Shown here in pieces: positions 1 through 64,000 of a stretch of DNA of 64,000 nt. Both the position numbers and the translations under genes were made by a program. Origin of the DNA: a virus. The stretch covers positions 1 to 64,000 of IMG/VR virus record IMGVR_UViG_3300013094_000025; one strand, written 5' to 3'. Position 1 is the first letter of the stretch. Each line of letters begins with the position of its first letter. Under the pieces are notes generated by a model. The model saw nothing but the letters and a program-made list of their open reading frames with translations, was not told the origin of the DNA and searched no databases.

Positions 1-198
1 AATTCTCTTCAGCAGTTAGTTAATGATATGGATAGACCTGGAAGTTTATTTCAAGGTATTTCTAGAGAAACATCTTCTGAAATTATTCGTATTGCTGGTC
101 AAGTTGCCGAATTGTCTGAAATCTTGAAGGGATTTGTTATTAACTCCGCCAAGCGTTCTAGAGATATTGCTGCAGGTGCTGCTGGTAATCAGCGATAA
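1..198 (+). CDS. 3' end of hypothetical protein (partial)
   Basis: Open frame 1 from the window edge (NSLQQLVNDMDRPGSLFQG...AGNQR) to TAA at 196-198; not in the ORF track. Confidence 0.6.
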   Translation, partial: NSLQQLVNDMDRPGSLFQGISRETSSEIIRIAGQVAELSEILKGFVINSAKRSRDIAAGAAGNQR

Positions 199-216
199 AG
201 AGTATATAATAAAGAG

Positions 217-1227
217 GTGGAAGGACTACCTCAAGATTACGTAATTCAAAATCTGTATAGCTTTTGTAAGCGTCCAGTTTACAAAAAGTTTCAAGGTACC
301 TATAATGCTGAATGTTGTATTTGTCATGAAGGTTCGTCAGCAGGTAATAAGAGAAGATTATTTTACTTTCCTTCTGAGCGTTATTTTTATTGCTTTAATT
401 GTTCTCGTTCTTGGTCAGAATTAAATTGGATTCAAGAGGTTACTGGTAAAAGTTATCATGAAGTGTTAAAGGATTCTAAATCATATGACAATGCTGTAAA
501 TTTAGTAACTATGTTATCGGCTGTCGATGATAAAAAAGAATATAACATTCCAAGTATCCCAGAAGATAGTGTAGACTTAACAGATAATAATCAATGTGAT
601 TATTACAAAGGGACAACTCAGTATAAAATACTATCTAAAGCATTAGAATGCTGTAATAAGAGAAAATTATTTACAGCTATTAATCGTCCGTCAAGTCTTT
701 ATATTTCGTTCTCTGATTACGTTCATAAGAATCGTCTTATTATACCATTTTACTCAGATAGTAATAAAATTGAATCTTACCAAAGTAGAAGTTTAAACGG
801 AGATGATTACCCAAAGTATCTTACTAAATTAGGAGATAAGTGTCTGTATGGAGAAAATAATATAGATTTATCTATACCGTACATATTTGTATTTGAAGGA
901 CCAATTGATGCTATGTTTGTAAGGAACGGTGTAGCAATTGGTGGTTCTACATTAACAGAGAAACAAGAAACATTTTTAAATAAATGCTTCGGTCAAGAAA
1001 TTATTTACGTTTACGATAACGATAAAGATAATAAAGAAATGGATAAGAAGATAAAAAGCCTTATCGATAAAAACAAAAAAGTATTTATATGGCCTAAAGA
1101 ATTACAGAAGTTTAAAGATATTAACGAAATATGCTGTCAATTAGACGTTAATGAATTTCCGTATAACTTTATTGTTAATAATTCGTTTTCCGGTATTGAA
1201 GCTAGAATGAAGTTTAAAGCGCTCTAA
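217..1227 (+). CDS. DNA primase, T4 gp61-like
   Basis: N-terminal Zn ribbon (CCICHEG...CFNC), TOPRIM motifs FEGPIDAMF and YDND, KDINE. Confidence 0.93.
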   Translation: MEGLPQDYVIQNLYSFCKRPVYKKFQGTYNAECCICHEGSSAGNKRRLFYFPSERYFYCFNCSRSWSELNWIQEVTGKSYHEVLKDSKSYDNAVNLVTMLSAVDDKKEYNIPSIPEDSVDLTDNNQCDYYKGTTQYKILSKALECCNKRKLFTAINRPSSLYISFSDYVHKNRLIIPFYSDSNKIESYQSRSLNGDDYPKYLTKLGDKCLYGENNIDLSIPYIFVFEGPIDAMFVRNGVAIGGSTLTEKQETFLNKCFGQEIIYVYDNDKDNKEMDKKIKSLIDKNKKVFIWPKELQKFKDINEICCQLDVNEFPYNFIVNNSFSGIEARMKFKAL

Positions 1228-1450
1228 TACAAAAATTAACAGCTTTTAAAAACTTATCTCTATAATTTCTAATAGGTTGAGGAGTTTCAACTTCATTTTC
1301 TTTTAAAGTTTGAAGACGAGAAAATTCTTTTTTTAATGCTGTTTGAAACTCTTCACTAAATTGAATTTGTTTAGGGTAATGAACCCTAGTAACAAACTTC
1401 ATTGTTTGCGGATAAAAACTTTCTACTATTGTATCAAATTTATTATTCAT
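1214..1450 (-). CDS. hypothetical protein, possible head-packaged protein
   Basis: 78 aa ORF starting KFDTIVE; follows the 506 aa ORF after a 4 nt gap. Confidence 0.6.
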   Translation of the reverse strand: MNNKFDTIVESFYPQTMKFVTRVHYPKQIQFSEEFQTALKKEFSRLQTLKENEVETPQPIRNYRDKFLKAVNFCIRAL

Positions 1451-1454
1451 ATTA

Positions 1455-2975
1455 TTACATTGCTAAACCTGCCTTAACACCTCCTATTGCAGCAATACCA
1501 GCTGCAGCATTAGCTCCAGCAGCAAATCTCTCTGAAGCTCCCATACTAGTGCGCTGATACTGAGCAATACGCGCAAATACATTCATAAGATCTTTTGCAC
1601 TTTGATTTGTTGCAGTCATTGTGTTAATTACACCTAATGTAAAAATTTGCGGCTTTGTACCGCTACTATCTGTTATATATAAATTATTTCCTGCAGCGTC
1701 TGTCATAATAGGATTATCAGGATCTGAACAGTCGTGTAAAAAAACAATACCTCGCTTAACAAAATCCATAAATTCATTATCTTTTCTCATTTGTTTAAGA
1801 TAATTTATAATATTAGTAGGTATATCTTTTATATACGCTGCTATACCTATACCGGGTATACCTCCTACTTCATTAAGTATGCTTTCTATTAAAATACTAA
1901 AATTATTATTTGTATTTAACTTTAAAGAACTTGTAAGTAATTTTTTTGTTTTTCTTGGCGGTTTTTCTGGTCTTACGTTTAATGTCTTAATAAAACTATT
2001 CAATGCGCGCGCGTCAATCTTACCGCTATTAAAAAATACATTTATTACTTTATTACCTCGACCACTTACCTTAGTCATTGTATTAATAGCTCCCTGCTGA
2101 ATCATATCTCCGCCACCTCCGCCACGAGAACCTCTCTTAGTTGTCTTTTTAGGGGGCTTAGGCTCACCTGGAGGTGTAGGTTCTGGTTCAGTCTCAGGTG
2201 TTCCTGATTCTGGAGGTGCTGTGTAACATTTTATAGATTCGTAAAATAATCTAGCGTAAACAGCTATTTTTATTATCTCAGATATATATAAATTACCGTC
2301 TACAATCTTTTCAAAATCACCACTAATACTTTTTATACCCGATACATATGCAGGGGTATCATCAAAAATATCATATAATAAGTTGCCAAATGGCTCTCTA
2401 GGTCCCTTAAAGGCGGTTAATCTACTAACAACAGCTGTACGACGATTTATTATTTCTTGAGTAGCAGGTAATATACAAAATCTGTCAATAGTACCTATAG
2501 CTACATCTCCTAGGTCGTCAATTTCTTTTTTTCTTTTTCTTTCAGCTTCCGATATATCAACATGTAAGAATGGTTGAGATTCTCCGTACTGATCATATGT
2601 TAAATCAGTTCTTTTTAACCAATTTGCAATAACGGTATTAATACCAAAATTTGTTAAATTTGAATTGACATTATCAATAAGCTCTATAGAATTACCTGAT
2701 TTAAAACCTTTTGCTAAAAGTGTTTTAGCAAGCCATCTGCATAAATCTACTATCGGTACATAAGCTTGTTTATAGGATTTAGGAGAAATATTAGAACTTG
2801 AAACTAATATAGGGGTGATAGATGAATCTAAATCACCACTAGGCCAACTATCCGTTAATGATGTAATGGTAGGATTAGCTTTATTATAAGCCTTAATAAC
2901 ATCTTTCCACCATTTTGGAGTCGCCGCCGGAGGCCCCTCTAATAGTATTTTAACAGCATCTTCAAAATCAAACAT
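1455..2975 (-). CDS. hypothetical virion/internal protein with Pro/Lys/Gly-rich linker
   Basis: 506 aa ORF; N-terminal KILLE and internal ILIESILNE motifs; TAAATA motif upstream. Confidence 0.7.
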   Translation of the reverse strand: MFDFEDAVKILLEGPPAATPKWWKDVIKAYNKANPTITSLTDSWPSGDLDSSITPILVSSSNISPKSYKQAYVPIVDLCRWLAKTLLAKGFKSGNSIELIDNVNSNLTNFGINTVIANWLKRTDLTYDQYGESQPFLHVDISEAERKRKKEIDDLGDVAIGTIDRFCILPATQEIINRRTAVVSRLTAFKGPREPFGNLLYDIFDDTPAYVSGIKSISGDFEKIVDGNLYISEIIKIAVYARLFYESIKCYTAPPESGTPETEPEPTPPGEPKPPKKTTKRGSRGGGGGDMIQQGAINTMTKVSGRGNKVINVFFNSGKIDARALNSFIKTLNVRPEKPPRKTKKLLTSSLKLNTNNNFSILIESILNEVGGIPGIGIAAYIKDIPTNIINYLKQMRKDNEFMDFVKRGIVFLHDCSDPDNPIMTDAAGNNLYITDSSGTKPQIFTLGVINTMTATNQSAKDLMNVFARIAQYQRTSMGASERFAAGANAAAGIAAIGGVKAGLAM

Positions 2976-3033
2976 AACTATATATTATTTAATGCAAATT
3001 AAAAAGAAAACATTATAGAATAAATAATATATA

Positions 3034-3669
3034 ATGAATAAAGATGCTCAATTAATAGCTGAAGCTTATGAAAGTATTTATAGAAATCAAGTAGATGAAA
3101 GTTTTAGAGGAGCCTTAGCTGGAGCCGCTATGGGATTAATGAGTTTATTTAGCGGTCAACAAGCTCAGAGTCAAATACAGCAGCCTCCAACAACATCTGA
3201 AGTAGTACCTCAACATCAAATTGATAATAGTACAGCAGCGGGATTAAAAGTACTCGCCGGAGCTGCTAATCAAGCTAATGCTATTCAAGCCCAATATAAT
3301 AAAGATTGGCAGGCGTCAATGGACGCAACTAAAAATGATCCTAATTGGAAAAATTATACTACTGATCAAAAGAAAACAGACGATATAACTCAAAAATATC
3401 ATGCTGATTTAACAGCATTAAGAAATAATTTAAAACAACAGTTTAATTTAGACGATAATAAATTTGAACGTCTTATTAGTTATGCTACAAATTATCAACC
3501 TGATACTTATAAAGGTTTAATGAAATTAAGCTTAGCTACCTCAACCGCTAATTCAAAAGCAGGTCTTAATCAGTGGGTGGATACAGTTGTTAATAATTCT
3601 CGAGAAGATCTTGCTAATGATATTAAACAAATTAATCAAGTAACTAAGGGTATTCAGCCTTCTCGTTAA
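3034..3669 (+). CDS. hypothetical protein, possible head-packaged protein with hydrophobic segment
   Basis: MNKDAQLIAEAYE start; GALAGAAMGLMSLF segment; TAAATA at 3021-3026. Confidence 0.7.
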   Translation: MNKDAQLIAEAYESIYRNQVDESFRGALAGAAMGLMSLFSGQQAQSQIQQPPTTSEVVPQHQIDNSTAAGLKVLAGAANQANAIQAQYNKDWQASMDATKNDPNWKNYTTDQKKTDDITQKYHADLTALRNNLKQQFNLDDNKFERLISYATNYQPDTYKGLMKLSLATSTANSKAGLNQWVDTVVNNSREDLANDIKQINQVTKGIQPSR

Positions 3670-4295
3670 GTATAAATTAATGACGGAGTTTCTTCTCCGT
3701 AAGCTCTACCGTCTTGTTGAACGTATAATTTGACCTGCTCAACTCGTAAATCAGGTGGTCCTTCTAAAGAGATAATAGCCGGACAATCTTCTCTAGGAAA
3801 GAAAACAGCATCTCCTCTTTCATAGGCAGCAACTAAAGCTCCAAAGATATTATCAATTTCCTCACGATAAACTGGATCAATATCTCTACCTTTACGTTTT
3901 TCTAAAGGAATCTCCTGTCTTAACGGTAGATAAAAAATTACATCAAACGATTTTAAAGATTCTTGAACCAAGAATTTTGTATTTACAATAAAGTCATCAG
4001 ATACTTTACCCTTAGCATTAAGCCAAATACTATAAACAATATTATCTAATACGCAACGATCAAAAATAATGTCCTTTCCATCGTTAGCACTAGCATGTTG
4101 TAACTCATCAATTAAAGCATCGAGTATAATTCGTTGACTTTCTTCATTACCTTTTTGATTAAGTTTAAGCTTCTTTTCAGAAATTATATCTCTATAAGTC
4201 TTACTTGGCTGTTTGTACATAGGCCAAGTTTCTAAAAATTTTTTAATAAAGGTACTCTTTCCGTTACACTGAGTACCAACAATAGCTATCTTCAT
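3666..4295 (-). CDS. P-loop nucleotide kinase (dNMP/thymidylate kinase-like, AAA_28/NadR type)
   Basis: MKIAIVGTQCNGKST Walker A and IIFDRCVLD motif. Start moved to ATG 4295, directly after queE. Confidence 0.8.
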   Translation of the reverse strand: MKIAIVGTQCNGKSTFIKKFLETWPMYKQPSKTYRDIISEKKLKLNQKGNEESQRIILDALIDELQHASANDGKDIIFDRCVLDNIVYSIWLNAKGKVSDDFIVNTKFLVQESLKSFDVIFYLPLRQEIPLEKRKGRDIDPVYREEIDNIFGALVAAYERGDAVFFPREDCPAIISLEGPPDLRVEQVKLYVQQDGRAYGEETPSLIYT

Positions 4296-4296
4296 A

Positions 4297-5055
4297 TTAT
4301 ACTTTAAGTGCTTTATTCCAAATGAGCAACTGTAAACGAGGACTAAAGTTAACGTGAAGAGCTTTAGCATATTCTGCTACTGCTGGCGCATTCTTAACAT
4401 GTTCTTCCCTAGATCCGCAACAGGGCATAAACCAAATACGACTTAACGGTACATTAATACCCTCTTTATCATTTACATATTTACGCCAGATCTCATCAAT
4501 ATCTTCAGAACAATTAATAACAAACTTAAACCCGGATTTATTCTTTACATGCCACTTTAATACTTCTGGCTTATAAGTCTTTTCTTCTGGATCTCCGTTT
4601 GAAGTAAGTTTAGGTGATGTAGTGAATGTAGCCCTATGAGAGCTAATCCACATGCTATCCGGAATTAATGTAGCATTAGTTTCAAAATCAATACGAGGTA
4701 CAAACTCGTATCTTACACTAAATGCTTCAATAAACTTAAGAAGTTGCTTCTCTTGAATAAGAGGCTCCCCACCTGTAAGCTTTAAGATAGCTTTATTACG
4801 AAGATGTTCAATATAGTTATTATCTTCCATCATCTTAAAGATTTCGTCAAATGTCATCTTATTCTTTACTGACCAAGAAATAAACGAATCACAACCATTA
4901 GGTGAATCCTCAGATGCAAATCCTTTACACGTTAGGTTACACATTGACATACGCATAAAGACAGAAGGTACTCCTACGTACTCTCCTTCACCTTCAATTG
5001 TATAAAATACTTTATCGTCAGATAAAAATAATGTTTCAGTATCAGTTTTAATCAT
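4297..5055 (-). CDS. queE: 7-carboxy-7-deazaguanine synthase (radical SAM)
   Basis: FYTIEGEG..G.PSVFMR, CNLTC...CDS, LTGGEPL, FETNAT, SPK and SPRLQ motifs; adjacent to queD. Confidence 0.92.
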   Translation of the reverse strand: MIKTDTETLFLSDDKVFYTIEGEGEYVGVPSVFMRMSMCNLTCKGFASEDSPNGCDSFISWSVKNKMTFDEIFKMMEDNNYIEHLRNKAILKLTGGEPLIQEKQLLKFIEAFSVRYEFVPRIDFETNATLIPDSMWISSHRATFTTSPKLTSNGDPEEKTYKPEVLKWHVKNKSGFKFVINCSEDIDEIWRKYVNDKEGINVPLSRIWFMPCCGSREEHVKNAPAVAEYAKALHVNFSPRLQLLIWNKALKV

Positions 5056-5056
5056 A

Positions 5057-5509
5057 TTATTCAAAATAAATTGCTGAGTTGTTTTCGTGTTCAAAGACTT
5101 CAACTTTATCTACCCAGCAACGACCGTTAGTTTCAATCTTAATAAAATCATTAGCTATATTATAGCACCATTCAGCAGTTTTTTCAATACCTACTGCTTC
5201 CATAATTCTAAGCTGACATCCTCGTTGATTATTAAGCTCTTGCCAAAAAGGTAACAAAGGATCATCTTGAGCTACACAAAGGGTATGATCGAACTGATCA
5301 GTAAGTTTTTTCTTAAGATCTTTAATACCTCCAAAATCTACAATCCAGTTCTTATCATCAAGCTCCTTACCGGCAAAATAAAACTTAGCCTTAAGCTGAT
5401 AACCGTGAATATACTGACAATGACTATGTACAGCTCTCCACTGACGGAAAGCACATGAACCTAGTTCAATTATTTTAGTACTCTGCCAAGTAGGTTGTAT
5501 AATATGCAT
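5057..5509 (-). CDS. queD: 6-carboxytetrahydropterin synthase
   Basis: HSHCQYIHGY, WIVDFGG, FDH and VEVFEHENNSA T-fold motifs. Confidence 0.9.
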   Translation of the reverse strand: MHIIQPTWQSTKIIELGSCAFRQWRAVHSHCQYIHGYQLKAKFYFAGKELDDKNWIVDFGGIKDLKKKLTDQFDHTLCVAQDDPLLPFWQELNNQRGCQLRIMEAVGIEKTAEWCYNIANDFIKIETNGRCWVDKVEVFEHENNSAIYFE

Positions 5510-5510
5510 A

Positions 5511-5621
5511 CTATCTCTTCTTTTTTGTTTTAATTGTTTTTGTAATAGTAACTGTCTTACGAACGGTTATAGGCCCTTTTGTTATTGATGATACTCTTCT
5601 TTTTGTAGTCTTTGTTGTCAT
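5511..5621 (-). CDS. 36 aa Lys/Arg/Thr-rich basic peptide (not in ORF track)
   Basis: MTTKTTKRRVSSITKGPITVRKTVTITKTIKTKKKR*; ATGA overlap with the upstream stop; ends 1 nt before the queD start. Confidence 0.65.
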   Translation of the reverse strand: MTTKTTKRRVSSITKGPITVRKTVTITKTIKTKKKR

Positions 5622-5920
5622 GCTTTTTCTAAATTTAATGTCTTAATCAATTTATTAAATGTAGCAAGAACTTCTTTTGACCAACTATCTTCATAATTTT
5701 GTTCTTCATAAAAACAAATTTTATCCAATTTAACATTATCATTACAAGCTGATTTTAATTCTTTTGCTAAATTAATCATATCAGTAAAATCCTTCTCTTC
5801 CCACTCCGCACCTATATTTACAGATGAAGAAAAAAGAAGAGCTTCAATTAAATGACCTATCTTCTTTTTATCGAGAGTTAAATTTACTGAGCTATTATTT
5901 TCTTCGTTTGTAGGGCTCAT
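5618..5920 (-). CDS. hypothetical protein
   Basis: 100 aa ORF heading the queD/queE run. Confidence 0.65.
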   Translation of the reverse strand: MSPTNEENNSSVNLTLDKKKIGHLIEALLFSSSVNIGAEWEEKDFTDMINLAKELKSACNDNVKLDKICFYEEQNYEDSWSKEVLATFNKLIKTLNLEKA

Positions 5921-5945
5921 ACAAACATAATACTATAATATAAGA

Positions 5946-7499
5946 TTAGTTCAACTGTTTACCGAGCTTATTAACAAATATATTATAGATATTTTGATCA
6001 AAGTGACCGATAGTTTCTATAACCATACGCTTACGTTTCTTTTCATCAGATATTCTAAACATGTCTCTAAATTCTGAAGCACTATTCATCATGTGCCCGT
6101 CTATATCAAAAGTTACATTACCCGGGGCGTAGATATAACCATGACCTCCCTTTTCATTAAAAGGATCCATTTCATTAATATCTTTATACGGTTGAAAGTA
6201 AGATTTATCCCCGCTTCTTGTATTTTTAAAATTAAAACGCGGGTCTGTTTTCATATCCTTCAAGCCAACTAAAAATATAACTCTATCGACATCAGGATTA
6301 TAATGTTCAAGAATTTCTACAGGTTTGTAAGGAATTCGAGTTTCAATAATTTCATTCTCAGGTATTCCACAAGCATGAATAATTTGTTTTTTTTCGTTAA
6401 AATCAAATGGATACTTACTTGGATCTTTTAGAGCATCTTTACTTGTATTACTTGCTGTAGCTATATAAAATTTAGCTGACGGAAATTCATGTTTTGCTCT
6501 TTCGTAGTAGTGGGCGTGACCTTTATGAAAGGGTTGAAAGCGCCCGGCAAATATAACTATTAAATTAAAACCGATACCTTCAGATTCAGTAAAGAATTTT
6601 GAAAATGATTTATTAATATTAAAAAGAGGTTTAACTCTAGATTCAGCTAAACGCTGGGTTACTAATTTAATAGCTCTTTCTTTATTATCACCTTTAGGTG
6701 TTCCTACCTCTCCAGACTTTACACTTACCATACCTTTAAAGATTCCTGCTACACGTTTCTTTGATCTAGGATTTTTTAATTTTGTAGCGATCTCATTTAA
6801 TAGTTCCTCAAAAGAACCATCTATATTAAAATTTTGAAGTAAACGTTCTACTAAGTTCCAGTCAGCAGAGCTCCAAACTATTTCCCTAGATAATTCTTTA
6901 AAGTTTTCTAATTTTACTTTTCGTAAAGATAAGTTAACCGAGCTTAAATTAAATTCATACTCTTCACCTTTCTGTAAAGCCGGTAAATTATTAATACCTA
7001 AACGGCGAAAAACAGCCTTAGACTCTTCTTCAAGTAAAACTGTTTTAACTAATCCTATAAGAAGACCTTGTTTTTCTGCAGGTAGGTCTAAGAAATTATT
7101 TTTAAAATTATGTTCTTCCTCTGATAAAGCTATAATGTTATCAACTTGAATGTACTGACCGGGTTCTCCTGTTATAGGGAATAAAACTGATATAAGCTCT
7201 CCGGAATTATAATATCTTCTACCAGTATATTTCGGACTTTTAAAAGGTACTATAAGACTAGTAGGTAAAGAAGTTACAGAATCAATAATTTGTTGTTTAA
7301 CTTCTTGTTTATTATCACCTTTAAAGGACACAATTATATCTAAATCTCCAAAATCTGCCTTAGCCCCTGTTTTTATACTACCAGATAAAGTAGCGTTAAT
7401 AAAGCCGGGTATTTTTTTAAGTACAAGTTTAACATAATCGTTAAATGTACTTTGTACATCTTCTCTTTTAATGCGATTTCCACCCGCTACGCCACTCAC
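5946..7499 (-). CDS. Pol-beta-fold nucleotidyltransferase fused to HxGH (cytidylyl/adenylyltransferase-like) domain
   Basis: N-terminal LSGSIKTGAKADFGDLDII and IQVDNI; C-terminal FAGRFQPFHKGH, VGLKD and SASEFR. Confidence 0.75.
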   Translation of the reverse strand: MSGVAGGNRIKREDVQSTFNDYVKLVLKKIPGFINATLSGSIKTGAKADFGDLDIIVSFKGDNKQEVKQQIIDSVTSLPTSLIVPFKSPKYTGRRYYNSGELISVLFPITGEPGQYIQVDNIIALSEEEHNFKNNFLDLPAEKQGLLIGLVKTVLLEEESKAVFRRLGINNLPALQKGEEYEFNLSSVNLSLRKVKLENFKELSREIVWSSADWNLVERLLQNFNIDGSFEELLNEIATKLKNPRSKKRVAGIFKGMVSVKSGEVGTPKGDNKERAIKLVTQRLAESRVKPLFNINKSFSKFFTESEGIGFNLIVIFAGRFQPFHKGHAHYYERAKHEFPSAKFYIATASNTSKDALKDPSKYPFDFNEKKQIIHACGIPENEIIETRIPYKPVEILEHYNPDVDRVIFLVGLKDMKTDPRFNFKNTRSGDKSYFQPYKDINEMDPFNEKGGHGYIYAPGNVTFDIDGHMMNSASEFRDMFRISDEKKRKRMVIETIGHFDQNIYNIFVNKLGKQLN

Positions 7500-8152
7500 G
7501 ATACGCGATCCTCCTTATACTTCCATATAAAACCGTATATAGATTTTCTTTTACCATTGCAGCATTCAGTTATTGATGCCCCGCTCTGTTTACCTAGTGT
7601 AGTCCCAGCGCTTCTAGCGCTTAACCACTCTCTTACTAGACGACCTGCTTTTGTAAATTGTAAAACATTTTTATTAACGGTGCATACTCTTCTACACGTA
7701 ATACTTCTTTTTTTATTTGATTCGGGTGTTTGTATTACTATACCTTTTGTTCCTTTATTCCAAGGGGTGCAACCTTTTTTAAAACTTGTTTTATTAGCTT
7801 TGCGCTGCACTGTAGAGTTTTTTTGAGATATTGATTGTCTTTTTTTTGTGTCTTCAGATAAAAAACCAGATTTATCATTAGTTTTTGTTAATCTGCAATT
7901 TAAGCCTTTATTACCCAAAACATTATAATATTCCTGCCAATACCTTTCTCGTAAATTTAAATTTTTTATATTACATTCTTCAACTATTTCAAATTTATGA
8001 TTTAAATATCCGTGTTTTATTAAAGAATTATATAGTCTACGTTGAGTTTTACATTTTAAAAATCTGTAACTTGTAAATCTTTTTTTAAAGTTTACTGTCT
8101 GTCCTATATAAACTCTACCTTTAGGATTTGTTATTTTGTAAATACCACTCAT
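7496..8152 (-). mobile_element. free-standing GIY-YIG homing endonuclease with NUMOD-type DNA-binding tail
   Basis: SGIYKITN...VYIGQT, RERYW, PWNKG and SITECCNGKRKSIYGFIWKY motifs; 4 nt overlaps with both neighbours. Confidence 0.88.
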
Positions 8153-9108
8153 ACTTTATATTTTATAAGATTTGAATTATCAGGTAAGAATTTACCTTTT
8201 AAATTTAACCTTTGCTGATTATCTATCCAGTACTGCTGAAGGTCATCAGGGATATCAGCTCTAGTACTGTCTAAAATTTTAAGATATGTATCAAAAACGG
8301 CGTGAAGATCTTCTTCACTAAGATCACGTTTAAGAACATCAATTAACGTATGATAATCCCCTACAGTTTCTTTGTTAAGATGAATATTATAAAGATTATT
8401 TAAAAGTTCAATTGCTTCTTTAGGATTGTTAGCGGCGATTTCTTGAGTTTCTTTATTTTTAACTCCGTAGTTATGAGAAAATGTGTAACCTTTATGTGAG
8501 AAAAGAGATACTAATAACTGAGTACGATGAAGACCTTTTACATTACCTTGATAAGTAGCAGAATGATAAGCAAATGTTAACCAATCGACATTACCAACAT
8601 TAATATCAATTTGAACTCTCTTATCTAACTGATTACCCTTACTATCAAATTGAGGAAATTGACAAAATAACGCTCCGGCTCCACTACCCTTAACATCAGT
8701 AACAATATCAGTATTTGAAGCTACAATTTTCTCAGCTATAGCAACAATAACAGCTCTCTTCATCAATATTTCCTCTGTAGCAGTTTTTGCTTTCTTTTTA
8801 AAAGTAGTAAATAATTCTTCTACTCTATTCTTATCTAATCCCCAATCATTAATATCTTTGAATGAATCTTCTGATAAAGCTAAATCAATATCTCCGGAAA
8901 TCTCTTTTTTTCCTACAGATCCTAAAGTACGAATTCCTTCAAAATGAAGCCTAGCTTCAGGAAATATTTCACCAAATTGTTTAAAAAATTCTTTTAAAGT
9001 AGGCTGAATATCTTCTTTCTTAATAGGAGAGGAAGCTTCAAAAACATTACCTCCTTCACTAAGAAGACTAACGGTCTTATAGTAATTACTAAAAGAAAAC
9101 TGTAACAT
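8149..9108 (-). CDS. Pol-beta-fold nucleotidyltransferase
   Basis: LGSVGKKEISGDIDLAL and VQIDIN; N-terminal LLSE|GGNVF; paralog of 5946..7499. Confidence 0.75.
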   Translation of the reverse strand: MLQFSFSNYYKTVSLLSEGGNVFEASSPIKKEDIQPTLKEFFKQFGEIFPEARLHFEGIRTLGSVGKKEISGDIDLALSEDSFKDINDWGLDKNRVEELFTTFKKKAKTATEEILMKRAVIVAIAEKIVASNTDIVTDVKGSGAGALFCQFPQFDSKGNQLDKRVQIDINVGNVDWLTFAYHSATYQGNVKGLHRTQLLVSLFSHKGYTFSHNYGVKNKETQEIAANNPKEAIELLNNLYNIHLNKETVGDYHTLIDVLKRDLSEEDLHAVFDTYLKILDSTRADIPDDLQQYWIDNQQRLNLKGKFLPDNSNLIKYKV

Positions 9109-9114
9109 ATAATG

Positions 9115-9456
9115 TTACTTATTAACTATAGGTGTAAGTTGTAATCCTTTTTGCTTTAAAGCATCAGCAACTTGCTGAGTAGTCTTAGCATTAACTAAAT
9201 CTTGTCCTACAGGATGTTTTAAAGGATCAATAGGAGGCTGAGCAGGTTGAGATTTATTTTGTTGCTGATTGTTATTGTTAATTGAATTTGGAGTTCCAGG
9301 AGGAGCAGTAGTAGAGGCAGTAGTAGGATTAGCTCCAGTAGGAGAGGGAGAAGGTGCTAAAGTAGTATTACCAGCAGCAGGATTAGTTCCAGCAGGAGGA
9401 GTAGGTTGATTATAATCTTCCCAAAGAGTATTTAAGAGGTTTTCGAACTTAGACAT
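9115..9456 (-). CDS. Pro/Thr/Gln-rich hypothetical protein, possibly head-packaged
   Basis: MSKFENLLNTLWE start; low-complexity body; TAAATA upstream. Confidence 0.65.
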   Translation of the reverse strand: MSKFENLLNTLWEDYNQPTPPAGTNPAAGNTTLAPSPSPTGANPTTASTTAPPGTPNSINNNNQQQNKSQPAQPPIDPLKHPVGQDLVNAKTTQQVADALKQKGLQLTPIVNK

Positions 9457-9517
9457 ATAAAGTATTTAAGCTCTTTTAAAGCACATTTGTAAGGGGCCGT
9501 AAAAGCTTTTAATCAAT

Positions 9518-10000
9518 TTATTCACTATCACTGTCAAAATCCACTGATCCAGCTGAAAAATGTTTCTTTTTCTTAAAATCTTTTAAGAAGCTAAACAGTT
9601 GATTCTTATTAGCAAAACTATTTAACATCTTACTTCTTGTTTTTGACTTGTTTATAGTATTAGAAACAGCAATTTCAACATCAGGAGAAATAAATGAATT
9701 ACACCTACACCAAGGAATAGGTAGTACTTTTAATACTTTATCAAGACTCTTGTCATTAAACGGAATACCCTTAGGTATATCATACACAACTAATGCTTTA
9801 GGATATCTACTCGGACACTTTTGATAAACAGAGCAAAATTTTTCTAAACAATAGTGGTAAAAAAACTTTTTAACATCAATAGATGATAAAGGTATACTAT
9901 ACTTTTTACAAATACTTACAGTTTCTTTAATAGCTTCTATTAGTAATGGTTGAAAATCAATAGCACATACTCTACTACCATTGAATTCCTTATACTTCAT
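9518..10000 (-). CDS. hypothetical protein
   Basis: 160 aa ORF tightly packed in a minus-strand run. Confidence 0.6.
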   Translation of the reverse strand: MKYKEFNGSRVCAIDFQPLLIEAIKETVSICKKYSIPLSSIDVKKFFYHYCLEKFCSVYQKCPSRYPKALVVYDIPKGIPFNDKSLDKVLKVLPIPWCRCNSFISPDVEIAVSNTINKSKTRSKMLNSFANKNQLFSFLKDFKKKKHFSAGSVDFDSDSE

Positions 10001-10001
10001 A

Positions 10002-10625
10002 TTATTGTATTATTGTTTCTATTTGTTCTAAAGTAAGTCCGTCTTTTAACGCATTATTTGTAGCTTCATGTAATTGTGTAAAAATTTCATTAAACTTTTC
10101 TTCATATATTAAAATTTGTTTATGATTGTCTTTATTGTAATTTAACTTATTACTACTTTCAAGTAAAGCTGTTTGATTAATAAGATCAAGCTTAGGTCCT
10201 AAGTATTTTTTAATTTTTAAAATTGTTTTTGTAGCTGGTGAATAAGATGCTTTTTCCTCTTCAGTTATAGGCTCTTTAATCTTATTACCGTCATTATCTA
10301 TAATACCTAGCTTATAGGCAAGAAAATTTTCTATTTTCTTATTTAGTTCGTTTAATAAAAAGTGATTATACATAGATTTTTGTAGAGTTTCTTTAAACAT
10401 AGCGTTGAATTCAACACCGTGCATATGAATATCATTGAAAGGGTTAAACCTACAACCTTTCCCATAGGCTATAGAACCGCAATAAGAACATTTTTTAGGA
10501 TCTTCAGGATGAAAGTGTATACCTTGAGGTCCAAACCTACATCCTTTTCCATAAGCTGTAGAACCACAATAAATACATCGATTAACTCTAGTTGAAATTA
10601 ATGCTTTTTTTGCTTCTTCTAACAT
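10002..10625 (-). CDS. hypothetical protein with two Cys/His Zn-finger-like repeats
   Basis: CxYCGSxAYGKGCRF...HxH occurs twice; AYKLGIIDNDG segment resembles conserved T4-like phage proteins. Confidence 0.65.
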   Translation of the reverse strand: MLEEAKKALISTRVNRCIYCGSTAYGKGCRFGPQGIHFHPEDPKKCSYCGSIAYGKGCRFNPFNDIHMHGVEFNAMFKETLQKSMYNHFLLNELNKKIENFLAYKLGIIDNDGNKIKEPITEEEKASYSPATKTILKIKKYLGPKLDLINQTALLESSNKLNYNKDNHKQILIYEEKFNEIFTQLHEATNNALKDGLTLEQIETIIQ

Positions 10626-10626
10626 A

Positions 10627-11043
10627 TTATTTATTTAATACACTTTTAGGAGGTCTCCCTATACGAAGGTTTAAAATACCGTTATAATAGTCGTCTCTTA
10701 GCAAGACTTCTCTACCTATCTGTTCTTTGGCTTCTTCGTATGCTAGTTCCCACTTCGAACCGCAGGTTCTTAAAATCTCAAATCTAAAATTCTCTTTTCC
10801 TATTTTAACTATATCATTATTTAAATCAACTGAGGAACTTGTATAACTTTTCCAATCTGATTCTTTGTATTCGATTCTTTTGTTCTTCTTACCTTTTAAA
10901 GGTTTACGCTTAAACTTTGATATACATTGCTTCTTACCAATATATTTTTTTCCGTTTGTTAAGTTTGTTATCAAATAAATGAAGCCGAAAATTTCCTCCG
11001 AAATTTCAATTCCTTCGTTTAAAATCCAATGACCAGTATCCAT
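10627..11043 (-). CDS. GIY-YIG endonuclease, DenA/endonuclease II-like
   Basis: GFIYLITN..NGKKYIGKK, WKSYTSS, FEIL and YYNG motifs; short, single domain. Confidence 0.8.
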   Translation of the reverse strand: MDTGHWILNEGIEISEEIFGFIYLITNLTNGKKYIGKKQCISKFKRKPLKGKKNKRIEYKESDWKSYTSSSVDLNNDIVKIGKENFRFEILRTCGSKWELAYEEAKEQIGREVLLRDDYYNGILNLRIGRPPKSVLNK

Positions 11044-11291
11044 TAACGCCTTCTTCTATGTTTGCGTTTATGCTTCTTACCTACTCTTCCTGCGTAAAAT
11101 GAATCCTTAGGTAAGTGTCTTCTAGTTACTCCTCCTAAAACTTTAGGTATTCTAGCATCTCCTCGAGCATAATTATCTCCTGAAAAAGCTGTCTCTGTAG
11201 AAGCAACCCCAGTTCCTAGAGCTCCTCCAGGTCCTGCAACATTAGCATTTTCGTACAAAACTTCTTCTACTATGCACTCTAAGTTAATCAC
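11043..11291 (-). CDS. small protein with basic C-terminus (possible DNA-binding head protein)
   Basis: VLYE|NANVAGPGGALG; ends KKHKRKHRRRR. Confidence 0.6.
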   Translation of the reverse strand: MINLECIVEEVLYENANVAGPGGALGTGVASTETAFSGDNYARGDARIPKVLGGVTRRHLPKDSFYAGRVGKKHKRKHRRRR

Positions 11292-11304
11292 ATTATTATT
11301 TAAG

Positions 11305-11332
11305 TTGCTTTATTGCAATAATCTGTTAAAAT
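11305..11332 (+). promoter_or_regulatory. sigma70-like promoter for uvsY (leaderless)
   Basis: TTGCTT-N16-TAAAAT, then 6 nt to ATG 11339. Confidence 0.6.
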
Positions 11333-11338
11333 GGGCTT

Positions 11339-11761
11339 ATGTCTGTAAGCCCTGAAGAAAATAAAGAATCTCTCTTTGAAAGGTATAACGAAGAGATTAA
11401 AAAGTACGTAGCCGTGGACGAGTTTAACATGAAGCAGATTCAAATGGATTTACCTGGTGCTCGTCATTACTGGGTAGGACGCTTGATGTTTCATAAACAG
11501 GAAATTCATAAACTTAAAAAACTTCGTAAACAAGCTGTAGAAAAAATAGCTGATCGAATTCAAGCAGAATTACCTATAGGAGCTAGCAACCGTACAAGAG
11601 AAATAGCAGCTGATAATCATCCCACAGTTCAAAAGATAGATGATATGATTGCTGAAAATGAAATGTTAGTCGAGTATCTATCTAAAATTGAATCTAACTT
11701 TAGAAGTATGTCATATGACATTCGCAACCTTATTCAAATTGTGCAGTTAGAGACCACTTAA
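11339..11761 (+). CDS. uvsY: recombination mediator UvsY-like
   Basis: 140 aa helical protein ending SYDIRNLIQ; directly upstream of uvsW as in T4-like phages. Confidence 0.7.
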   Translation: MSVSPEENKESLFERYNEEIKKYVAVDEFNMKQIQMDLPGARHYWVGRLMFHKQEIHKLKKLRKQAVEKIADRIQAELPIGASNRTREIAADNHPTVQKIDDMIAENEMLVEYLSKIESNFRSMSYDIRNLIQIVQLETT

Positions 11762-13215
11762 TGAAAGTAATTATAGATTATGATTCAGGAAGAAAGAAAG
11801 GTATTCTTATAACAGATTACCTTCCTAATATTCGTGAATATTTTTCTGTAGAGGATAAAAATCAAAACTTTAAAAGAAGATTTACGGTAGGTTACAGACC
11901 TTTATCTAGACAGTACGCTATTACTCCTCAAGGAAGATTTGAACCCAGACTTGCTTCTACAATTCTAGAATATCTAACTACCTTAGAAATACCTTTTAAG
12001 TTAGAAGTAACAGATAAGTTTAAAGAGTTTATAGAGTCTCCTCTATTACGGGATGAAGACAAGGATATAGTTACGTTAGGGATGTCTTTGAGAGACTATC
12101 AATATGAAACTATTAAAGCAGCTTTGAGGCATAGAAGCGGGGTAATAATCTTACCTACATCAGCCGGTAAAACATTTGTTATGGCTACAATAGTTAGATC
12201 TATACAACAACAGCAAAATAATTTAAAAACATTAATTTTAGTTCCCGACATTCAACTTGTCACCCAGTCTTATTCTGATTTTATTGAATATGGAATACCG
12301 GAGAACGAAATAACAAAATGGACAGGTAGTTACGAGCCAGACCCTAACGCTTCTATTGTAATTGCTAATATTCAAATTCTTCAATCTGAAAAACAAGACT
12401 TATCTTTACTCAAAGATATTAAATTACTAATCATTGACGAAGTTCATAAACTTAAACAAGGTAATAAAGTCAATAAGATTGTAGATCAAATAACTGCTAA
12501 GTATCGTTTTGGTCTTACAGGTACAATGCCTGACACAAAAATAGATGAATGGAATATCTTAGGTAAACTAGGTAAAGTTATTTACAAAAAGCAATCAATT
12601 GATCTTAGAGATCAGAATTATATATCTCAAGTTCATGTAGCTATATTAAAAGTTAACTATTGGGATTTGCCTACATTTACTAAGCCGAGTGCTACAAATC
12701 CAACTGCTGGGTACGAAGAAGAAATACAATTTTTACAAAACAGTGAATTTAGAAATAAATTAATAACAAAAATTGTAAACGGTGTAGATAAGAATACGCT
12801 CATTATGGTTGACAGAATCATTCACGGAGAAATACTTTTATTAACACTTACTAAAAATACAAAAAAGAAAGTATATTTTGTACATGGAGATATAGAAATA
12901 GAAGAAAGAGAAAATATCCGCAGATTAATGGAAGAAGAGGACGATATTATTTGTGTAGCTATATCTAAAATTTTTAGTACAGGTATTAATATTAAAAACC
13001 TTCATAATATAGTTTTTGCATCTATTGGTAAAGCTAAAATAAAAATTATTCAATCTATTGGTAGAAGTTTACGAAAGCATGCTAGTAAAAAGCGAGCTAC
13101 TATTTTTGATATTGGTGATAACTTACGTTATGGTAACGCTCATTTAGCTGAACGTATTGAATTGTATAACGAAGAACAAATACCTTACAGTATTACTGAA
13201 ATAACACAGAGTTGA
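11761..13215 (+). CDS. uvsW: SF2 helicase UvsW
   Basis: LRDYQ, PTSAGKT, DEVH, GLTGT, FSTGINI and QSIGRSLR motifs. Confidence 0.93.
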   Translation: MKVIIDYDSGRKKGILITDYLPNIREYFSVEDKNQNFKRRFTVGYRPLSRQYAITPQGRFEPRLASTILEYLTTLEIPFKLEVTDKFKEFIESPLLRDEDKDIVTLGMSLRDYQYETIKAALRHRSGVIILPTSAGKTFVMATIVRSIQQQQNNLKTLILVPDIQLVTQSYSDFIEYGIPENEITKWTGSYEPDPNASIVIANIQILQSEKQDLSLLKDIKLLIIDEVHKLKQGNKVNKIVDQITAKYRFGLTGTMPDTKIDEWNILGKLGKVIYKKQSIDLRDQNYISQVHVAILKVNYWDLPTFTKPSATNPTAGYEEEIQFLQNSEFRNKLITKIVNGVDKNTLIMVDRIIHGEILLLTLTKNTKKKVYFVHGDIEIEERENIRRLMEEEDDIICVAISKIFSTGINIKNLHNIVFASIGKAKIKIIQSIGRSLRKHASKKRATIFDIGDNLRYGNAHLAERIELYNEEQIPYSITEITQS

Positions 13216-13251
13216 TTTAAAAATAATATACTATATTATATCTAATACTTT

Positions 13252-13818
13252 ATGGCCAACAAAAAAACAAAAAATGAAGAATTTTTTATGGATGATTTAT
13301 CAGCCGTATTAGACGAAGCTTTACCTAAACCGAGATCAACCAAAAGAGTTCGACGAACTAAGGAAGAGTTAAAACCTAACTATGTAGATCCTATTTACAT
13401 GGAAGTATGTATTAAGAAATATTATGAATCCGGAGAACTAAATGATGAGTTAGCTGATATGATTCAAAAGATTGGTACTCGTTTAGGGTACGCCCAAAAC
13501 TTTATTAACTATTCTTATAAGACAGAAATGATTGGTGATGCTGTCATTAAGATGATTACCGCTCTAACAAGAAAGAGGTTTAAGTGTGATAGTGGATATA
13601 ATCCCTTCTCTTATTTTACTAAAGTAGCGTATAGAGCATTTCAAAATAGAATTAAAAAAGAAAAAAAGGAACACGATACCATTCATCGTTATCAAAACGA
13701 AGTATATAGTCTTCTAGAAGAGTCAGGTCAAATACCCTATCAAAAGAACTCTCACTTAGAAGATGATAGCAATAGTTCTTATTATGATGAAAAAAATGTT
13801 GTAGTCAGCGATGATTAA
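13252..13818 (+). CDS. late transcription sigma factor, gp55-like
   Basis: NFINYSYKTEMIGDA and NPFSYFT...AFQNRIKKEKK; upstream of gp47. Confidence 0.88.
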   Translation: MANKKTKNEEFFMDDLSAVLDEALPKPRSTKRVRRTKEELKPNYVDPIYMEVCIKKYYESGELNDELADMIQKIGTRLGYAQNFINYSYKTEMIGDAVIKMITALTRKRFKCDSGYNPFSYFTKVAYRAFQNRIKKEKKEHDTIHRYQNEVYSLLEESGQIPYQKNSHLEDDSNSSYYDEKNVVVSDD

Positions 13819-14875
13819 TTTTAATAGTAACAAGGTAGCATTTATTAGTGATATCCATTTAGGAGTCCATCAGGATTCATCTACATGGCATAAAATAGCT
13901 ATAAAATTTGCTCACTGGTTAGATGATACGTTAAAGGATAGAGGTATAAAAGATATTGTTATTGCTGGAGATATCTTTCACAATAGACATGAAATTGGGG
14001 TTAACACTATTCATGCCGCTCACAAGTTCTTTGATATACTAAAAGATTATAATATTGTAGCAATAACAGGTAACCATGATTGTTATTATAAAGACAAGTC
14101 AGATGTAAATTCTATTTCCATTCTTAATGGTTATAAAAATATAACCGTATTTCAGGAATTAAGAACTTGTATTATTGATGGTAAAACTTGGACGTTTTGT
14201 CCTTGGGGAGTAACAATAGATAAGATTCCTAAGAGTGATATTATTGTCGGTCATTTTGAGATTACACACTTCAGAATGAACCAGCATAAGATTTGTGATC
14301 ATGGAATGAAAACTATTCAGCTTCTTGATAAGAGTAAATTTGTTATCTCAGGTCATTTTCATTATAGAGAGCATAGAACATATCCTGAAGGAGGTAGTAT
14401 TCTTTATCTAGGATCTCCTTATGAATTAGATTTTGGAGATAGAGATCATGCTAAAGGAGTATCAATTTTAAATACGGATACACTAGAAGTAGAGTTAATT
14501 GAAAACACAGTAACACCTAAACACGTTAAAATTAATATTTCCGATTTAACAGAAGGTAGAGTTAAGCTTGAGGAGTTATCTCCTATATTGTCTAATAACT
14601 TTGTCGATTTTAGTATTGATAAGAATGTTAATACACAAGCTGTTGATTTACTCTTAACAAAATTTAATCAATTTAAACCTCTTCACGTTAGAACAAATTA
14701 TAATATATTTGAAAATGTTCAGCTATCAGCAACTGACGTAGATAATTTTAGTATTGATGTCGAAACTGCTCTTCAAGAGTTTGTTGATTTATTAGACACT
14801 CAAGTAAACAAAAAAGAGATCCTAGATAAATGCTTAGATCTCTATAAACTATCCTTAGTAACAAATGAGCAATAA
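13811..14875 (+). CDS. recombination nuclease, gp47/Mre11/SbcD-like
   Basis: SDIHLG, GDIFH, GNHD and SGHFH metallophosphoesterase motifs. Confidence 0.92.
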   Translation: MINFNSNKVAFISDIHLGVHQDSSTWHKIAIKFAHWLDDTLKDRGIKDIVIAGDIFHNRHEIGVNTIHAAHKFFDILKDYNIVAITGNHDCYYKDKSDVNSISILNGYKNITVFQELRTCIIDGKTWTFCPWGVTIDKIPKSDIIVGHFEITHFRMNQHKICDHGMKTIQLLDKSKFVISGHFHYREHRTYPEGGSILYLGSPYELDFGDRDHAKGVSILNTDTLEVELIENTVTPKHVKINISDLTEGRVKLEELSPILSNNFVDFSIDKNVNTQAVDLLLTKFNQFKPLHVRTNYNIFENVQLSATDVDNFSIDVETALQEFVDLLDTQVNKKEILDKCLDLYKLSLVTNEQ

Positions 14876-15674
14876 AATTGGAATAGGTGTTATAACATGT
14901 AATCGCCCAGAGTATCTTCGTCGTTTACTCGTATCTCTTGTACAGTGTGAGAGTATAATTGATGAACTTGTTGTAGTTAATGATGGTAAACCAATTACTG
15001 ATTTTGATTTAAGTCAGGGAGAGTGGATAGATAACAAAGTAAACCTAGGGGTAGGTAAATCTAAAAATTTAGCTCTTAGACATTTACTTGAAAAGAAATG
15101 TGATTCTATCTTCCTACTAGAAGATGATATTGTTATTAAAGATAAAGAGGTTTTTAACAAATATATAGAAGCATCTAATATATCAGGCATTCAGCATTTT
15201 AATTTTGCTTTTCACGGTAGTGATAATTACCTACCTAACGGAACTCCTGCTATAAGATTAAAAGTAGAGTATAGTAAAGATAAAGCTGTTTGTTTTTACC
15301 CTAATGTTTATGGTGCTTTTAGCTTCTATACTAAGGAGTGCTTAGAAGCTGTAGGACTAATGGATGAGGAGTACTATAACGCCATGGAGCACGTTGATCA
15401 TACGTTCTTTATATCTCAGGCAGGTATGACATCTCCCTTTAGATGGTTTGCTGATATTGCCGATAGTAACAAGTATATTGAAGAGTTGGATAAGAATCAT
15501 TCCGGTAGTGAAATTAGACGTGACGGAAAATGGATAGCTAATTTTCAAAAAGCAGTAACAAGATTTGCAGAAAAGTCTAAAATAAATGTTACAGGTCCTA
15601 CAGATGTGTTTTGGACTAAAGAGCAAACTATTGATATTATCAAACAAATTAAAAAGAAATATGGAAAAAAATAA
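14865..15674 (+). CDS. GT2-family glycosyltransferase
   Basis: IGVITCNRP, VVVNDG, NLGVGKSKN and LLEDD motifs. Confidence 0.82.
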   Translation: MSNKIGIGVITCNRPEYLRRLLVSLVQCESIIDELVVVNDGKPITDFDLSQGEWIDNKVNLGVGKSKNLALRHLLEKKCDSIFLLEDDIVIKDKEVFNKYIEASNISGIQHFNFAFHGSDNYLPNGTPAIRLKVEYSKDKAVCFYPNVYGAFSFYTKECLEAVGLMDEEYYNAMEHVDHTFFISQAGMTSPFRWFADIADSNKYIEELDKNHSGSEIRRDGKWIANFQKAVTRFAEKSKINVTGPTDVFWTKEQTIDIIKQIKKKYGKK

Positions 15675-16449
15675 AATAGGTGTAGGTATTGTAACATATA
15701 ATTCAGAAGACTATTTTAAAACTCTTTATGAGTCTCTTCCGTTAGCTAAAATTAACGAACTTGTAGTTGTTAACGGCGGTAATCATTATAGAGAAAATTA
15801 TGCTTGTCATTGGATTCAGCATAATACTAATTGTTATCCAGCTATTTGTAGAAATGATGCTGTTAACTTTTTAATGAACAGAGGATGTGAGCATATCTTT
15901 CTTATTGAAGATGATATGATTATTAAAGACCCGAGTATTTTTGAAAAGTATATTAAAGCATCTGAAGCTTCTGGACTAAAGTATTTTTCTTATGTTAGTA
16001 CCTCCTGGGAGTCAGGAGAACCGGGCAATAGAACTCCTCGTCTAACTGTTGAATATACACCTGAAGTAAGTATTTCATTCTACAAGAATATGTGTAATGA
16101 ATTTACGTATCATCATTACACAGCTTTTGAAGATACTGGATTGTATGATACACAATTTAGAGATCCATTTGATATTGATATGGCTTACCGGGAATCTCTA
16201 CAAGGTCATGCAGCACCTTTTTGGTGGTTTGCCGATGTTACCGGATCAGATGAATTAGTTTGTAATAATCCTGTAGCTGTAAGTCGTTTACAAGCTGATA
16301 GACCAGATGGATCTAGAGAACAAAAAATTCAAGAACAATGGCAACGTTTTGTTGCTAAGCATGGAGTAATGGTAAATCAAATACAAGATATAACTAAAGA
16401 TAAGGCTCTTCAGCGCCTTATTATGAGAGGGAAAAATTACGGTAAATGA
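15661..16449 (+). CDS. GT2-family glycosyltransferase (paralog of the preceding gene)
   Basis: IGVGIVTYN, ELVVVNGG and LIEDD motifs; FWWFAD resembles FRWFAD of the neighbour. Confidence 0.8.
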   Translation: MEKNKIGVGIVTYNSEDYFKTLYESLPLAKINELVVVNGGNHYRENYACHWIQHNTNCYPAICRNDAVNFLMNRGCEHIFLIEDDMIIKDPSIFEKYIKASEASGLKYFSYVSTSWESGEPGNRTPRLTVEYTPEVSISFYKNMCNEFTYHHYTAFEDTGLYDTQFRDPFDIDMAYRESLQGHAAPFWWFADVTGSDELVCNNPVAVSRLQADRPDGSREQKIQEQWQRFVAKHGVMVNQIQDITKDKALQRLIMRGKNYGK

Positions 16450-18107
16450 AAATATCTATAGGTATAAATGGTTTTAAAGATTATATTTCTTTAGAAAAAA
16501 GAGAACGTTTTTGTATTGATAGTCTTTTAAAGATTAAAAATAAAAATCCAAATATTGAATTATATAATATTTGTTTTGATAATGAAAATATACAGTATAG
16601 TAATTTTACAACATTAAACAAATTAACTAAACGTTCAAATAAGTTTATTCATGACTATTTTCAACACGAAGGATTAAAAAACGAATATAATTCTAGAAAA
16701 TTTGAAATTGATAATAATAAAAAAGAATTACCGTCAGTAAAGGAAATATTTGATGTATTAGCAAGTACAGATTGTGATTACTTTTTATTTTTAAACAACG
16801 ATATTATTTTATCTAATCGCTTCTTAAAAGAAGTCGAAGAAGGTATTGAGTGCTATCCTATTAGCAGAATGCATATTTATGATATTGATTCGTTAGATCA
16901 AACACCAAAACTAGAGTCATATTCAGTACACGGGTTTGATGCTTTTTTAGTTAAGAAATCTATTTGGTTAGAAATACGAAATAATTTTGAAGATCTTATA
17001 CTAGGTAGATTTTACTGGGATACATATTTCTTTACAATGTTTAATTTACTTTGTAAATGTAAAAATATTAATAAATTACCTCCAGCATGTTTTCATATAG
17101 AACATGGTAGTACATCAAGTCAAGATAGTATTGAAAATTATTACGCTGAAGATGTATTTAAAAGAAATTTAATACTTGGTCATATGTGGTTTAGTTATGT
17201 GCAAAACGTACTAATGAAGAGACCTACAGTAAATAACTGTAAATGGTATCAACCATTTCCGGACGAAGAAGTCTTAGAGAGACAACACTTTGGTAGTTTT
17301 AAAGCCTTACCTAAAATGTATAATAGAAATTATACAAAAAAAGAAGTAAGTGATAATACTGACTACGATTTGTTTATACCTGTAGCTGAAAAAGATGAAC
17401 TTAAATTAAAGTATGTTATTGAACATGCTAAGACTAACCTTAAGGCTAAAAATATATTCGTATGTTCCCCACACAATATTGTAAATAAAATTACTGACAG
17501 TAGTATATCGTATATAAATGATAAAGATGTTTTAGATATACCTGATAGATCATTTATTTCATTTAGACCTAATTGGACGTATCAACAATTTTTAAAAATG
17601 TTTTTTAGTTTAAGTACTTCTGAATATTATTTTGCTTTAGATAGTGATACCATTATACTTAAAAATTTAAACTTGTTTGAAGACAATAAACCAATCTGGT
17701 ATTACGGTTGGAAGCAAAATCATTTTCCGTATTTTCACTTTAATAAAAATATGTTTAATTTAAACAAATCTTTAGACCATACAGGTATTGGAGATTTAGG
17801 ATTATTTAACAAAACAGTTACAAGAAGCTTCCTAGATCGTACTGGATGTTTAAATGCTAAAAGTTTATTACAAAGAATAGGTTCTAGTTTAAACGTTGTT
17901 TATCATTTTTCAGAATATGAAACATATGCTAATTTTGTAAATGAATTTTACCCAGGGTTATATACCTTTAAACATTTAGAGCAAATTAATGAAGGCAGAG
18001 ATCTTAATCAAGGACAAAATTGGAATAGTAAAGATATAGAGACAACAATTGAAAAAGCCAAGAAAACGGATAAGTCTATATTGTCTATACATTCTTGGAA
18101 AATATGA
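16446..18107 (+). CDS. two-domain putative glycosyltransferase
   Basis: FLNNDI and ALDSDT DxD-like motifs, QQFLK and FSEYETY; within the glycan cluster. Confidence 0.6.
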   Translation: MKISIGINGFKDYISLEKRERFCIDSLLKIKNKNPNIELYNICFDNENIQYSNFTTLNKLTKRSNKFIHDYFQHEGLKNEYNSRKFEIDNNKKELPSVKEIFDVLASTDCDYFLFLNNDIILSNRFLKEVEEGIECYPISRMHIYDIDSLDQTPKLESYSVHGFDAFLVKKSIWLEIRNNFEDLILGRFYWDTYFFTMFNLLCKCKNINKLPPACFHIEHGSTSSQDSIENYYAEDVFKRNLILGHMWFSYVQNVLMKRPTVNNCKWYQPFPDEEVLERQHFGSFKALPKMYNRNYTKKEVSDNTDYDLFIPVAEKDELKLKYVIEHAKTNLKAKNIFVCSPHNIVNKITDSSISYINDKDVLDIPDRSFISFRPNWTYQQFLKMFFSLSTSEYYFALDSDTIILKNLNLFEDNKPIWYYGWKQNHFPYFHFNKNMFNLNKSLDHTGIGDLGLFNKTVTRSFLDRTGCLNAKSLLQRIGSSLNVVYHFSEYETYANFVNEFYPGLYTFKHLEQINEGRDLNQGQNWNSKDIETTIEKAKKTDKSILSIHSWKI

Positions 18108-18967
18108 AGTCAATATATGTACATTTAAATCCAACAACTTTACCTTTTAGTAAAGAATTAGATTTTAGTAAATATACATTTAATGATATACCGGATTATG
18201 CTCTTGATAGTTTTAATCAATCTAAAAAGTTTTTATTAGAAGACTCAATAATAATAACTAATAATGATTTAAATGATTTTAATGAAGGTATATTAAATTT
18301 CTTCAATATTTGTAAGATTAGTTTTCCGTCTTTTTATAAAGATACGTTTTGGTTACTAACATTACTTCGTTTGTATATTGTTTACCTTTATGCTAAAAAG
18401 TATAATATAAATGAATTTATACATTTAGAGTATGATAATTTAATATACTCTGATTTAAATGAATTAAAAAAGTTACCACCCTCCTTATATTTTACAAGAG
18501 TAGGTCCTTTTTGTAGCTCTGCAGGTTTTGTTTACTGTAATAGTATAGAGCACTTTACTAAGTTTATTAATAAGATTTTACAGTTAATAGGTAAAGGAGA
18601 ACAAACAGTTAGAAAATTTACTCAATATGATCATTTATCAGAAATGATTATGATTGATCTTATTTACGAAAATACAAAAAGTGTTATTGATTATCTTCCT
18701 ATTTTACCAGAAGGTAAAGGTAGTGATAATTTCGATAAGCTAGGAGTGCTGTTTGACGGCGCGTCCTACGGACAATATCTAGGAGGCACTAATAACGGAG
18801 ACGGAAAAGGATGGACGGGTAGACATCACTACGTAGGTGCTGCTATTCAAGATAAAAATATTAATGTATCCTTTGATAAGGTACCGTTTGTTACTTACAA
18901 TAATAAGCAAATACCTATTTTAAATCTTCACATTCATTCTAAAAAATTAAAAGAATTTATATGTTAA
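18104..18967 (+). CDS. putative glycosyltransferase-like protein
   Basis: HLEYDNL, FDGASYGQYLGG and NLHIHSK; ATGA-coupled in the cluster. Confidence 0.55.
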   Translation: MKSIYVHLNPTTLPFSKELDFSKYTFNDIPDYALDSFNQSKKFLLEDSIIITNNDLNDFNEGILNFFNICKISFPSFYKDTFWLLTLLRLYIVYLYAKKYNINEFIHLEYDNLIYSDLNELKKLPPSLYFTRVGPFCSSAGFVYCNSIEHFTKFINKILQLIGKGEQTVRKFTQYDHLSEMIMIDLIYENTKSVIDYLPILPEGKGSDNFDKLGVLFDGASYGQYLGGTNNGDGKGWTGRHHYVGAAIQDKNINVSFDKVPFVTYNNKQIPILNLHIHSKKLKEFIC

Positions 18968-19734
18968 AAGAAGATATTATAACAGGTAATGCCTTTAAAA
19001 ACATATGTGATGATTTTTTAGATGAAGAAAAAAAATATATAGATATATCTAAAAAACCTAAAATTATTTTTTTAAAAACAGATTGGATAGAATTGTTTAA
19101 ACAAAAAATATTACCTCTTATTGATTATAAATTTAAACTTGTAACCCATAATGCTGATAGACCTGCTATATCAGGTAACTTAGATTTATTAGAAGATGAT
19201 AGACTTATTAAGTGGTTTGGAATGAATGTAGACACAAGTCATTCTAAATTACAAACTATACCTATTGGTATAGCAAATGAAAAATGGGCTCACGGAAATA
19301 AAGACACCTTACTTAAAGTTATAAATGAAAATAATAAAAAAGAAAATTTAGTGTATTGTAATTTTGATATTACAACTAATTACAATAAAAGATATAATAC
19401 ATTAAAAGATTTAAATTGTTATACATATATAGACTTTGATAACACAAAATTACCTTTTGAGGGGTATATAAGAAAACTTAGTACGTACAAATATGTTATT
19501 TCCCCTCCAGGTAATAGTATTGATTGTCATAGAATATGGGAATCAATTTATCTTGGTGTTATACCAATAGTTGAAACAAATATAGCTATGAACTTTTATA
19601 CAGATCTACCAATAATGTTTGTTAAAGATTTTAAAGAAATAAATGAGCAACTATTAAACGATAGTTATGTAACTATAGTAGAAAAAAATAAGAAAAAGTC
19701 TATAATGAGTTATTACAAACAGTTAATATTATGA
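18961..19734 (+). CDS. exostosin/GT47-like glycosyltransferase
   Basis: YVISPPGNSIDCHRIWESIYLGVIP motif. Confidence 0.7.
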   Translation: MLKEDIITGNAFKNICDDFLDEEKKYIDISKKPKIIFLKTDWIELFKQKILPLIDYKFKLVTHNADRPAISGNLDLLEDDRLIKWFGMNVDTSHSKLQTIPIGIANEKWAHGNKDTLLKVINENNKKENLVYCNFDITTNYNKRYNTLKDLNCYTYIDFDNTKLPFEGYIRKLSTYKYVISPPGNSIDCHRIWESIYLGVIPIVETNIAMNFYTDLPIMFVKDFKEINEQLLNDSYVTIVEKNKKKSIMSYYKQLIL

Positions 19735-20327
19735 AGTATTTTTGCCTCCATCACTTACCTCTACAAGATCGTAGAGATTATTTACAAGAAAGATTTAAAG
19801 TATTAAATCTTGTTGTGGAGTGGGTAACAAATTTTGCACCAGAAGAAATAACTATACCTATCGATGCAACATTTAAGAACCAAGCAGAATTTTCTTTGTA
19901 CTGCAAACATTTATATTGTATTGAACAGCAAATTAAGCATAATATTAATAATATTATTATATTTGAAGATGATGTATTACTTCCAGATGATTTTAATGAA
20001 CATGTTAATCAGTGCTTACAGGAATTTAAAGAAATAAATGGGGATTTATTATTCTTAGGTATTTGTTGCGGTATACAACCCTCTAATATTGTACCTAATA
20101 AGAAAGTTTATTGGGAGCCAGGTTTTTTAACGCGTTGTGCACATTGTTATATAGTAACACTGGAAGCTGCAAAAAAAATATACAAACACTTACAAGTTAA
20201 TCCAGTAGCATACGATTTTAAATTAAACAAAATTATAGAAAGTGAAAATTTAAAATCGTGTTACGGAGAACCTGGTATACATCAGGGTACACAAGGTGGT
20301 AAGTATATCTCGTCATTGAACAATTAA
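19731..20327 (+). CDS. GT25-like glycosyltransferase
   Basis: DRR, SLYCKH, IIFEDDV and AHCYIVT motifs. Confidence 0.75.
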   Translation: MKYFCLHHLPLQDRRDYLQERFKVLNLVVEWVTNFAPEEITIPIDATFKNQAEFSLYCKHLYCIEQQIKHNINNIIIFEDDVLLPDDFNEHVNQCLQEFKEINGDLLFLGICCGIQPSNIVPNKKVYWEPGFLTRCAHCYIVTLEAAKKIYKHLQVNPVAYDFKLNKIIESENLKSCYGEPGIHQGTQGGKYISSLNN

Positions 20328-20328
20328 T

Positions 20329-21231
20329 ATGAAGAAAAAGCTTAAAATATATTTTGAAGATTTCTGGGGACATGATGTATATTTGTTTAATCCTAATGAT
20401 AATTACTTTCTTGATCTTCTAAGTCTCGAGTACGATGTAATAATTGATTCTTCTCCTGATATACTGTTTTATTCTGTTTTTGGTGGCAACAATAATAACT
20501 ATAACGGTAAGTGCAAAAAAGTTTTTTTCTTAGGAGAAAATACGGGTTCAAATTTTAAACATCCGGATACACAGGTATGTGATCTCTCAATGTCTCAGTT
20601 TAATACATCTAAAACAAATATGTTTTTTCCATTATGGGCCCTACAGATAAATTGGTTTAATAAAACTCAACCAAGACCATTACCATCGAACCCTTATTAC
20701 CATATTAATACTGAGGTACTTACTACATCTCCGTTTTTTAATAAAACAAAATTTTGTGCTTTTATAAATGGTAACCCTACAAGTAATCGTTTAGAATTTT
20801 TTAATATATTATCAAAATATAAGCAAGTTGATAGCTATGGACCGTTTTTAAATAATGTTGGTGGACTCTTTGTAAGGAATGAACACGATAAAGTAAATCT
20901 ATTAACACATTACAAATTTACAATTGCTTTTGAGAATACACTTCAAGATGGTTATAATACTGAAAAAATAATACAACCATTAGCTGCAAATTGTATGCCT
21001 ATTTACTGGGGAGGTAAAAGGTATAAAGATTATTTTAATACAGATAAGATTATATGTTTAAACGATGAATCAAATAACTATGATGAAGTTATTGAACAAA
21101 TAATTGCTCTTGATAACGATAAGGATCGGTATAGTAGCATTATGCAGCAATCGAGTATAAAATATGATGCTGTTCAAGAATTTGCACCGGTAAATGTTTT
21201 AAACAGATTAAAACAAACACTTAATATATGA
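20329..21231 (+). CDS. GT10 alpha-1,3-fucosyltransferase-like
   Basis: YKFTIAFEN..DGYNTEKI....ANCMPIYWG is the GT10 signature. Confidence 0.85.
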   Translation: MKKKLKIYFEDFWGHDVYLFNPNDNYFLDLLSLEYDVIIDSSPDILFYSVFGGNNNNYNGKCKKVFFLGENTGSNFKHPDTQVCDLSMSQFNTSKTNMFFPLWALQINWFNKTQPRPLPSNPYYHINTEVLTTSPFFNKTKFCAFINGNPTSNRLEFFNILSKYKQVDSYGPFLNNVGGLFVRNEHDKVNLLTHYKFTIAFENTLQDGYNTEKIIQPLAANCMPIYWGGKRYKDYFNTDKIICLNDESNNYDEVIEQIIALDNDKDRYSSIMQQSSIKYDAVQEFAPVNVLNRLKQTLNI

Positions 21232-21893
21232 AAATAGATGTTTTTACAGATCCGAAATATGCTCATCTTTACGGGGAAAATTTTCCGCGTCCTCAGCCAT
21301 CCGATTTTGCTGTTTCTTATTTTAATGAAACAGAGAATCTTATTTTTATAGATATAGGTGCTAACGATGGTATTACATGCAGCAACTCCCTACCCTTTGA
21401 GATTAACTATAATTGGAAAGGTTTATGCATTGAACCTCATCCAGTTGCCTATAGTAAATTAATTACAAACAGAAATTGTACATGTTTAAATTACGCCGTT
21501 TCTGAAAATGAAATGGAGTTAGACTTTCTAGTTATTGAAGGTAAGGCTGAAATGCTTAGTGGTCTTGTCAAGGACTATCACCCCGATCATATACAACGTA
21601 TTAAAAGAGAAACAGAAGCAAACGGCGATAAAGTTTACGTACAAAAAGTAATATCTAAATCCTTACCGCAGCTTTTAAAAGAAAACAATATAGCAAAAGT
21701 TAATTATCTGTCTATTGATACAGAAGGTTCTGAATTTTCTATTATTAAAGGTATTGATTTTAATATTGTAGATATAGACTTAGTAAGTATTGAAGTAAAT
21801 TATGATATAACCCCGTTTAACGAAATTATGAAATATAATGGGTATACCTTTTTAGAAAAAGTATGTACTGATGCTTTTTATTGTAAAAAATGA
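21228..21893 (+). CDS. FkbM-family methyltransferase
   Basis: FIDIGANDG...SNS, IEP and SIDTEGSE motifs. Confidence 0.87.
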   Translation: MKIDVFTDPKYAHLYGENFPRPQPSDFAVSYFNETENLIFIDIGANDGITCSNSLPFEINYNWKGLCIEPHPVAYSKLITNRNCTCLNYAVSENEMELDFLVIEGKAEMLSGLVKDYHPDHIQRIKRETEANGDKVYVQKVISKSLPQLLKENNIAKVNYLSIDTEGSEFSIIKGIDFNIVDIDLVSIEVNYDITPFNEIMKYNGYTFLEKVCTDAFYCKK

Positions 21894-22843
21894 AAATAGC
21901 ATTTTATCAACCTCATTTAGATATTCAAGGCACAGGGGTAAGCTACTTTGACTATGCCTATCATAATGAAAAGATACTCGGTAATAAATCGTATATGATT
22001 TGTGATAGTGTACATCCTGCTACACATCCTTTAGCTGCTAAAAAGTTTAAAGATAATCTAGAGGTTATAGAGCTAAACGGTACTGAAAATATGTTTGCTT
22101 TAGAACAAGCATGTAAAGATTTAAATGTAGATGCACTTTATATACAAAAGTGTGGTCGTCGCAACGACGGTAGATTTATTGAAAGTGTTCCTACTTTTAT
22201 ACATGTTGTTGGTGTTGTACACGAACCTCACGGTACTGTTTACGCTTATGTAAGTGAATGGTTAAGTAAAACTTTTAATAATATACCATTTGTACCGTAT
22301 ATGGTACACCTACCAGACGCTACAGATAATTTAAGGTTATCGTTAGGTATACCTGATAATGCAATCGTATTTGGTAGAACCGGAGGACCGTATTCATGGA
22401 ATATACCGTTTGTTAACAATGTTATAAGTGATATTCTCTCACAAAGAAATGATATATATTTTCTCTTCGCAAATACAGATAGATTTATAAATCATGATCG
22501 TGTAATCTTTCACGAACCTTTTGCTGATCTAGCATATAAGAAAAAATTTATTAACACGTGCGATGCATTTTTACATGCGCGCGCAGAAGGGGAATCGTTT
22601 GGTGCTTCTGTTGCTGAATTTTCTTTATGTAATAAACCTGTTATAACGTTTGAGCACTCTCCAGAAAGAAATCATATTTTTACACTTAAAGATAAAGGAC
22701 TATACTACAGCAATCCTAGTACGTTATACAGTATATTGTATTCGTTTGTACCTCAGAACGATAAAGACTGGAATGCTTATAGAGATTTTACACCTATTAA
22801 TGTTATGAACAAATTTAAAACAGTTTTTATAGATAAACTATGA
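21890..22843 (+). CDS. GT-B fold (GT4-like) glycosyltransferase
   Basis: CDAFLHARAEGESFGASVAEF...KPVI motif. Confidence 0.75.
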   Translation: MKIAFYQPHLDIQGTGVSYFDYAYHNEKILGNKSYMICDSVHPATHPLAAKKFKDNLEVIELNGTENMFALEQACKDLNVDALYIQKCGRRNDGRFIESVPTFIHVVGVVHEPHGTVYAYVSEWLSKTFNNIPFVPYMVHLPDATDNLRLSLGIPDNAIVFGRTGGPYSWNIPFVNNVISDILSQRNDIYFLFANTDRFINHDRVIFHEPFADLAYKKKFINTCDAFLHARAEGESFGASVAEFSLCNKPVITFEHSPERNHIFTLKDKGLYYSNPSTLYSILYSFVPQNDKDWNAYRDFTPINVMNKFKTVFIDKL

Positions 22844-24222
22844 AACTAAAATTAGTTATATTTGATCTTGATGGAGTATTAGTAGATACAAAAGATATAC
22901 ATTTTAACACACTTAACGACGCTATTAAAAATGTTGCAGGTGAGCAGTATTGTGTTAATACAGAAGAACATATAAATATATATGATGGTCTTAAAACATT
23001 TCAAAAACTTGATATTTTAACAAAAAATAAAAAACTGGATTTGTCTTTACATAAAAAAATCTGGAATAAAAAACAAGAAGCAACACTACAGCACTTTAAG
23101 CAAATAGTAGAAAATAAAGAAATAAAGAAAATATGTGAATTTTTAAACAAAGAAGGGGTTACTATTGCGTGCTGCTCAAACTCTATTAAGCGTACTGTTT
23201 TGCTTGCGCTTTCAAAGCTTGATATTATTGAGTATTTTAATATTATTATTTCAAACGAAGATGTTAAAAGCTCCAAACCTCACCCAGAAATGTTTTGGAA
23301 AGCTATGTCTCAGGCAGGTGTATTACCGGAGGAAACTCTTATTATTGAAGACTCACCACCAGGTCTATTAGGAGCCTCTAGGGCACATACCAGCATTTTA
23401 AGAGTTAAAAACTCTAAAGATTTAACTTACGAAAAATTTATATTAAAATACAAGGAAAATAAAACTATGAATATACCTAAATGGCAAGATGATAATTTAA
23501 ATGTATTAATACCTATGGCAGGAGCAGGCTCTCGTTTCGAACAAGCAGGTTACACGTTTCCTAAACCTTTAATAGATGTAACAGGTAAGCCAATGATACA
23601 GGTTGTAGTTGAAAATTTAAATATACAAGCAAATTTTATTTTTATAGTACAAAAAACACACCGTACAAAATATAATTTAGACGCTGTATTAAGTATGATT
23701 GCTCCTAAATGTACAATTATTGAAACAAATGGACTAACAGAAGGAGCTGCTTGTACAACACTTTTAGCTAAAGAATTTATTAACAATAAAAAACCTTTAT
23801 TAATGGCTAATTCTGATCAATTTATTATTTGGAATTCGAACGAGTTCCTGTATAAAATGTACGAACAGCATGTCGATGGCGGAATAGTAAGTTTTGAATC
23901 TACTCACCCTAAGTGGTCATTTGCAAAAATTGGACCTGAGGGATATGTTACTGAAGTAGCTGAAAAAAATCCAATCTCAAATATTGCTACTGCTGGTATT
24001 TATTTTTGGAAGCACGGTGAAGATTACGTTAAATTTGCAGAGCAAATGATACAAAAAAATATTCGAGTAAATAACGAATTTTACGTTTGCCCGGTTTTTA
24101 ATCAAGCTATTGAAGCAGGTAAAAAGATAAAAACATATAATGTTGATAGTATGTATGGTATCGGTACACCAGAAGATTTAAATTATTTTTTAGAGAAAAG
24201 TAATGTTATTAATATCCCATAG
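22840..24222 (+). CDS. HAD phosphatase fused to sugar nucleotidyltransferase
   Basis: FDLDGVL, KPHPE and IEDS motifs; then IPMAGAGSRF..PKPLI and GTPEDL. Confidence 0.85.
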   Translation: MKLKLVIFDLDGVLVDTKDIHFNTLNDAIKNVAGEQYCVNTEEHINIYDGLKTFQKLDILTKNKKLDLSLHKKIWNKKQEATLQHFKQIVENKEIKKICEFLNKEGVTIACCSNSIKRTVLLALSKLDIIEYFNIIISNEDVKSSKPHPEMFWKAMSQAGVLPEETLIIEDSPPGLLGASRAHTSILRVKNSKDLTYEKFILKYKENKTMNIPKWQDDNLNVLIPMAGAGSRFEQAGYTFPKPLIDVTGKPMIQVVVENLNIQANFIFIVQKTHRTKYNLDAVLSMIAPKCTIIETNGLTEGAACTTLLAKEFINNKKPLLMANSDQFIIWNSNEFLYKMYEQHVDGGIVSFESTHPKWSFAKIGPEGYVTEVAEKNPISNIATAGIYFWKHGEDYVKFAEQMIQKNIRVNNEFYVCPVFNQAIEAGKKIKTYNVDSMYGIGTPEDLNYFLEKSNVINIP

Positions 24223-24643
24223 AGGTAATTTAAAAGGTCCTATACCTGCCAAAGAAAATCACCCGTCTCAAATACTTTATTGCTTTGAGCAAAACTATGA
24301 TGTCGAAATCGATGTATGGTTTAAAGATGGTAATTTTTACTTAGGACATGATACACCGTTATATAATACAGATATACAGTTTTTAAGTAACACGAAATTA
24401 TGGTGTCACGCTAAAAATAATGACGCATTTATAAATTTACAAAAGCATAATATTCATTGTTTTTGGCATCAAACAGATACGTTTACTTTAACATCTAAAA
24501 ACTATATTTGGTGTTATCCGGGTAATTTACTTGAAAACGGTATAATAGTTTTACCTGAAACCTCTTCCTTAACATTACTTGATATTGTTAAGTCAGGTGC
24601 TGCAGGTATATGTTCTGATTATATTTCAGAATATAAGCATTGA
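24203..24643 (+). CDS. glycerophosphodiester phosphodiesterase-like protein
   Basis: ISHRGN, EN, DVEIDVW, LGHD and GICSD motifs. Confidence 0.7.
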   Translation: MLLISHRGNLKGPIPAKENHPSQILYCFEQNYDVEIDVWFKDGNFYLGHDTPLYNTDIQFLSNTKLWCHAKNNDAFINLQKHNIHCFWHQTDTFTLTSKNYIWCYPGNLLENGIIVLPETSSLTLLDIVKSGAAGICSDYISEYKH

Positions 24644-24678
24644 TATAATCCTATCATTAATATAAATTAGTATATATA

Positions 24679-25380
24679 ATGAAAGTAGCTATATGTATGT
24701 CTGGAGGGTTAAGATGTTTCAAAGAAACATATCAATTTACAGATAAGTTTATTTTTTCAAAATTAGATTATGATCTTTATTTTTACGGTACAGAAAATAA
24801 AGAAGGCAAAGAACAAAATTTAAACGATTTTACAAACTTATATAACCCTAAAAGTGTTATTATTAATGACACTGAATTTTATACTGATATTATAAATTCG
24901 TTTGATATAAACTGGGATAAAAAACAAAATCTTATACCTATGTTTTTTAATATTTATATGTGCAACGAACTTCGTAAAAATAGTAATGTACATTATGATA
25001 TAGTTATCCGCTGCAGACCTGATTGTTTTTTTAAACAAAGTATACCTGAACAAGATTTTATTAATGCTGCAACAAATACTTTATTAGTACCAGGGTGCTG
25101 GTCTTTTGGAGGTGTTTCAGATTTATTTGCTATAGCTAATAGTAACGTTTATAATAGTTATGCTAGTACATATTTAAATTTAAAAGAATATTTTGATGCA
25201 AATATAATTCATCCAGAAATTATTACTCATAAACAATGTGAAAAACATAATTTATCTGTACAAAGTATAGAAAAGTATATGGAGTTTGAATTTCCTGATA
25301 TAGTTGATTCAACTATAGAAAATATTACATTTAATAATGCTGGGCAGAGAAACTTTAAATACAGCTACGATAAGAAATGA
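24679..25380 (+). CDS. hypothetical protein typical of glycan loci
   Basis: MKVAICMSGGLR, YDIVIRCRPD and DLFAI motifs. Confidence 0.55.
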   Translation: MKVAICMSGGLRCFKETYQFTDKFIFSKLDYDLYFYGTENKEGKEQNLNDFTNLYNPKSVIINDTEFYTDIINSFDINWDKKQNLIPMFFNIYMCNELRKNSNVHYDIVIRCRPDCFFKQSIPEQDFINAATNTLLVPGCWSFGGVSDLFAIANSNVYNSYASTYLNLKEYFDANIIHPEIITHKQCEKHNLSVQSIEKYMEFEFPDIVDSTIENITFNNAGQRNFKYSYDKK

Positions 25381-26411
25381 AAAAAATTTTAATTACAGGA
25401 TCAGGAGGTTTAATAGGCTCAGAAGCTGTCGAATATTACTGCAATAAAGGTTATACAGTTATCGGTATAGATAATAACTTTAGAGAGTATTTTTTTGGCA
25501 ATCAAGGTTCTGTATCGTGGAGAATAGAAGAATTATCAAAACATAAAAATTATATCCATTATAATGTAGATATTAGGAATTATAATAGTATTGAAGATAT
25601 TTTTAAAACAAATGGCACTTTTGATCTTATAATACATACAGCAGCTCAACCCTCTCATGATTGGGCATGCAAGGAACCTTTAACTGACTTTAACGTTAAT
25701 GCTGTTGGAACAACTAATATGTTAGAAGCTTATAGGTTATATAGTCCGGAAGCTGTTTTTATATTTACATCAACTAATAAGGTTTATGGAGATACTCCTA
25801 ATAGAATTGCATTACATGAAGATGAAACTAGATTTACACCTCTTCTACCTGACCATAAAAACGGATTTAATGAATGGGTATCAATAGATCATTGTTTACA
25901 TAGCGTATTTGGTGCTAGTAAAGTGGCTGCTGATATAATGGTTCAAGAATACGGAAAATATTTTAACCTAAAAACCGTTGTATTTAGAGGTGGTTGTTTA
26001 ACTGGACAAAAACATTCAGGTGTTGAACTTCATGGATTTCTTTCCTATTTAGTAAAATGCTGCGTAAATGATATTCCATACACAATTTTTGGTTATAAAG
26101 GTAAACAAGTAAGGGATAACATCCATTCATCCGACTTAATATCTGCTTTTGATGCATATTTTGAATCGCCAAAAACAAATGGCGAAGTTTATAACATCGG
26201 TGGCGGAACTTATTCAAATTGTTCGGTATTGGAAGCTATAACTTTAATAGAAACGATGACAAATAAGAAATTAAACTATACTATTAAAGACGAAAATAGA
26301 ATAGGGGATCATCAATGGTGGATTTCTGATACCAGAAAATTTAAAAGACATTTTCCAGAATGGAAACAAGTATATAATATGGAAAGAATAATAGAAACTT
26401 TTATTAGTTAA
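25377..26411 (+). CDS. NAD-dependent epimerase, CDP-paratose 2-epimerase (RfbE)-like
   Basis: GSGGLIG, HTAAQPSHD, STNKVYG, FGASK, GKQVRD and RIGDH motifs. Confidence 0.85.
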   Translation: MKKILITGSGGLIGSEAVEYYCNKGYTVIGIDNNFREYFFGNQGSVSWRIEELSKHKNYIHYNVDIRNYNSIEDIFKTNGTFDLIIHTAAQPSHDWACKEPLTDFNVNAVGTTNMLEAYRLYSPEAVFIFTSTNKVYGDTPNRIALHEDETRFTPLLPDHKNGFNEWVSIDHCLHSVFGASKVAADIMVQEYGKYFNLKTVVFRGGCLTGQKHSGVELHGFLSYLVKCCVNDIPYTIFGYKGKQVRDNIHSSDLISAFDAYFESPKTNGEVYNIGGGTYSNCSVLEAITLIETMTNKKLNYTIKDENRIGDHQWWISDTRKFKRHFPEWKQVYNMERIIETFIS

Positions 26412-26412
26412 T

Positions 26413-27267
26413 ATGAGTAAAAACTTTGTAAATGGTTCGTTTTATCTTTATGAGCAATTTAAAAACGACAAACCGTTTGGTTGCGGTAAGATAGGTAATT
26501 GTGAATTAATGTGTATATATAACTATTATATGTACAAACAAAACAAACAATCTATACAGTGGATGCCAAATGTTGTACAGGAAATTTATAATAATGCAGG
26601 AGTATTTCCACAAACAGAAGAAGCACGTATAGATTTTATAAAAGAAATTACAAATAGTCTTCCATATATAGATTCACTTGCTTGGTGGTCAATGTTTAAT
26701 ATGTCATTTGAGGCATCGTATATAAAGAGTTATTCACCTGATTGTGAATTAATTGATTTGCAGAGTATTGAACCGTTTTATTCAGGTTCTCCGTGGTCTG
26801 AACATTTAAAGGATAAAAATGTTTTAGTTATATCACCGTTTACTGATTCAATACGCAAACAGTATGAAAAAAGACACCTTATATGGAAAGACACAAGAAT
26901 TCTTCCAACCTTTAAATCATTACTCACTCTTAAACATCCGCACTCTCCTGGCATAGATAAGCCTAGTGAGTTTAATAGTTGGTTAGATATGATCAGGCAC
27001 TTTAAAACAATAATGGACACTATTGATTATGATGTAATGCTTGTAGGAGCAGGAGCGTCATCTTTACCTTTAGTAGCACATGCAAAAAAAAGTGGTAAAA
27101 AAGCTATTCATCTCGGAGGACCTCTACAATTACTATTTGGTATAAAGGGAGGTAGATGGAGTAACGGTGATATAGGTAAACATTTCTATAACGAACATTG
27201 GATTAACCCGTCTATAGAAGAAACACCTGAAAAATATAAAAATATTGAAGGTGGTTGCTATTGGTAA
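26413..27267 (+). CDS. hypothetical glycan-locus protein (GT-D-like)
   Basis: KIGNCE, VLVISPF and AIHLGGPLQLLFGIKGGRW...EGGCYW. Confidence 0.55.
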   Translation: MSKNFVNGSFYLYEQFKNDKPFGCGKIGNCELMCIYNYYMYKQNKQSIQWMPNVVQEIYNNAGVFPQTEEARIDFIKEITNSLPYIDSLAWWSMFNMSFEASYIKSYSPDCELIDLQSIEPFYSGSPWSEHLKDKNVLVISPFTDSIRKQYEKRHLIWKDTRILPTFKSLLTLKHPHSPGIDKPSEFNSWLDMIRHFKTIMDTIDYDVMLVGAGASSLPLVAHAKKSGKKAIHLGGPLQLLFGIKGGRWSNGDIGKHFYNEHWINPSIEETPEKYKNIEGGCYW

Positions 27268-27282
27268 AGAGTACAGTATAAT
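27255..27282 (+). promoter_or_regulatory. sigma70-like promoter for gp46 (leaderless)
   Basis: TTGCTA-N16-TATAAT, then 6 nt to GTG 27289. Confidence 0.6.
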
Positions 27283-27288
27283 AGTATC

Positions 27289-29082
27289 GTGCGCTTAGTT
27301 AGCTTTAAATCTTTATCGATACGTAATTTTTTATCTGTTGGAGATACGCCAATTATAATAAATTTTCAAGAAGGTATTAATGTAATTACTGGTATTAATT
27401 ACGATAAAGAAGATTCAAAAAACGGTGTAGGTAAGTCTACTGTTATTGATGCTTTATACTTTGCTCTTTTCGGTACAACTATTAGAGAGATTAATAAAGA
27501 TCTTATTACTAATTCATTTACTAAAAAAGTATGTGAAGTAAAATTAGAGCTACAGATTGATAATAACGGTAATACAAATATTTACAATATAGCTAGGACA
27601 CTTACCCCTACTAAATGCTTTTTATCTAAAGATGGTGTAGATATAACTCATTCTACCTTAGCTAAGACAAATGAGTTTATACAGAAGTTGCTTCGTTCTA
27701 CTGGTAAGGTATTTCAAAATTCTGTTATTATGACTATCAATAATACTGTGCCGTTTATGGCACAAAGTAAAATTGATAAGCGTAAGTTTATTGAAAGTGT
27801 TTTGAATCTTGAAGCGTTTTCAGAAATGCTCTCATTAACTCGAGAAGAATATAATCTTATAAAAAGAGATTATGAAGTACTGTATGCTAAGAATCAAACT
27901 GTTGAAAAGAGTTATAATACAAGTAAGACTCAATTAGAACGTTTTGAAGAAAATAAGCAAAATAGAATTAAAACAATTGCAGATAGAATAGCTGAAAATA
28001 TAGTTAAGATAGATAATTTTACTAAACAAATAGTAACGTTACCTGATAACGTCGATCAACTTATTACTGATAAGCGTACTTTACTTAATAACGAAATAAC
28101 AGACATACAAAAAAAGCGAAGAGATGCTGATAACGAATTAACAGTTATTCGAACAAATATTAGCTTACTTGAAAAACAACTTAAAGAAATAGAAAAAGAC
28201 GGAGCTAGTTGTACAACATGTAAGCGTCCTTTTCCTGAAGATGATTTAAAACATAAAGAACTGAATAAAAATGAAATTAATAATAGTTTGTCGTTACTTT
28301 ATAACGATAGAGAATCTGCAATAACTATTGTTGATAATATAGAAGATAGAGAAGATAATAAGAGAACAGAAATAAGAACTGTTGAAACAAAAAAAGACGG
28401 AATTAGTAAAGTAAAATCTACTAATGATGCTCTACAGACTAAAATTGTTTTTTTGACTGATAATAATAATGATTTACTGCTTGAGCAGCAAGATATAGCT
28501 CACGAAACAAATGCAGAATTAGAACAAACGGTTCAAGAACTTGAAACAGAGTATAACGATAATAAATCTCAAATTGAAAAATTAGACAATAATCTATCTG
28601 TACTTGAGTGCGTTAAGTTTGTAGTATCAGAAGAAGGAGTAAAATCGTATATTGTTAAAAAAATTCTTAAGGTTCTTAATTCAAGACTTGCTTATTATTT
28701 ACAAGTACTTGAAGCTAACTGTCTCTGTCAATTTAACGAATACTTTGATGAAACTATTACTGATGAAAAAGGTGGAGATAAATCCTACTTTAACTTTAGC
28801 GGAGGAGAACGCAAGCGTATTGATTTAGCATGCCTCTTTGCTTTCTTAGATATTCGTAGAATGCAAGGAGATGTACACTTTAGTACAATCTTCTATGATG
28901 AACTTTTAGATTCGTCTCTAGATGATAAAGGTGTTGAATTAGTAGTTAATATTTTAAGGGAACGATCTGAAAAGCATAATGAAAGCAGTTATATTATTAC
29001 TCACCGTGGAGTAGCCTTTACAGGTAAGGTAAATAATACAATTATGCTGGAAAAAAGAAACAACTTTACATATTTATTATAA
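27289..29082 (+). CDS. recombination ATPase, gp46/Rad50/SbcC-like
   Basis: NFLSVG, NGVGKST, CTTC zinc hook, FSGGE and FYDELLD motifs. Confidence 0.93.
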   Translation: MRLVSFKSLSIRNFLSVGDTPIIINFQEGINVITGINYDKEDSKNGVGKSTVIDALYFALFGTTIREINKDLITNSFTKKVCEVKLELQIDNNGNTNIYNIARTLTPTKCFLSKDGVDITHSTLAKTNEFIQKLLRSTGKVFQNSVIMTINNTVPFMAQSKIDKRKFIESVLNLEAFSEMLSLTREEYNLIKRDYEVLYAKNQTVEKSYNTSKTQLERFEENKQNRIKTIADRIAENIVKIDNFTKQIVTLPDNVDQLITDKRTLLNNEITDIQKKRRDADNELTVIRTNISLLEKQLKEIEKDGASCTTCKRPFPEDDLKHKELNKNEINNSLSLLYNDRESAITIVDNIEDREDNKRTEIRTVETKKDGISKVKSTNDALQTKIVFLTDNNNDLLLEQQDIAHETNAELEQTVQELETEYNDNKSQIEKLDNNLSVLECVKFVVSEEGVKSYIVKKILKVLNSRLAYYLQVLEANCLCQFNEYFDETITDEKGGDKSYFNFSGGERKRIDLACLFAFLDIRRMQGDVHFSTIFYDELLDSSLDDKGVELVVNILRERSEKHNESSYIITHRGVAFTGKVNNTIMLEKRNNFTYLL

Positions 29083-29085
29083 CAC

Positions 29086-30330
29086 ATGAGCAACATACTC
29101 TCCCATCATTCAGGTATTGCACACAATATTGGTGCACCTATTGGTCTACCTCCAGGAATACCTAGCACTTGTCAGGTATTTCCTTTACCTCCTAGTATGG
29201 CTTTACCACCACCAGAGATACCTGGTCAAGGTCTTCCTAGGGCTGTAAACTATTTAGCTGATTATGGTGGTTGTAGCTGGTATCGTTGTATGGCACCAAA
29301 CTTAATGCTCAACCTTTATAATAAGGCTGTAGTAATTGAGTCTACAACAATGGTTCTTGACCCTCGTTATTACCAGGGCTTAGCTGCTGTTAAGATTCAA
29401 CGTCAGGCAACACCTCAACAAAGAGAGTTTGTAACCTTCCTCAAACAAATTCAGAAAGATTGTGGATTTAAATTAATTTACGAAATTGACGATATTGTCT
29501 TTAGAGAAGATATTCCTGACTTTAATCGTAATAAGGATGCATTTACGTCAGATGAAATCCGTAACAGTATTATGGATATTATGAACATGTGTGACGAAAT
29601 TACTGTTACATGCCCGTTCATGAGAGACTACTTTAAAGAAAAGACGGGTAATCAAAATGTAACTGTTATTCCTAACTACCTATTGAAATGGTGGTTTGAT
29701 CGTTACTACAATATTAGTAATCTTGTTAACGCTTACGACAGAAATCAGAAGAAGCCTGTTATTTCAATCTTTGCTTCAGGTACCCATGTTGATGTAACAA
29801 ACAGAACAGGTCAAAATGATGACTTCGCTGCTATTATAAACGCAGTTATTAAGACACGTAAGAATTACAAATGGCAGTTCTATGGTTGCTACCCACTACC
29901 GTTAAAGCCGTTTATTGATTCTGGAGAGATCTTGTTTAGAGATTGGACTCAACTTCCTGACTTCCCAGGAGTTATGGCAAACTCTGGTACTCAGCTTACC
30001 TTTGCTGCTCTTCAGGATAATAATTTCAACAGAGCTAAGAGTAACATTAAGCTTATTGAAGCTGGTGCACTAGGACTACCTTGCGTATGTCCAGATATGG
30101 TTACGTATAAGGATGCTAGCTTAAAGTATAAAACTGGAGATGAGTTTATTGACCAGATCAAATACGCTCTTAAGGATCACGACCGTTATACTCGTATGTG
30201 TAAGGAAGCTCGTAAGTATTCAGAAAAGTTCTGGTTAGAAGATGAAAAGAATCTTAACAAGCACTTAGAAGCTTATACGACACCTTTCGGATCACCAGAT
30301 AGAAAGTATCTTAAAGAGTGTAATTTATAA
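29086..30330 (+). CDS. GT-B fold glycosyltransferase
   Basis: ADYGGCSWYR, YEIDD and FNRAKSNIKLIEAGALGLP motifs. Confidence 0.75.
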   Translation: MSNILSHHSGIAHNIGAPIGLPPGIPSTCQVFPLPPSMALPPPEIPGQGLPRAVNYLADYGGCSWYRCMAPNLMLNLYNKAVVIESTTMVLDPRYYQGLAAVKIQRQATPQQREFVTFLKQIQKDCGFKLIYEIDDIVFREDIPDFNRNKDAFTSDEIRNSIMDIMNMCDEITVTCPFMRDYFKEKTGNQNVTVIPNYLLKWWFDRYYNISNLVNAYDRNQKKPVISIFASGTHVDVTNRTGQNDDFAAIINAVIKTRKNYKWQFYGCYPLPLKPFIDSGEILFRDWTQLPDFPGVMANSGTQLTFAALQDNNFNRAKSNIKLIEAGALGLPCVCPDMVTYKDASLKYKTGDEFIDQIKYALKDHDRYTRMCKEARKYSEKFWLEDEKNLNKHLEAYTTPFGSPDRKYLKECNL

Positions 30331-30335
30331 TTTGC

Positions 30336-30363
30336 TTGACCGTCTTTAGAAAGCATATAGAAT
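30336..30363 (+). promoter_or_regulatory. sigma70-like promoter for DNA polymerase (leaderless)
   Basis: TTGACC-N16-TAGAAT, then 6 nt to GTG 30370. Confidence 0.65.
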
Positions 30364-30369
30364 ATAGGT

Positions 30370-32912
30370 GTGTATAGAAACGCATCTTATAATCCTAAAG
30401 ACGGTACAATATATCTTCGTACTTGGTCAGAAGACGGAGATAGAATAGATACGGAAATTCCGTTCTCCCCTTTCCTTTATACAGAAAAAGATGGTGCCGA
30501 GGACGGAATATCTATTTTTAAGACTCCTTTAAGAAAGCATACTTTTCGTAATTCGTTTGAACGTAATAGATTTGTTGATGATACAAAAAACGGTCGTCTA
30601 TTTGGTAATCTACCAGTAGATCAGCAATTTCTTATTGAGATGTTTAACGCTGAAGTAGATAAAGTTGAGTTTAGTAAGCATCCGCTAAAGGTTTACTTCA
30701 TTGATATTGAGACGTATTCCCCGAATGAATTTCCTATTCCGAAGATCGCCAAAGACCCTGTAACTCTTATTACGATTCTTGATACTATTACGGGTAAGAT
30801 TCATACCTGGGGATTAAAGAACGATTATAAACCTACTTTAGATAATGTTACATATTATAAGTGTAAAGATGAGAGTGATCTATTTGAAAGATTTGTAAAT
30901 TTCTGGAAAAAAGATCCGCCAGATATTCTTACTGGATGGAATACAGAACAGTTTGACGTTCCGTATATTATTAATCGTGCGAAGAACCTTTTAGGTGAAG
31001 AATTCATTAAACAACTATCACCTGTAGGTCAAGTAACATATAGAGAAAGCTTTCAAAAGTTCGGTAAGGATATTGGTCGTTGGTATATTGCCGGGGTTAG
31101 TTGCTTAGATTACATGGAAATTTATAAGACGTATTCAAAAGGAGATAGAGAGTCTTATTCTTTGAATTATATTGCTGAATATGAACTTAACGAAGGTAAA
31201 TTAGCTATCAATGCTACTAATCTTTCTACTCTTGCTGATACTGATTGGAATAACTTTGTTGATTATAATATTCAGGACGTAGATCTCCTTCGTAAGCTTG
31301 AAGATAAACTTAACTATCTAAAGATTATTCGTTTGCTTGCGTACAAAGGATGTACAAACTTCGAAAGAGCTTTAGGAAAGGTATCGATTGTAACTGGTGC
31401 AATGTCGCTACAAGCTCGTAAACAAGGCTTTGTTATTCCTACGTTTAAGAATGAAACTACACGAGAAGCGTTAGAAGGCGGTTACGTGAGAGAGCCCGTT
31501 AGAGGCCTTAAAGACGCTATTGTAAGTTTTGACGTTAACTCCCTATACCCTAATACAATTATTACTCTGAATATCTCTTCAGAAACTAAGCTAGGTAGAA
31601 TTGTTACCGGAGATGTAGAGGTAGATAAAGAGATTGAAATTAAGCTCGTTAACGGAGGTATGTTTAAAATCGCAGTTAGTAAGCTAAAAGATTTCCTTAA
31701 GAAGGAAAACGTAGCTTTATCAAAAGCCGGTGTACTCTATTCTCAGAAGTTTAAAGGGGTTTGTCCTAATTTGATTAATAGTATTTACGACGAGCGTGTT
31801 TATGCTCGTAAGCAGATGATTGATCTTAAGAAGTCTAAAAAGAAAGATAAAGAAACTACAGCTGCTATTCAATACTTCGATACTCTACAATATACCTTAA
31901 AGATTCTTTTGAACTCTATCTACGGAACGTTTGCTAATAAGCATTCAGCGTTTATGGATATTGATAATGCTTCGTCAATTACCTTAACTGGCCAAGCTGT
32001 AGCAAAAGCGGGCGGTAACATTATTAACGAATATGCTAAGAATATCTTTAAAGTAAACGAGTCGTTGATTCTAAGCGGTGATACAGATTCTCTTTATATT
32101 ACCATTCAACCTATTTTAGATAAGCTTAATATACCCTTAACTATTGACGGTATTATTAATCCTAAGGTTCACACTATTGTTGATTCGATTGATAAACATC
32201 TCGGTGAAAAGATTCTTGATTGGGCTCGGGAAGAACTTAATTCGGCTGACCCTCGATTTGTCTTTAAAAGAGAAGCTATTGCTGACGTTGGTACCTTCTT
32301 AATGAAAAAGAGATATATTCTTCATATTTTAGATGATGAAGGTGTAGCAACAAATAAGTTTAAGTATGTAGGAGTAGAATTAGCACGATCAACGACTCCA
32401 AAACAGGTTAAAGCTATTATTCAAAAAACCATTGAGACGGCTTTCCTTACTAAAGATGTTAAAAAAACAAACGAAGTATTTAGAGAAGCTTATGACTTGT
32501 TTAGAAATCTTGATGTATCTGAAGCGTCCTTTAGAAGATCAGTAAAAGAACCAGACAAGTATTCAGCTGGAGCATCCTTAAACAAGTTTAATAAAGGTAC
32601 TCCTTGTCACGTTAAAGCGGCTCTAGCTTATAATATGCTTTTAGAAAAGATGAATTTACAAAACAAGTATGAGCTAATTCGTTCTGGTCAAAAGTAAAAT
32701 ATTTTTATGCCTCTAAAAACGTATATGGTTTAGATGCTTTAGCTTTTGTAAGTGAATTTCCAAAAGAGTTTAAAGATATTAAAATTGATTACGATAAGAT
32801 GTTCGGTAAGATTGTAACACCTCCTATTGAAGCTGTTTACGAAGCTATTGGATGGTATTTACCTATTATTGGTAAAGAAGTACAAACAGATTTATTCGAA
32901 CTCTTCTCTTGA
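30370..32912 (+). CDS. family B DNA polymerase, gp43-like; -1 frame break near 32690-32694
   Basis: DIETYS, GWN..FD.PY, YNIQDV, DVNSLYP, KILLNSIYG and GDTDS motifs. The ORF stops at 32697, but the frame starting at 32694 continues VKYFYA...IDYDKMF...DLFELFS to TGA at 32912. Confidence 0.92.
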
Positions 32913-32936
32913 TTAAGAAAAAATAGTATCGATAAT
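32909..32936 (+). promoter_or_regulatory. sigma70-like promoter for heme oxygenase/bilin reductase (leaderless)
   Basis: TTGATT-N16-GATAAT, then 6 nt to ATG 32943. Confidence 0.55.
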
Positions 32937-32942
32937 TTTTAT

Positions 32943-33509
32943 ATGAGCGAACTACAAACACGTCTAAAAGAGGAAACATCAGATCTTCATAGTAAATCCG
33001 AACAGCATCCATTGATGCAATCATTTGTAGATGGTTCTTTTAAGAAAGAGCATCTTCTAGATCTTTTAATAAATCTTCTTCCTATCTATCAAGTTGTTGA
33101 ACAGCGCCTTCTTTCTAAAGAAATTCTAGATAATCCTGATCTTAAAAGAAGTACACAAATTCAAAAAGATATTGATAAGCTTATTTTAGATACAAGTATT
33201 ACGACACTTAAGGTTAGAGATATAACTGAAAAGTGGGTATCTTCTTCTTGGCAAAAATCCCTTTATGCTTTAAAAGCTGATCTCTACCTTCGTTGGTTAG
33301 CTGATTTTTATGGAGGCAGGATTCTTGCTAAGTCTCAAGCCCCTTATAACGAAACATATAATGCAAAAGATCCTGGAGCTGTAATTACTACAGTTAGGTA
33401 TCTCTTAACTAAAGATACACCAGATTTATATAATGATAGTATTGTACTAGAAACAAAATCTTTCTTTCACTTTCATATAAATCTATTTGAAGAAATATGG
33501 AATCACTAA
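32943..33509 (+). CDS. heme oxygenase (Ho1/HemO-like)
   Basis: LKEETSDLHSKSE proximal His helix; YLRWLADFYGGRIL distal helix. Confidence 0.82.
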   Translation: MSELQTRLKEETSDLHSKSEQHPLMQSFVDGSFKKEHLLDLLINLLPIYQVVEQRLLSKEILDNPDLKRSTQIQKDIDKLILDTSITTLKVRDITEKWVSSSWQKSLYALKADLYLRWLADFYGGRILAKSQAPYNETYNAKDPGAVITTVRYLLTKDTPDLYNDSIVLETKSFFHFHINLFEEIWNH

Positions 33510-34132
33510 GAAGATATTTTGATATTTTAACACAAGAGTTTACTAGTGCATTTGGTTATCCGGATCGTCCAGAATTAGATAACCCAAATGGTGTTTGGTA
33601 TAATAATGTATATAAGAGTCCTATTTTTAGACACATTCATTTACAATATTATAAAACAAATAAAATCGGTATTGTTCATGCTAATGTATTTCCTAGCGCA
33701 ACAGTAGATTTTCCTATATTAGGTGTAGACTTTATTGAAATAGGAAGTAAAGTTACAGGTTTCTTTTTTGATATTACACCGATTAACGCTAATCAAATTG
33801 TTCAAAAGAGTTTAATTAAATTTAAAAATGTAATTACATCTCCAGAAAGAAAACTCCCTGAATGGGCAAATTTCTTTAGTGAAAACTTTATTTGTGTAAC
33901 ACCTAATGAAGAAGAATTACTTTTACTTTTTACACACTCTTTAGCAATTATTAGAGAATATTTAGATTATTCTAAAACTTATAAAGATAGATATACTTTA
34001 AATGTTGAAAAGCAAAATGACTATTGTAAAGGTCAAAAGAAAAACGAAAAAACCTTTAAAGCTTTAGCAATTGATGTAGGGGAAGATAATGCTAAAAAAT
34101 TTATTAACAATTTTATGTTTCCTGAGCTTTAA
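33497..34132 (+). CDS. ferredoxin-dependent bilin reductase (PcyA/PcyX family)
   Basis: FRHIHL, VHANVFP, PILGVDF, FDITP, RKLPEWANFFS and QNDYCKGQKKNEKT; overlaps the heme oxygenase gene. Confidence 0.82.
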   Translation: MESLRRYFDILTQEFTSAFGYPDRPELDNPNGVWYNNVYKSPIFRHIHLQYYKTNKIGIVHANVFPSATVDFPILGVDFIEIGSKVTGFFFDITPINANQIVQKSLIKFKNVITSPERKLPEWANFFSENFICVTPNEEELLLLFTHSLAIIREYLDYSKTYKDRYTLNVEKQNDYCKGQKKNEKTFKALAIDVGEDNAKKFINNFMFPEL

Positions 34133-34334
34133 TCTCTTTAACAAACAATTGAATAATTTCAGCCCCTTTAAATTTTAAAAGACGTTCATTAGTTATATTA
34201 AAATGTTCAAGAGCTTTTTGTATACAGTCACTTTTAGTAGCTGAGGCTGTTTTCCATAGATATACCGGACCCACTTTTATTACATGGACTATTCTTTTAT
34301 GAATAAAATACTTGACATTTGTAGAATTTGACAT
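34113..34334 (-). CDS. small hypothetical protein
   Basis: Fills the gap between the bilin reductase and the DpdA-like gene; likely start MSNSTNV; TAAATA upstream on the minus strand. Confidence 0.4.
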   Translation of the reverse strand: MSNSTNVKYFIHKRIVHVIKVGPVYLWKTASATKSDCIQKALEHFNITNERLLKFKGAEIIQLFVKEIKAQET

Positions 34335-34352
34335 TATTATTGTACAATATTT

Positions 34353-35204
34353 ATGCTTATTAGCCACGAAACACCTATTAGTCTTCTAGATACCTCTAGA
34401 GGCTACAATGATTATGATTATTGTCTAGTACATTTACTACCTGAACAGTCGGAATATCTTAAATTTTATAAGGATTCCGTCGAAATGGGTAGACACGTAT
34501 TACTTGATAATAGTATTTTTGAACTTGGAGAAGCTTATGATTCAAAAGAATTTGCTTATTGGATTAATGAATTGAAACCTACTGAGTTTATTATACCTGA
34601 CGTTCTTGAAAGCACAGAAGGAACTATTGAAAGCTTTAAGAAGTTTACTAGCGAATATAGAAACCTTCCGAGTAGAAGTATCGGTGTAGTTCAAGGTAAG
34701 ACATATAAAGAAATTGTTGAATGTTATAATTTCTTGTGCAAGTATGTAACTAAGATTGCTATTTCTTTTGATTATTCGTTTTATCTTAATGAATGGCCTA
34801 CTTTAGAATCGTTTGAAAAAGAATTAGGAGTATTACCTGAATGGATAAAGGGACTCGAATTTAATAAGTGGGTAAGATATTCCTTAGGTAGAGTAGCTTT
34901 ACTTCATAGACTTAGTGCTAAGGATAACTATTTTGATTATAGAAAGGGTCATCATCTACTAGGATGTGCTACCCCTTGGGAGTTTAAACTCTATAACAAG
35001 ACGCCGTATAAGATGTGTATTGAATCAATAGATACTTCTAATCCTATTGTAGCAGCTATTCTTCATAAGAAGTATAATCCTGTTTATGGGCTACATGAAA
35101 AGTGGTCAGTAAAACTAGTTGACTATATTGGCGCTAATATAACTCGAGAACAGCTCGAATTAGCTTTTTATAATACGTCCCTATTTAGAAAATTCTGTTC
35201 ATGA
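34353..35204 (+). CDS. TGT-fold 7-deazaguanine insertion enzyme, DpdA(3)-like
   Basis: VLLDNSIFELG, IIPDV, GVVQG, HHLLG and SIDTSNP parallel TGT barrel motifs; heads a run with a formyltransferase, a kinase and queF. Confidence 0.7.
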   Translation: MLISHETPISLLDTSRGYNDYDYCLVHLLPEQSEYLKFYKDSVEMGRHVLLDNSIFELGEAYDSKEFAYWINELKPTEFIIPDVLESTEGTIESFKKFTSEYRNLPSRSIGVVQGKTYKEIVECYNFLCKYVTKIAISFDYSFYLNEWPTLESFEKELGVLPEWIKGLEFNKWVRYSLGRVALLHRLSAKDNYFDYRKGHHLLGCATPWEFKLYNKTPYKMCIESIDTSNPIVAAILHKKYNPVYGLHEKWSVKLVDYIGANITREQLELAFYNTSLFRKFCS

Positions 35205-35722
35205 GAAAATGGGTAACGTTTTTTAGTCAGACAGGTTCTGAAATTTATAAGCTTTCAAATAGACTCGGAAGAAATCCGGATATTATTGTAACAAATAGTA
35301 CAAAGATTAGGCCTGAAGTTGTTGATAAGTTTGGAGATAGTATTGTTTACGTAGGTCCAAAGCCTACAGTAGAAGATTATCTTAGGTTTATACCCGTTAA
35401 TAGTTTAGTTACTCTTCACGGATGGCTTAGAATAGTGCCTGAAGAAGTATGTGATAGGTACGAGATTTATAATCTTCATCCAGCTAACCTGTTTCATAAC
35501 CCTGAATTGAAAGGTAAAGATCCTCAAAAGATGGCCTATAAACAGAAACTAATATTTTCCGGTAATACTATTCATCGCTGTACAGCCGAATTAGATTCCG
35601 GAGAGATACTTGAACATAGTTATACTTCTATTGAAGGCTTAACGTTAGATGAAATTATTGCAACATTACATGAAGATGCTACAAATTTGTGGTATAGATT
35701 TTTAAAAAAGCATTTACAATAA
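35201..35722 (+). CDS. PurN-like formyltransferase, candidate preQ1 formyltransferase (DpdN-like)
   Basis: FFSQTGS, LHGWLRIV, YNLHP and GNTIHR..ELDSGEI motifs. Confidence 0.8.
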   Translation: MRKWVTFFSQTGSEIYKLSNRLGRNPDIIVTNSTKIRPEVVDKFGDSIVYVGPKPTVEDYLRFIPVNSLVTLHGWLRIVPEEVCDRYEIYNLHPANLFHNPELKGKDPQKMAYKQKLIFSGNTIHRCTAELDSGEILEHSYTSIEGLTLDEIIATLHEDATNLWYRFLKKHLQ

Positions 35723-35726
35723 ACGA

Positions 35727-36284
35727 ATGAAAATTGCTATTTCAGGTGCTCATAGTCAAGGTAAAACTACTCTTGTAAAGTGGTTGCAGGATATAAATGT
35801 TTTAACTGATTATAAGTTTAGAACTTCTTTAACGAGAGGAATGCAGAAAGCGGGGTATAATATTAATGAAGATGGGGATGAGGTAACTCAATTAGCTATT
35901 ATGGCTAAGCATTTTCAGCGACTTAGTGAAGTAGGGAATATAATTTATGATCGTTGTGCTTTAGATGGTTATGCCTATTCTATGTCTTTAGTAAAAGATC
36001 TTAAAGTTTTAGATATTATTAGAGATATGTTTTTATTAATGGTGGATAGATATGATATTATTTTTTATGTTGAGCCGGAGTTAGATCTTATAGAAGATGG
36101 TCAAAGGACAGTAAATAAAGATTTTTTTGATAGTGTAGTGCAATCTTTTGATTGTATTATTAAATCATATGCAATACCTGTTGTAAGGCTTAGCGGTTCT
36201 GTAGAAGAACGTGCTAGACAATTCTTTGTAGCTTTACAGGATAAAGAGGTAGAAAAACACAACAACGAATTTTACGAATTATGA
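35727..36284 (+). CDS. P-loop nucleotide kinase (dNMP kinase-like, AAA_28 type)
   Basis: MKIAISGAHSQGKTT, IIYDRCALD and LSGSVEER motifs. Confidence 0.8.
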   Translation: MKIAISGAHSQGKTTLVKWLQDINVLTDYKFRTSLTRGMQKAGYNINEDGDEVTQLAIMAKHFQRLSEVGNIIYDRCALDGYAYSMSLVKDLKVLDIIRDMFLLMVDRYDIIFYVEPELDLIEDGQRTVNKDFFDSVVQSFDCIIKSYAIPVVRLSGSVEERARQFFVALQDKEVEKHNNEFYEL

Positions 36285-37192
36285 GTACAACTAACATGAA
36301 TGACATTGCATCGAAGTCTTTAGGATCTTCGGCTTCGTATGCAGTATATACCGATACGTTTGATCCTACGCTTCTTAACCCGATGCCTCGATCCCTAGCT
36401 CGAGATGATTGGGGTATTAAAGCTGGAAGCTTTGTAGGATTTGATACATGGCATTGTCATGAAGCTACATTCCTTCTTAATAGTGGAGTGCCCGTAGCAG
36501 GTACACTAAAGTATGTTTATTCTTGTGACTCTGAGTTTATGGTAGAGTCAAAGTCTGCTAAGCTTTATTGTAACTCGTTTGATATGTGCAAGATGGGTGA
36601 GAATTATTCTCAGGCAATTGCTAATTATGAGAATCAAATTAAAACAGATCTCGAAAATATTCTTAAGACACCAGTATCAGTTAAGTTTTTCCGTTCAGGA
36701 TCTGATAATAATGCTGTAGACTCTGTTCCTGATTATGTTGATCTTACAGATAAGATTCATTTTAGCACTGAGATTACTGATTATGCTTCTAAGGAGGAGC
36801 ATTTAAAGTTTTATTCACTTGAAGATGGTAACGAAATTGTAGAATGTAAATATTTTACTAATGCGTTGAGGTCTCGTTGCCGTCATACAAAGCAGAAAGA
36901 TACAGGTACGGCTTATATTCATATTATTACAAAGGGATGTGAAGTAAATCCGGTATCACTCTTTAAGCAAATTGTATCGTTACGAGAAGTTAACGAGTTC
37001 CATGAATTCTGTGCTGAAAAGCTTTATACAAGTATTAAGAGTCATCCAGCAGTAATTGATTGTGCTGTAACTCTTCTTTATGCTCGTCGAGGATCGCTTG
37101 ATATTAACCCGACAAGGGCTAGTCGAGCTGATCTTCTTCCATCTGTTCTTATTAATTCAAATGTCTATACAAAAAAGGCAATGGGTCAATAA
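36281..37192 (+). CDS. queF: NADPH-dependent preQ0 reductase, bimodular type
   Basis: GFDTW..HE, VESKSAKLY.NSF, SRC..T.Q.D.G, EFHEFC and YARRGSLDINP motifs. Confidence 0.88.
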   Translation: MSTTNMNDIASKSLGSSASYAVYTDTFDPTLLNPMPRSLARDDWGIKAGSFVGFDTWHCHEATFLLNSGVPVAGTLKYVYSCDSEFMVESKSAKLYCNSFDMCKMGENYSQAIANYENQIKTDLENILKTPVSVKFFRSGSDNNAVDSVPDYVDLTDKIHFSTEITDYASKEEHLKFYSLEDGNEIVECKYFTNALRSRCRHTKQKDTGTAYIHIITKGCEVNPVSLFKQIVSLREVNEFHEFCAEKLYTSIKSHPAVIDCAVTLLYARRGSLDINPTRASRADLLPSVLINSNVYTKKAMGQ

Positions 37193-37239
37193 GATTCACA
37201 CTAGCACAAAACACAAAACTAATATAATATATTAACGAT

Positions 37240-37623
37240 ATGAGCGAAACAACAAACAAAATCACAATCTTCTTTGACTCTGTAGGACGTACAATCCTCG
37301 GAGAACGAGTTGACGAAGCAACAACAGATACAGTTCTTTCTATTAAGAACCCAGCAGTTGTCCACATTATGCCTAACCAGCAGACAGGACAGCTTACTCT
37401 TCAGATCCTTCCTCTCTTCTTCAGAGAGTTCTTGGCTGATAAGACCGAAGCTACAACTTGGAAGTATAACCGTTCACTCATTACTGAGTGCAATGATATT
37501 GCTTTTGACTTTAAGCTTCAGGCTCAGTACCAGCAGATCTTCAATCCTAGTCCAATTATCACTCCAGGAGGTGTCACACCAGCCGATAAGACTGACGTAG
37601 TCCGTCTTTTTGACGAAGAATAA
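37240..37623 (+). CDS. hypothetical protein
   Basis: 127 aa ORF with codon usage like the highly expressed core genes; upstream of uvsX. Confidence 0.7.
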   Translation: MSETTNKITIFFDSVGRTILGERVDEATTDTVLSIKNPAVVHIMPNQQTGQLTLQILPLFFREFLADKTEATTWKYNRSLITECNDIAFDFKLQAQYQQIFNPSPIITPGGVTPADKTDVVRLFDEE

Positions 37624-37658
37624 TTGGATTTAATAGAAGCAGCATCTAATATTGTCGT

Positions 37659-38756
37659 ATGGCTAAAAACGAACTCTCTCATTTAAAAGATATTTTTAAA
37701 TCTGTCGATGACTTAAACCCAGACGCTGCAGTATTAGATGCTGCTACTCTATCAACAGCAGATGATTGGATTGATACAGGATCATATGCTTTAAACGCAA
37801 TTATTTCAGGGTCTCTTTATAAGGGAATTCCTGGAGGTCGTATTACAGGTTTTGCCGGTCCTTCTATGGCTGGTAAGACTCTTATTATGAGTAAGATTAT
37901 GGCTAATGCTCAAAAGAAAGGCTATATACCTGTTATTTGGGATTCTGAGGTAGCCGTAGATAAGAAGAGTGCTGAAGGCGCTGGTATGGATTCAGCTCGT
38001 GTTAAGTATTATCCGGTAGAGACAATTGAAGATTGTCGTAATCAAATGTCTGCTTTCCTTGATAATGTTATCAAAGCAGATAATCCTGATCTTAAGTTTA
38101 TTGTTGCTATCGATTCCCTCGGTAATCTAGCAAGTGCTAAAGAGATTAAGGATGCTACAGCAGGTAAAGACTCTGCTGATGTCGGTCAACGCGCTAAGGC
38201 AATTAAGTCTATGATGCGCACACTTACCTATAAGGCTGCTAAGGCTAAGGTACCAATTTTGTTTAGTAACCATATTTATGAAGGAATGGAAATGTTTCCT
38301 ACTCTTGTTAAAACTCAGAGTGGTGGTAAGGGGCCGATTTATCTTGCTTCGGTTCTTGTACAACTTAGCACGAAGAACGAGAAAAGCAGTGACAATCCTA
38401 ATGAACAATCTGTGGCTATTGCTCATAATATTTCAGGTGTTACGTTAGGAGCAATGACAGTAAAGAATCGATTTGTACCTTCTTATCTCAAGACTGAACT
38501 TTATTTAAACTTTAAGTCAGGGCTTGATAAGCATGCAGGTCTTTTTGAAATTGCTGAAGCCTTTAAGGTTATTGAAAAGCCAGGACGTACAGTAATGTAT
38601 AAAGGTGAGAGTCTTGGTTACAGAAAAGATCTTGAAAAAGATCCTAAATTCTGGGAAAAGATTATGCCAGAGCTAGAGAAGGTTCTTCAAGAACAACTTT
38701 GCTATGGTACAGGGGATTCAGTTGATATTGAAGAAGAAGTCGATAATATCGAATAA
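37659..38756 (+). CDS. uvsX: RecA-like recombinase UvsX
   Basis: DTGSYALNA, GPSMAGKT, IDSLGNL, SGGKG and KNRF motifs. Confidence 0.92.
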   Translation: MAKNELSHLKDIFKSVDDLNPDAAVLDAATLSTADDWIDTGSYALNAIISGSLYKGIPGGRITGFAGPSMAGKTLIMSKIMANAQKKGYIPVIWDSEVAVDKKSAEGAGMDSARVKYYPVETIEDCRNQMSAFLDNVIKADNPDLKFIVAIDSLGNLASAKEIKDATAGKDSADVGQRAKAIKSMMRTLTYKAAKAKVPILFSNHIYEGMEMFPTLVKTQSGGKGPIYLASVLVQLSTKNEKSSDNPNEQSVAIAHNISGVTLGAMTVKNRFVPSYLKTELYLNFKSGLDKHAGLFEIAEAFKVIEKPGRTVMYKGESLGYRKDLEKDPKFWEKIMPELEKVLQEQLCYGTGDSVDIEEEVDNIE

Positions 38757-40105
38757 TGTCTGCTCCCACTCCTGGTAAGCTAGATCTCGATTATTACGAG
38801 AACATTATTCTTTTTAATTCTCTTCTTAGTCAAGAATATCTAGCTTCAATTATTGATCATGCTGATCCTACTTACTTTAATGATAAAAGTATTCAAACAG
38901 TTTTTAAGTGCATTATATCGTTCTTTACTGAACGTGGAACAGTGCCTACAGCTACTGAAATTAAATCCAGACTCTCAACAGACGAAGAGAGACGATCATT
39001 TAATGAAGTAGTAACTCGCTTTAAAGAACTAGATACAAAGTTTAATAAAGAGGAGCTTCTTAATAATACAGAGAGGTTTCTAAAAGAAAGATGTTTGTAT
39101 AAAACTATTGTTGATACTGCAGAAAAGTACTCTGAAGGTAAAGCAGATCCTGCTGAGATATTAAAGGAGTTTGAAAAAGCTTATAATATTAATCTTAGTG
39201 AGGATATGGGTCATTGGTACTTTGAAGAAGTAGATGAGCATATTAAAGAACTTACTAAAGTATATAATGCTATTCCTACAGGATGGAAATTCTTAGATGA
39301 GAAAATTGAAGGTGGTTTATTTCCAAAGTCTCTTTATTGCCTAGTAGGTCAAGTTAATATTGGTAAGAGTATTTTCCTTGGTAATATTGCTGCTAATATG
39401 GTAATGAAGAATAGAAATACTCTTCTTATATCTTTGGAAATGTCTGAGTTTATGTACGCTAAACGTATTAGTGCTCAGCTTACCCAGATTCCTCATCATA
39501 GTCTTAAGTTGTATACCGATGAACTTAAAGATCAAGTTAAGCATATTGAACGACAGTTAGAGAGTAAGCTTATTATTAAAGAATACGCTCCAAAGACAGT
39601 AACAGTAAGAAATATCGATGCTTATATAACAAAACTAGCTCACAAAGGGTTTAAACCTGAAGTAGTTGTTATTGATTATATTAATCTTCTAAAGCCAACA
39701 TCTAAGAATCTTAATTCGTACGAGTCTGTAAAAGAAATAGCAGAACAACTAAGAGCAATGTCATTTAAGTATAATATACCTATTGTTACAGCTTCTCAGC
39801 TTAATCGTGGAGCGTTTAATACAGCCAGTCCAGGTATGGAAGGTATTTCAGAATCTATTGGATTAGCAGCAACTTGTGACGTAATTTGTTCTTTGTGGCA
39901 AGAAGATGAAGATAAAGAATTAGGTATTATTAATCTCGGTATGCAAAAGAATAGATTTGGAGCTAACTTTGGTAGCTGCGCTTTTAAGGTTAAGTACGAA
40001 ACTTTAACTCTTAACGAGGTTAGTGCTGATCACTTTACTACTGAAACTCCTCAACAGGCTGTTAGTGATGCTCAAAGTGCCTTACAAAGTTTATCTGAGC
40101 CTTGA
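38756..40105 (+). CDS. replicative helicase, gp41/DnaB-like
   Basis: NIGKS, ISLEMSE, IDYINL, TASQLNR, SESIG and KNRFG motifs. Confidence 0.93.
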   Translation: MSAPTPGKLDLDYYENIILFNSLLSQEYLASIIDHADPTYFNDKSIQTVFKCIISFFTERGTVPTATEIKSRLSTDEERRSFNEVVTRFKELDTKFNKEELLNNTERFLKERCLYKTIVDTAEKYSEGKADPAEILKEFEKAYNINLSEDMGHWYFEEVDEHIKELTKVYNAIPTGWKFLDEKIEGGLFPKSLYCLVGQVNIGKSIFLGNIAANMVMKNRNTLLISLEMSEFMYAKRISAQLTQIPHHSLKLYTDELKDQVKHIERQLESKLIIKEYAPKTVTVRNIDAYITKLAHKGFKPEVVVIDYINLLKPTSKNLNSYESVKEIAEQLRAMSFKYNIPIVTASQLNRGAFNTASPGMEGISESIGLAATCDVICSLWQEDEDKELGIINLGMQKNRFGANFGSCAFKVKYETLTLNEVSADHFTTETPQQAVSDAQSALQSLSEP

Positions 40106-40141
40106 TAAATGTAACAATATGTAGTAAATAAAGCTACATAT

Positions 40142-40456
40142 ATGTTTAATGAAAAGGTATTAGACGATTTCTTATCTAAGAATGACCCTTTAAAGCAAAT
40201 TTGTACAAAAGAGTTTATACTCGGTGTATTTAAATTTGGTTCCTTTTTATCTATTTTACATAATAAAAGACTAAATCCTTCAGCAGTATTTGTTCTTATA
40301 TTAGAAAGTAAAGAGATAAGAGATTTATTCGTAGATGTCACTCACTCAGAAAACGCTAAAGAAGCCTTACTTGGCCTCTTGCAACTTTACCCGCCGCTAC
40401 TAAAATCAAAGAATACTAAACGACTATTCAAGAAATCAATATCCGGCAAAAAGTGA
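40142..40456 (+). CDS. hypothetical protein
   Basis: 104 aa ORF within the replication cluster. Confidence 0.6.
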   Translation: MFNEKVLDDFLSKNDPLKQICTKEFILGVFKFGSFLSILHNKRLNPSAVFVLILESKEIRDLFVDVTHSENAKEALLGLLQLYPPLLKSKNTKRLFKKSISGKK

Positions 40457-41121
40457 CTGAACTAGAAAAAAGAATTTACAATAAACATTTAGCGGTGTCT
40501 CGATCTTTACGTAATAAGCCCTTTAAACTTAAAGGTGATTTTACTAATTTTAAAGATAGTACAAAATACCCTTCAATAAAAAGACTTTGTATATTCTTTA
40601 ACAAGTATCCTGATGTTGATATGGATACATATTTTATGGCTCCATATAAGCTATATTCTGATACTGATTATTTTGATTTAGCTTATTTTGCCTCACCTAG
40701 AGCTATCAAAGCATATACAACTTATAAAAATCAGCTTTTACAAATGTCTCCAGACAAGCAACAAAATGAAGTTAAAGAATCATTATTGTTTATATCAAGA
40801 TTTTGTTTAATGAACAAAATTCAACTTCATGAATATCCTACTTTTAGATTTAAAGGTATGGCTCCAGAATGGGTATATCATTTAAAAAGTAATAAAATAA
40901 ATCCGTATTCTTTGATGGAATTTCGAGGCATTTTTAATTATATAAATGAGATGCCCTTTGATGAAAGAGAGTTATTACTTGGTAACTTTGGTAGTAACTA
41001 TGTAGACTATAAATCCCGTTACAATTCATCAACAACATTAAAACCCTTTCTTTCTGTAGCCGCAGAAAAATTAAAACTTTTTATAGATAAGAGCTTGAAC
41101 AGTTCAAAATCTTATGTATAA
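40453..41121 (+). CDS. hypothetical protein, possibly gp59-like helicase loader
   Basis: About 220 aa, basic and aromatic-rich, immediately upstream of gp32 (the T4 gene 59 position); positional inference only. Confidence 0.4.
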   Translation: MTELEKRIYNKHLAVSRSLRNKPFKLKGDFTNFKDSTKYPSIKRLCIFFNKYPDVDMDTYFMAPYKLYSDTDYFDLAYFASPRAIKAYTTYKNQLLQMSPDKQQNEVKESLLFISRFCLMNKIQLHEYPTFRFKGMAPEWVYHLKSNKINPYSLMEFRGIFNYINEMPFDERELLLGNFGSNYVDYKSRYNSSTTLKPFLSVAAEKLKLFIDKSLNSSKSYV

Positions 41122-41159
41122 TACACACAACACAAACAACCCAACAACACAATACTATT
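41095..41159 (+). promoter_or_regulatory. gp32 promoter plus G-free A/C-rich leader
   Basis: TTGAAC-N16-TATAAT followed by ACACACAACACAAACAACCCAACAACACAATACTATT. Confidence 0.65.
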
Positions 41160-42050
41160 ATGACATTAACTAAAAACCTATTCGCTGAAATTACAGCATC
41201 CCTATCTAATAAGAACGAAAATATCTATAAGGATATTCTGAAGTTTGAGGCTAACAAGACTTATCTCGTTCGTCTTGTACCTAATATTAACGAGCCAAAG
41301 AAGTCTATTTACAGCTATAAGCACCACAGCTGGAAGAGTCACTCTAACGGTCAGTTTATTACCTCACTCTGTCCTAGCACTTATGGGGAGAGCTGCCCGA
41401 TTGATTCCTACGTTATGAAGACGTACAATACAGGTACTGATGAAGAGAAGAAGAAGCTTGGAGAAATCTCTCGTAAGGAGAGTTGGATGGTTAACGCTTA
41501 CGTTATTTCCGATCCTACTAACCCTGAGAATGAAGGTAAGGTTAAGGTCATTCGTTACGGTAAGGAGCTTGCTAAGATTATTGACAGTGCAATTACTGGC
41601 GATGATGCAGCTGAGTTCGGAGCAGCTAAGGTATTTGACGTTGCTAATGGTAGCACTCTTCGTATTAAGTGCGAACCTCGCACAGGTAATACTGGTAATC
41701 GTATGTCAGTAACTTATTCATCTTCTAAGTTCTTGTCTCCTTCTAAGCTCGATATCCCTGAAGAGAAGGTTGTAAGTGTACATAAGGATATTCATGATCT
41801 TGCGAAGTTTAACAAGACCAAGACTACAACTGAGCTTCAGCAGTCCCTTGATCAGCACTTCCATTGCATTGAAGATGTAAATACAACAGAAGAGGTTGAT
41901 GAAGATACTCTTCCAACACCAGTAGCTAAGATCCCTACTAAGGATGCAGCTCTTGAGTCAATCTTTGAAGGTGTTACTGAGGCTCCTAAGCCTACACCTG
42001 CTGTAGATGATACAGATGCAAAACTTAAAGAACTACTTGCTGGACTCTAA
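41160..42050 (+). CDS. single-stranded DNA-binding protein, gp32-like
   Basis: LVRLVP, CPSTYGESCPI, NAYVISDPTNPENEGKVK..RYGK and an acidic tail. Confidence 0.9.
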   Translation: MTLTKNLFAEITASLSNKNENIYKDILKFEANKTYLVRLVPNINEPKKSIYSYKHHSWKSHSNGQFITSLCPSTYGESCPIDSYVMKTYNTGTDEEKKKLGEISRKESWMVNAYVISDPTNPENEGKVKVIRYGKELAKIIDSAITGDDAAEFGAAKVFDVANGSTLRIKCEPRTGNTGNRMSVTYSSSKFLSPSKLDIPEEKVVSVHKDIHDLAKFNKTKTTTELQQSLDQHFHCIEDVNTTEEVDEDTLPTPVAKIPTKDAALESIFEGVTEAPKPTPAVDDTDAKLKELLAGL

Positions 42051-42075
42051 AATATTAGCCACTATACTCAAATTT

Positions 42076-42909
42076 ATGCCTAGAATCAAAACTAACGCCG
42101 ATATCCCCGATATTCAGAATACTGTTGACGGGTTCCCTAAGAAGTACATCCCTAAGGTTGGTACCCGTGATGCAACGCTTCCCGTTAAGATCATCCGTAA
42201 GGATGGCACTGTTAACGAAGGCTCAGGAAAGTTTAGTATGTATACTGACCTTACATCTGAAAATAAAGGTACGAACATGAGCCGTTATCGTATCCTTATT
42301 GAAGAGGTCGTAGCAAAGGATGGTTACTTTGTTCACGAAGTTATTAAGGATCTTCTTCATGAGTGTAAGTCACGACTTAAGTCAGATAATGCTTATGTTA
42401 AGATTAAGTTTGACTACTTCCTTAAACGTCAAGCTCCTGTATCAAAGATTGAGTCTCATATGGATTACCGAGCTAATATGGAAGGTAAGCTTGTTGATGG
42501 TAAGGAGCGTTTGTACCTAACTGTACACGTCATGTATGCTTCACTCTGTCCTTGCTCTAAGGAGATCAGTGATTACGGAGCTCATAATCAACGATCAGTA
42601 GCTGACGTTACCGTTGAGCTTGATGAGTCAAAGGGTATTATGTGGATTGAAGAGATTATTGATATTGTAGAGAAGTGCTCTTCAGCTCCGATTATTAACG
42701 CTCTTAAGCGTGTTGACGAAGCTTATCAAACTGAGCTTATGTACGAGAATCCAGTCTTTGTTGAGGATATGGTTCGTAAGGTAGCTGTTGAACTTGATAA
42801 GGAGCTTGATAACCGTATTAAGGACTATTCAGTTGTCGTTAATCACTTTGAGTCAATTCATACAGCAGTAGCCGTTGCGGTTATTAATGCTGGTAGGGAG
42901 CTAAAGTAA
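42076..42909 (+). CDS. folE2: GTP cyclohydrolase IB
   Basis: PDIQ, KGTNMSR, SLCPCSKEIS..GAHNQRS, KRVDE, NPVFVED and ESIH motifs. Confidence 0.92.
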   Translation: MPRIKTNADIPDIQNTVDGFPKKYIPKVGTRDATLPVKIIRKDGTVNEGSGKFSMYTDLTSENKGTNMSRYRILIEEVVAKDGYFVHEVIKDLLHECKSRLKSDNAYVKIKFDYFLKRQAPVSKIESHMDYRANMEGKLVDGKERLYLTVHVMYASLCPCSKEISDYGAHNQRSVADVTVELDESKGIMWIEEIIDIVEKCSSAPIINALKRVDEAYQTELMYENPVFVEDMVRKVAVELDKELDNRIKDYSVVVNHFESIHTAVAVAVINAGRELK

Positions 42910-42913
42910 TATT

Positions 42914-43402
42914 ATGGCCGTTTCTGAAGAACAATTAGCAGCGGCTATTATGGCCAAAATTACCGGTAACAATCTTAAAAAGATTGATGAGAGTTCTCTT
43001 ACACCAGTAACCCCAGGTATGAACGCTAATAGACTCGACCCTATGAGTTTTATTAGTCGTAATGTACCTACAGGCCCTACACCTCTTGAGATTCAAGCAA
43101 TGCAGCAGGCTAATAGAGAAGCTGAAAGGTTGTACCCACTACCTCAAGCAGACCTAGCACCTATCCCTCAAATGCCTCCAACAGCACCGCCACCGAATAC
43201 TACATATAGTATACCTGCACCAGTGCCTGTATCTCAACCAGCACCTGTTACGTTGTCTGAGTCAATTCTTACTCGAGAAGATATAGTTTCTATTAGAGCT
43301 CAGCTAGAAAAAACAAATGCTACGTTAACAAAAATGTCTGGTATGTTAGGAAAAGTATTTGCATCTTTTACAGAAAAGAATAAACTCAATAATAGTGACT
43401 AG
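42914..43402 (+). CDS. Pro-rich hypothetical protein
   Basis: 162 aa ORF with a Pro-rich middle and coiled-coil C-terminus. Confidence 0.6.
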   Translation: MAVSEEQLAAAIMAKITGNNLKKIDESSLTPVTPGMNANRLDPMSFISRNVPTGPTPLEIQAMQQANREAERLYPLPQADLAPIPQMPPTAPPPNTTYSIPAPVPVSQPAPVTLSESILTREDIVSIRAQLEKTNATLTKMSGMLGKVFASFTEKNKLNNSD

Positions 43403-44132
43403 TACTATTACAGTTAATAAAGAACTTTTTGTACAAAAGTTTTTACTCCCTATTAGTAAATTAGCAGATAATATATCTCTAATTCCTGAAGGTAAAGAAC
43501 TATACGCCGTTTGTTCCTCCCAGGACGGTAGTATAGTTCTACTTGCCTCTTTAACTCTAGATTTACCAATTGAGGGTATTGTCAAAATTAATTTACCTGA
43601 TGTTAAAAAATTTGTACGATTACTTGAGTGTATTGAAGATAGCTATATTGAATTAACTATTGAAGACAATCATATAAAGTATCATACACCTAGTTTTAAG
43701 TTTAACTATTATTTACTTGAAGATAGTTACATGCAGAGATGCCCAGTTAATCCTACTAAGATTAAAACTCTAAAATACGATTCAGGTTTTATATTACAAA
43801 ATATTAAATTTAATGAAATTCTTAAAGGCAGTTCTATAGCTACAGATTCAGATAAGCTTTATTTCTATACAAAAAATGATGAAGTATATGCTGAGTTAAA
43901 TGATTACGAAAGACAGAATATTAATAATCTCACTTATCTTGTAACTGATAAGTTTGTAGGTGAACCTATTAAGAATGCTCTTCCGTTAAATCTTGAAAAT
44001 GTTCGTATGCTTGCCGGTCTTAAGGCAGCTAGTATATCTGTAAAAATTAATAATACATTAAAGGTAACTCTTTTTGAGGTAACAGATCAAAATGTTAATA
44101 TAAAGTTTGTTATATCTGCACTTGTAAAATAA
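43395..44132 (+). CDS. sliding clamp, gp45/PCNA-like
   Basis: About 245 aa alpha/beta pattern ending KFVISALVK; replication context; GTG start inferred. Confidence 0.65.
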   Translation: MTSTITVNKELFVQKFLLPISKLADNISLIPEGKELYAVCSSQDGSIVLLASLTLDLPIEGIVKINLPDVKKFVRLLECIEDSYIELTIEDNHIKYHTPSFKFNYYLLEDSYMQRCPVNPTKIKTLKYDSGFILQNIKFNEILKGSSIATDSDKLYFYTKNDEVYAELNDYERQNINNLTYLVTDKFVGEPIKNALPLNLENVRMLAGLKAASISVKINNTLKVTLFEVTDQNVNIKFVISALVK

Positions 44133-44157
44133 AGAGTATACGTATAAATTACTCTAT

Positions 44158-44508
44158 ATGTCAAACAAACTAACTACCCTAGGTTATACTCTTAAAAGAC
44201 TACGTGATAGCGGATACTACGCTCATAGACTCTTTACTGAGTATAGTGAAATAGATCCTCGAGCCTGGACAATAGTTATTGACCCAGGTGTAGCTTCTAT
44301 CTTTTGTACTTGTTATATTAATGATCCGTATATTGGAGAATCATATTTTGAATTGTTTGACGGAGGTCAGTTTATACCAGGTAGATTGAAGCTTAAGACT
44401 AGCTCTCATGAAGTGTTAGTAGAGCATCTAGTTAAGTTTGGTATTAATAATAAGGCACCAGGATACAATGAAAAAGGACAGACAGTTTCCTTACAAGGAA
44501 AAGAATAA
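44158..44508 (+). CDS. hypothetical protein
   Basis: 116 aa ORF. Confidence 0.65.
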   Translation: MSNKLTTLGYTLKRLRDSGYYAHRLFTEYSEIDPRAWTIVIDPGVASIFCTCYINDPYIGESYFELFDGGQFIPGRLKLKTSSHEVLVEHLVKFGINNKAPGYNEKGQTVSLQGKE

Positions 44509-44518
44509 GTATCTATGT

Positions 44519-44893
44519 ATGTCTACAGACGAGCCAAATAAAAAGAAGATCTCTAAAAAAAGAACTTCTAAAAAATCTATATCTCCAAAGCTTAGTGCTA
44601 CAGATATAGAACAAGGTGTACCTATAGAGAAAAACCTACATGTTGAGGACGTAATTAAGCAAGCGTTTTTACGCTTCTACGATAATGCCTCTATTAAAGG
44701 TTCTAAGGTAAAAGATTTAGAGCATCTTGATGCTATAACTCAAGAGTATTTAGATTCATATATGATCTTAGGTTATGATATAAACGGTGAAAAGGTGTCT
44801 ATCATGCATGCTGAAAACCCACATGATAGAGATGCTTTAGTTGAACATCTTCGTACTACTCTTCTTAACTTTCTTAATCCTAACGAACGTTAA
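44519..44893 (+). CDS. hypothetical protein
   Basis: Basic N-terminus; TAAGTA 7 nt upstream of ATG 44519. Confidence 0.6.
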   Translation: MSTDEPNKKKISKKRTSKKSISPKLSATDIEQGVPIEKNLHVEDVIKQAFLRFYDNASIKGSKVKDLEHLDAITQEYLDSYMILGYDINGEKVSIMHAENPHDRDALVEHLRTTLLNFLNPNER

Positions 44894-44929
44894 TTGGTTT
44901 AAGTACTTACCATGCCTTAAATAAAACGC

Positions 44930-46687
44930 ATGGAAGATGATATCATTGAAAATCCTATAGATGATAAACAGTATTATCGAGGAGATAAAAATGTACCAAA
45001 GGAAGACGCTCAATTTGAGTGGACCCCTAAGATGGTTAAGGAGATAAAAAAGTGTAAAGAGGATATTGTACATTTTGCTGAAAGTCATTTCTATATTGTA
45101 AACCTTGATAGAGGTAAAGAAAAAATTGATTTATATAAAGCTCAAAAGAGAGCTCTTAAGAGCCTAGCTGATAATAGGTTTGTTAGTGTACTAGCCTCCC
45201 GTCAGTGCGGTAAAACAACTATTACCACTATCTATGCTCTTTGGAATACTTGTTTCTATGACGATCAGAGAGTTATTATTGTAGCTAACAAAGAGAGTAC
45301 TGCTATCAATATTTTTAAACGTATTCGCATGGCCTATGAAATGCTTCCTAACTATTTAAAACCTGGTGTTAAAGAATACGGTAAAACAGGTGTAACCTTT
45401 GCGAACGGTTCTAGTATTGGTATTAGTACAACAACAAGTACAGCGGCAAGAGGTGATTCTGCTTCCATTCTTTGTATTGACGAGGCTGCCTTTATCGATC
45501 AGAACTTTATGGAGGAATTCTGGAAATCAGTTATTCCTATTATCTCTTCTGGTAAGAAAACAAAAATCTTTATGGTTAGTACTCCAAATGGCACTGGTAA
45601 TAAGTTCTATGAAATTTATTCAGGAGCTGAAAAAGGAACTAATGGATGGAAGGCTGAACGTATCGACTGGTGGGATGTTCCAGGGAGAGGAGAAAAATGG
45701 CGTAAGCAAATGGCCAATACCTTAGGTTCTGATGAAGCCTTTCAACAAGAATTCGGTAACACGTTTTTAGATCCGTATAATTCAGCTGTTGGTGCTTCTG
45801 TTATTGAGCGATTTAAAGAAAAGAAAAAGAAACCTATTTGGGATGCTGAAGAAGGTCATTATAAAGTTTATGAAGCTCCTGACCCTAATAAGCTATATGT
45901 AATCGGGGTGGACGTAGGAGAGGGTATTGGAAGAGCTGCAACAGTAGCACAAGTTTTAGATATAACTGATTTAAAAGAAATTAAACAAGTAGCTGTTTTT
46001 GGTACAAATATTATTGAACCCTATCATTACTCTAATAAACTTGTTATATTAGCTAATCAATGGGGTAACCCCCCACTGTTAGTTGAGAGAAATAATTGTG
46101 GCGGTCAAATTATAGATAATCTCTTTCATAAACATTTCTATGAAAAAATAGTTAGTTGTTCAAAACTAGCTAATACAGGCTCATTTTCTAATACTAGACA
46201 CTTAGGTATATTAAGTCATAATAATCTTAGGTTTGCTGGTGTAGCTAACATGCGTTATTGGGTTAACTTTCTTCAAGTAGTTCATATTAATGATACAGAT
46301 ACTATTCAGGAACTTGAAACGTTTATTAGGTATCCGAACGGTACATATAGAAAGAAAAATGATAATTTTTATGACGATCGAGTGATGGCTTTAGTCTGGG
46401 GGTTATTTGCCTTAGAACCTGATATATGTCAGCAATATTTTCAAGTAGATGAATTTGATGAACAAAATAAACCTTTAAAGTTATCTAAAATGTACTATGA
46501 TGAGGTAAACCCGAGCCAATTTGTTTTAGGAGAGCTATCTACAACAGGTAATGTAACTAATATAGGAGGTGAAACAACAGAAAAATATCAATCATTAATG
46601 TCCGATGTTGATATGAACAGGGCTTTAGACAAAGAAGATTATTGGGATCTATTAAATAATGGATGGACTACACTCCATAATTCATGA
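44930..46687 (+). CDS. terminase large subunit, gp17-like
   Basis: ASRQCGKTT, IDEAAF, VSTPNG, FQQEF, GVDVGEG and DDRVMAL motifs. Confidence 0.95.
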   Translation: MEDDIIENPIDDKQYYRGDKNVPKEDAQFEWTPKMVKEIKKCKEDIVHFAESHFYIVNLDRGKEKIDLYKAQKRALKSLADNRFVSVLASRQCGKTTITTIYALWNTCFYDDQRVIIVANKESTAINIFKRIRMAYEMLPNYLKPGVKEYGKTGVTFANGSSIGISTTTSTAARGDSASILCIDEAAFIDQNFMEEFWKSVIPIISSGKKTKIFMVSTPNGTGNKFYEIYSGAEKGTNGWKAERIDWWDVPGRGEKWRKQMANTLGSDEAFQQEFGNTFLDPYNSAVGASVIERFKEKKKKPIWDAEEGHYKVYEAPDPNKLYVIGVDVGEGIGRAATVAQVLDITDLKEIKQVAVFGTNIIEPYHYSNKLVILANQWGNPPLLVERNNCGGQIIDNLFHKHFYEKIVSCSKLANTGSFSNTRHLGILSHNNLRFAGVANMRYWVNFLQVVHINDTDTIQELETFIRYPNGTYRKKNDNFYDDRVMALVWGLFALEPDICQQYFQVDEFDEQNKPLKLSKMYYDEVNPSQFVLGELSTTGNVTNIGGETTEKYQSLMSDVDMNRALDKEDYWDLLNNGWTTLHNS

Positions 46688-47277
46688 CAACTTCTATTAA
46701 CCCGACTCAGCAATCTGTTTTAAACGTACCAAGTAAGGATAAGTTTTTACTTGTACTCAACCTTCCCTCTATTTTAAAACAGCAAGCACAAACTGATAGT
46801 ACTATTAGTTTAGAACCTTTAGAAATAAAAGTGTACGGGACCGTAGTACCAACTATACAAGTACCTTCTAATGAAGTTCGTTTTGGAGGACAATCTCACC
46901 ATGTATCTAGTTATAGTCGCCCAGCTTACGAGCCTTTAAATGTTAACTTTACTGTTGATAATGGATTTAAAAATTATTGGCTACTTTGGAAATGGTTAGC
47001 TCTTTTAAATGACCCTCTAGGTAGCTATTACAACGGTACACCTCTTCAAAATTTACCAAATAATACAAATATACAATCAGGCTCCATAGCAGAATATTGT
47101 ACTACGTTCTCTATTTTCGGCTTAGATGAATATAATAATCAGGTTATTGAATTTATTTATTATAATGCGTTTATAACTAATTTAGGATCTATAGAATATA
47201 GTTATAGAACACCTGAATATATTGAATCTACTGTGCAATTTCAATTCAGTCAATTGAATATCAACCTTCTAAGTTAA
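46684..47277 (+). CDS. tail-tube-fold protein (gp3 tail completion-like)
   Basis: YEPLNVNFTVD..FKNY....KW and AFITNLGSIEY tube-fold pattern; precedes the sheath gene. Confidence 0.65.
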   Translation: MTTSINPTQQSVLNVPSKDKFLLVLNLPSILKQQAQTDSTISLEPLEIKVYGTVVPTIQVPSNEVRFGGQSHHVSSYSRPAYEPLNVNFTVDNGFKNYWLLWKWLALLNDPLGSYYNGTPLQNLPNNTNIQSGSIAEYCTTFSIFGLDEYNNQVIEFIYYNAFITNLGSIEYSYRTPEYIESTVQFQFSQLNINLLS

Positions 47278-47297
47278 AAAAATAATCTGTTAGAGCA

Positions 47298-47303
47298 TAA
47301 ATA
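47298..47303 (+). promoter_or_regulatory. late (gp55-type) promoter motif TAAATA for the tail sheath gene; representative of many
   Basis: TAA(A/G)TA lies 5-11 nt before starts at 3034, 44519, 44930, 47315, 49469, 50097, 53339, 55130, 59864, 60877 and 61371, and minus-strand 2975, 9456 and 11291; resembles T4 TATAAATA. Confidence 0.65.
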
Positions 47304-47314
47304 ATAATAACAAT

Positions 47315-49453
47315 ATGGCACTTTCAATTCAATCACCCGGCGTTCAAATTATTGAAACCGACTTATCGCAGACAGTTACTCTACCAGTAGGTACTAGCGT
47401 ATATGTTGCAGGTTTCGCTTCTCAAGGTCCTACTGACGAAGTAATACAGATTACTTCGATTTCCGAATTTGAATCAATTTTCGGTACACCGACAAACGCT
47501 GCTGAGAGTTATTTTTATTATAATTGCCAAGCTGTTCTTAATTCAAGCGGGAATCTTCTAACTACACGTCTTCCATACGGTTCTGGTAACGGTTTAGGAT
47601 TTGCTGCTACATATAGTGCCCTTGTTTACCCAGTTGTTTCTGCTTCAACAGGATTTACTATTGGTTCTCCAGTTCACCAGACACTCACTCAGAGCCAGTA
47701 CTTAGCAATTCAGCAGAGTAACTTTACATGGGGTGTTACCAATCCTGCTACTGTAGGTATCGGTACTCAGAATAATGCAGTACAGATCAACGGTGGTCTT
47801 ATTGTTCTTAACGACGCTCAAACAGCTGTTGATGAATACAATCAAGGCTATTACGTAAACATTGCAGACAATACAAATTGGGGGCCAACCTCTCCTTACA
47901 CTGAAGTTATTAACGTCGTTGGTCTTTCTGCTCAAGACACTTTCCAGACAGTACCTCCTTCAAGCTTAGCTTTCACCTTAACAGCCGCTTATGGAACACA
48001 AGGTAGTTCAATATCTCAGGTTATTGAATCAGTACCAACATACAACTTTGGTAATGCTAGCTATAATGATTCTCTTGTATTAACACTCTTCAAGATTCGT
48101 AAGTCAACTTATCAACCTAACGTTCTCACATATTCGTTAGTAGAGTCTTATATCGGTTCGTTAAATTCTAATCGTACAATTAACGCTCCTACAGGAGGTG
48201 CACCTCAGTCCTTCTACTTACAGAATCTTGTTAACAATAATTCTAATAATATAGGTCTTTTTGTTAACCCAACTATTTCAACCTTTACTAATTGGACATC
48301 TCTTTCTGGTAGCATTCCAGGACAAACAGTAAGAGTTGCTACTTCAGCAGCAAATCTTTATGCTGAAGGTGTATATAATCCAACATATACAACTAACTCT
48401 GAAGTAATCGGTAGTGTCGATCAGAAGATCAGTCGTGCTCTTTCACTTGTTAGTGCACCTGAAACAACAACAGTTGATCTCGTAGTTGACGCTGGTTTAT
48501 CAACAATATTTGCAAATACCTCTGGTGCCGGTTTAGGTACAAATGGTATACAAAATAATTACTACGACGACACAATTTACGCCGATGTTGCTTCTTTAAG
48601 CTCCTACGGTACATCAACTACATTACAGAATTGGAATACAATCTTTAATATATTCAACAACTTCTGTCAAAACACTCGTAAGGATTGTATGTTTATCGCC
48701 GATCCTTTAAGGCAGATATTCGTTAACGGTGCTAATACAAAAACATTAGATAACCCTAGCAATAACTTTACATTAAACATCTATAACCCATTACAGAATT
48801 CATTAGCTAATGTTGATACAAACTACGCTGCAATTTACGGTAATTGGTTAAAAGTTTATAATGCTTTCTCAAATAACTATATTTGGGTACCAGCTTCAGG
48901 ATACGCTGCTGCTACATATGCTAATTCCGATGCTGCTTCTCAGCCCTGGTACGCTCCAGCTGGTTTAAATCGCGGACAGTTACAGAACGTAACTGACATT
49001 GCTTTTAATCCTAATCAGAAGCAACGTGATTACCTCTATACAATTAGTGTTAACCCGATTGCACTCTTCAACGGTGAAGGTTACGTATTATTTGGTCAAA
49101 AGACATTACAGGCTTTACCATCTGCTTTTGATCGTATTAACGTTCGTCGTTTATTCTTAGTACTTGAAAGAGCTACTAATAAGGCTTTAAAATACTTTGT
49201 ATTTGAGCCTAATACAGTCTTTACACGTACACGTCTCGTAAATACAATTAATCCGTTGTTTGACCTCGCTAAAAATACACAAGGCTTATACGACTACTTG
49301 GTTGTTTGCGACACTAGAAACAATCCTCCAGCTGTAATTGATAACAATCAATTAAACGTTGATATCTATATCAAACCAGTTCGTGCTGCAGAGTTTATTT
49401 TGGTAAACTTTATAGCTACAACAACAGGTCAAAACTTTAGCGAATTAATCTAA
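47315..49453 (+). CDS. tail sheath protein, gp18-like
   Basis: SPGVQIIETD, PWYAPAGLNRG, FGQKT, SAFDRINVRRLF and FEPN motifs. Confidence 0.95.
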   Translation: MALSIQSPGVQIIETDLSQTVTLPVGTSVYVAGFASQGPTDEVIQITSISEFESIFGTPTNAAESYFYYNCQAVLNSSGNLLTTRLPYGSGNGLGFAATYSALVYPVVSASTGFTIGSPVHQTLTQSQYLAIQQSNFTWGVTNPATVGIGTQNNAVQINGGLIVLNDAQTAVDEYNQGYYVNIADNTNWGPTSPYTEVINVVGLSAQDTFQTVPPSSLAFTLTAAYGTQGSSISQVIESVPTYNFGNASYNDSLVLTLFKIRKSTYQPNVLTYSLVESYIGSLNSNRTINAPTGGAPQSFYLQNLVNNNSNNIGLFVNPTISTFTNWTSLSGSIPGQTVRVATSAANLYAEGVYNPTYTTNSEVIGSVDQKISRALSLVSAPETTTVDLVVDAGLSTIFANTSGAGLGTNGIQNNYYDDTIYADVASLSSYGTSTTLQNWNTIFNIFNNFCQNTRKDCMFIADPLRQIFVNGANTKTLDNPSNNFTLNIYNPLQNSLANVDTNYAAIYGNWLKVYNAFSNNYIWVPASGYAAATYANSDAASQPWYAPAGLNRGQLQNVTDIAFNPNQKQRDYLYTISVNPIALFNGEGYVLFGQKTLQALPSAFDRINVRRLFLVLERATNKALKYFVFEPNTVFTRTRLVNTINPLFDLAKNTQGLYDYLVVCDTRNNPPAVIDNNQLNVDIYIKPVRAAEFILVNFIATTTGQNFSELI

Positions 49454-49468
49454 TAAATATATAAAATT

Positions 49469-50065
49469 ATGTCACAAACCATCTCCGACTTCTACACATC
49501 AGTACAAGCTAACGATTTTGCAAGACAGTTTCAGTTCCGTGTAAACGGTACTTTTGCAAATATCGATTTTGCAGAATCTCAGCTTGTATACATCGAATCT
49601 GCAGCTCTTCCAGGAAGAGCTATTAACAACGTTGCAGTTCCTTTTATGGGATTAAACTTCAACGTTCCAGGTACAGCTAGTTACCCAGGTTCAGAAGGCT
49701 GGCAGGTTACTTTCCGTTGCGATCAAAATTATAATATTCGTACAGCCTTAGAAAATGCTACTATCGGTACATTCGATGATAGTTCTTCTACAGGTTCATA
49801 TAATATTGCTGGTCCTGGTAGTACTATCTCACTTGACTTACTCGGTAAATCTCTTGGTGGTCCTGATGGCCCTGTTGTTGTTCGTAGATATAATCTTATA
49901 GGTGCTTATATTGTTTCATTAGGAGATATTACATATAATCTCGGAGATAATGGAACAATTGTTACATTCCCTGCAACAATTGCTTATCAATACTGGAGAG
50001 TTAGCGCTGGTGGCGGAGCTTTAAACCCTAATACTAACTTTGCAGTAGGTAACGTTTTACCATAG
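49469..50065 (+). CDS. tail tube protein, gp19-like
   Basis: ARQFQF, SAALPG, VPFMG, WQVTF and FPATIAYQYW; follows the sheath gene. Confidence 0.87.
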   Translation: MSQTISDFYTSVQANDFARQFQFRVNGTFANIDFAESQLVYIESAALPGRAINNVAVPFMGLNFNVPGTASYPGSEGWQVTFRCDQNYNIRTALENATIGTFDDSSSTGSYNIAGPGSTISLDLLGKSLGGPDGPVVVRRYNLIGAYIVSLGDITYNLGDNGTIVTFPATIAYQYWRVSAGGGALNPNTNFAVGNVLP

Positions 50066-50096
50066 TCTAGATTTTAGCAATAAGTAATATTGCTAT

Positions 50097-51482
50097 ATGT
50101 CAACTCCAACAGGTGACTCAAGTCTAGGTGGTCAGATACCATACTTTTTAAGTAATTTTTTAAGTAAGCCTGCTAGTGCTTTACCTAAAGGAGCTCAATG
50201 GGTATTACATTTTTTAGGTAATGGTTATACAGGTAGTAATAATACGCCTCAGTTAATACCTACAGATGCTATTAAACTTGGTATAAGCTATGAACCTAAT
50301 GTAGCTAACTCTTGGAAAATACAACAAGCATTAGATTTAGTTACAACAAATGAGTACATAGAAACAAAAGGTTGTTTATTCGTACAAGCTGTACAAATAC
50401 CAGGTGAGGGCAATCAAGTTAATCCGGAAGGTTTAATGTTTAATGGGTATATTAGAGGTACAATAGGTGCTGGTAGAGAACCTTATAATGGTATGCAGAT
50501 AGTGTTTCTTGAAACAAATGTTAGTTTTGTTGATAATGTTATTAGACCCTGGACAATTGCTACATCTCATTTAGGTATGATTGCTAGACCTGGAGGAAGT
50601 AATTATCGTTGTAATATAGCTGTTTATAAACTCGGTGTTACCGATCAACAGTCCCCGCCAGTTATTTTACAAAAATATACTTTTTACGGAGCTTGTCCTA
50701 CAACTATTGACGGAGAAGAATATAACTACGCTGTTTCTAATACGCCTACTAATCGTAACACTACATTTACATATTATTATTATACGTTAGACACTATTTA
50801 CGATGGAGCTGAGTTTTTTATTAATAATAAAAATCCTAATGCTGATAGCAGTAGTAGCACAAGCCCTGATTACGGTAAGATAAAAGCTACTGAATCTATG
50901 GTTACACATGTACAGCCACATATACAAGCTACTGAATCTATGGTTACACATGTACAGCCACATATACAAGCTAGTACTCCTTCCTCTGATATAAAACACG
51001 GTTCATTAGAAATTCAACCTATAGCTCCTCAAGGAAGTCTTGTAGGAGAAATTTTACAAACAATATCTAATCTTATTATACCATTTAATTTCTTTACTCC
51101 TCCTTTAGAAACTTTTATAGTAGCACCAGAAATAATAACACCTAATCCGCCTCCTGTTATAGTACCACCTACAAGTACGGTCTCGAACACATCAAATACT
51201 ATAATAGCTGATACTGCTGTTACTTCAACAACGACTCCAACAATACAAGCTGATACTGTTGTACAGCCTTCTACAATATCTTCAATACAAGCTAATAACA
51301 AATCTGAGACAACAGTAACACCCACTATAATAGCACAAAATGAAACTGCTAATTTAGATAAATTAGCTAAACAAAATATTTTAAATATCGGAGTAACTTC
51401 TTCTCCACCAGTAGTAAAACCTATAGTTTTACAAACTATTTCTAGAGCTCAAGCTGAATCCCAAGTAGCTGTAAAAGTATAG
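50097..51482 (+). CDS. tube-fold baseplate/tail initiator (gp54-like) with Thr/Pro-rich extension
   Basis: VQIPGE, FLETN and FYGACPTTI tube-fold N-half; low-complexity C-half. Confidence 0.55.
   Translation: MSTPTGDSSLGGQIPYFLSNFLSKPASALPKGAQWVLHFLGNGYTGSNNTPQLIPTDAIKLGISYEPNVANSWKIQQALDLVTTNEYIETKGCLFVQAVQIPGEGNQVNPEGLMFNGYIRGTIGAGREPYNGMQIVFLETNVSFVDNVIRPWTIATSHLGMIARPGGSNYRCNIAVYKLGVTDQQSPPVILQKYTFYGACPTTIDGEEYNYAVSNTPTNRNTTFTYYYYTLDTIYDGAEFFINNKNPNADSSSSTSPDYGKIKATESMVTHVQPHIQATESMVTHVQPHIQASTPSSDIKHGSLEIQPIAPQGSLVGEILQTISNLIIPFNFFTPPLETFIVAPEIITPNPPPVIVPPTSTVSNTSNTIIADTAVTSTTTPTIQADTVVQPSTISSIQANNKSETTVTPTIIAQNETANLDKLAKQNILNIGVTSSPPVVKPIVLQTISRAQAESQVAVKV
50884..50973 (+). repeat. perfect 42 bp in-frame tandem duplication
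   Basis: AAGCTACTGAATCTATGGTTACACATGTACAGCCACATATAC twice (ATESMVTHVQPHIQ twice). Confidence 0.95.
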
Positions 51483-51513
51483 AATTTTTAACATACATTA
51501 TATAAGTTAATAG

Positions 51514-52455
51514 GTGAGTAGTTTTTTAAGCAAGATTAAAGTAAGTAATAGAATTCTTTATTGTAAAGAGTTAAAAGTAAAACATCATAAGCTTATTTTA
51601 AAAAGCCTTTTTGGAGATACTCCTGATTATGAATCAGTTTTTTACAATATAAATAATGTACTTGCTGAACTATCTAATTTAACTTTTGAAGAAATAAACA
51701 AGTTTAATATTATTGATTATTTTTTATTATTGTTTGAAATAAGAAGTTTGAGTATAGGTAGTAAAATTGCTGCTGAAACAACTGGAGAAAAAGTTATTAA
51801 GTTAACTTTAGATATTAATAAATTCTGTGATTGTTTAAAAAATATTAATATATTAGATTTATTATTACCTGAAACGATTGATGATTATACTTTTAGTTAC
51901 AAACTACCAACAATATTCGATATAGTTAATATAGATATTTCTTCTCAAGAAACAATATACAATTTATTTGTAAAGTCTTTAGCAGTAAAAGATACTTATA
52001 TTGATTTTACGCAATGCGATAGTGCTACGTCTATTAAAATTTTAGAATCATTACCAGCTAGAATTACATTCAATCTTAATAAACGATCTCAAAGTATAAT
52101 AACAAAATTCAATGATATTAATCTTCTTTCTTACTTACCCGGATTAAAAGATAAACAATTAATGTTTAATTTTAACATTGATAATTTAGGTACTATACTC
52201 AAATTGCTATTTGGTGAACAATTATTAACACTATATGTCAATATTTTTAATTTATGTAGAATAGGTAATCTAACACCTGAGTATATTGAAAACTGTACAC
52301 CTGGGGAATATATACTTTTTACAAAAAAAATAGAAGAATTACAACAAATTAATAAAGCATCTCAACTTGAAAATGTGAATATACCTACAAACTCGTTTGG
52401 TTACCCTGATATACCTCCTCAAGTATCAAGATCAGAATCTCCTTCTAAAGGTTGA
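51514..52455 (+). CDS. baseplate hub assembly protein (gp26/gp51-like)
   Basis: KELKVK, IIDYFLLLFEIRSLSIG and LTPEYIENCTPGE patterns. Confidence 0.6.
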   Translation: MSSFLSKIKVSNRILYCKELKVKHHKLILKSLFGDTPDYESVFYNINNVLAELSNLTFEEINKFNIIDYFLLLFEIRSLSIGSKIAAETTGEKVIKLTLDINKFCDCLKNINILDLLLPETIDDYTFSYKLPTIFDIVNIDISSQETIYNLFVKSLAVKDTYIDFTQCDSATSIKILESLPARITFNLNKRSQSIITKFNDINLLSYLPGLKDKQLMFNFNIDNLGTILKLLFGEQLLTLYVNIFNLCRIGNLTPEYIENCTPGEYILFTKKIEELQQINKASQLENVNIPTNSFGYPDIPPQVSRSESPSKG

Positions 52456-52485
52456 TAAGAGCAAGTTCTATTGTTAAATATAGCT

Positions 52486-53304
52486 ATGAATGAGGCTAGT
52501 AAAGTTATTGAACTGTTAAAAGAATTAGAATTAAAAACATCATTTACTGTATATATTCCTTCTTTACAAAGAGAGGTACCATTTAAGCAATTAACAACAG
52601 AGCAGCTTAAAAGAATACTTAAAACCGCTCTTGTAGCTCCTATCTATAATACAGATTTTATCTTAACGTTTAATAATATTATTCGAGAAAATTGTCTAGA
52701 TAAATCTATTAACGTAAACACTTTAACCATTTATGATAAAGTTCTTATTACTTATAAAACAAAAATAGTAAGCATATCCCCTGAGTATACATTTAATTTT
52801 ACTGAAAACGAAATAGGCACATATCTTTTACAAGAAACAAATAAGACAATCGACCTTACTGATATTTTTAATAATTTTATAGATAAAAAAATAGTATTTG
52901 AACCTAAAACTATTAGTGATGATAACTGTACGGTTATTTGTAATATCCCGACACTTTTAACAGAAGATAAGTTAGAAAAAGAAATACATAAAGATATCGT
53001 ATTAGATTTTGATTACGAAAAAGAAATAAACAAAATAATAGGAGAAGCATTTGTTAGTGAAATAACAAAATACGTTATCTCTATTAGTATAGGAGACACT
53101 AGTGTCGATTTATTACAAATACCTTTTAAAGATAGAATAAGCATTATTGAAAGCTTACCAATTAATGTCACAGGTGAGATATTAAAATATATAGAAAACT
53201 ATAAAGAAGCTATTGAACCGCTTCAGTCTTATTTGTTTGTAACAGATAAAGGTTTAACGTTTAAAAAAGATATTCTTTTAGATCCTACGTTCTTTAATAT
53301 TTAA
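52486..53304 (+). CDS. baseplate hub assembly protein (gp26-like)
   Basis: VYIPSLQREVPFKQLTTEQLK and IIESLP; baseplate context. Confidence 0.6.
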   Translation: MNEASKVIELLKELELKTSFTVYIPSLQREVPFKQLTTEQLKRILKTALVAPIYNTDFILTFNNIIRENCLDKSINVNTLTIYDKVLITYKTKIVSISPEYTFNFTENEIGTYLLQETNKTIDLTDIFNNFIDKKIVFEPKTISDDNCTVICNIPTLLTEDKLEKEIHKDIVLDFDYEKEINKIIGEAFVSEITKYVISISIGDTSVDLLQIPFKDRISIIESLPINVTGEILKYIENYKEAIEPLQSYLFVTDKGLTFKKDILLDPTFFNI

Positions 53305-53338
53305 AACCTAAAACTATCTTCTTAAATAATATAAGGAG

Positions 53339-55117
53339 ATGGACACAAATAAATTATCACCTAAAGTAGAAGCTTTTCTAGAAAAATATCTAGAGGAGTC
53401 CTTATTACCTATATTTGTTAAGCATTTTACTAAATCAGTAGAAAGTAGTCTCGCTACAACAAAAAAAGCTTCTCTAGCTGAGCGCTTCAATGAACAAGGA
53501 GGTTTATTTGGCATAGCTGGAAACTTGTTAAAAAATTCGTATAACAAGTATAAAGATAAAAAAGCAAATAAAGATATTAATGCTTCAACTGCTACAGAGC
53601 AACCTAAAGATGATAACACTTTAAAAACAGTTGATAATACTAATATTAATACTGCTGTTCCTGAGCAAGTAAAAGCAGTTGCAGAACCAGTAGCTACTAC
53701 TGATGCTCCAAAAGGTAAAAAGCATCTTATTAAAGATGATAATATATCCGTTATGATTGGCGGTATCTCTGTAAAAGGAGTTCAAAATTTAAGAAGATCT
53801 TTACCATTAGTTTTTAAACCTATTTTAGATGATTTTTTCAAACGCTTAGGTAGTACAGAATTAAAAACAAATATTAAACAAACAGCTGCAGCTCCCGCTA
53901 AAGATGATAGCGGTCAAGATAATGGACTTTTAGGCGCTGCTTGGGACTTTTTCAAAAAGAAAAAAGGTACTGTAGCAGGAGATTTTGCAAGAAATCGTAA
54001 AGCAGCTCAATTACGTAAAGCTCGCGCTCTACGTACAACAGAAAATACATTAAAGACAACAGCTACTACAACAAGTAAAGAGGCAGTAGAAGTAGGAGCT
54101 AAAACTGTAGGAAAAGAAGCTGTAGAATCAGGAATTAAATCTGTTGGTACTGAAGCTGTAGAATCAGGAATTAAATCTGTTGGTACTGAAGCTGTAGAAT
54201 CAGGAGCTAAAGTAGCTGCTGAATCTGGAGGTAAAAATGTTTTAAAGCAAGCAACAGGTAAGATAGGTAAAGTAGCTTCTTTAGCTGCTGCAGCTGGAGG
54301 CTCAGTAAAAAGTAAAATTGCTGAATCTATAGCTAAAAGAATACCAAAAGCAATGGCAGGGGCTATAGGTAAATCGATACCGTTTTTAGGAGAATTAGTA
54401 GGAGCTGGGTTTGCCGTTAGTCGTTTACTAAAAGGGGATTATGTAGGAGCAGGATTAGAGGCAGTCTCAGGTTTAGGTTCAGCTGCTACAGCTATTCCTG
54501 CTACTGCACTTTTAACTGCAAAAGATGTTTACGAAGATGCTTATGGTGTTAAACCTGAATCTGATCCTAAGGTAGGAGAAAGATTTACTGAAATAAAAGA
54601 TGCTACAACCAAAGCTGCAACAGATTTTGTTAAAGGGGTTGGAGAAAAAAATAAACCAAAAGAGGAACCTAAGAAAGATAATAATACAGCAGCTACTGTT
54701 ACACCAACTACCGGTTCAACACCTACAGAGACTGATGTAACTGCTGCCCCTGTCTCTACCACAAATACACCTCCTGCTTCTACTCCAGACATAGCCGCTA
54801 CAACTTCTCCTGCTGTACAGCCCTCAGTACCTAGCGTACAGCCAGTTCCTACCCCTACCCCTACTTCACCTACATCAACAGGTACAGATAACGGACATGT
54901 GCTTAACGATATATCTGACCATACTAGTAAAACAAACGATCTTTTGGGTGCGTTAACTCAAGCAATAATGAAGCTAGCTCAAAAACCTATGGGAGCAGTT
55001 GCTAATAATAGTAGTGTATCTGTAGGAGGACAATCTTCACCTCAACCTTCAGCTTCAGAAATTATGGCTAATAATAGTGACCCTATTAGATCAGTAAGAT
55101 CAAAATACGGATCTTAA
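53339..55117 (+). CDS. tape-measure/gp29-like tail protein
   Basis: Ala/Gly/Lys-rich with KSIPFLG...GDYVGAGLEAVSG segment; lies between hub and gp48-like genes. Confidence 0.55.
   Translation: MDTNKLSPKVEAFLEKYLEESLLPIFVKHFTKSVESSLATTKKASLAERFNEQGGLFGIAGNLLKNSYNKYKDKKANKDINASTATEQPKDDNTLKTVDNTNINTAVPEQVKAVAEPVATTDAPKGKKHLIKDDNISVMIGGISVKGVQNLRRSLPLVFKPILDDFFKRLGSTELKTNIKQTAAAPAKDDSGQDNGLLGAAWDFFKKKKGTVAGDFARNRKAAQLRKARALRTTENTLKTTATTTSKEAVEVGAKTVGKEAVESGIKSVGTEAVESGIKSVGTEAVESGAKVAAESGGKNVLKQATGKIGKVASLAAAAGGSVKSKIAESIAKRIPKAMAGAIGKSIPFLGELVGAGFAVSRLLKGDYVGAGLEAVSGLGSAATAIPATALLTAKDVYEDAYGVKPESDPKVGERFTEIKDATTKAATDFVKGVGEKNKPKEEPKKDNNTAATVTPTTGSTPTETDVTAAPVSTTNTPPASTPDIAATTSPAVQPSVPSVQPVPTPTPTSPTSTGTDNGHVLNDISDHTSKTNDLLGALTQAIMKLAQKPMGAVANNSSVSVGGQSSPQPSASEIMANNSDPIRSVRSKYGS
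54116..54205 (+). repeat. 36 bp in-frame tandem repeat, 2.5 copies
   Basis: GAAGCTGTAGAATCAGGAATTAAATCTGTTGGTACT repeated (EAVESGIKSVGT), flanked by degenerate copies. Confidence 0.93.
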
Positions 55118-55129
55118 ATATTATAGTAT

Positions 55130-56176
55130 ATGGCTCAAAGTACATCTCCTTCAGCAATGTTTAATAATGCAAATAGTAACGCAGTTACATCTACTATTGG
55201 ACCAGCTAAAGATAATGCTAATAATGTTGTTATTAACAATTCAGATCAACCATGGGATGTTGTTAGTAAATATACCTGGACATTAACTCCTCCTTCTTCC
55301 CCCGCTATAGCTGAAACTCCTTATATACTTTTAACTGAATATAAAGTAGATGAAGCTTTTATTAAACAACAAATTTCTAATTTTTTAAATAATTCTAAAG
55401 ATATTATAGGCGATACATATCAAGGAATTAAAAATGTTTTTACATATAAAACAACATATAAAAAAGATCCCGATCCGTTAGCCCCTTATAAATCTTTATA
55501 TAAAAAAGATCAGTCAACAAAAACTAATAATATATACAAATTTCCTTATTTTGATGATATTAATTTTGAAATTAATACATCTCCTTGGGAATCAATAGAT
55601 GCTTTAGGATCTGCAGGGAGTATAGGAGGTGAGCTTTCTAAAGTTGCTTTTGGTAAAAATGCAGACAAAGTTAATAATTTTGCAAGCGGTGTTACAAAAC
55701 TTGGTTCTGCTGCGTTAGCTTTTTCTTCTCCTAAGGTAGGTGTAGCTGATCGTCCTAAACTATGGTCTTCCCATTCTCCAAGAACAATTAATATTAAATT
55801 TCCATTGTTTAATACGCAAAGTCCTGATGATTGGGAAAAAAATAGAAACTTATGTAAATTATTAATCAATCAAAATTTATTTCAAAAAATTGATACGGTA
55901 AGTAATATACCCCCTGTATTTTACGAATTAGTTATTCCAGGACAACATTACAGTTATGCTTCTGCTGTAAGTAAATTAACTATTAATAATAGAGGAAATA
56001 TGCGCTCTTTAGTAGATAGTAAAGGACAAGTTTGTGTAGTACCAGACGCTTATGAAGTAAATATGACATTAGAAGATCTTGTTATGCCTAGTCAAAATTT
56101 ATTCGGAGCAATTGATAGTGTATCTAAACAAGTAACAACATCTATACGAACAGCTCAACAAGCTATAAAAAAATAA
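55130..56176 (+). CDS. baseplate tail-tube cap (gp48-like)
   Basis: RTINIKFPLFNT, PPVFYEL and PDAYEVNMTLEDL tube-fold pattern; upstream of the gp53-like gene. Confidence 0.55.
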   Translation: MAQSTSPSAMFNNANSNAVTSTIGPAKDNANNVVINNSDQPWDVVSKYTWTLTPPSSPAIAETPYILLTEYKVDEAFIKQQISNFLNNSKDIIGDTYQGIKNVFTYKTTYKKDPDPLAPYKSLYKKDQSTKTNNIYKFPYFDDINFEINTSPWESIDALGSAGSIGGELSKVAFGKNADKVNNFASGVTKLGSAALAFSSPKVGVADRPKLWSSHSPRTINIKFPLFNTQSPDDWEKNRNLCKLLINQNLFQKIDTVSNIPPVFYELVIPGQHYSYASAVSKLTINNRGNMRSLVDSKGQVCVVPDAYEVNMTLEDLVMPSQNLFGAIDSVSKQVTTSIRTAQQAIKK

Positions 56177-56179
56177 TAT

Positions 56180-56536
56180 ATGAATCAAAATAGTATTCAG
56201 ACTTTACCTTCTCTAACAGACGAAAATTACGAACAAATTTTTAATGTCTACCAAGATAATAATGGGTATTATTACTATAATTTACTTCAATCGGTAATTA
56301 TACCAGCTAATTTACCTCCAGGTTTTTATACAAAATATAACGTTGTAAACGGAGATACTTGGCCTTATATATCTTATAAGAATTATAATACTCCTAATCT
56401 TTGGTGGGTTATATTAAATTCTAATAATATTATTGATCCTACCTCCATACCTACCCCAGGTACTTCTCTTTATATTTTAGATTCTAATATAGTTTCTCAA
56501 ATATTAAACAAGATTGCTAATTCTATTAATCAATAA
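56180..56536 (+). CDS. baseplate wedge protein, gp53/LysM-like
   Basis: GDTWPYISYKNYNTPNLWWVILNSNNIIDP motif. Confidence 0.8.
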   Translation: MNQNSIQTLPSLTDENYEQIFNVYQDNNGYYYYNLLQSVIIPANLPPGFYTKYNVVNGDTWPYISYKNYNTPNLWWVILNSNNIIDPTSIPTPGTSLYILDSNIVSQILNKIANSINQ

Positions 56537-56537
56537 G

Positions 56538-58250
56538 ATGAATGTAGTACAATCAGCTGTTTTTCAGTCAAAATTTAATCAATTAGATTATGAAGTTGAA
56601 ATTTATTTAGATAACGGTGTTGATCAGTTTCCAATTAACTCTAATGCTATTATCTCTTTAGATATTGAAGAGTCTTTATCAAATTGGCTTGTAGGAGGTA
56701 CTTTATCTTTTTTATACGACCCAGAAGCAGGTGCAAATGCTTTTAGCAAAGTTACTGGTCAAGTAGCTAACGCTACAACAAACGTTAACGAAAATTCTCT
56801 TAAACCTTTTTATGTTTTTAGAAACGATGGAAGTGATTTATTACGTGTTAGGCTAATACCTAAAATACAAAATAAAAATAATGCAGCAGCTAATAGTGAT
56901 CTACCCGATAATATTGATAAGGTAATGTGGACACTCTCTTATCTTTTCTCTGTTTATGATGCTGAAGATGTAGATAAGCTTCCAGGTATAACAGGCTCAG
57001 CGTCGGCAACAATGAAAGGGCTAAAATTATATTTTTGGGATTTTTGGTATCAAAAAATGTCTACAAATACATTAGAGTATTCTACTGGTCTCTCTCCTCT
57101 TGCTACTACTGATCAAAATACCCCAGGTACAAATTTCTATAATTCAGCTACCATACCTACTGGTATGGCTATTAAAGAAATTATTGAGCAATCTTTAAGT
57201 GATATTAAACAAACAAATAACGCTCAAAATTCATCTACTAATTGGACCACACCATATATTAATTACGACCCTGTAGGAAGTGGTAAAGACTGGGATCAAG
57301 GTGGTGGAGAAATATTTTTTACAGCACCTGCAGAGTCAACAGCTGCTGAATGTTTGGATTACGTTTATAGTTATCACGTAAGTGGAGATTTAGACGCTGG
57401 AGGTACAACAAATATACCTAGAGATTTTTGTATATTAACTAAAGAAAGAGGTCCTACAGAATTAGATATTGGTTATTTTTCTTTAAAGCCCTTAGCTTCT
57501 TATTATGAAAAAGCGGGTAAAACAGAAACTGCTCCAGGTGAATACCAATACGAACATTTTTACTTACAGACATACTCTGATCCAAATAAAAGACCAGGTG
57601 CTAAAAAACAGAGAGGTCCTACTGCTATAGGTAATAGTAATAAAGTAGATATGAAATTAATGAAATATAATATGATAACGAATTATCGTTTCGTAGATAT
57701 ATCTGCTCTTACTAACAGTCAACAATTTTGTACAACCCCTGTTTACTCATTTAATTTTAAAAATCGACAATATAAAGTTGAATTTGAAACAAATTCAGTA
57801 ACAACAGCTAGAACGTTTATAGATAATAATTACATAAACAACTTATACACATCAGGGGGTCAAGGTAGAGCAGCTGAAGGATTATTTTTAGTAACATTAA
57901 ATCAAGATAAACAGAGTAAAGATATTAAACCGGTTTATTCACTTTATGGAGATAATTCTGTCTTAAGACAAGCAAGCGGTTTACAAAAACTTCTCCGCAC
58001 AGGTATCTATCAAAACGCCTGTGTACATTTTCGTACCTTAGGGTTACCCTTTAGACGTGTAGGTAGATTTATATCTATTGATAAAACTGAAGGAGTTGAA
58101 TCTAGCGCATATGCTGATAAATTTTATGGTCAGTGGTTTGTTATTGATATTAAACATATCTTTGAACCAGGTGTTTATTATAATGATATTACCGCTGTAA
58201 AGATAAACCGCTTTAAACCTCTTGATCCAATATTTCCTAATACTATATAA
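56538..58250 (+). CDS. baseplate hub protein (gp27/VgrG-like)
   Basis: LDIEESL..W..G.L N-terminus; GLPFRRVGRFI...GQWFVIDIKHIF C-terminus. Confidence 0.65.
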   Translation: MNVVQSAVFQSKFNQLDYEVEIYLDNGVDQFPINSNAIISLDIEESLSNWLVGGTLSFLYDPEAGANAFSKVTGQVANATTNVNENSLKPFYVFRNDGSDLLRVRLIPKIQNKNNAAANSDLPDNIDKVMWTLSYLFSVYDAEDVDKLPGITGSASATMKGLKLYFWDFWYQKMSTNTLEYSTGLSPLATTDQNTPGTNFYNSATIPTGMAIKEIIEQSLSDIKQTNNAQNSSTNWTTPYINYDPVGSGKDWDQGGGEIFFTAPAESTAAECLDYVYSYHVSGDLDAGGTTNIPRDFCILTKERGPTELDIGYFSLKPLASYYEKAGKTETAPGEYQYEHFYLQTYSDPNKRPGAKKQRGPTAIGNSNKVDMKLMKYNMITNYRFVDISALTNSQQFCTTPVYSFNFKNRQYKVEFETNSVTTARTFIDNNYINNLYTSGGQGRAAEGLFLVTLNQDKQSKDIKPVYSLYGDNSVLRQASGLQKLLRTGIYQNACVHFRTLGLPFRRVGRFISIDKTEGVESSAYADKFYGQWFVIDIKHIFEPGVYYNDITAVKINRFKPLDPIFPNTI

Positions 58251-58486
58251 TGAAAAATTATTTTACTAATATTGATTTAGTTAATGGTGCTTTTGTAGGT
58301 ATTGTTTATGATGCTAACAGTAACGCTGAAGTTTACAAGACTTCTTCATACGGAGATCATACTCATGCTCTTCAAGATATAAACAACTTTTTACAATCAT
58401 CTAATACCCCTTTAGATGAGCTTACACCTACTACAAACACTATTCAGTACGTTACTGTCCCAACCCGCAAATGTTGCGGAGGTTAA
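58250..58486 (+). CDS. small hypothetical protein ending RKCCGG
   Basis: TAATG overlap with the hub gene; convergent overlap with the clamp loader gene. Confidence 0.55.
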   Translation: MKNYFTNIDLVNGAFVGIVYDANSNAEVYKTSSYGDHTHALQDINNFLQSSNTPLDELTPTTNTIQYVTVPTRKCCGG

Positions 58487-59375
58487 TACAACAACTAAAC
58501 CAATTAATCTCTTTGTCAACGACGATAGCGTCTTTGTACATATATTCTGATATAACTAAAAGAGTATTACTATTGTCACCAGCACTAAACAATACTTCAA
58601 ACATTTCCTTTAAAAGCTGTAAGTAATCACCAGAAAACTCTTGCTCTCGTTCAATAACAAACTTACGTAGTTCGGTTAAGTCAACGTTACCTTTAATCTT
58701 TTGAACTACCTTTTCAGCAATACCCTTTACCTGATTATCCTTGATAATCAAAGTACCAGTATAAGAGAACTTTTGAATATCATTTATTACACGTCGAAGA
58801 TCGGGATACCCGCTTCTAACTAGTTCTACCAGTCTATTCTTCTCTTCTTCAGGAACCACGATGTTCTGTTGTTTAAGGACATAGACAACCCTATTTAAAA
58901 CGCCGTTCAGAGGAGGAGTTAGATTAAAGATCTGACATCTAGATTGAAGAGCAGGTATTACTTTAAATAGATAGTTACAAGTAAAGATAAAACGTGTATT
59001 AGTAGAATACTCTTCAATAACATTACGAAGAGCTTTTTGAGAGTCTAATGACAATGCATCACACTCGTCAAAGAGAACTACCTTTAATCTACCATCTAAA
59101 GACTTCGTAGAAGAGAAACCAATAACTTTACTTCTAATAGTATCAATACCATTTTCGTCAGAAGCGTTAATATAAAGATACTGACAATCTAAAATATCAT
59201 TAACAATAATCTTAGCTAAAGAAGTTTTACCTGTTCCAGGACTACCTGCAAAAAGAAGATTAGGAATTTCTTCCTTCTCTTTTAAAGAAGCAAAATAATC
59301 CTTCTCTTCTTTATTTAGAACAATATCATCCAGTGTCTTAGGACGATATTTTTCTACCAGTAGCTCTTGGAACAT
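58452..59375 (-). CDS. clamp loader ATPase, gp44/RFC-like
   Basis: VEKYRPKTL, GSPGTGKTS, INASDE, DECD, LQSRC and DLRR motifs. Confidence 0.93.
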   Translation of the reverse strand: MFQELLVEKYRPKTLDDIVLNKEEKDYFASLKEKEEIPNLLFAGSPGTGKTSLAKIIVNDILDCQYLYINASDENGIDTIRSKVIGFSSTKSLDGRLKVVLFDECDALSLDSQKALRNVIEEYSTNTRFIFTCNYLFKVIPALQSRCQIFNLTPPLNGVLNRVVYVLKQQNIVVPEEEKNRLVELVRSGYPDLRRVINDIQKFSYTGTLIIKDNQVKGIAEKVVQKIKGNVDLTELRKFVIEREQEFSGDYLQLLKEMFEVLFSAGDNSNTLLVISEYMYKDAIVVDKEINWFSCCINLRNICGLGQ

Positions 59376-59390
59376 GAAGCTATTATACAC

Positions 59391-59873
59391 TTACTTGCCG
59401 CTACTGCCAGTACCCTTATTACCTCGATCTGTAACAGTCACTTCATCTGCAAAAGATGTTTCCATATTAACAAGCGGGTAAAAAGCTATTTGTGCAACCC
59501 GATCCCCTTTTTTAAAAGTATAATCTTTATCACTGAAATTATAAATTTGTACGTCTAACGAACCTCTATAACCTGAATCTATTACACCTAAATGAGGTTG
59601 TAATTGATGTTTAAATCCTAAGCCGCTTCTAGGTAAAATAAGATACCAATAACCCGGGGTAATATCAGCAACTTGTAATCCTACAGGTACAATACCATGA
59701 AGTCGAGAGTAAATAACTGTATCTTCAACACAATATAAATCATACCCGGTATCAGTTTTATGCGCTTTTGTAGGTAGTTGTGCATCATTATGCGTTTTTA
59801 CAAATTTAATAAAAGGTTTATTATTGTTAACAATGCCTACCGAGGTAGAATAAGTATTATAAGATGAAAGCAT
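59391..59873 (-). CDS. dut: trimeric dUTPase (start uncertain)
   Basis: GYDL, PRSGL, GVIDSGYRG, GDRVAQ and RGNKGTGSSG motifs. Confidence 0.92.
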   Translation of the reverse strand: MLSSYNTYSTSVGIVNNNKPFIKFVKTHNDAQLPTKAHKTDTGYDLYCVEDTVIYSRLHGIVPVGLQVADITPGYWYLILPRSGLGFKHQLQPHLGVIDSGYRGSLDVQIYNFSDKDYTFKKGDRVAQIAFYPLVNMETSFADEVTVTDRGNKGTGSSGK

Positions 59874-60667
59874 ATACGTACATTATAGTTAGAATTAATA
59901 AATTGCCAGGTCCAAAATTTTATTTCGGTTATAAAACAATTAAAAAAGATAACGGGCACTACTACGGTAGTAGTAAATACCTTAAAGAAGATATACAAAA
60001 ATACGGTATACAATGTTTTAAAAAACCTGTTGTTCACTATTATGAAACAGAAAAAGAAGCTCTCGAGGCTGAAGAAAAATATCTATACAAAGTTAATGCG
60101 TCTAAGAATCCTAATTTTTATAACCGTATTAATGGCAACGCTAAATGGACAACAGTAAATACGGTATATTCACCTGAACAATATAAAAAATCTCACTACA
60201 AAATTTTTTTAAAAGGCGATCAACGAACAGAAGCTCAAAAAAAAGGTGCAAAAACAAAATACAAAAAAGGAAGATCTGCTGAAAGGATCAACGCCGATAA
60301 AGAGCATAGTGAAAGAATGAAAGGTAGAAGATTGCCTGAAATAGCTCTTATACGCTCTAGAGAGACACAATTAAAAAATCGCGATCTAATTAATGAAAAA
60401 TTAAGAAAACAGTGTTTAGGTAAAACAAAAGAAAACAATGAAGGTCGAAAAATTACTTCTGAAAAATTAAAAGGTAATCAAAATGGTCGCAAAGGAGATC
60501 TAAAACTTGCAAATATGACTGAGCAAGAATTTACAAACTTTCTAGCAACGAAGAGTCAACATCCAAACGTACAACAAATGCTTAAAACAAGAAGAAACAA
60601 CGCTTTAACTTTTTTACAAACAGGTGTATGGGGTACATACAAGAGACGTAAAGTTTCTATTCGTTGA
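59864..60667 (+). mobile_element. Seg-like (degenerate GIY-YIG) homing endonuclease, antisense to its neighbours
   Basis: YTYII...FYFG, YYGSS, EALEAEE and FYN motifs; basic DNA-binding tail. Confidence 0.72.
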
Positions 60668-60821
60668 TAAGCTGACGACCAGTATACTCTCCCTGCTTTA
60701 CTTCTCCAATAGGAGTCTGTCCAGGCTTAACGGCGTTAGCTTGAAGCCAGGCAATGAGTGCGTCAGTCTTTTCCCTAGGAACAATAAAAGTTCCGTACAT
60801 AGTATTTACAGTAATTTCCAT
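60657..60821 (-). CDS. 54 aa hypothetical protein (not in ORF track)
   Basis: MEITVNTMYGTFIVPREKTDALIAWLQANAVKPGQTPIGEVKQGEYTGRQLINE*; core-gene codon style; TTGAAA-N16-TAATAT upstream. Confidence 0.7.
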   Translation of the reverse strand: MEITVNTMYGTFIVPREKTDALIAWLQANAVKPGQTPIGEVKQGEYTGRQLINE

Positions 60822-60876
60822 ATACTATATATTATCTTATAGTTTAAGATTTTCAACTACCAGCTTAAGTATTGTA

Positions 60877-61365
60877 ATGTCAGACAACTTAGATACATTG
60901 TTAAATGAATTATCTTCATTTGAACTTCCTGTAAGTACCCCAAAACCAGAAGTACCCGCTATGGAAGTTAATGATGAAAACATTAACGATTACATTCTTA
61001 AAAGAACTACTCAATTAATTGATACAAGTATTACCGCTGTTGATGATATTAAGGATTATATTATCCAAGGTCAGAACCCCGATGAAATAGCTGCTTTATC
61101 CGAACTCATTAATGCTGCTACTAAAAGTATAGAAGCCTTAAACAGAATTAACCTCCTTAATAAGAAAGGTAAAATTGATAAAGAATTAAAAGAAATGGAT
61201 CTAAAAAATAGAAAAGAAGTAGCAGGTATGCTTCCAGGTAATAATGTTGTTAACAACAATTTAATAGTAGCGTCGAGAGAAGAGATATTTAAACAACTTC
61301 TAAATGAACCAGAACCTATAGAAATACTTGATTCTGTTGTTATAGAAGAAAAAGAAGATAAATAA
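60877..61365 (+). CDS. terminase small subunit, gp16-like
   Basis: Helical core and VNNNLIVASREEIFKQL tail typical of T4-like TerS; TAAGTA upstream; start moved to ATG 60877. Confidence 0.6.
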   Translation: MSDNLDTLLNELSSFELPVSTPKPEVPAMEVNDENINDYILKRTTQLIDTSITAVDDIKDYIIQGQNPDEIAALSELINAATKSIEALNRINLLNKKGKIDKELKEMDLKNRKEVAGMLPGNNVVNNNLIVASREEIFKQLLNEPEPIEILDSVVIEEKEDK

Positions 61366-61370
61366 TTTAT

Positions 61371-61835
61371 ATGGCGCAACAAATTACAAATGCCGGATTA
61401 ACTTTCAATTATTTACAACCTAACGATTGTATAGGAGATTCCTTAGGTTTTTTTAATGCCAATTTAACTAATTTAATAACATTAGTTAATAATTTATCAT
61501 CTAATTTATATACTGTTACTAGTAATATTTCTGCAGCAGTACCTGCTTCAACCACTGTTGCTAAAGCTTGGGGTGTATTTAACGGTACAATTGCAAGTGG
61601 TTTAATAAATGGTTATCAAGTTACAAGTGTTACAAAAACAGCTACAGGGGTATACAATGTATTATTAAGTGTTACATTACCAAATACTAATTATGCAGTC
61701 GTAGGTACAGGTTCACCAAACTGTATTTTAACAGTATCAAATCAAGGAACAAATTCATTTCAGATTAATACTGTAAATACAGCAGGTACCGCTACTAATT
61801 ACAATCCTGCTAGTTTTGTTGTTTATAGCTCTTAA
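61371..61835 (+). CDS. small structural/tail-fibre-like protein
   Basis: CIGDSLGFFNANL N-terminus; AKAWGVF..VTKTATGVY beta domain; late motif upstream. Confidence 0.55.
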   Translation: MAQQITNAGLTFNYLQPNDCIGDSLGFFNANLTNLITLVNNLSSNLYTVTSNISAAVPASTTVAKAWGVFNGTIASGLINGYQVTSVTKTATGVYNVLLSVTLPNTNYAVVGTGSPNCILTVSNQGTNSFQINTVNTAGTATNYNPASFVVYSS

Positions 61836-63481
61836 GCTTCACAGCTCTTACAATCGTTAATTGATCGAGCAAGCATCTGACTTGGATTAGCTGAACGCTG
61901 ATAGTAGAGAGCTTTAATTCCTTGTTCCCAAGCAAAGATATAAAGTTCATTAGCTTCCTTAGGCTTAGTATCAGGAGGAATCATTACATTTAATGACTGA
62001 CCTTGATCGATAAACTTCTGACGTTGAGCTGCCTGAATGATAATCTCCTTCTGAGAAATCTCACCAAACGTTTTAAAGACATCTTTTTCGTCTTGAGTTA
62101 AGAAATCTAAGTGCTGAACAGAACCTCCTTTCATAAGGATACTCTTCCAAGTTTCATCATCATGCTTACCTTTATCTTTTAGTAATTGTTTGAGATAAGG
62201 ATTACGATACGTAAACTTACCCTTAGCTAAATCCTTAACATAGTAGTTAGAGTTCTGAGGCTCGATAGAAGGACTAACTTGACCAAGAATAAACGAACTA
62301 GATGTGGTTGGAGCTACAGCTAAGGTAGTTGTATTACGACGACCATAACCTTTCAGTAAAGGTGGTTCTCCTAGCATATCAGCTAATGTTGCTGAAGCCT
62401 TATCAGCATGTTCACGAATAAACTTCCAAACTTGTGTGTTAAGAAGTTTAGCTTCCATTGATTCAAAGCCAATCATCTTTGATTGAAGTAATGAATGCCA
62501 TCCAAGAACACCAACACCAAGAGCTCGTTGATTAATGGCAAACTTCCGAGGTGCATCCATAAACTTCATACCTTCAGTCTTATCGATAAACTCAGTCATG
62601 ACTGCATCTAAGAAAAATACTAAGAACTCAACAGCGTCAGTATTCTTCCACTCTTCCCATCGTTCAAGATTCATAGAAGATAAATCACAAACAAATGACT
62701 CATCTGGTCCATTAGAGAGCATAATCTCTGAACATAGATTAGAATGATTAATCTTAAGACCTTTATCCTTATAAACTTGAGGAGCCTGATTATTAGCATT
62801 ATCAGAAAAAAAGATATAGGGATAACCTGATTCAAAACGCTTCTTAATAATTAACCCCCAAGTCTTACGCTTATCTTTATCTCCTTCAGTCATAGACTTC
62901 ATCCATTCATCTGACACACAGACTCCGATTGAAAGGTCCTGAATAGAATCTCCTTCACCTTTTATCTTTAAGAACTCTTCAATGTCAGGATGATCAATAG
63001 GAAGGTAGGCAGCAAATGAACCTCGACGAACATTGCCTTGAGAAATATAATTCGTAAGAGAATCAAATACTGTTAACTGATGATGAACCCCTGTTGCTTC
63101 ACCTCCTGAAGAGATAGGTGTACCTCTAGGACGAATAGCTCCAAAGTAACCAGATGTACCTCCACCAACTTTTGACATAACCCCTACCTCAGCAATTTTA
63201 TAGAGAATATCATCCATGTTATCAGGAACATATGAACCGAAGCAAGAAATAGGTAGACCACGTTTACGTCCGAAGTTTGACCAAATAGGAGAGCTAAGAG
63301 AATAGTACCCCTTATGCATATACTCTTCAAACTTTACTGCAAAGCCTTTAAGCTTAAGAAGCTTTTCAGCAGCCTTTGCAATATCAGTTATTCTTTGTTC
63401 GGCAGTTTCTCCTTCTAAAAGGTAACCACGTTCTAAAAATTTCCTAGAATCCTTATTAAGCCAATAGATGTGTTCTGTCAT
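61832..63481 (-). CDS. nrdA: class I ribonucleotide reductase alpha subunit, no ATP cone
   Basis: ISCF, GGGT, SNLCSEI, VCDLSS, APTTSSS, DQGQS, LYY and C-terminal CKSC motifs. Confidence 0.95.
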   Translation of the reverse strand: MTEHIYWLNKDSRKFLERGYLLEGETAEQRITDIAKAAEKLLKLKGFAVKFEEYMHKGYYSLSSPIWSNFGRKRGLPISCFGSYVPDNMDDILYKIAEVGVMSKVGGGTSGYFGAIRPRGTPISSGGEATGVHHQLTVFDSLTNYISQGNVRRGSFAAYLPIDHPDIEEFLKIKGEGDSIQDLSIGVCVSDEWMKSMTEGDKDKRKTWGLIIKKRFESGYPYIFFSDNANNQAPQVYKDKGLKINHSNLCSEIMLSNGPDESFVCDLSSMNLERWEEWKNTDAVEFLVFFLDAVMTEFIDKTEGMKFMDAPRKFAINQRALGVGVLGWHSLLQSKMIGFESMEAKLLNTQVWKFIREHADKASATLADMLGEPPLLKGYGRRNTTTLAVAPTTSSSFILGQVSPSIEPQNSNYYVKDLAKGKFTYRNPYLKQLLKDKGKHDDETWKSILMKGGSVQHLDFLTQDEKDVFKTFGEISQKEIIIQAAQRQKFIDQGQSLNVMIPPDTKPKEANELYIFAWEQGIKALYYQRSANPSQMLARSINDCKSCEA

Positions 63482-63487
63482 ATAAAA

Positions 63488-64000
63488 TTAAAATAAATCG
63501 TCTTCAGAGAATGATTGATTCTTCTTAGCGTACTCGACCGGACGAGCATAAAAAAAGTCGGTCATATTGTTACCGTGTAATTCCTCTGTAAACCACATTG
63601 TAGCTTTAAGAATTTCTTTATCAACGTCAAAAGCTTTTTTAAACCCGATACCTGCTAAAGATTCATTAATTCGATCTTTGATAAACTCTTTAAGGATAGG
63701 AGCTGATAGTCCTTCTTCCTTAATACCGTTTACCATCCAATCAACAATCTTAGCTTCAGACTCAAAGGCCATTTGAGCTTCATGAAGAATACGCTCTTCA
63801 AGCTCTGCATCAAAGAGCTCAGGATATTCATCTCTAATTGTATTAATAATCTTCGTACCAACAATACCGTGAATGTTCTCTTCGTTACGAGTGTACTTGA
63901 CCTGCTGATCGGTATCCTTAAGAACATTCTTAAAACGTGCAAACCAATTGATAACATAGAACTGACTAAAGAGAGATACGTTTTCAACAAAGAGAGTAAA
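63488..64000 (-). CDS. nrdB: ribonucleotide reductase beta subunit (3' part)
   Basis: One open frame from the window edge: FTLFVENVSLFSQF...EENIHG...DFF..RPVEY...DDLF. Confidence 0.93.
   Translation of the reverse strand, partial: FTLFVENVSLFSQFYVINWFARFKNVLKDTDQQVKYTRNEENIHGIVGTKIINTIRDEYPELFDAELEERILHEAQMAFESEAKIVDWMVNGIKEEGLSAPILKEFIKDRINESLAGIGFKKAFDVDKEILKATMWFTEELHGNNMTDFFYARPVEYAKKNQSFSEDDLF

Follow-up and report, generated by a model that had tools for sequence, protein, structure and literature searches.

A probable DpdA3-DpdN-kinase-QueF guanine-replacement cassette in an uncultured T4-like freshwater phage, and a possible free-nucleotide route for its 7-deazaguanine

Introduction

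One important question about phages that encode DpdA3 is how they replace every guanine of their DNA with a 7-deazaguanine. Every DpdA3 phage tested shows complete replacement, whereas the DNA-acting DpdA1, DpdA2, DpdA4 and bDpdA enzymes reach 30% or less (PMC10516641). The published study of DpdA3 infers insertion of the base after replication (PMC10516641), which is the opposite of a route through free nucleotides; a modified-dGTP route had earlier been proposed for Campylobacter phages (PMC6884629). The window analysed here, a stretch of 64 kb, belongs to an uncultured, T4-like freshwater phage known only from lake metagenomes, whose whole contig measures 97,937 bp and is about 46% complete. 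Both the window and its relatives bear on the way in which guanine is replaced.

Results

Organization of the cassette

Four translationally coupled genes, all on the plus strand, were found at positions 34353-37192, encoding DpdA3, DpdN, a kinase (named Kin1 here) and a bimodular QueF (Table 1). Adjacent coding sequences overlap by ATGA at two of the junctions and are separated by 4 nt at the third. The initial annotation had described four tightly coupled reading frames at this place, for a TGT-fold protein, a PurN-like formyltransferase, a P-loop kinase and QueF; their coordinates proved exact, and the domain and fold matches bore out each of the gene types. The catalytic residues and motifs are intact in all four proteins. 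The phage backbone is that of a freshwater T4-like myovirus whose gp43 belongs to family B, and the cassette is surrounded by the replication genes gp43, uvsX, gp41 and gp32. Its genes are orthologous to the DpdA3-DpdN-kinase-QueF module of Flavobacterium phage immuto_2-6A, the DNA of which was found by LC-MS to be fully fdPreQ1 (PMC10516641). Because of this orthology and of the gene order shared with a characterised fdPreQ1 phage, the cassette can be assigned with high confidence to the DpdA3/DpdN systems. The system is thus already known, and the source phage adds another carrier.

Table 1. Features of the window discussed in the text
Feature	Coordinates	Strand	Length	Predicted product or nature	Basis
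candidate promoter	34312..34340	+		sigma-70-like TTGACA-17-TATTAT, within the 220-nt gap 5' of dpdA3	consensus match only, 11/12
dpdA3	34353..35204	+	283 aa	minimal TGT-fold 7-deazaguanine transglycosylase	homology to immuto_2-6A and CP220 proteins; fold
dpdN	35201..35722	+	173 aa	PurN-superfamily formyltransferase	PF00551 Formyl_trans_N
kin1	35727..36284	+	185 aa	P-loop nucleoside/nucleotide kinase	AAA_28; PHROG 2107
queF	36281..37192	+	303 aa	bimodular NADPH-dependent preQ0 reductase	QueF_N and QueF
kin2	3666..4370	-		second, paralogous P-loop kinase; overlaps the end of queE
queE-like	4297..5103	-		radical-SAM 7-carboxy-7-deazaguanine synthase	Fer4_12, E 5.8e-6
queD	5057..5509	-		6-carboxytetrahydropterin synthase	PF01242, E 1.4e-17; TIGR03367, E 1.1e-10
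folE2	42007..42909	+		GTP cyclohydrolase IB, first step towards preQ0	PF02649, E 3.9e-71

The sigma-70-like match upstream of dpdA3 weakly suggests a possible operon promoter; such sites are rarer in the region than expected by chance (16, against 24.5 in shuffled sequences). A blastn search of 50,697 phage records with the cassette gave no nucleotide match. PHROGs and Pfam had nothing for seven unnamed ORFs in the vicinity of queD/queE and folE2, and the protein atlas yielded no usable lead for a 127-aa ORF downstream of queF.

DpdA3 is a small transglycosylase barrel

In tblastn searches, with coverage of 92-99%, the first protein of the operon showed 42% identity (E 6e-55) to the 'DNA guanine transglycosylase' of immuto_2-6A and 43% to gp056 of Campylobacter phage CP220 (E ~2e-42 to 8e-44 for the CP220 group). 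The protein called DpdA-like in the initial annotation is therefore placed, by the subfamily comparison, in DpdA3. Its family profile extended to CGPG_00065 of Cellulophaga phage phiST (E 5e-25; Foldseek E 2e-16). Searches of Pfam and NCBIfam gave no match, PF01702 included. The predicted structure is a TIM barrel (mean pLDDT 93.8), whose best solved matches were all tRNA/DNA guanine transglycosylases (Foldseek E ~4e-6), with VIA Z scores of 16.8 for ArcTGT, 16.5 for the bacterial DpdA 7ui4 and 16.2 for the Z. mobilis TGT. Superposition on ArcTGT and DpdA 7ui4 aligned 226-231 residues at about 3 A rmsd. By sequence, neither the single protein nor its profile matched any solved structure significantly; a wider profile ranked DpdA 7ui4 first, at E 0.2. 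Alignments of DpdA3 profiles with the E. coli TGT by hhalign were local and of low probability, and served for motif correspondence (GVVQG, HLLG..P), not as proof.

Residues D52, F56, D83, L203 and D227 are invariant in the family, the three aspartates across 67 diverse members. L203 and D227 fall on Leu236 and Asp256 in DpdA 7ui4, in an alignment that reaches only E 0.2, and D52, F56 and D83 appear to correspond to Asp95, Phe99 and Asp130 on motif inspection only; the roles of the bacterial residues have been described (PMC10164549). A conserved Cys/His zinc cluster was absent from the family alignment. The protein is 283 aa long, about 130 residues shorter than the bacterial DpdA (413 aa), in which the insertions Ins1 and Ins8 form the DNA-binding surface (PMC10164549). 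The model thus depicts DpdA3 as a minimal TGT barrel, devoid of the zinc site and with no room for Ins1 and Ins8. An identity as canonical TGT or bacterial DpdA was rejected, since the protein has no match to PF01702, no CxCxxC...H zinc site and none of the insertions that bind nucleic acid. Isoelectric point and net charge were dropped as discriminators: the median pI is 5.5, but the E. coli TGT is likewise acidic.

DpdN and the supply of preQ1

The formyltransferase is 49% identical to YP_010114479.1 of immuto_2-6A over 173/175 residues (E 8e-52), and the PurN-like protein of the initial annotation is accordingly DpdN. An alignment with E. coli PurN (hhalign probability 97%) brought N91, H93 and D132 onto N106, H108 and D144, and this Asn-His-Asp triad is invariant in 17 homologues. 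DpdN is shorter than PurN (173 aa against 212 aa), and the alignment stops at PurN residue 170. An ordinary GAR transformylase, one of the findings that the initial annotation had named as fatal to its reading, was rejected by the PurN equivalog model TIGR00639, which scored 33.9 bits (cut-off 150.1).

QueF matched both of its Pfam domains above the cut-offs (QueF_N, E 1.9e-22; QueF, E 7.6e-8), and TIGR03138 with E 4.8e-50 at a score of 170.7, which is below the trusted cut-off of 293. The motif ESKSAKLY (residues 89-96) and Cys200 are present. DpdA3 is thus co-encoded with genes of 7-deazaguanine synthesis, queF in the operon and queD, queE and folE2 elsewhere in the window. The latter three had been noticed from the sequence, queD/queE at 4297-5509, and domain matches confirmed them, with the folE2 ORF delimited as in Table 1. 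The queE-like ORF matched several QueE equivalog models, all below their cut-offs (best E 4.5e-14), and folE2 reached 232 bits with NF010200 (cut-off 215).

Together, FolE2, QueD and QueE would convert GTP into CDG, a QueC activity would convert CDG into preQ0, QueF would reduce preQ0 to preQ1, and DpdN would formylate the aminomethyl group. The absence of QueC from the window, pointed out in the initial annotation, held when the search for PF06508 was extended to the six frames of the entire 97,937-bp contig (46% complete). QueC was also missing from 13 fragmentary relatives, the T4-like ones being 14-53% complete, and was found in one complete relative and in another that is 64% complete. 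Hence, fdPreQ1 as the end-product in the source phage presupposes a QueC activity unseen in this half-genome contig; it may be encoded in the missing half or supplied by the host. Genes able to remove dGTP (MazG, HD, PRA-PH, NUDIX) were likewise absent from the contig, at 46% completeness.

Kin1 is a nucleoside or nucleotide kinase

Kin1 matched PF13521 AAA_28 (E 7.8e-13) and PHROG 2107, annotated as 'thymidylate kinase' (E 1.3e-21); it is 34% identical to its counterpart in immuto_2-6A and 35% to that in CP220. Its profile matches comprised deoxynucleoside kinase (dNK), the ribosylnicotinamide-kinase domain of NadR and thymidylate kinases (TMK), and its fold is about equally similar to TMK, dNK and NadR (TM 0.64-0.69). 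To judge by sequence and fold, this family type fits nucleoside and monophosphate acceptors alike and does not discriminate between them. The residues G12-K13-T14 (Walker A), D75-R76 (DR-type substrate motif) and R127 (LID arginine) are invariant in 21 homologues; R37, N47, Q55, D80, Y84 and D124, also at kinase substrate or LID positions, are further family-invariant residues. A dTMP kinase was rejected: TIGR00041 gave 16.8 bits (cut-off 83), and the best Pfam match, AAA_28, is of the NadR-kinase type. The database label 'thymidylate kinase' on Kin1 homologues is therefore probably wrong. Prediction of a DpdA3-Kin1 complex gave a score of 0.01, uninformative for or against an interaction.

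The paralogous kinase encoded beside queE, Kin2, matched AAA_28 (E 9.8e-11) and PHROG 2107 (E 7.7e-17), with 28% identity to Kin1 (E 2e-12), and is kept at 79% identity in the contig of the closest relative. As a general partner of DpdA3 it was rejected, being present only in these two phages and not near DpdA3 elsewhere.

A kinase usually accompanies DpdA3

Kin1 lies downstream of DpdA3 in 75/75 evaluable IMG/VR loci, whether or not these include DpdN or QueF; gene linkages in phages that are related to one another are not independent observations. Among the loci with at least 3 kb of downstream sequence, the order was DpdA3-DpdN-Kin1-QueF in 36, DpdA3-Kin1-QueF in 14 and DpdA3-Kin1 in 3; since all of these retain the pair, DpdA3-Kin1 is the constant core. 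Strong homologues of Kin1, with E values of 2e-18 or lower, were confined, among 50,697 phage records, to phages that encode DpdA3. Weak Kin1-like genes of Streptomyces phages (22-26% identity) have no DpdA context and were set aside as ordinary superfamily members. Exceptions came from MAG-binned phage contigs: four loci (L097, L106, L107 and L108) lack Kin1 within about 5 kb, and a fifth, L103, has DpdA3-DpdN with Kin1 absent from the 4.4 kb downstream. Kin1 homologues occur elsewhere in three of the bins that hold these exceptions. At some loci DpdA3 has a helicase on one side and a family-B DNA polymerase on the other, and no kinase is near.

Genes of the dNTP (pyro)phosphatase type are also frequent near DpdA3 across lineages. 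In immuto_2-6A a PRA-PH/MazG-type pyrophosphohydrolase is encoded two genes upstream of DpdA3, and in two loci (L071 and L072) a MazG-like ORF lies between Kin1 and QueF. The gene order in phiST is MazG, DpdL, an AAA_18 P-loop protein and DpdA3, and phiST-like contigs carry a PRTase, a dCTP-deaminase/dUTPase-like gene and a fusion of a DpdL-like protein with an AAA_18 domain, followed by DpdA3. By its sequence type, the AAA_18 kinase is a non-orthologous replacement of Kin1. A kinase as near-constant neighbour of DpdA3 across lineages suggests a nucleotide-level route and lends it real comparative support.

Discussion

The reading that we prefer, with a probability of roughly 55%, is a pre-replicative route in which DpdA3 and a dedicated Kin1 would feed 7-deazaguanine dNTPs to the polymerase. 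DpdA3 would act on free dGMP or dG, swapping guanine for the 7-deazaguanine by Asp-mediated transglycosylation; Kin1 would phosphorylate the product, a general NDP kinase would complete the triphosphate, and the phage polymerase would incorporate it, by analogy with the synthesis of hydroxymethyl-dCTP in T4 or dZTP in S-2L. This route is favoured because of the Kin1 linkage, because kinases not orthologous to Kin1 and genes of the dNTP-(pyro)phosphatase type are found in other DpdA3 lineages, because the barrel has neither a zinc site nor room for the insertions that bind DNA, and because the tested DpdA3 phages replace their guanine completely. The kinase-less exceptions, the missing dGTP remover and QueC in the 46%-complete contig and the kinship of the loci count against it, as does the fact that all characterised TGT-superfamily enzymes act, to our knowledge, on polynucleotides.

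The published model is a serious, if less probable, alternative. It would make DpdA3 a highly efficient DNA transglycosylase that exchanges every G for preQ1 or formyl-preQ1 after replication, with DpdN acting on the base or on DNA, and Kin1 a kinase of general nucleotide supply whose gene simply travels alongside those for replication and nucleotides. DpdA3 does retain the full TGT/DpdA catalytic set, and its known relatives are all polymer-acting. The loci between helicase and polymerase fit this model, and so does the source cassette, which likewise lies among replication genes. Cui 2023 argued for it from the presence of a DpdA gene in every modified phage (PMC10516641). However, the model gives no account of the coupling in all 75 loci, of the retention of Kin1 when DpdN or QueF is missing, or of the neighbours of DpdA3 in the phiST-type, CP220 and immuto_2-6A phages, which include non-orthologous kinases and genes of the dNTP-(pyro)phosphatase type. 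The stripped-down barrel also speaks against it, a context-independent exchange of 100% of G would be unprecedented among DpdA enzymes, and expression of DpdA3 in E. coli left the DNA unmodified (PMC10516641).

It is improbable that Kin1, rather than being a metabolite kinase, is an ATPase partner that powers the exchange of bases in DNA by DpdA3 and corresponds in function to DpdB. The bacterial DpdA does require the ATPase DpdB for insertion of preQ0 into DNA (PMC10164549), and Kin1 is a P-loop NTPase that accompanies DpdA3 with the constancy described above. Nevertheless, Kin1 is a single domain of 185 aa with a TMK/dNK/NadR-kinase fold and no DNA-binding domain, it keeps invariant substrate and LID residues beyond Walker A, DpdB is ParB-like rather than kinase-like, and the neighbouring MazG, HD and dUTPase-like genes would be left unexplained. 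It is least probable that the genes are auxiliary metabolic genes that increase the supply of queuosine precursor or modify tRNA, with the phage DNA left unmodified. Phage Q-pathway genes were formerly interpreted in this way (PMC6884629), and the reading would suit an uncultured phage known from genes alone. Against it, orthologous cassettes accompany fully substituted DNA in three cultured phage groups, tRNA queuosine synthesis has no step for a formyltransferase or a kinase, and the parts of TGT that bind tRNA are missing from DpdA3.

With this cassette, the range of the fdPreQ1 guanine-replacement system probably includes a deep-branching lineage of T4-like phages found repeatedly in lake metagenomes. 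If the free-nucleotide route is correct, DpdA3 would be the first member of the TGT superfamily whose substrate for base exchange is a free deoxyguanine nucleotide or nucleoside rather than a polymer. The pre-replicative pathway would then consist of DpdA3, the kinase and, in many phages, a hydrolase that removes dGTP, and the view that 7-deazaguanines always enter DNA after replication would need revision. DpdA3 could then also be a possible enzymatic tool for making 7-substituted 7-deaza-dGTPs.

Comparison with known systems

Phage immuto_2-6A has the order DpdA3-(small ORF)-DpdN-'thymidylate kinase'-QueF, an arrangement that the source phage repeats for its four genes, orientation included; both phages also encode QueD and QueE. 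The source phage, known here from genes alone, differs in its polymerase (family-B gp43 against family A), in its FolE2 (against a type-I FolE), in the extra paralogous kinase beside queE and in the absence of QueC, PRTase and a PRA-PH-type hydrolase from the recovered 98 kb. CP220, a Campylobacter Firehammervirus, shares the adjacent DpdA3-Kin1 pair, at the 43% and 35% identity given above, but lacks QueF and DpdN; directly upstream of its DpdA3, which Kin1 follows, stands an HD-domain/P-loop fusion, and its end-product is dADG, at 100% and with complete replacement of G (PMC10516641). phiST encodes a distant DpdA3, along with QueD, QueE and FolE, that has a P-loop protein and a gene of the dNTP pyrophosphatase type as neighbours, whereas Kin1, QueF and DpdN orthologues are missing, the P-loop protein is of the unrelated AAA_18 type and the end-product is dDG (100%).

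With bacterial DpdA, TGT and ArcTGT, DpdA3 shares the TIM barrel (Z 16-17), an Asp general acid/base, an Asp nucleophile and base-stacking residues; its partner is a small kinase, whereas that of bacterial DpdA is the ParB-like ATPase DpdB. Pre-replicative base replacement is carried out in T4 by gp56 dCTPase, gp42 dCMP hydroxymethylase and gp1 dNMP kinase, and in S-2L by DatZ, MazZ and PurZ. These enzymes are non-homologous to those of the DpdA3 phages, the step proposed here is a base exchange and not chemistry on the base, and the dGTP-removing enzyme was not found in the source contig (46% complete). The analogy lies in the combination of a dNTP hydrolase, a base modifier at the monophosphate level and a dedicated kinase, a triad that is seen near DpdA3 in several lineages.

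The cassette and its surroundings

Re-checking of the four plus-strand ORFs of the cassette gave exactly the positions of the initial annotation (see Table). The genes are joined by two ATGA overlaps and, at the remaining junction, by a 4-nt gap. A sigma-70-like site is present in the 220-nt gap 5' of the DpdA3 gene and is tentatively taken as a candidate promoter. The whole viral contig comprises 97,937 bp, of which the window covers the first 64 kb, and is rated 46% complete in IMG/VR, and the cassette is adjoined by T4-type replication genes (family-B polymerase, UvsX-like recombinase, gp41-like helicase and gp32). The polymerase shares no more than ~33% identity with its counterparts in cultured T4-like phages; identity to cyanophage gp43 is likewise only ~33%, and the host may be other than a marine picocyanobacterium. 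The cassette was found repeatedly in lake-water and freshwater metagenomes. Immediately 5' of it are genes encoding heme oxygenase (PF01126) and ferredoxin-dependent bilin reductase (PF05996). In nearly every T4-like relative a 127-aa ORF without family match comes 3' of the cassette, also in QueF-less loci (order DpdA3-Kin1-ORF); it may belong either to the phage backbone or, unrecognised so far, to the module itself.

Positions of the features described in the text
Feature	Contig	Position	Strand	Remarks
Kin2	window	3666-4370	-	same PHROG (2107) as Kin1; 28% identity to Kin1
517-aa protein	window	5946-7499	-	adjoins queD
GIY-YIG homing-endonuclease-like gene	window	7496-8152	-	
GIY-YIG homing-endonuclease-like gene	window	10627-11043	-	
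Family-B polymerase	window	30370-32697		
Heme oxygenase, bilin reductase	window	32943-34132	+	
DpdA3	window	34353-35204	+	283 aa
DpdN	window	35201-35722	+	173 aa
Kin1	window	35727-36284	+	185 aa
QueF	window	36281-37192	+	303 aa
127-aa ORF	window	37240-37623	+	
DpdA3-polymerase region	L106	3008-8628		
DpdA3-polymerase region	L108	4986-8332		
DpdL-like (QueD-paralogue)-AAA_18 fusion	L087	5082-5996		N-terminal part DpdL-like
DpdL-like (QueD-paralogue)-AAA_18 fusion	L088	3489-4457		N-terminal part DpdL-like
CGPG_00066	L085 (phiST)	46381-46860	-	
Small type-I phosphoribosyltransferase	L001	6834-7229		
Small type-I phosphoribosyltransferase	L085 (phiST)	28218-28646	-	
Small type-I phosphoribosyltransferase	L041, L058, L060, L073, L076, L077, L079, L098, L104			near DpdA3

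Identity of the module

The PurN-like formyltransferase proposed initially is indeed DpdN, with 49% identity to the immuto_2-6A DpdN over the full length (E 8e-52). Its alignment to E. coli PurN (97% probability) shows the triad N91, H93 and D132 intact, and its score is far under the PurN equivalog cut-off, which sets it apart from ordinary GAR transformylases. QueF is bimodular; both the QueF motif and a candidate for the catalytic Cys are present. Kin1 is a P-loop kinase, with a nucleoside or monophosphate as its predicted acceptor. AAA_28 is its best-matching Pfam family, its profile matches include deoxynucleoside kinase, the NadR ribosylnicotinamide-kinase domain and thymidylate kinases, and its predicted fold (pLDDT 90) is equally close to TMK, dNK and NadR. 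Kin1 failed the dTMP-kinase equivalog and is probably no dTMP kinase. It might conceivably act as an ATPase partner in the manner of DpdB, but its conserved kinase substrate motifs fit poorly with such a role.

The annotation of phage immuto_2-6A lists, in this order, DpdA3, a small ORF, a formyltransferase, a 'thymidylate kinase' and QueF, and in the DNA of this phage dG is undetectable, with fdPreQ1 in its place (PMC10516641). This gene order and chemistry indicate that the system in the window is orthologous to one already known and anchored by experiment, and we assign the cassette to the DpdA3/DpdN/QueF fdPreQ1-type modules with a probability of about 0.9. Cultured phages with DpdA3 were confined, in a collection of 50,697 records, to the Flavobacterium and Campylobacter groups and one distant Weizmannia phage.

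Structure and conserved residues of DpdA3

Neither Pfam nor NCBIfam matches were obtained for DpdA3, and sequence searches of the PDB gave nothing significant. The family is large (4,815 matches among 90% clusters and 3,471 among 50% clusters). Using a 26-sequence alignment as input, a (beta/alpha)8 barrel was predicted (mean pLDDT 93.8), whose top matches among solved structures were all guanine transglycosylases (Foldseek, E about 4e-6). The VIA Z values were 16.8 for archaeosine TGT, 16.5 for 7ui4 (DpdA, the bacterial DNA preQ0 insertase) and 16.2 for Z. mobilis TGT, with alignments of about 226-231 residues at about 3 A. Among predicted viral structures, a protein of Cellulophaga phage phiST matched at E 2e-16. 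By tblastn, DpdA3 shares 42% identity (E 6e-55) with the 'DNA guanine transglycosylase' of immuto_2-6A and 43% with a protein of the CP220 group, the founding members of the subfamily (PMC10516641).

Residues D52, D83, G115, H201, L203 and D227 are invariant in 67 diverse members and E210 is nearly so, F56 being invariant in the 26-sequence alignment. On 7ui4, an alignment that is indicative only (E 0.2) placed L203 at Leu236 and D227 at Asp256, the nucleophile of bacterial DpdA (PMC10164549). Motif inspection suggests that D52-x3-F56 corresponds to Asp95...Phe99 of DpdA and D83 to Asp130, and hhalign paired GVVQG of DpdA3 with GIIQG in E. coli TGT. The family has no conserved Cys or His cluster and, therefore, lacks the TGT zinc site. 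DpdA3 is ~130 residues shorter than bacterial DpdA, whose Ins1 and Ins8 insertions make up its DNA-binding surface (PMC10164549). Natural DpdA3-DpdN fusions occur (P0161 and P0177, 447 aa), and other homologues are extended by NUMOD3 at the C-terminus (P0138, 475 aa) or by 317 aa at the N-terminus (P0141, 586 aa).

Precursor genes and Kin2

The queD, queE-like and folE2 genes are present in the window outside the cassette, as initially annotated. Neither QueC, initially noted as absent from the window, nor a candidate dGTP-removing enzyme was found on the whole contig. QueC is absent from 13 fragmentary relatives and present in one complete and one 64%-complete relative; its absence from a half-complete contig is uninformative. 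Kin2 overlaps the queE end, is kept at 79% identity in the contig of the closest relative (L092) and could supply a second phosphorylation step; it is not general among DpdA3 loci. In the 517-aa protein a cytidylyltransferase-like nucleotidyltransferase domain is accompanied by an N-terminus weakly resembling a DNA-polymerase-beta palm, and the protein may have a role in nucleotide or NAD metabolism. Both GIY-YIG genes, one of SegE type, sit between the queD/queE block and a helicase gene.

Linkage of Kin1 to DpdA3

The published account of DpdA3 phages, which places insertion after replication, makes no mention of a kinase (PMC10516641). The comparison covered the 80 IMG/VR loci whose DpdA3 is closest to that of the window (46-83% identity); five were left out, the contig ending too near DpdA3 to judge. 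Kin1 was located downstream of DpdA3 in all 75 evaluable loci, at a median of 526 nt past the stop codon; these loci share ancestry and the counts are non-independent events. Where at least 3 kb were available downstream, the architectures were DpdA3-DpdN-Kin1-QueF (n=36), DpdA3-Kin1-QueF (n=14) and DpdA3-Kin1 (n=3), and Kin1 is thus retained in loci without DpdN or QueF. Strong Kin1 homologues were found only in phages also encoding DpdA3, and weak ones, without DpdA context, in Streptomyces phages. A small type-I phosphoribosyltransferase gene, not present in the window, lies near DpdA3 modules in many lineages; the enzyme could salvage guanine released by base exchange.

A set of 22 DpdA3 loci, taken from MAG-binned phage contigs, served as a counter-sample; Kin1 was adjacent in 7 of them. 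No Kin1 was detected within about 5 kb of DpdA3 in L097, L106, L107 and L108, nor in the 4.4 kb downstream of it in L103; two kinase-less loci showed the order helicase, DpdA3, family-B polymerase. Homologues of Kin1 occurred elsewhere in three of four bins checked, one of them probably on the same 93-kb contig. In the gut-type phage contigs L106 and L108, DpdA3 directly precedes the polymerase gene with no kinase nearby; L106 has a helicase-like gene just upstream of DpdA3, and the L108 polymerase contains an intein.

Proposed route

A free-nucleotide mechanism is preferred because of the Kin1 linkage, the recurrence of hydrolases and kinases at DpdA3 loci, the minimal barrel of DpdA3, which fits this reading, the confinement of 100% replacement to DpdA3 phages (PMC10516641), the lack of DNA modification when DpdA3 was expressed in E. 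coli (PMC10516641) and the modified-dGTP route earlier suggested for Campylobacter phages (PMC6884629). DpdA3 would exchange the base on free dGMP or dG, and the product would then be phosphorylated. The initial annotation had argued from the operon kinase to nucleotide-level synthesis; the 75 linked loci speak for this argument, and the MAG-bin loci without nearby Kin1 against it, as does the failure to find a candidate dGTP-removing enzyme on the 46%-complete contig. The formyl-preQ1 operon holds as to its identity, being orthologous to the immuto_2-6A module, whereas the pre-replicative route is plausible, with the balance slightly in its favour, but unproven.

Comparison with known systems

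In CP220, with 100% dADG, an HD-domain/P-loop fusion is followed by DpdA3 and then Kin1. Phage phiST (100% dDG) has no Kin1 orthologue; directly upstream of its DpdA3 lies CGPG_00066, an AAA_18-type P-loop protein given no assignment in the 2023 paper (PMC10516641), with DpdL and a MazG/dUTPase-like gene ahead of it. Uncultured contigs resembling phiST carry QueD, QueE, FolE, a phosphoribosyltransferase, a dCTP-deaminase/dUTPase-like gene, a DpdL-like-AAA_18 fusion and DpdA3. A PRA-PH/MazG-type hydrolase is encoded two genes upstream of DpdA3 in immuto_2-6A, and in the loci L071 and L072 Kin1 and QueF are separated by a MazG-like ORF. The combination of a dNTP hydrolase, a base-modifying enzyme and a dedicated kinase is the signature of the pre-replicative pathways of T4 and S-2L, and both accessory functions, hydrolase and kinase, recur at DpdA3 loci via unrelated protein families.
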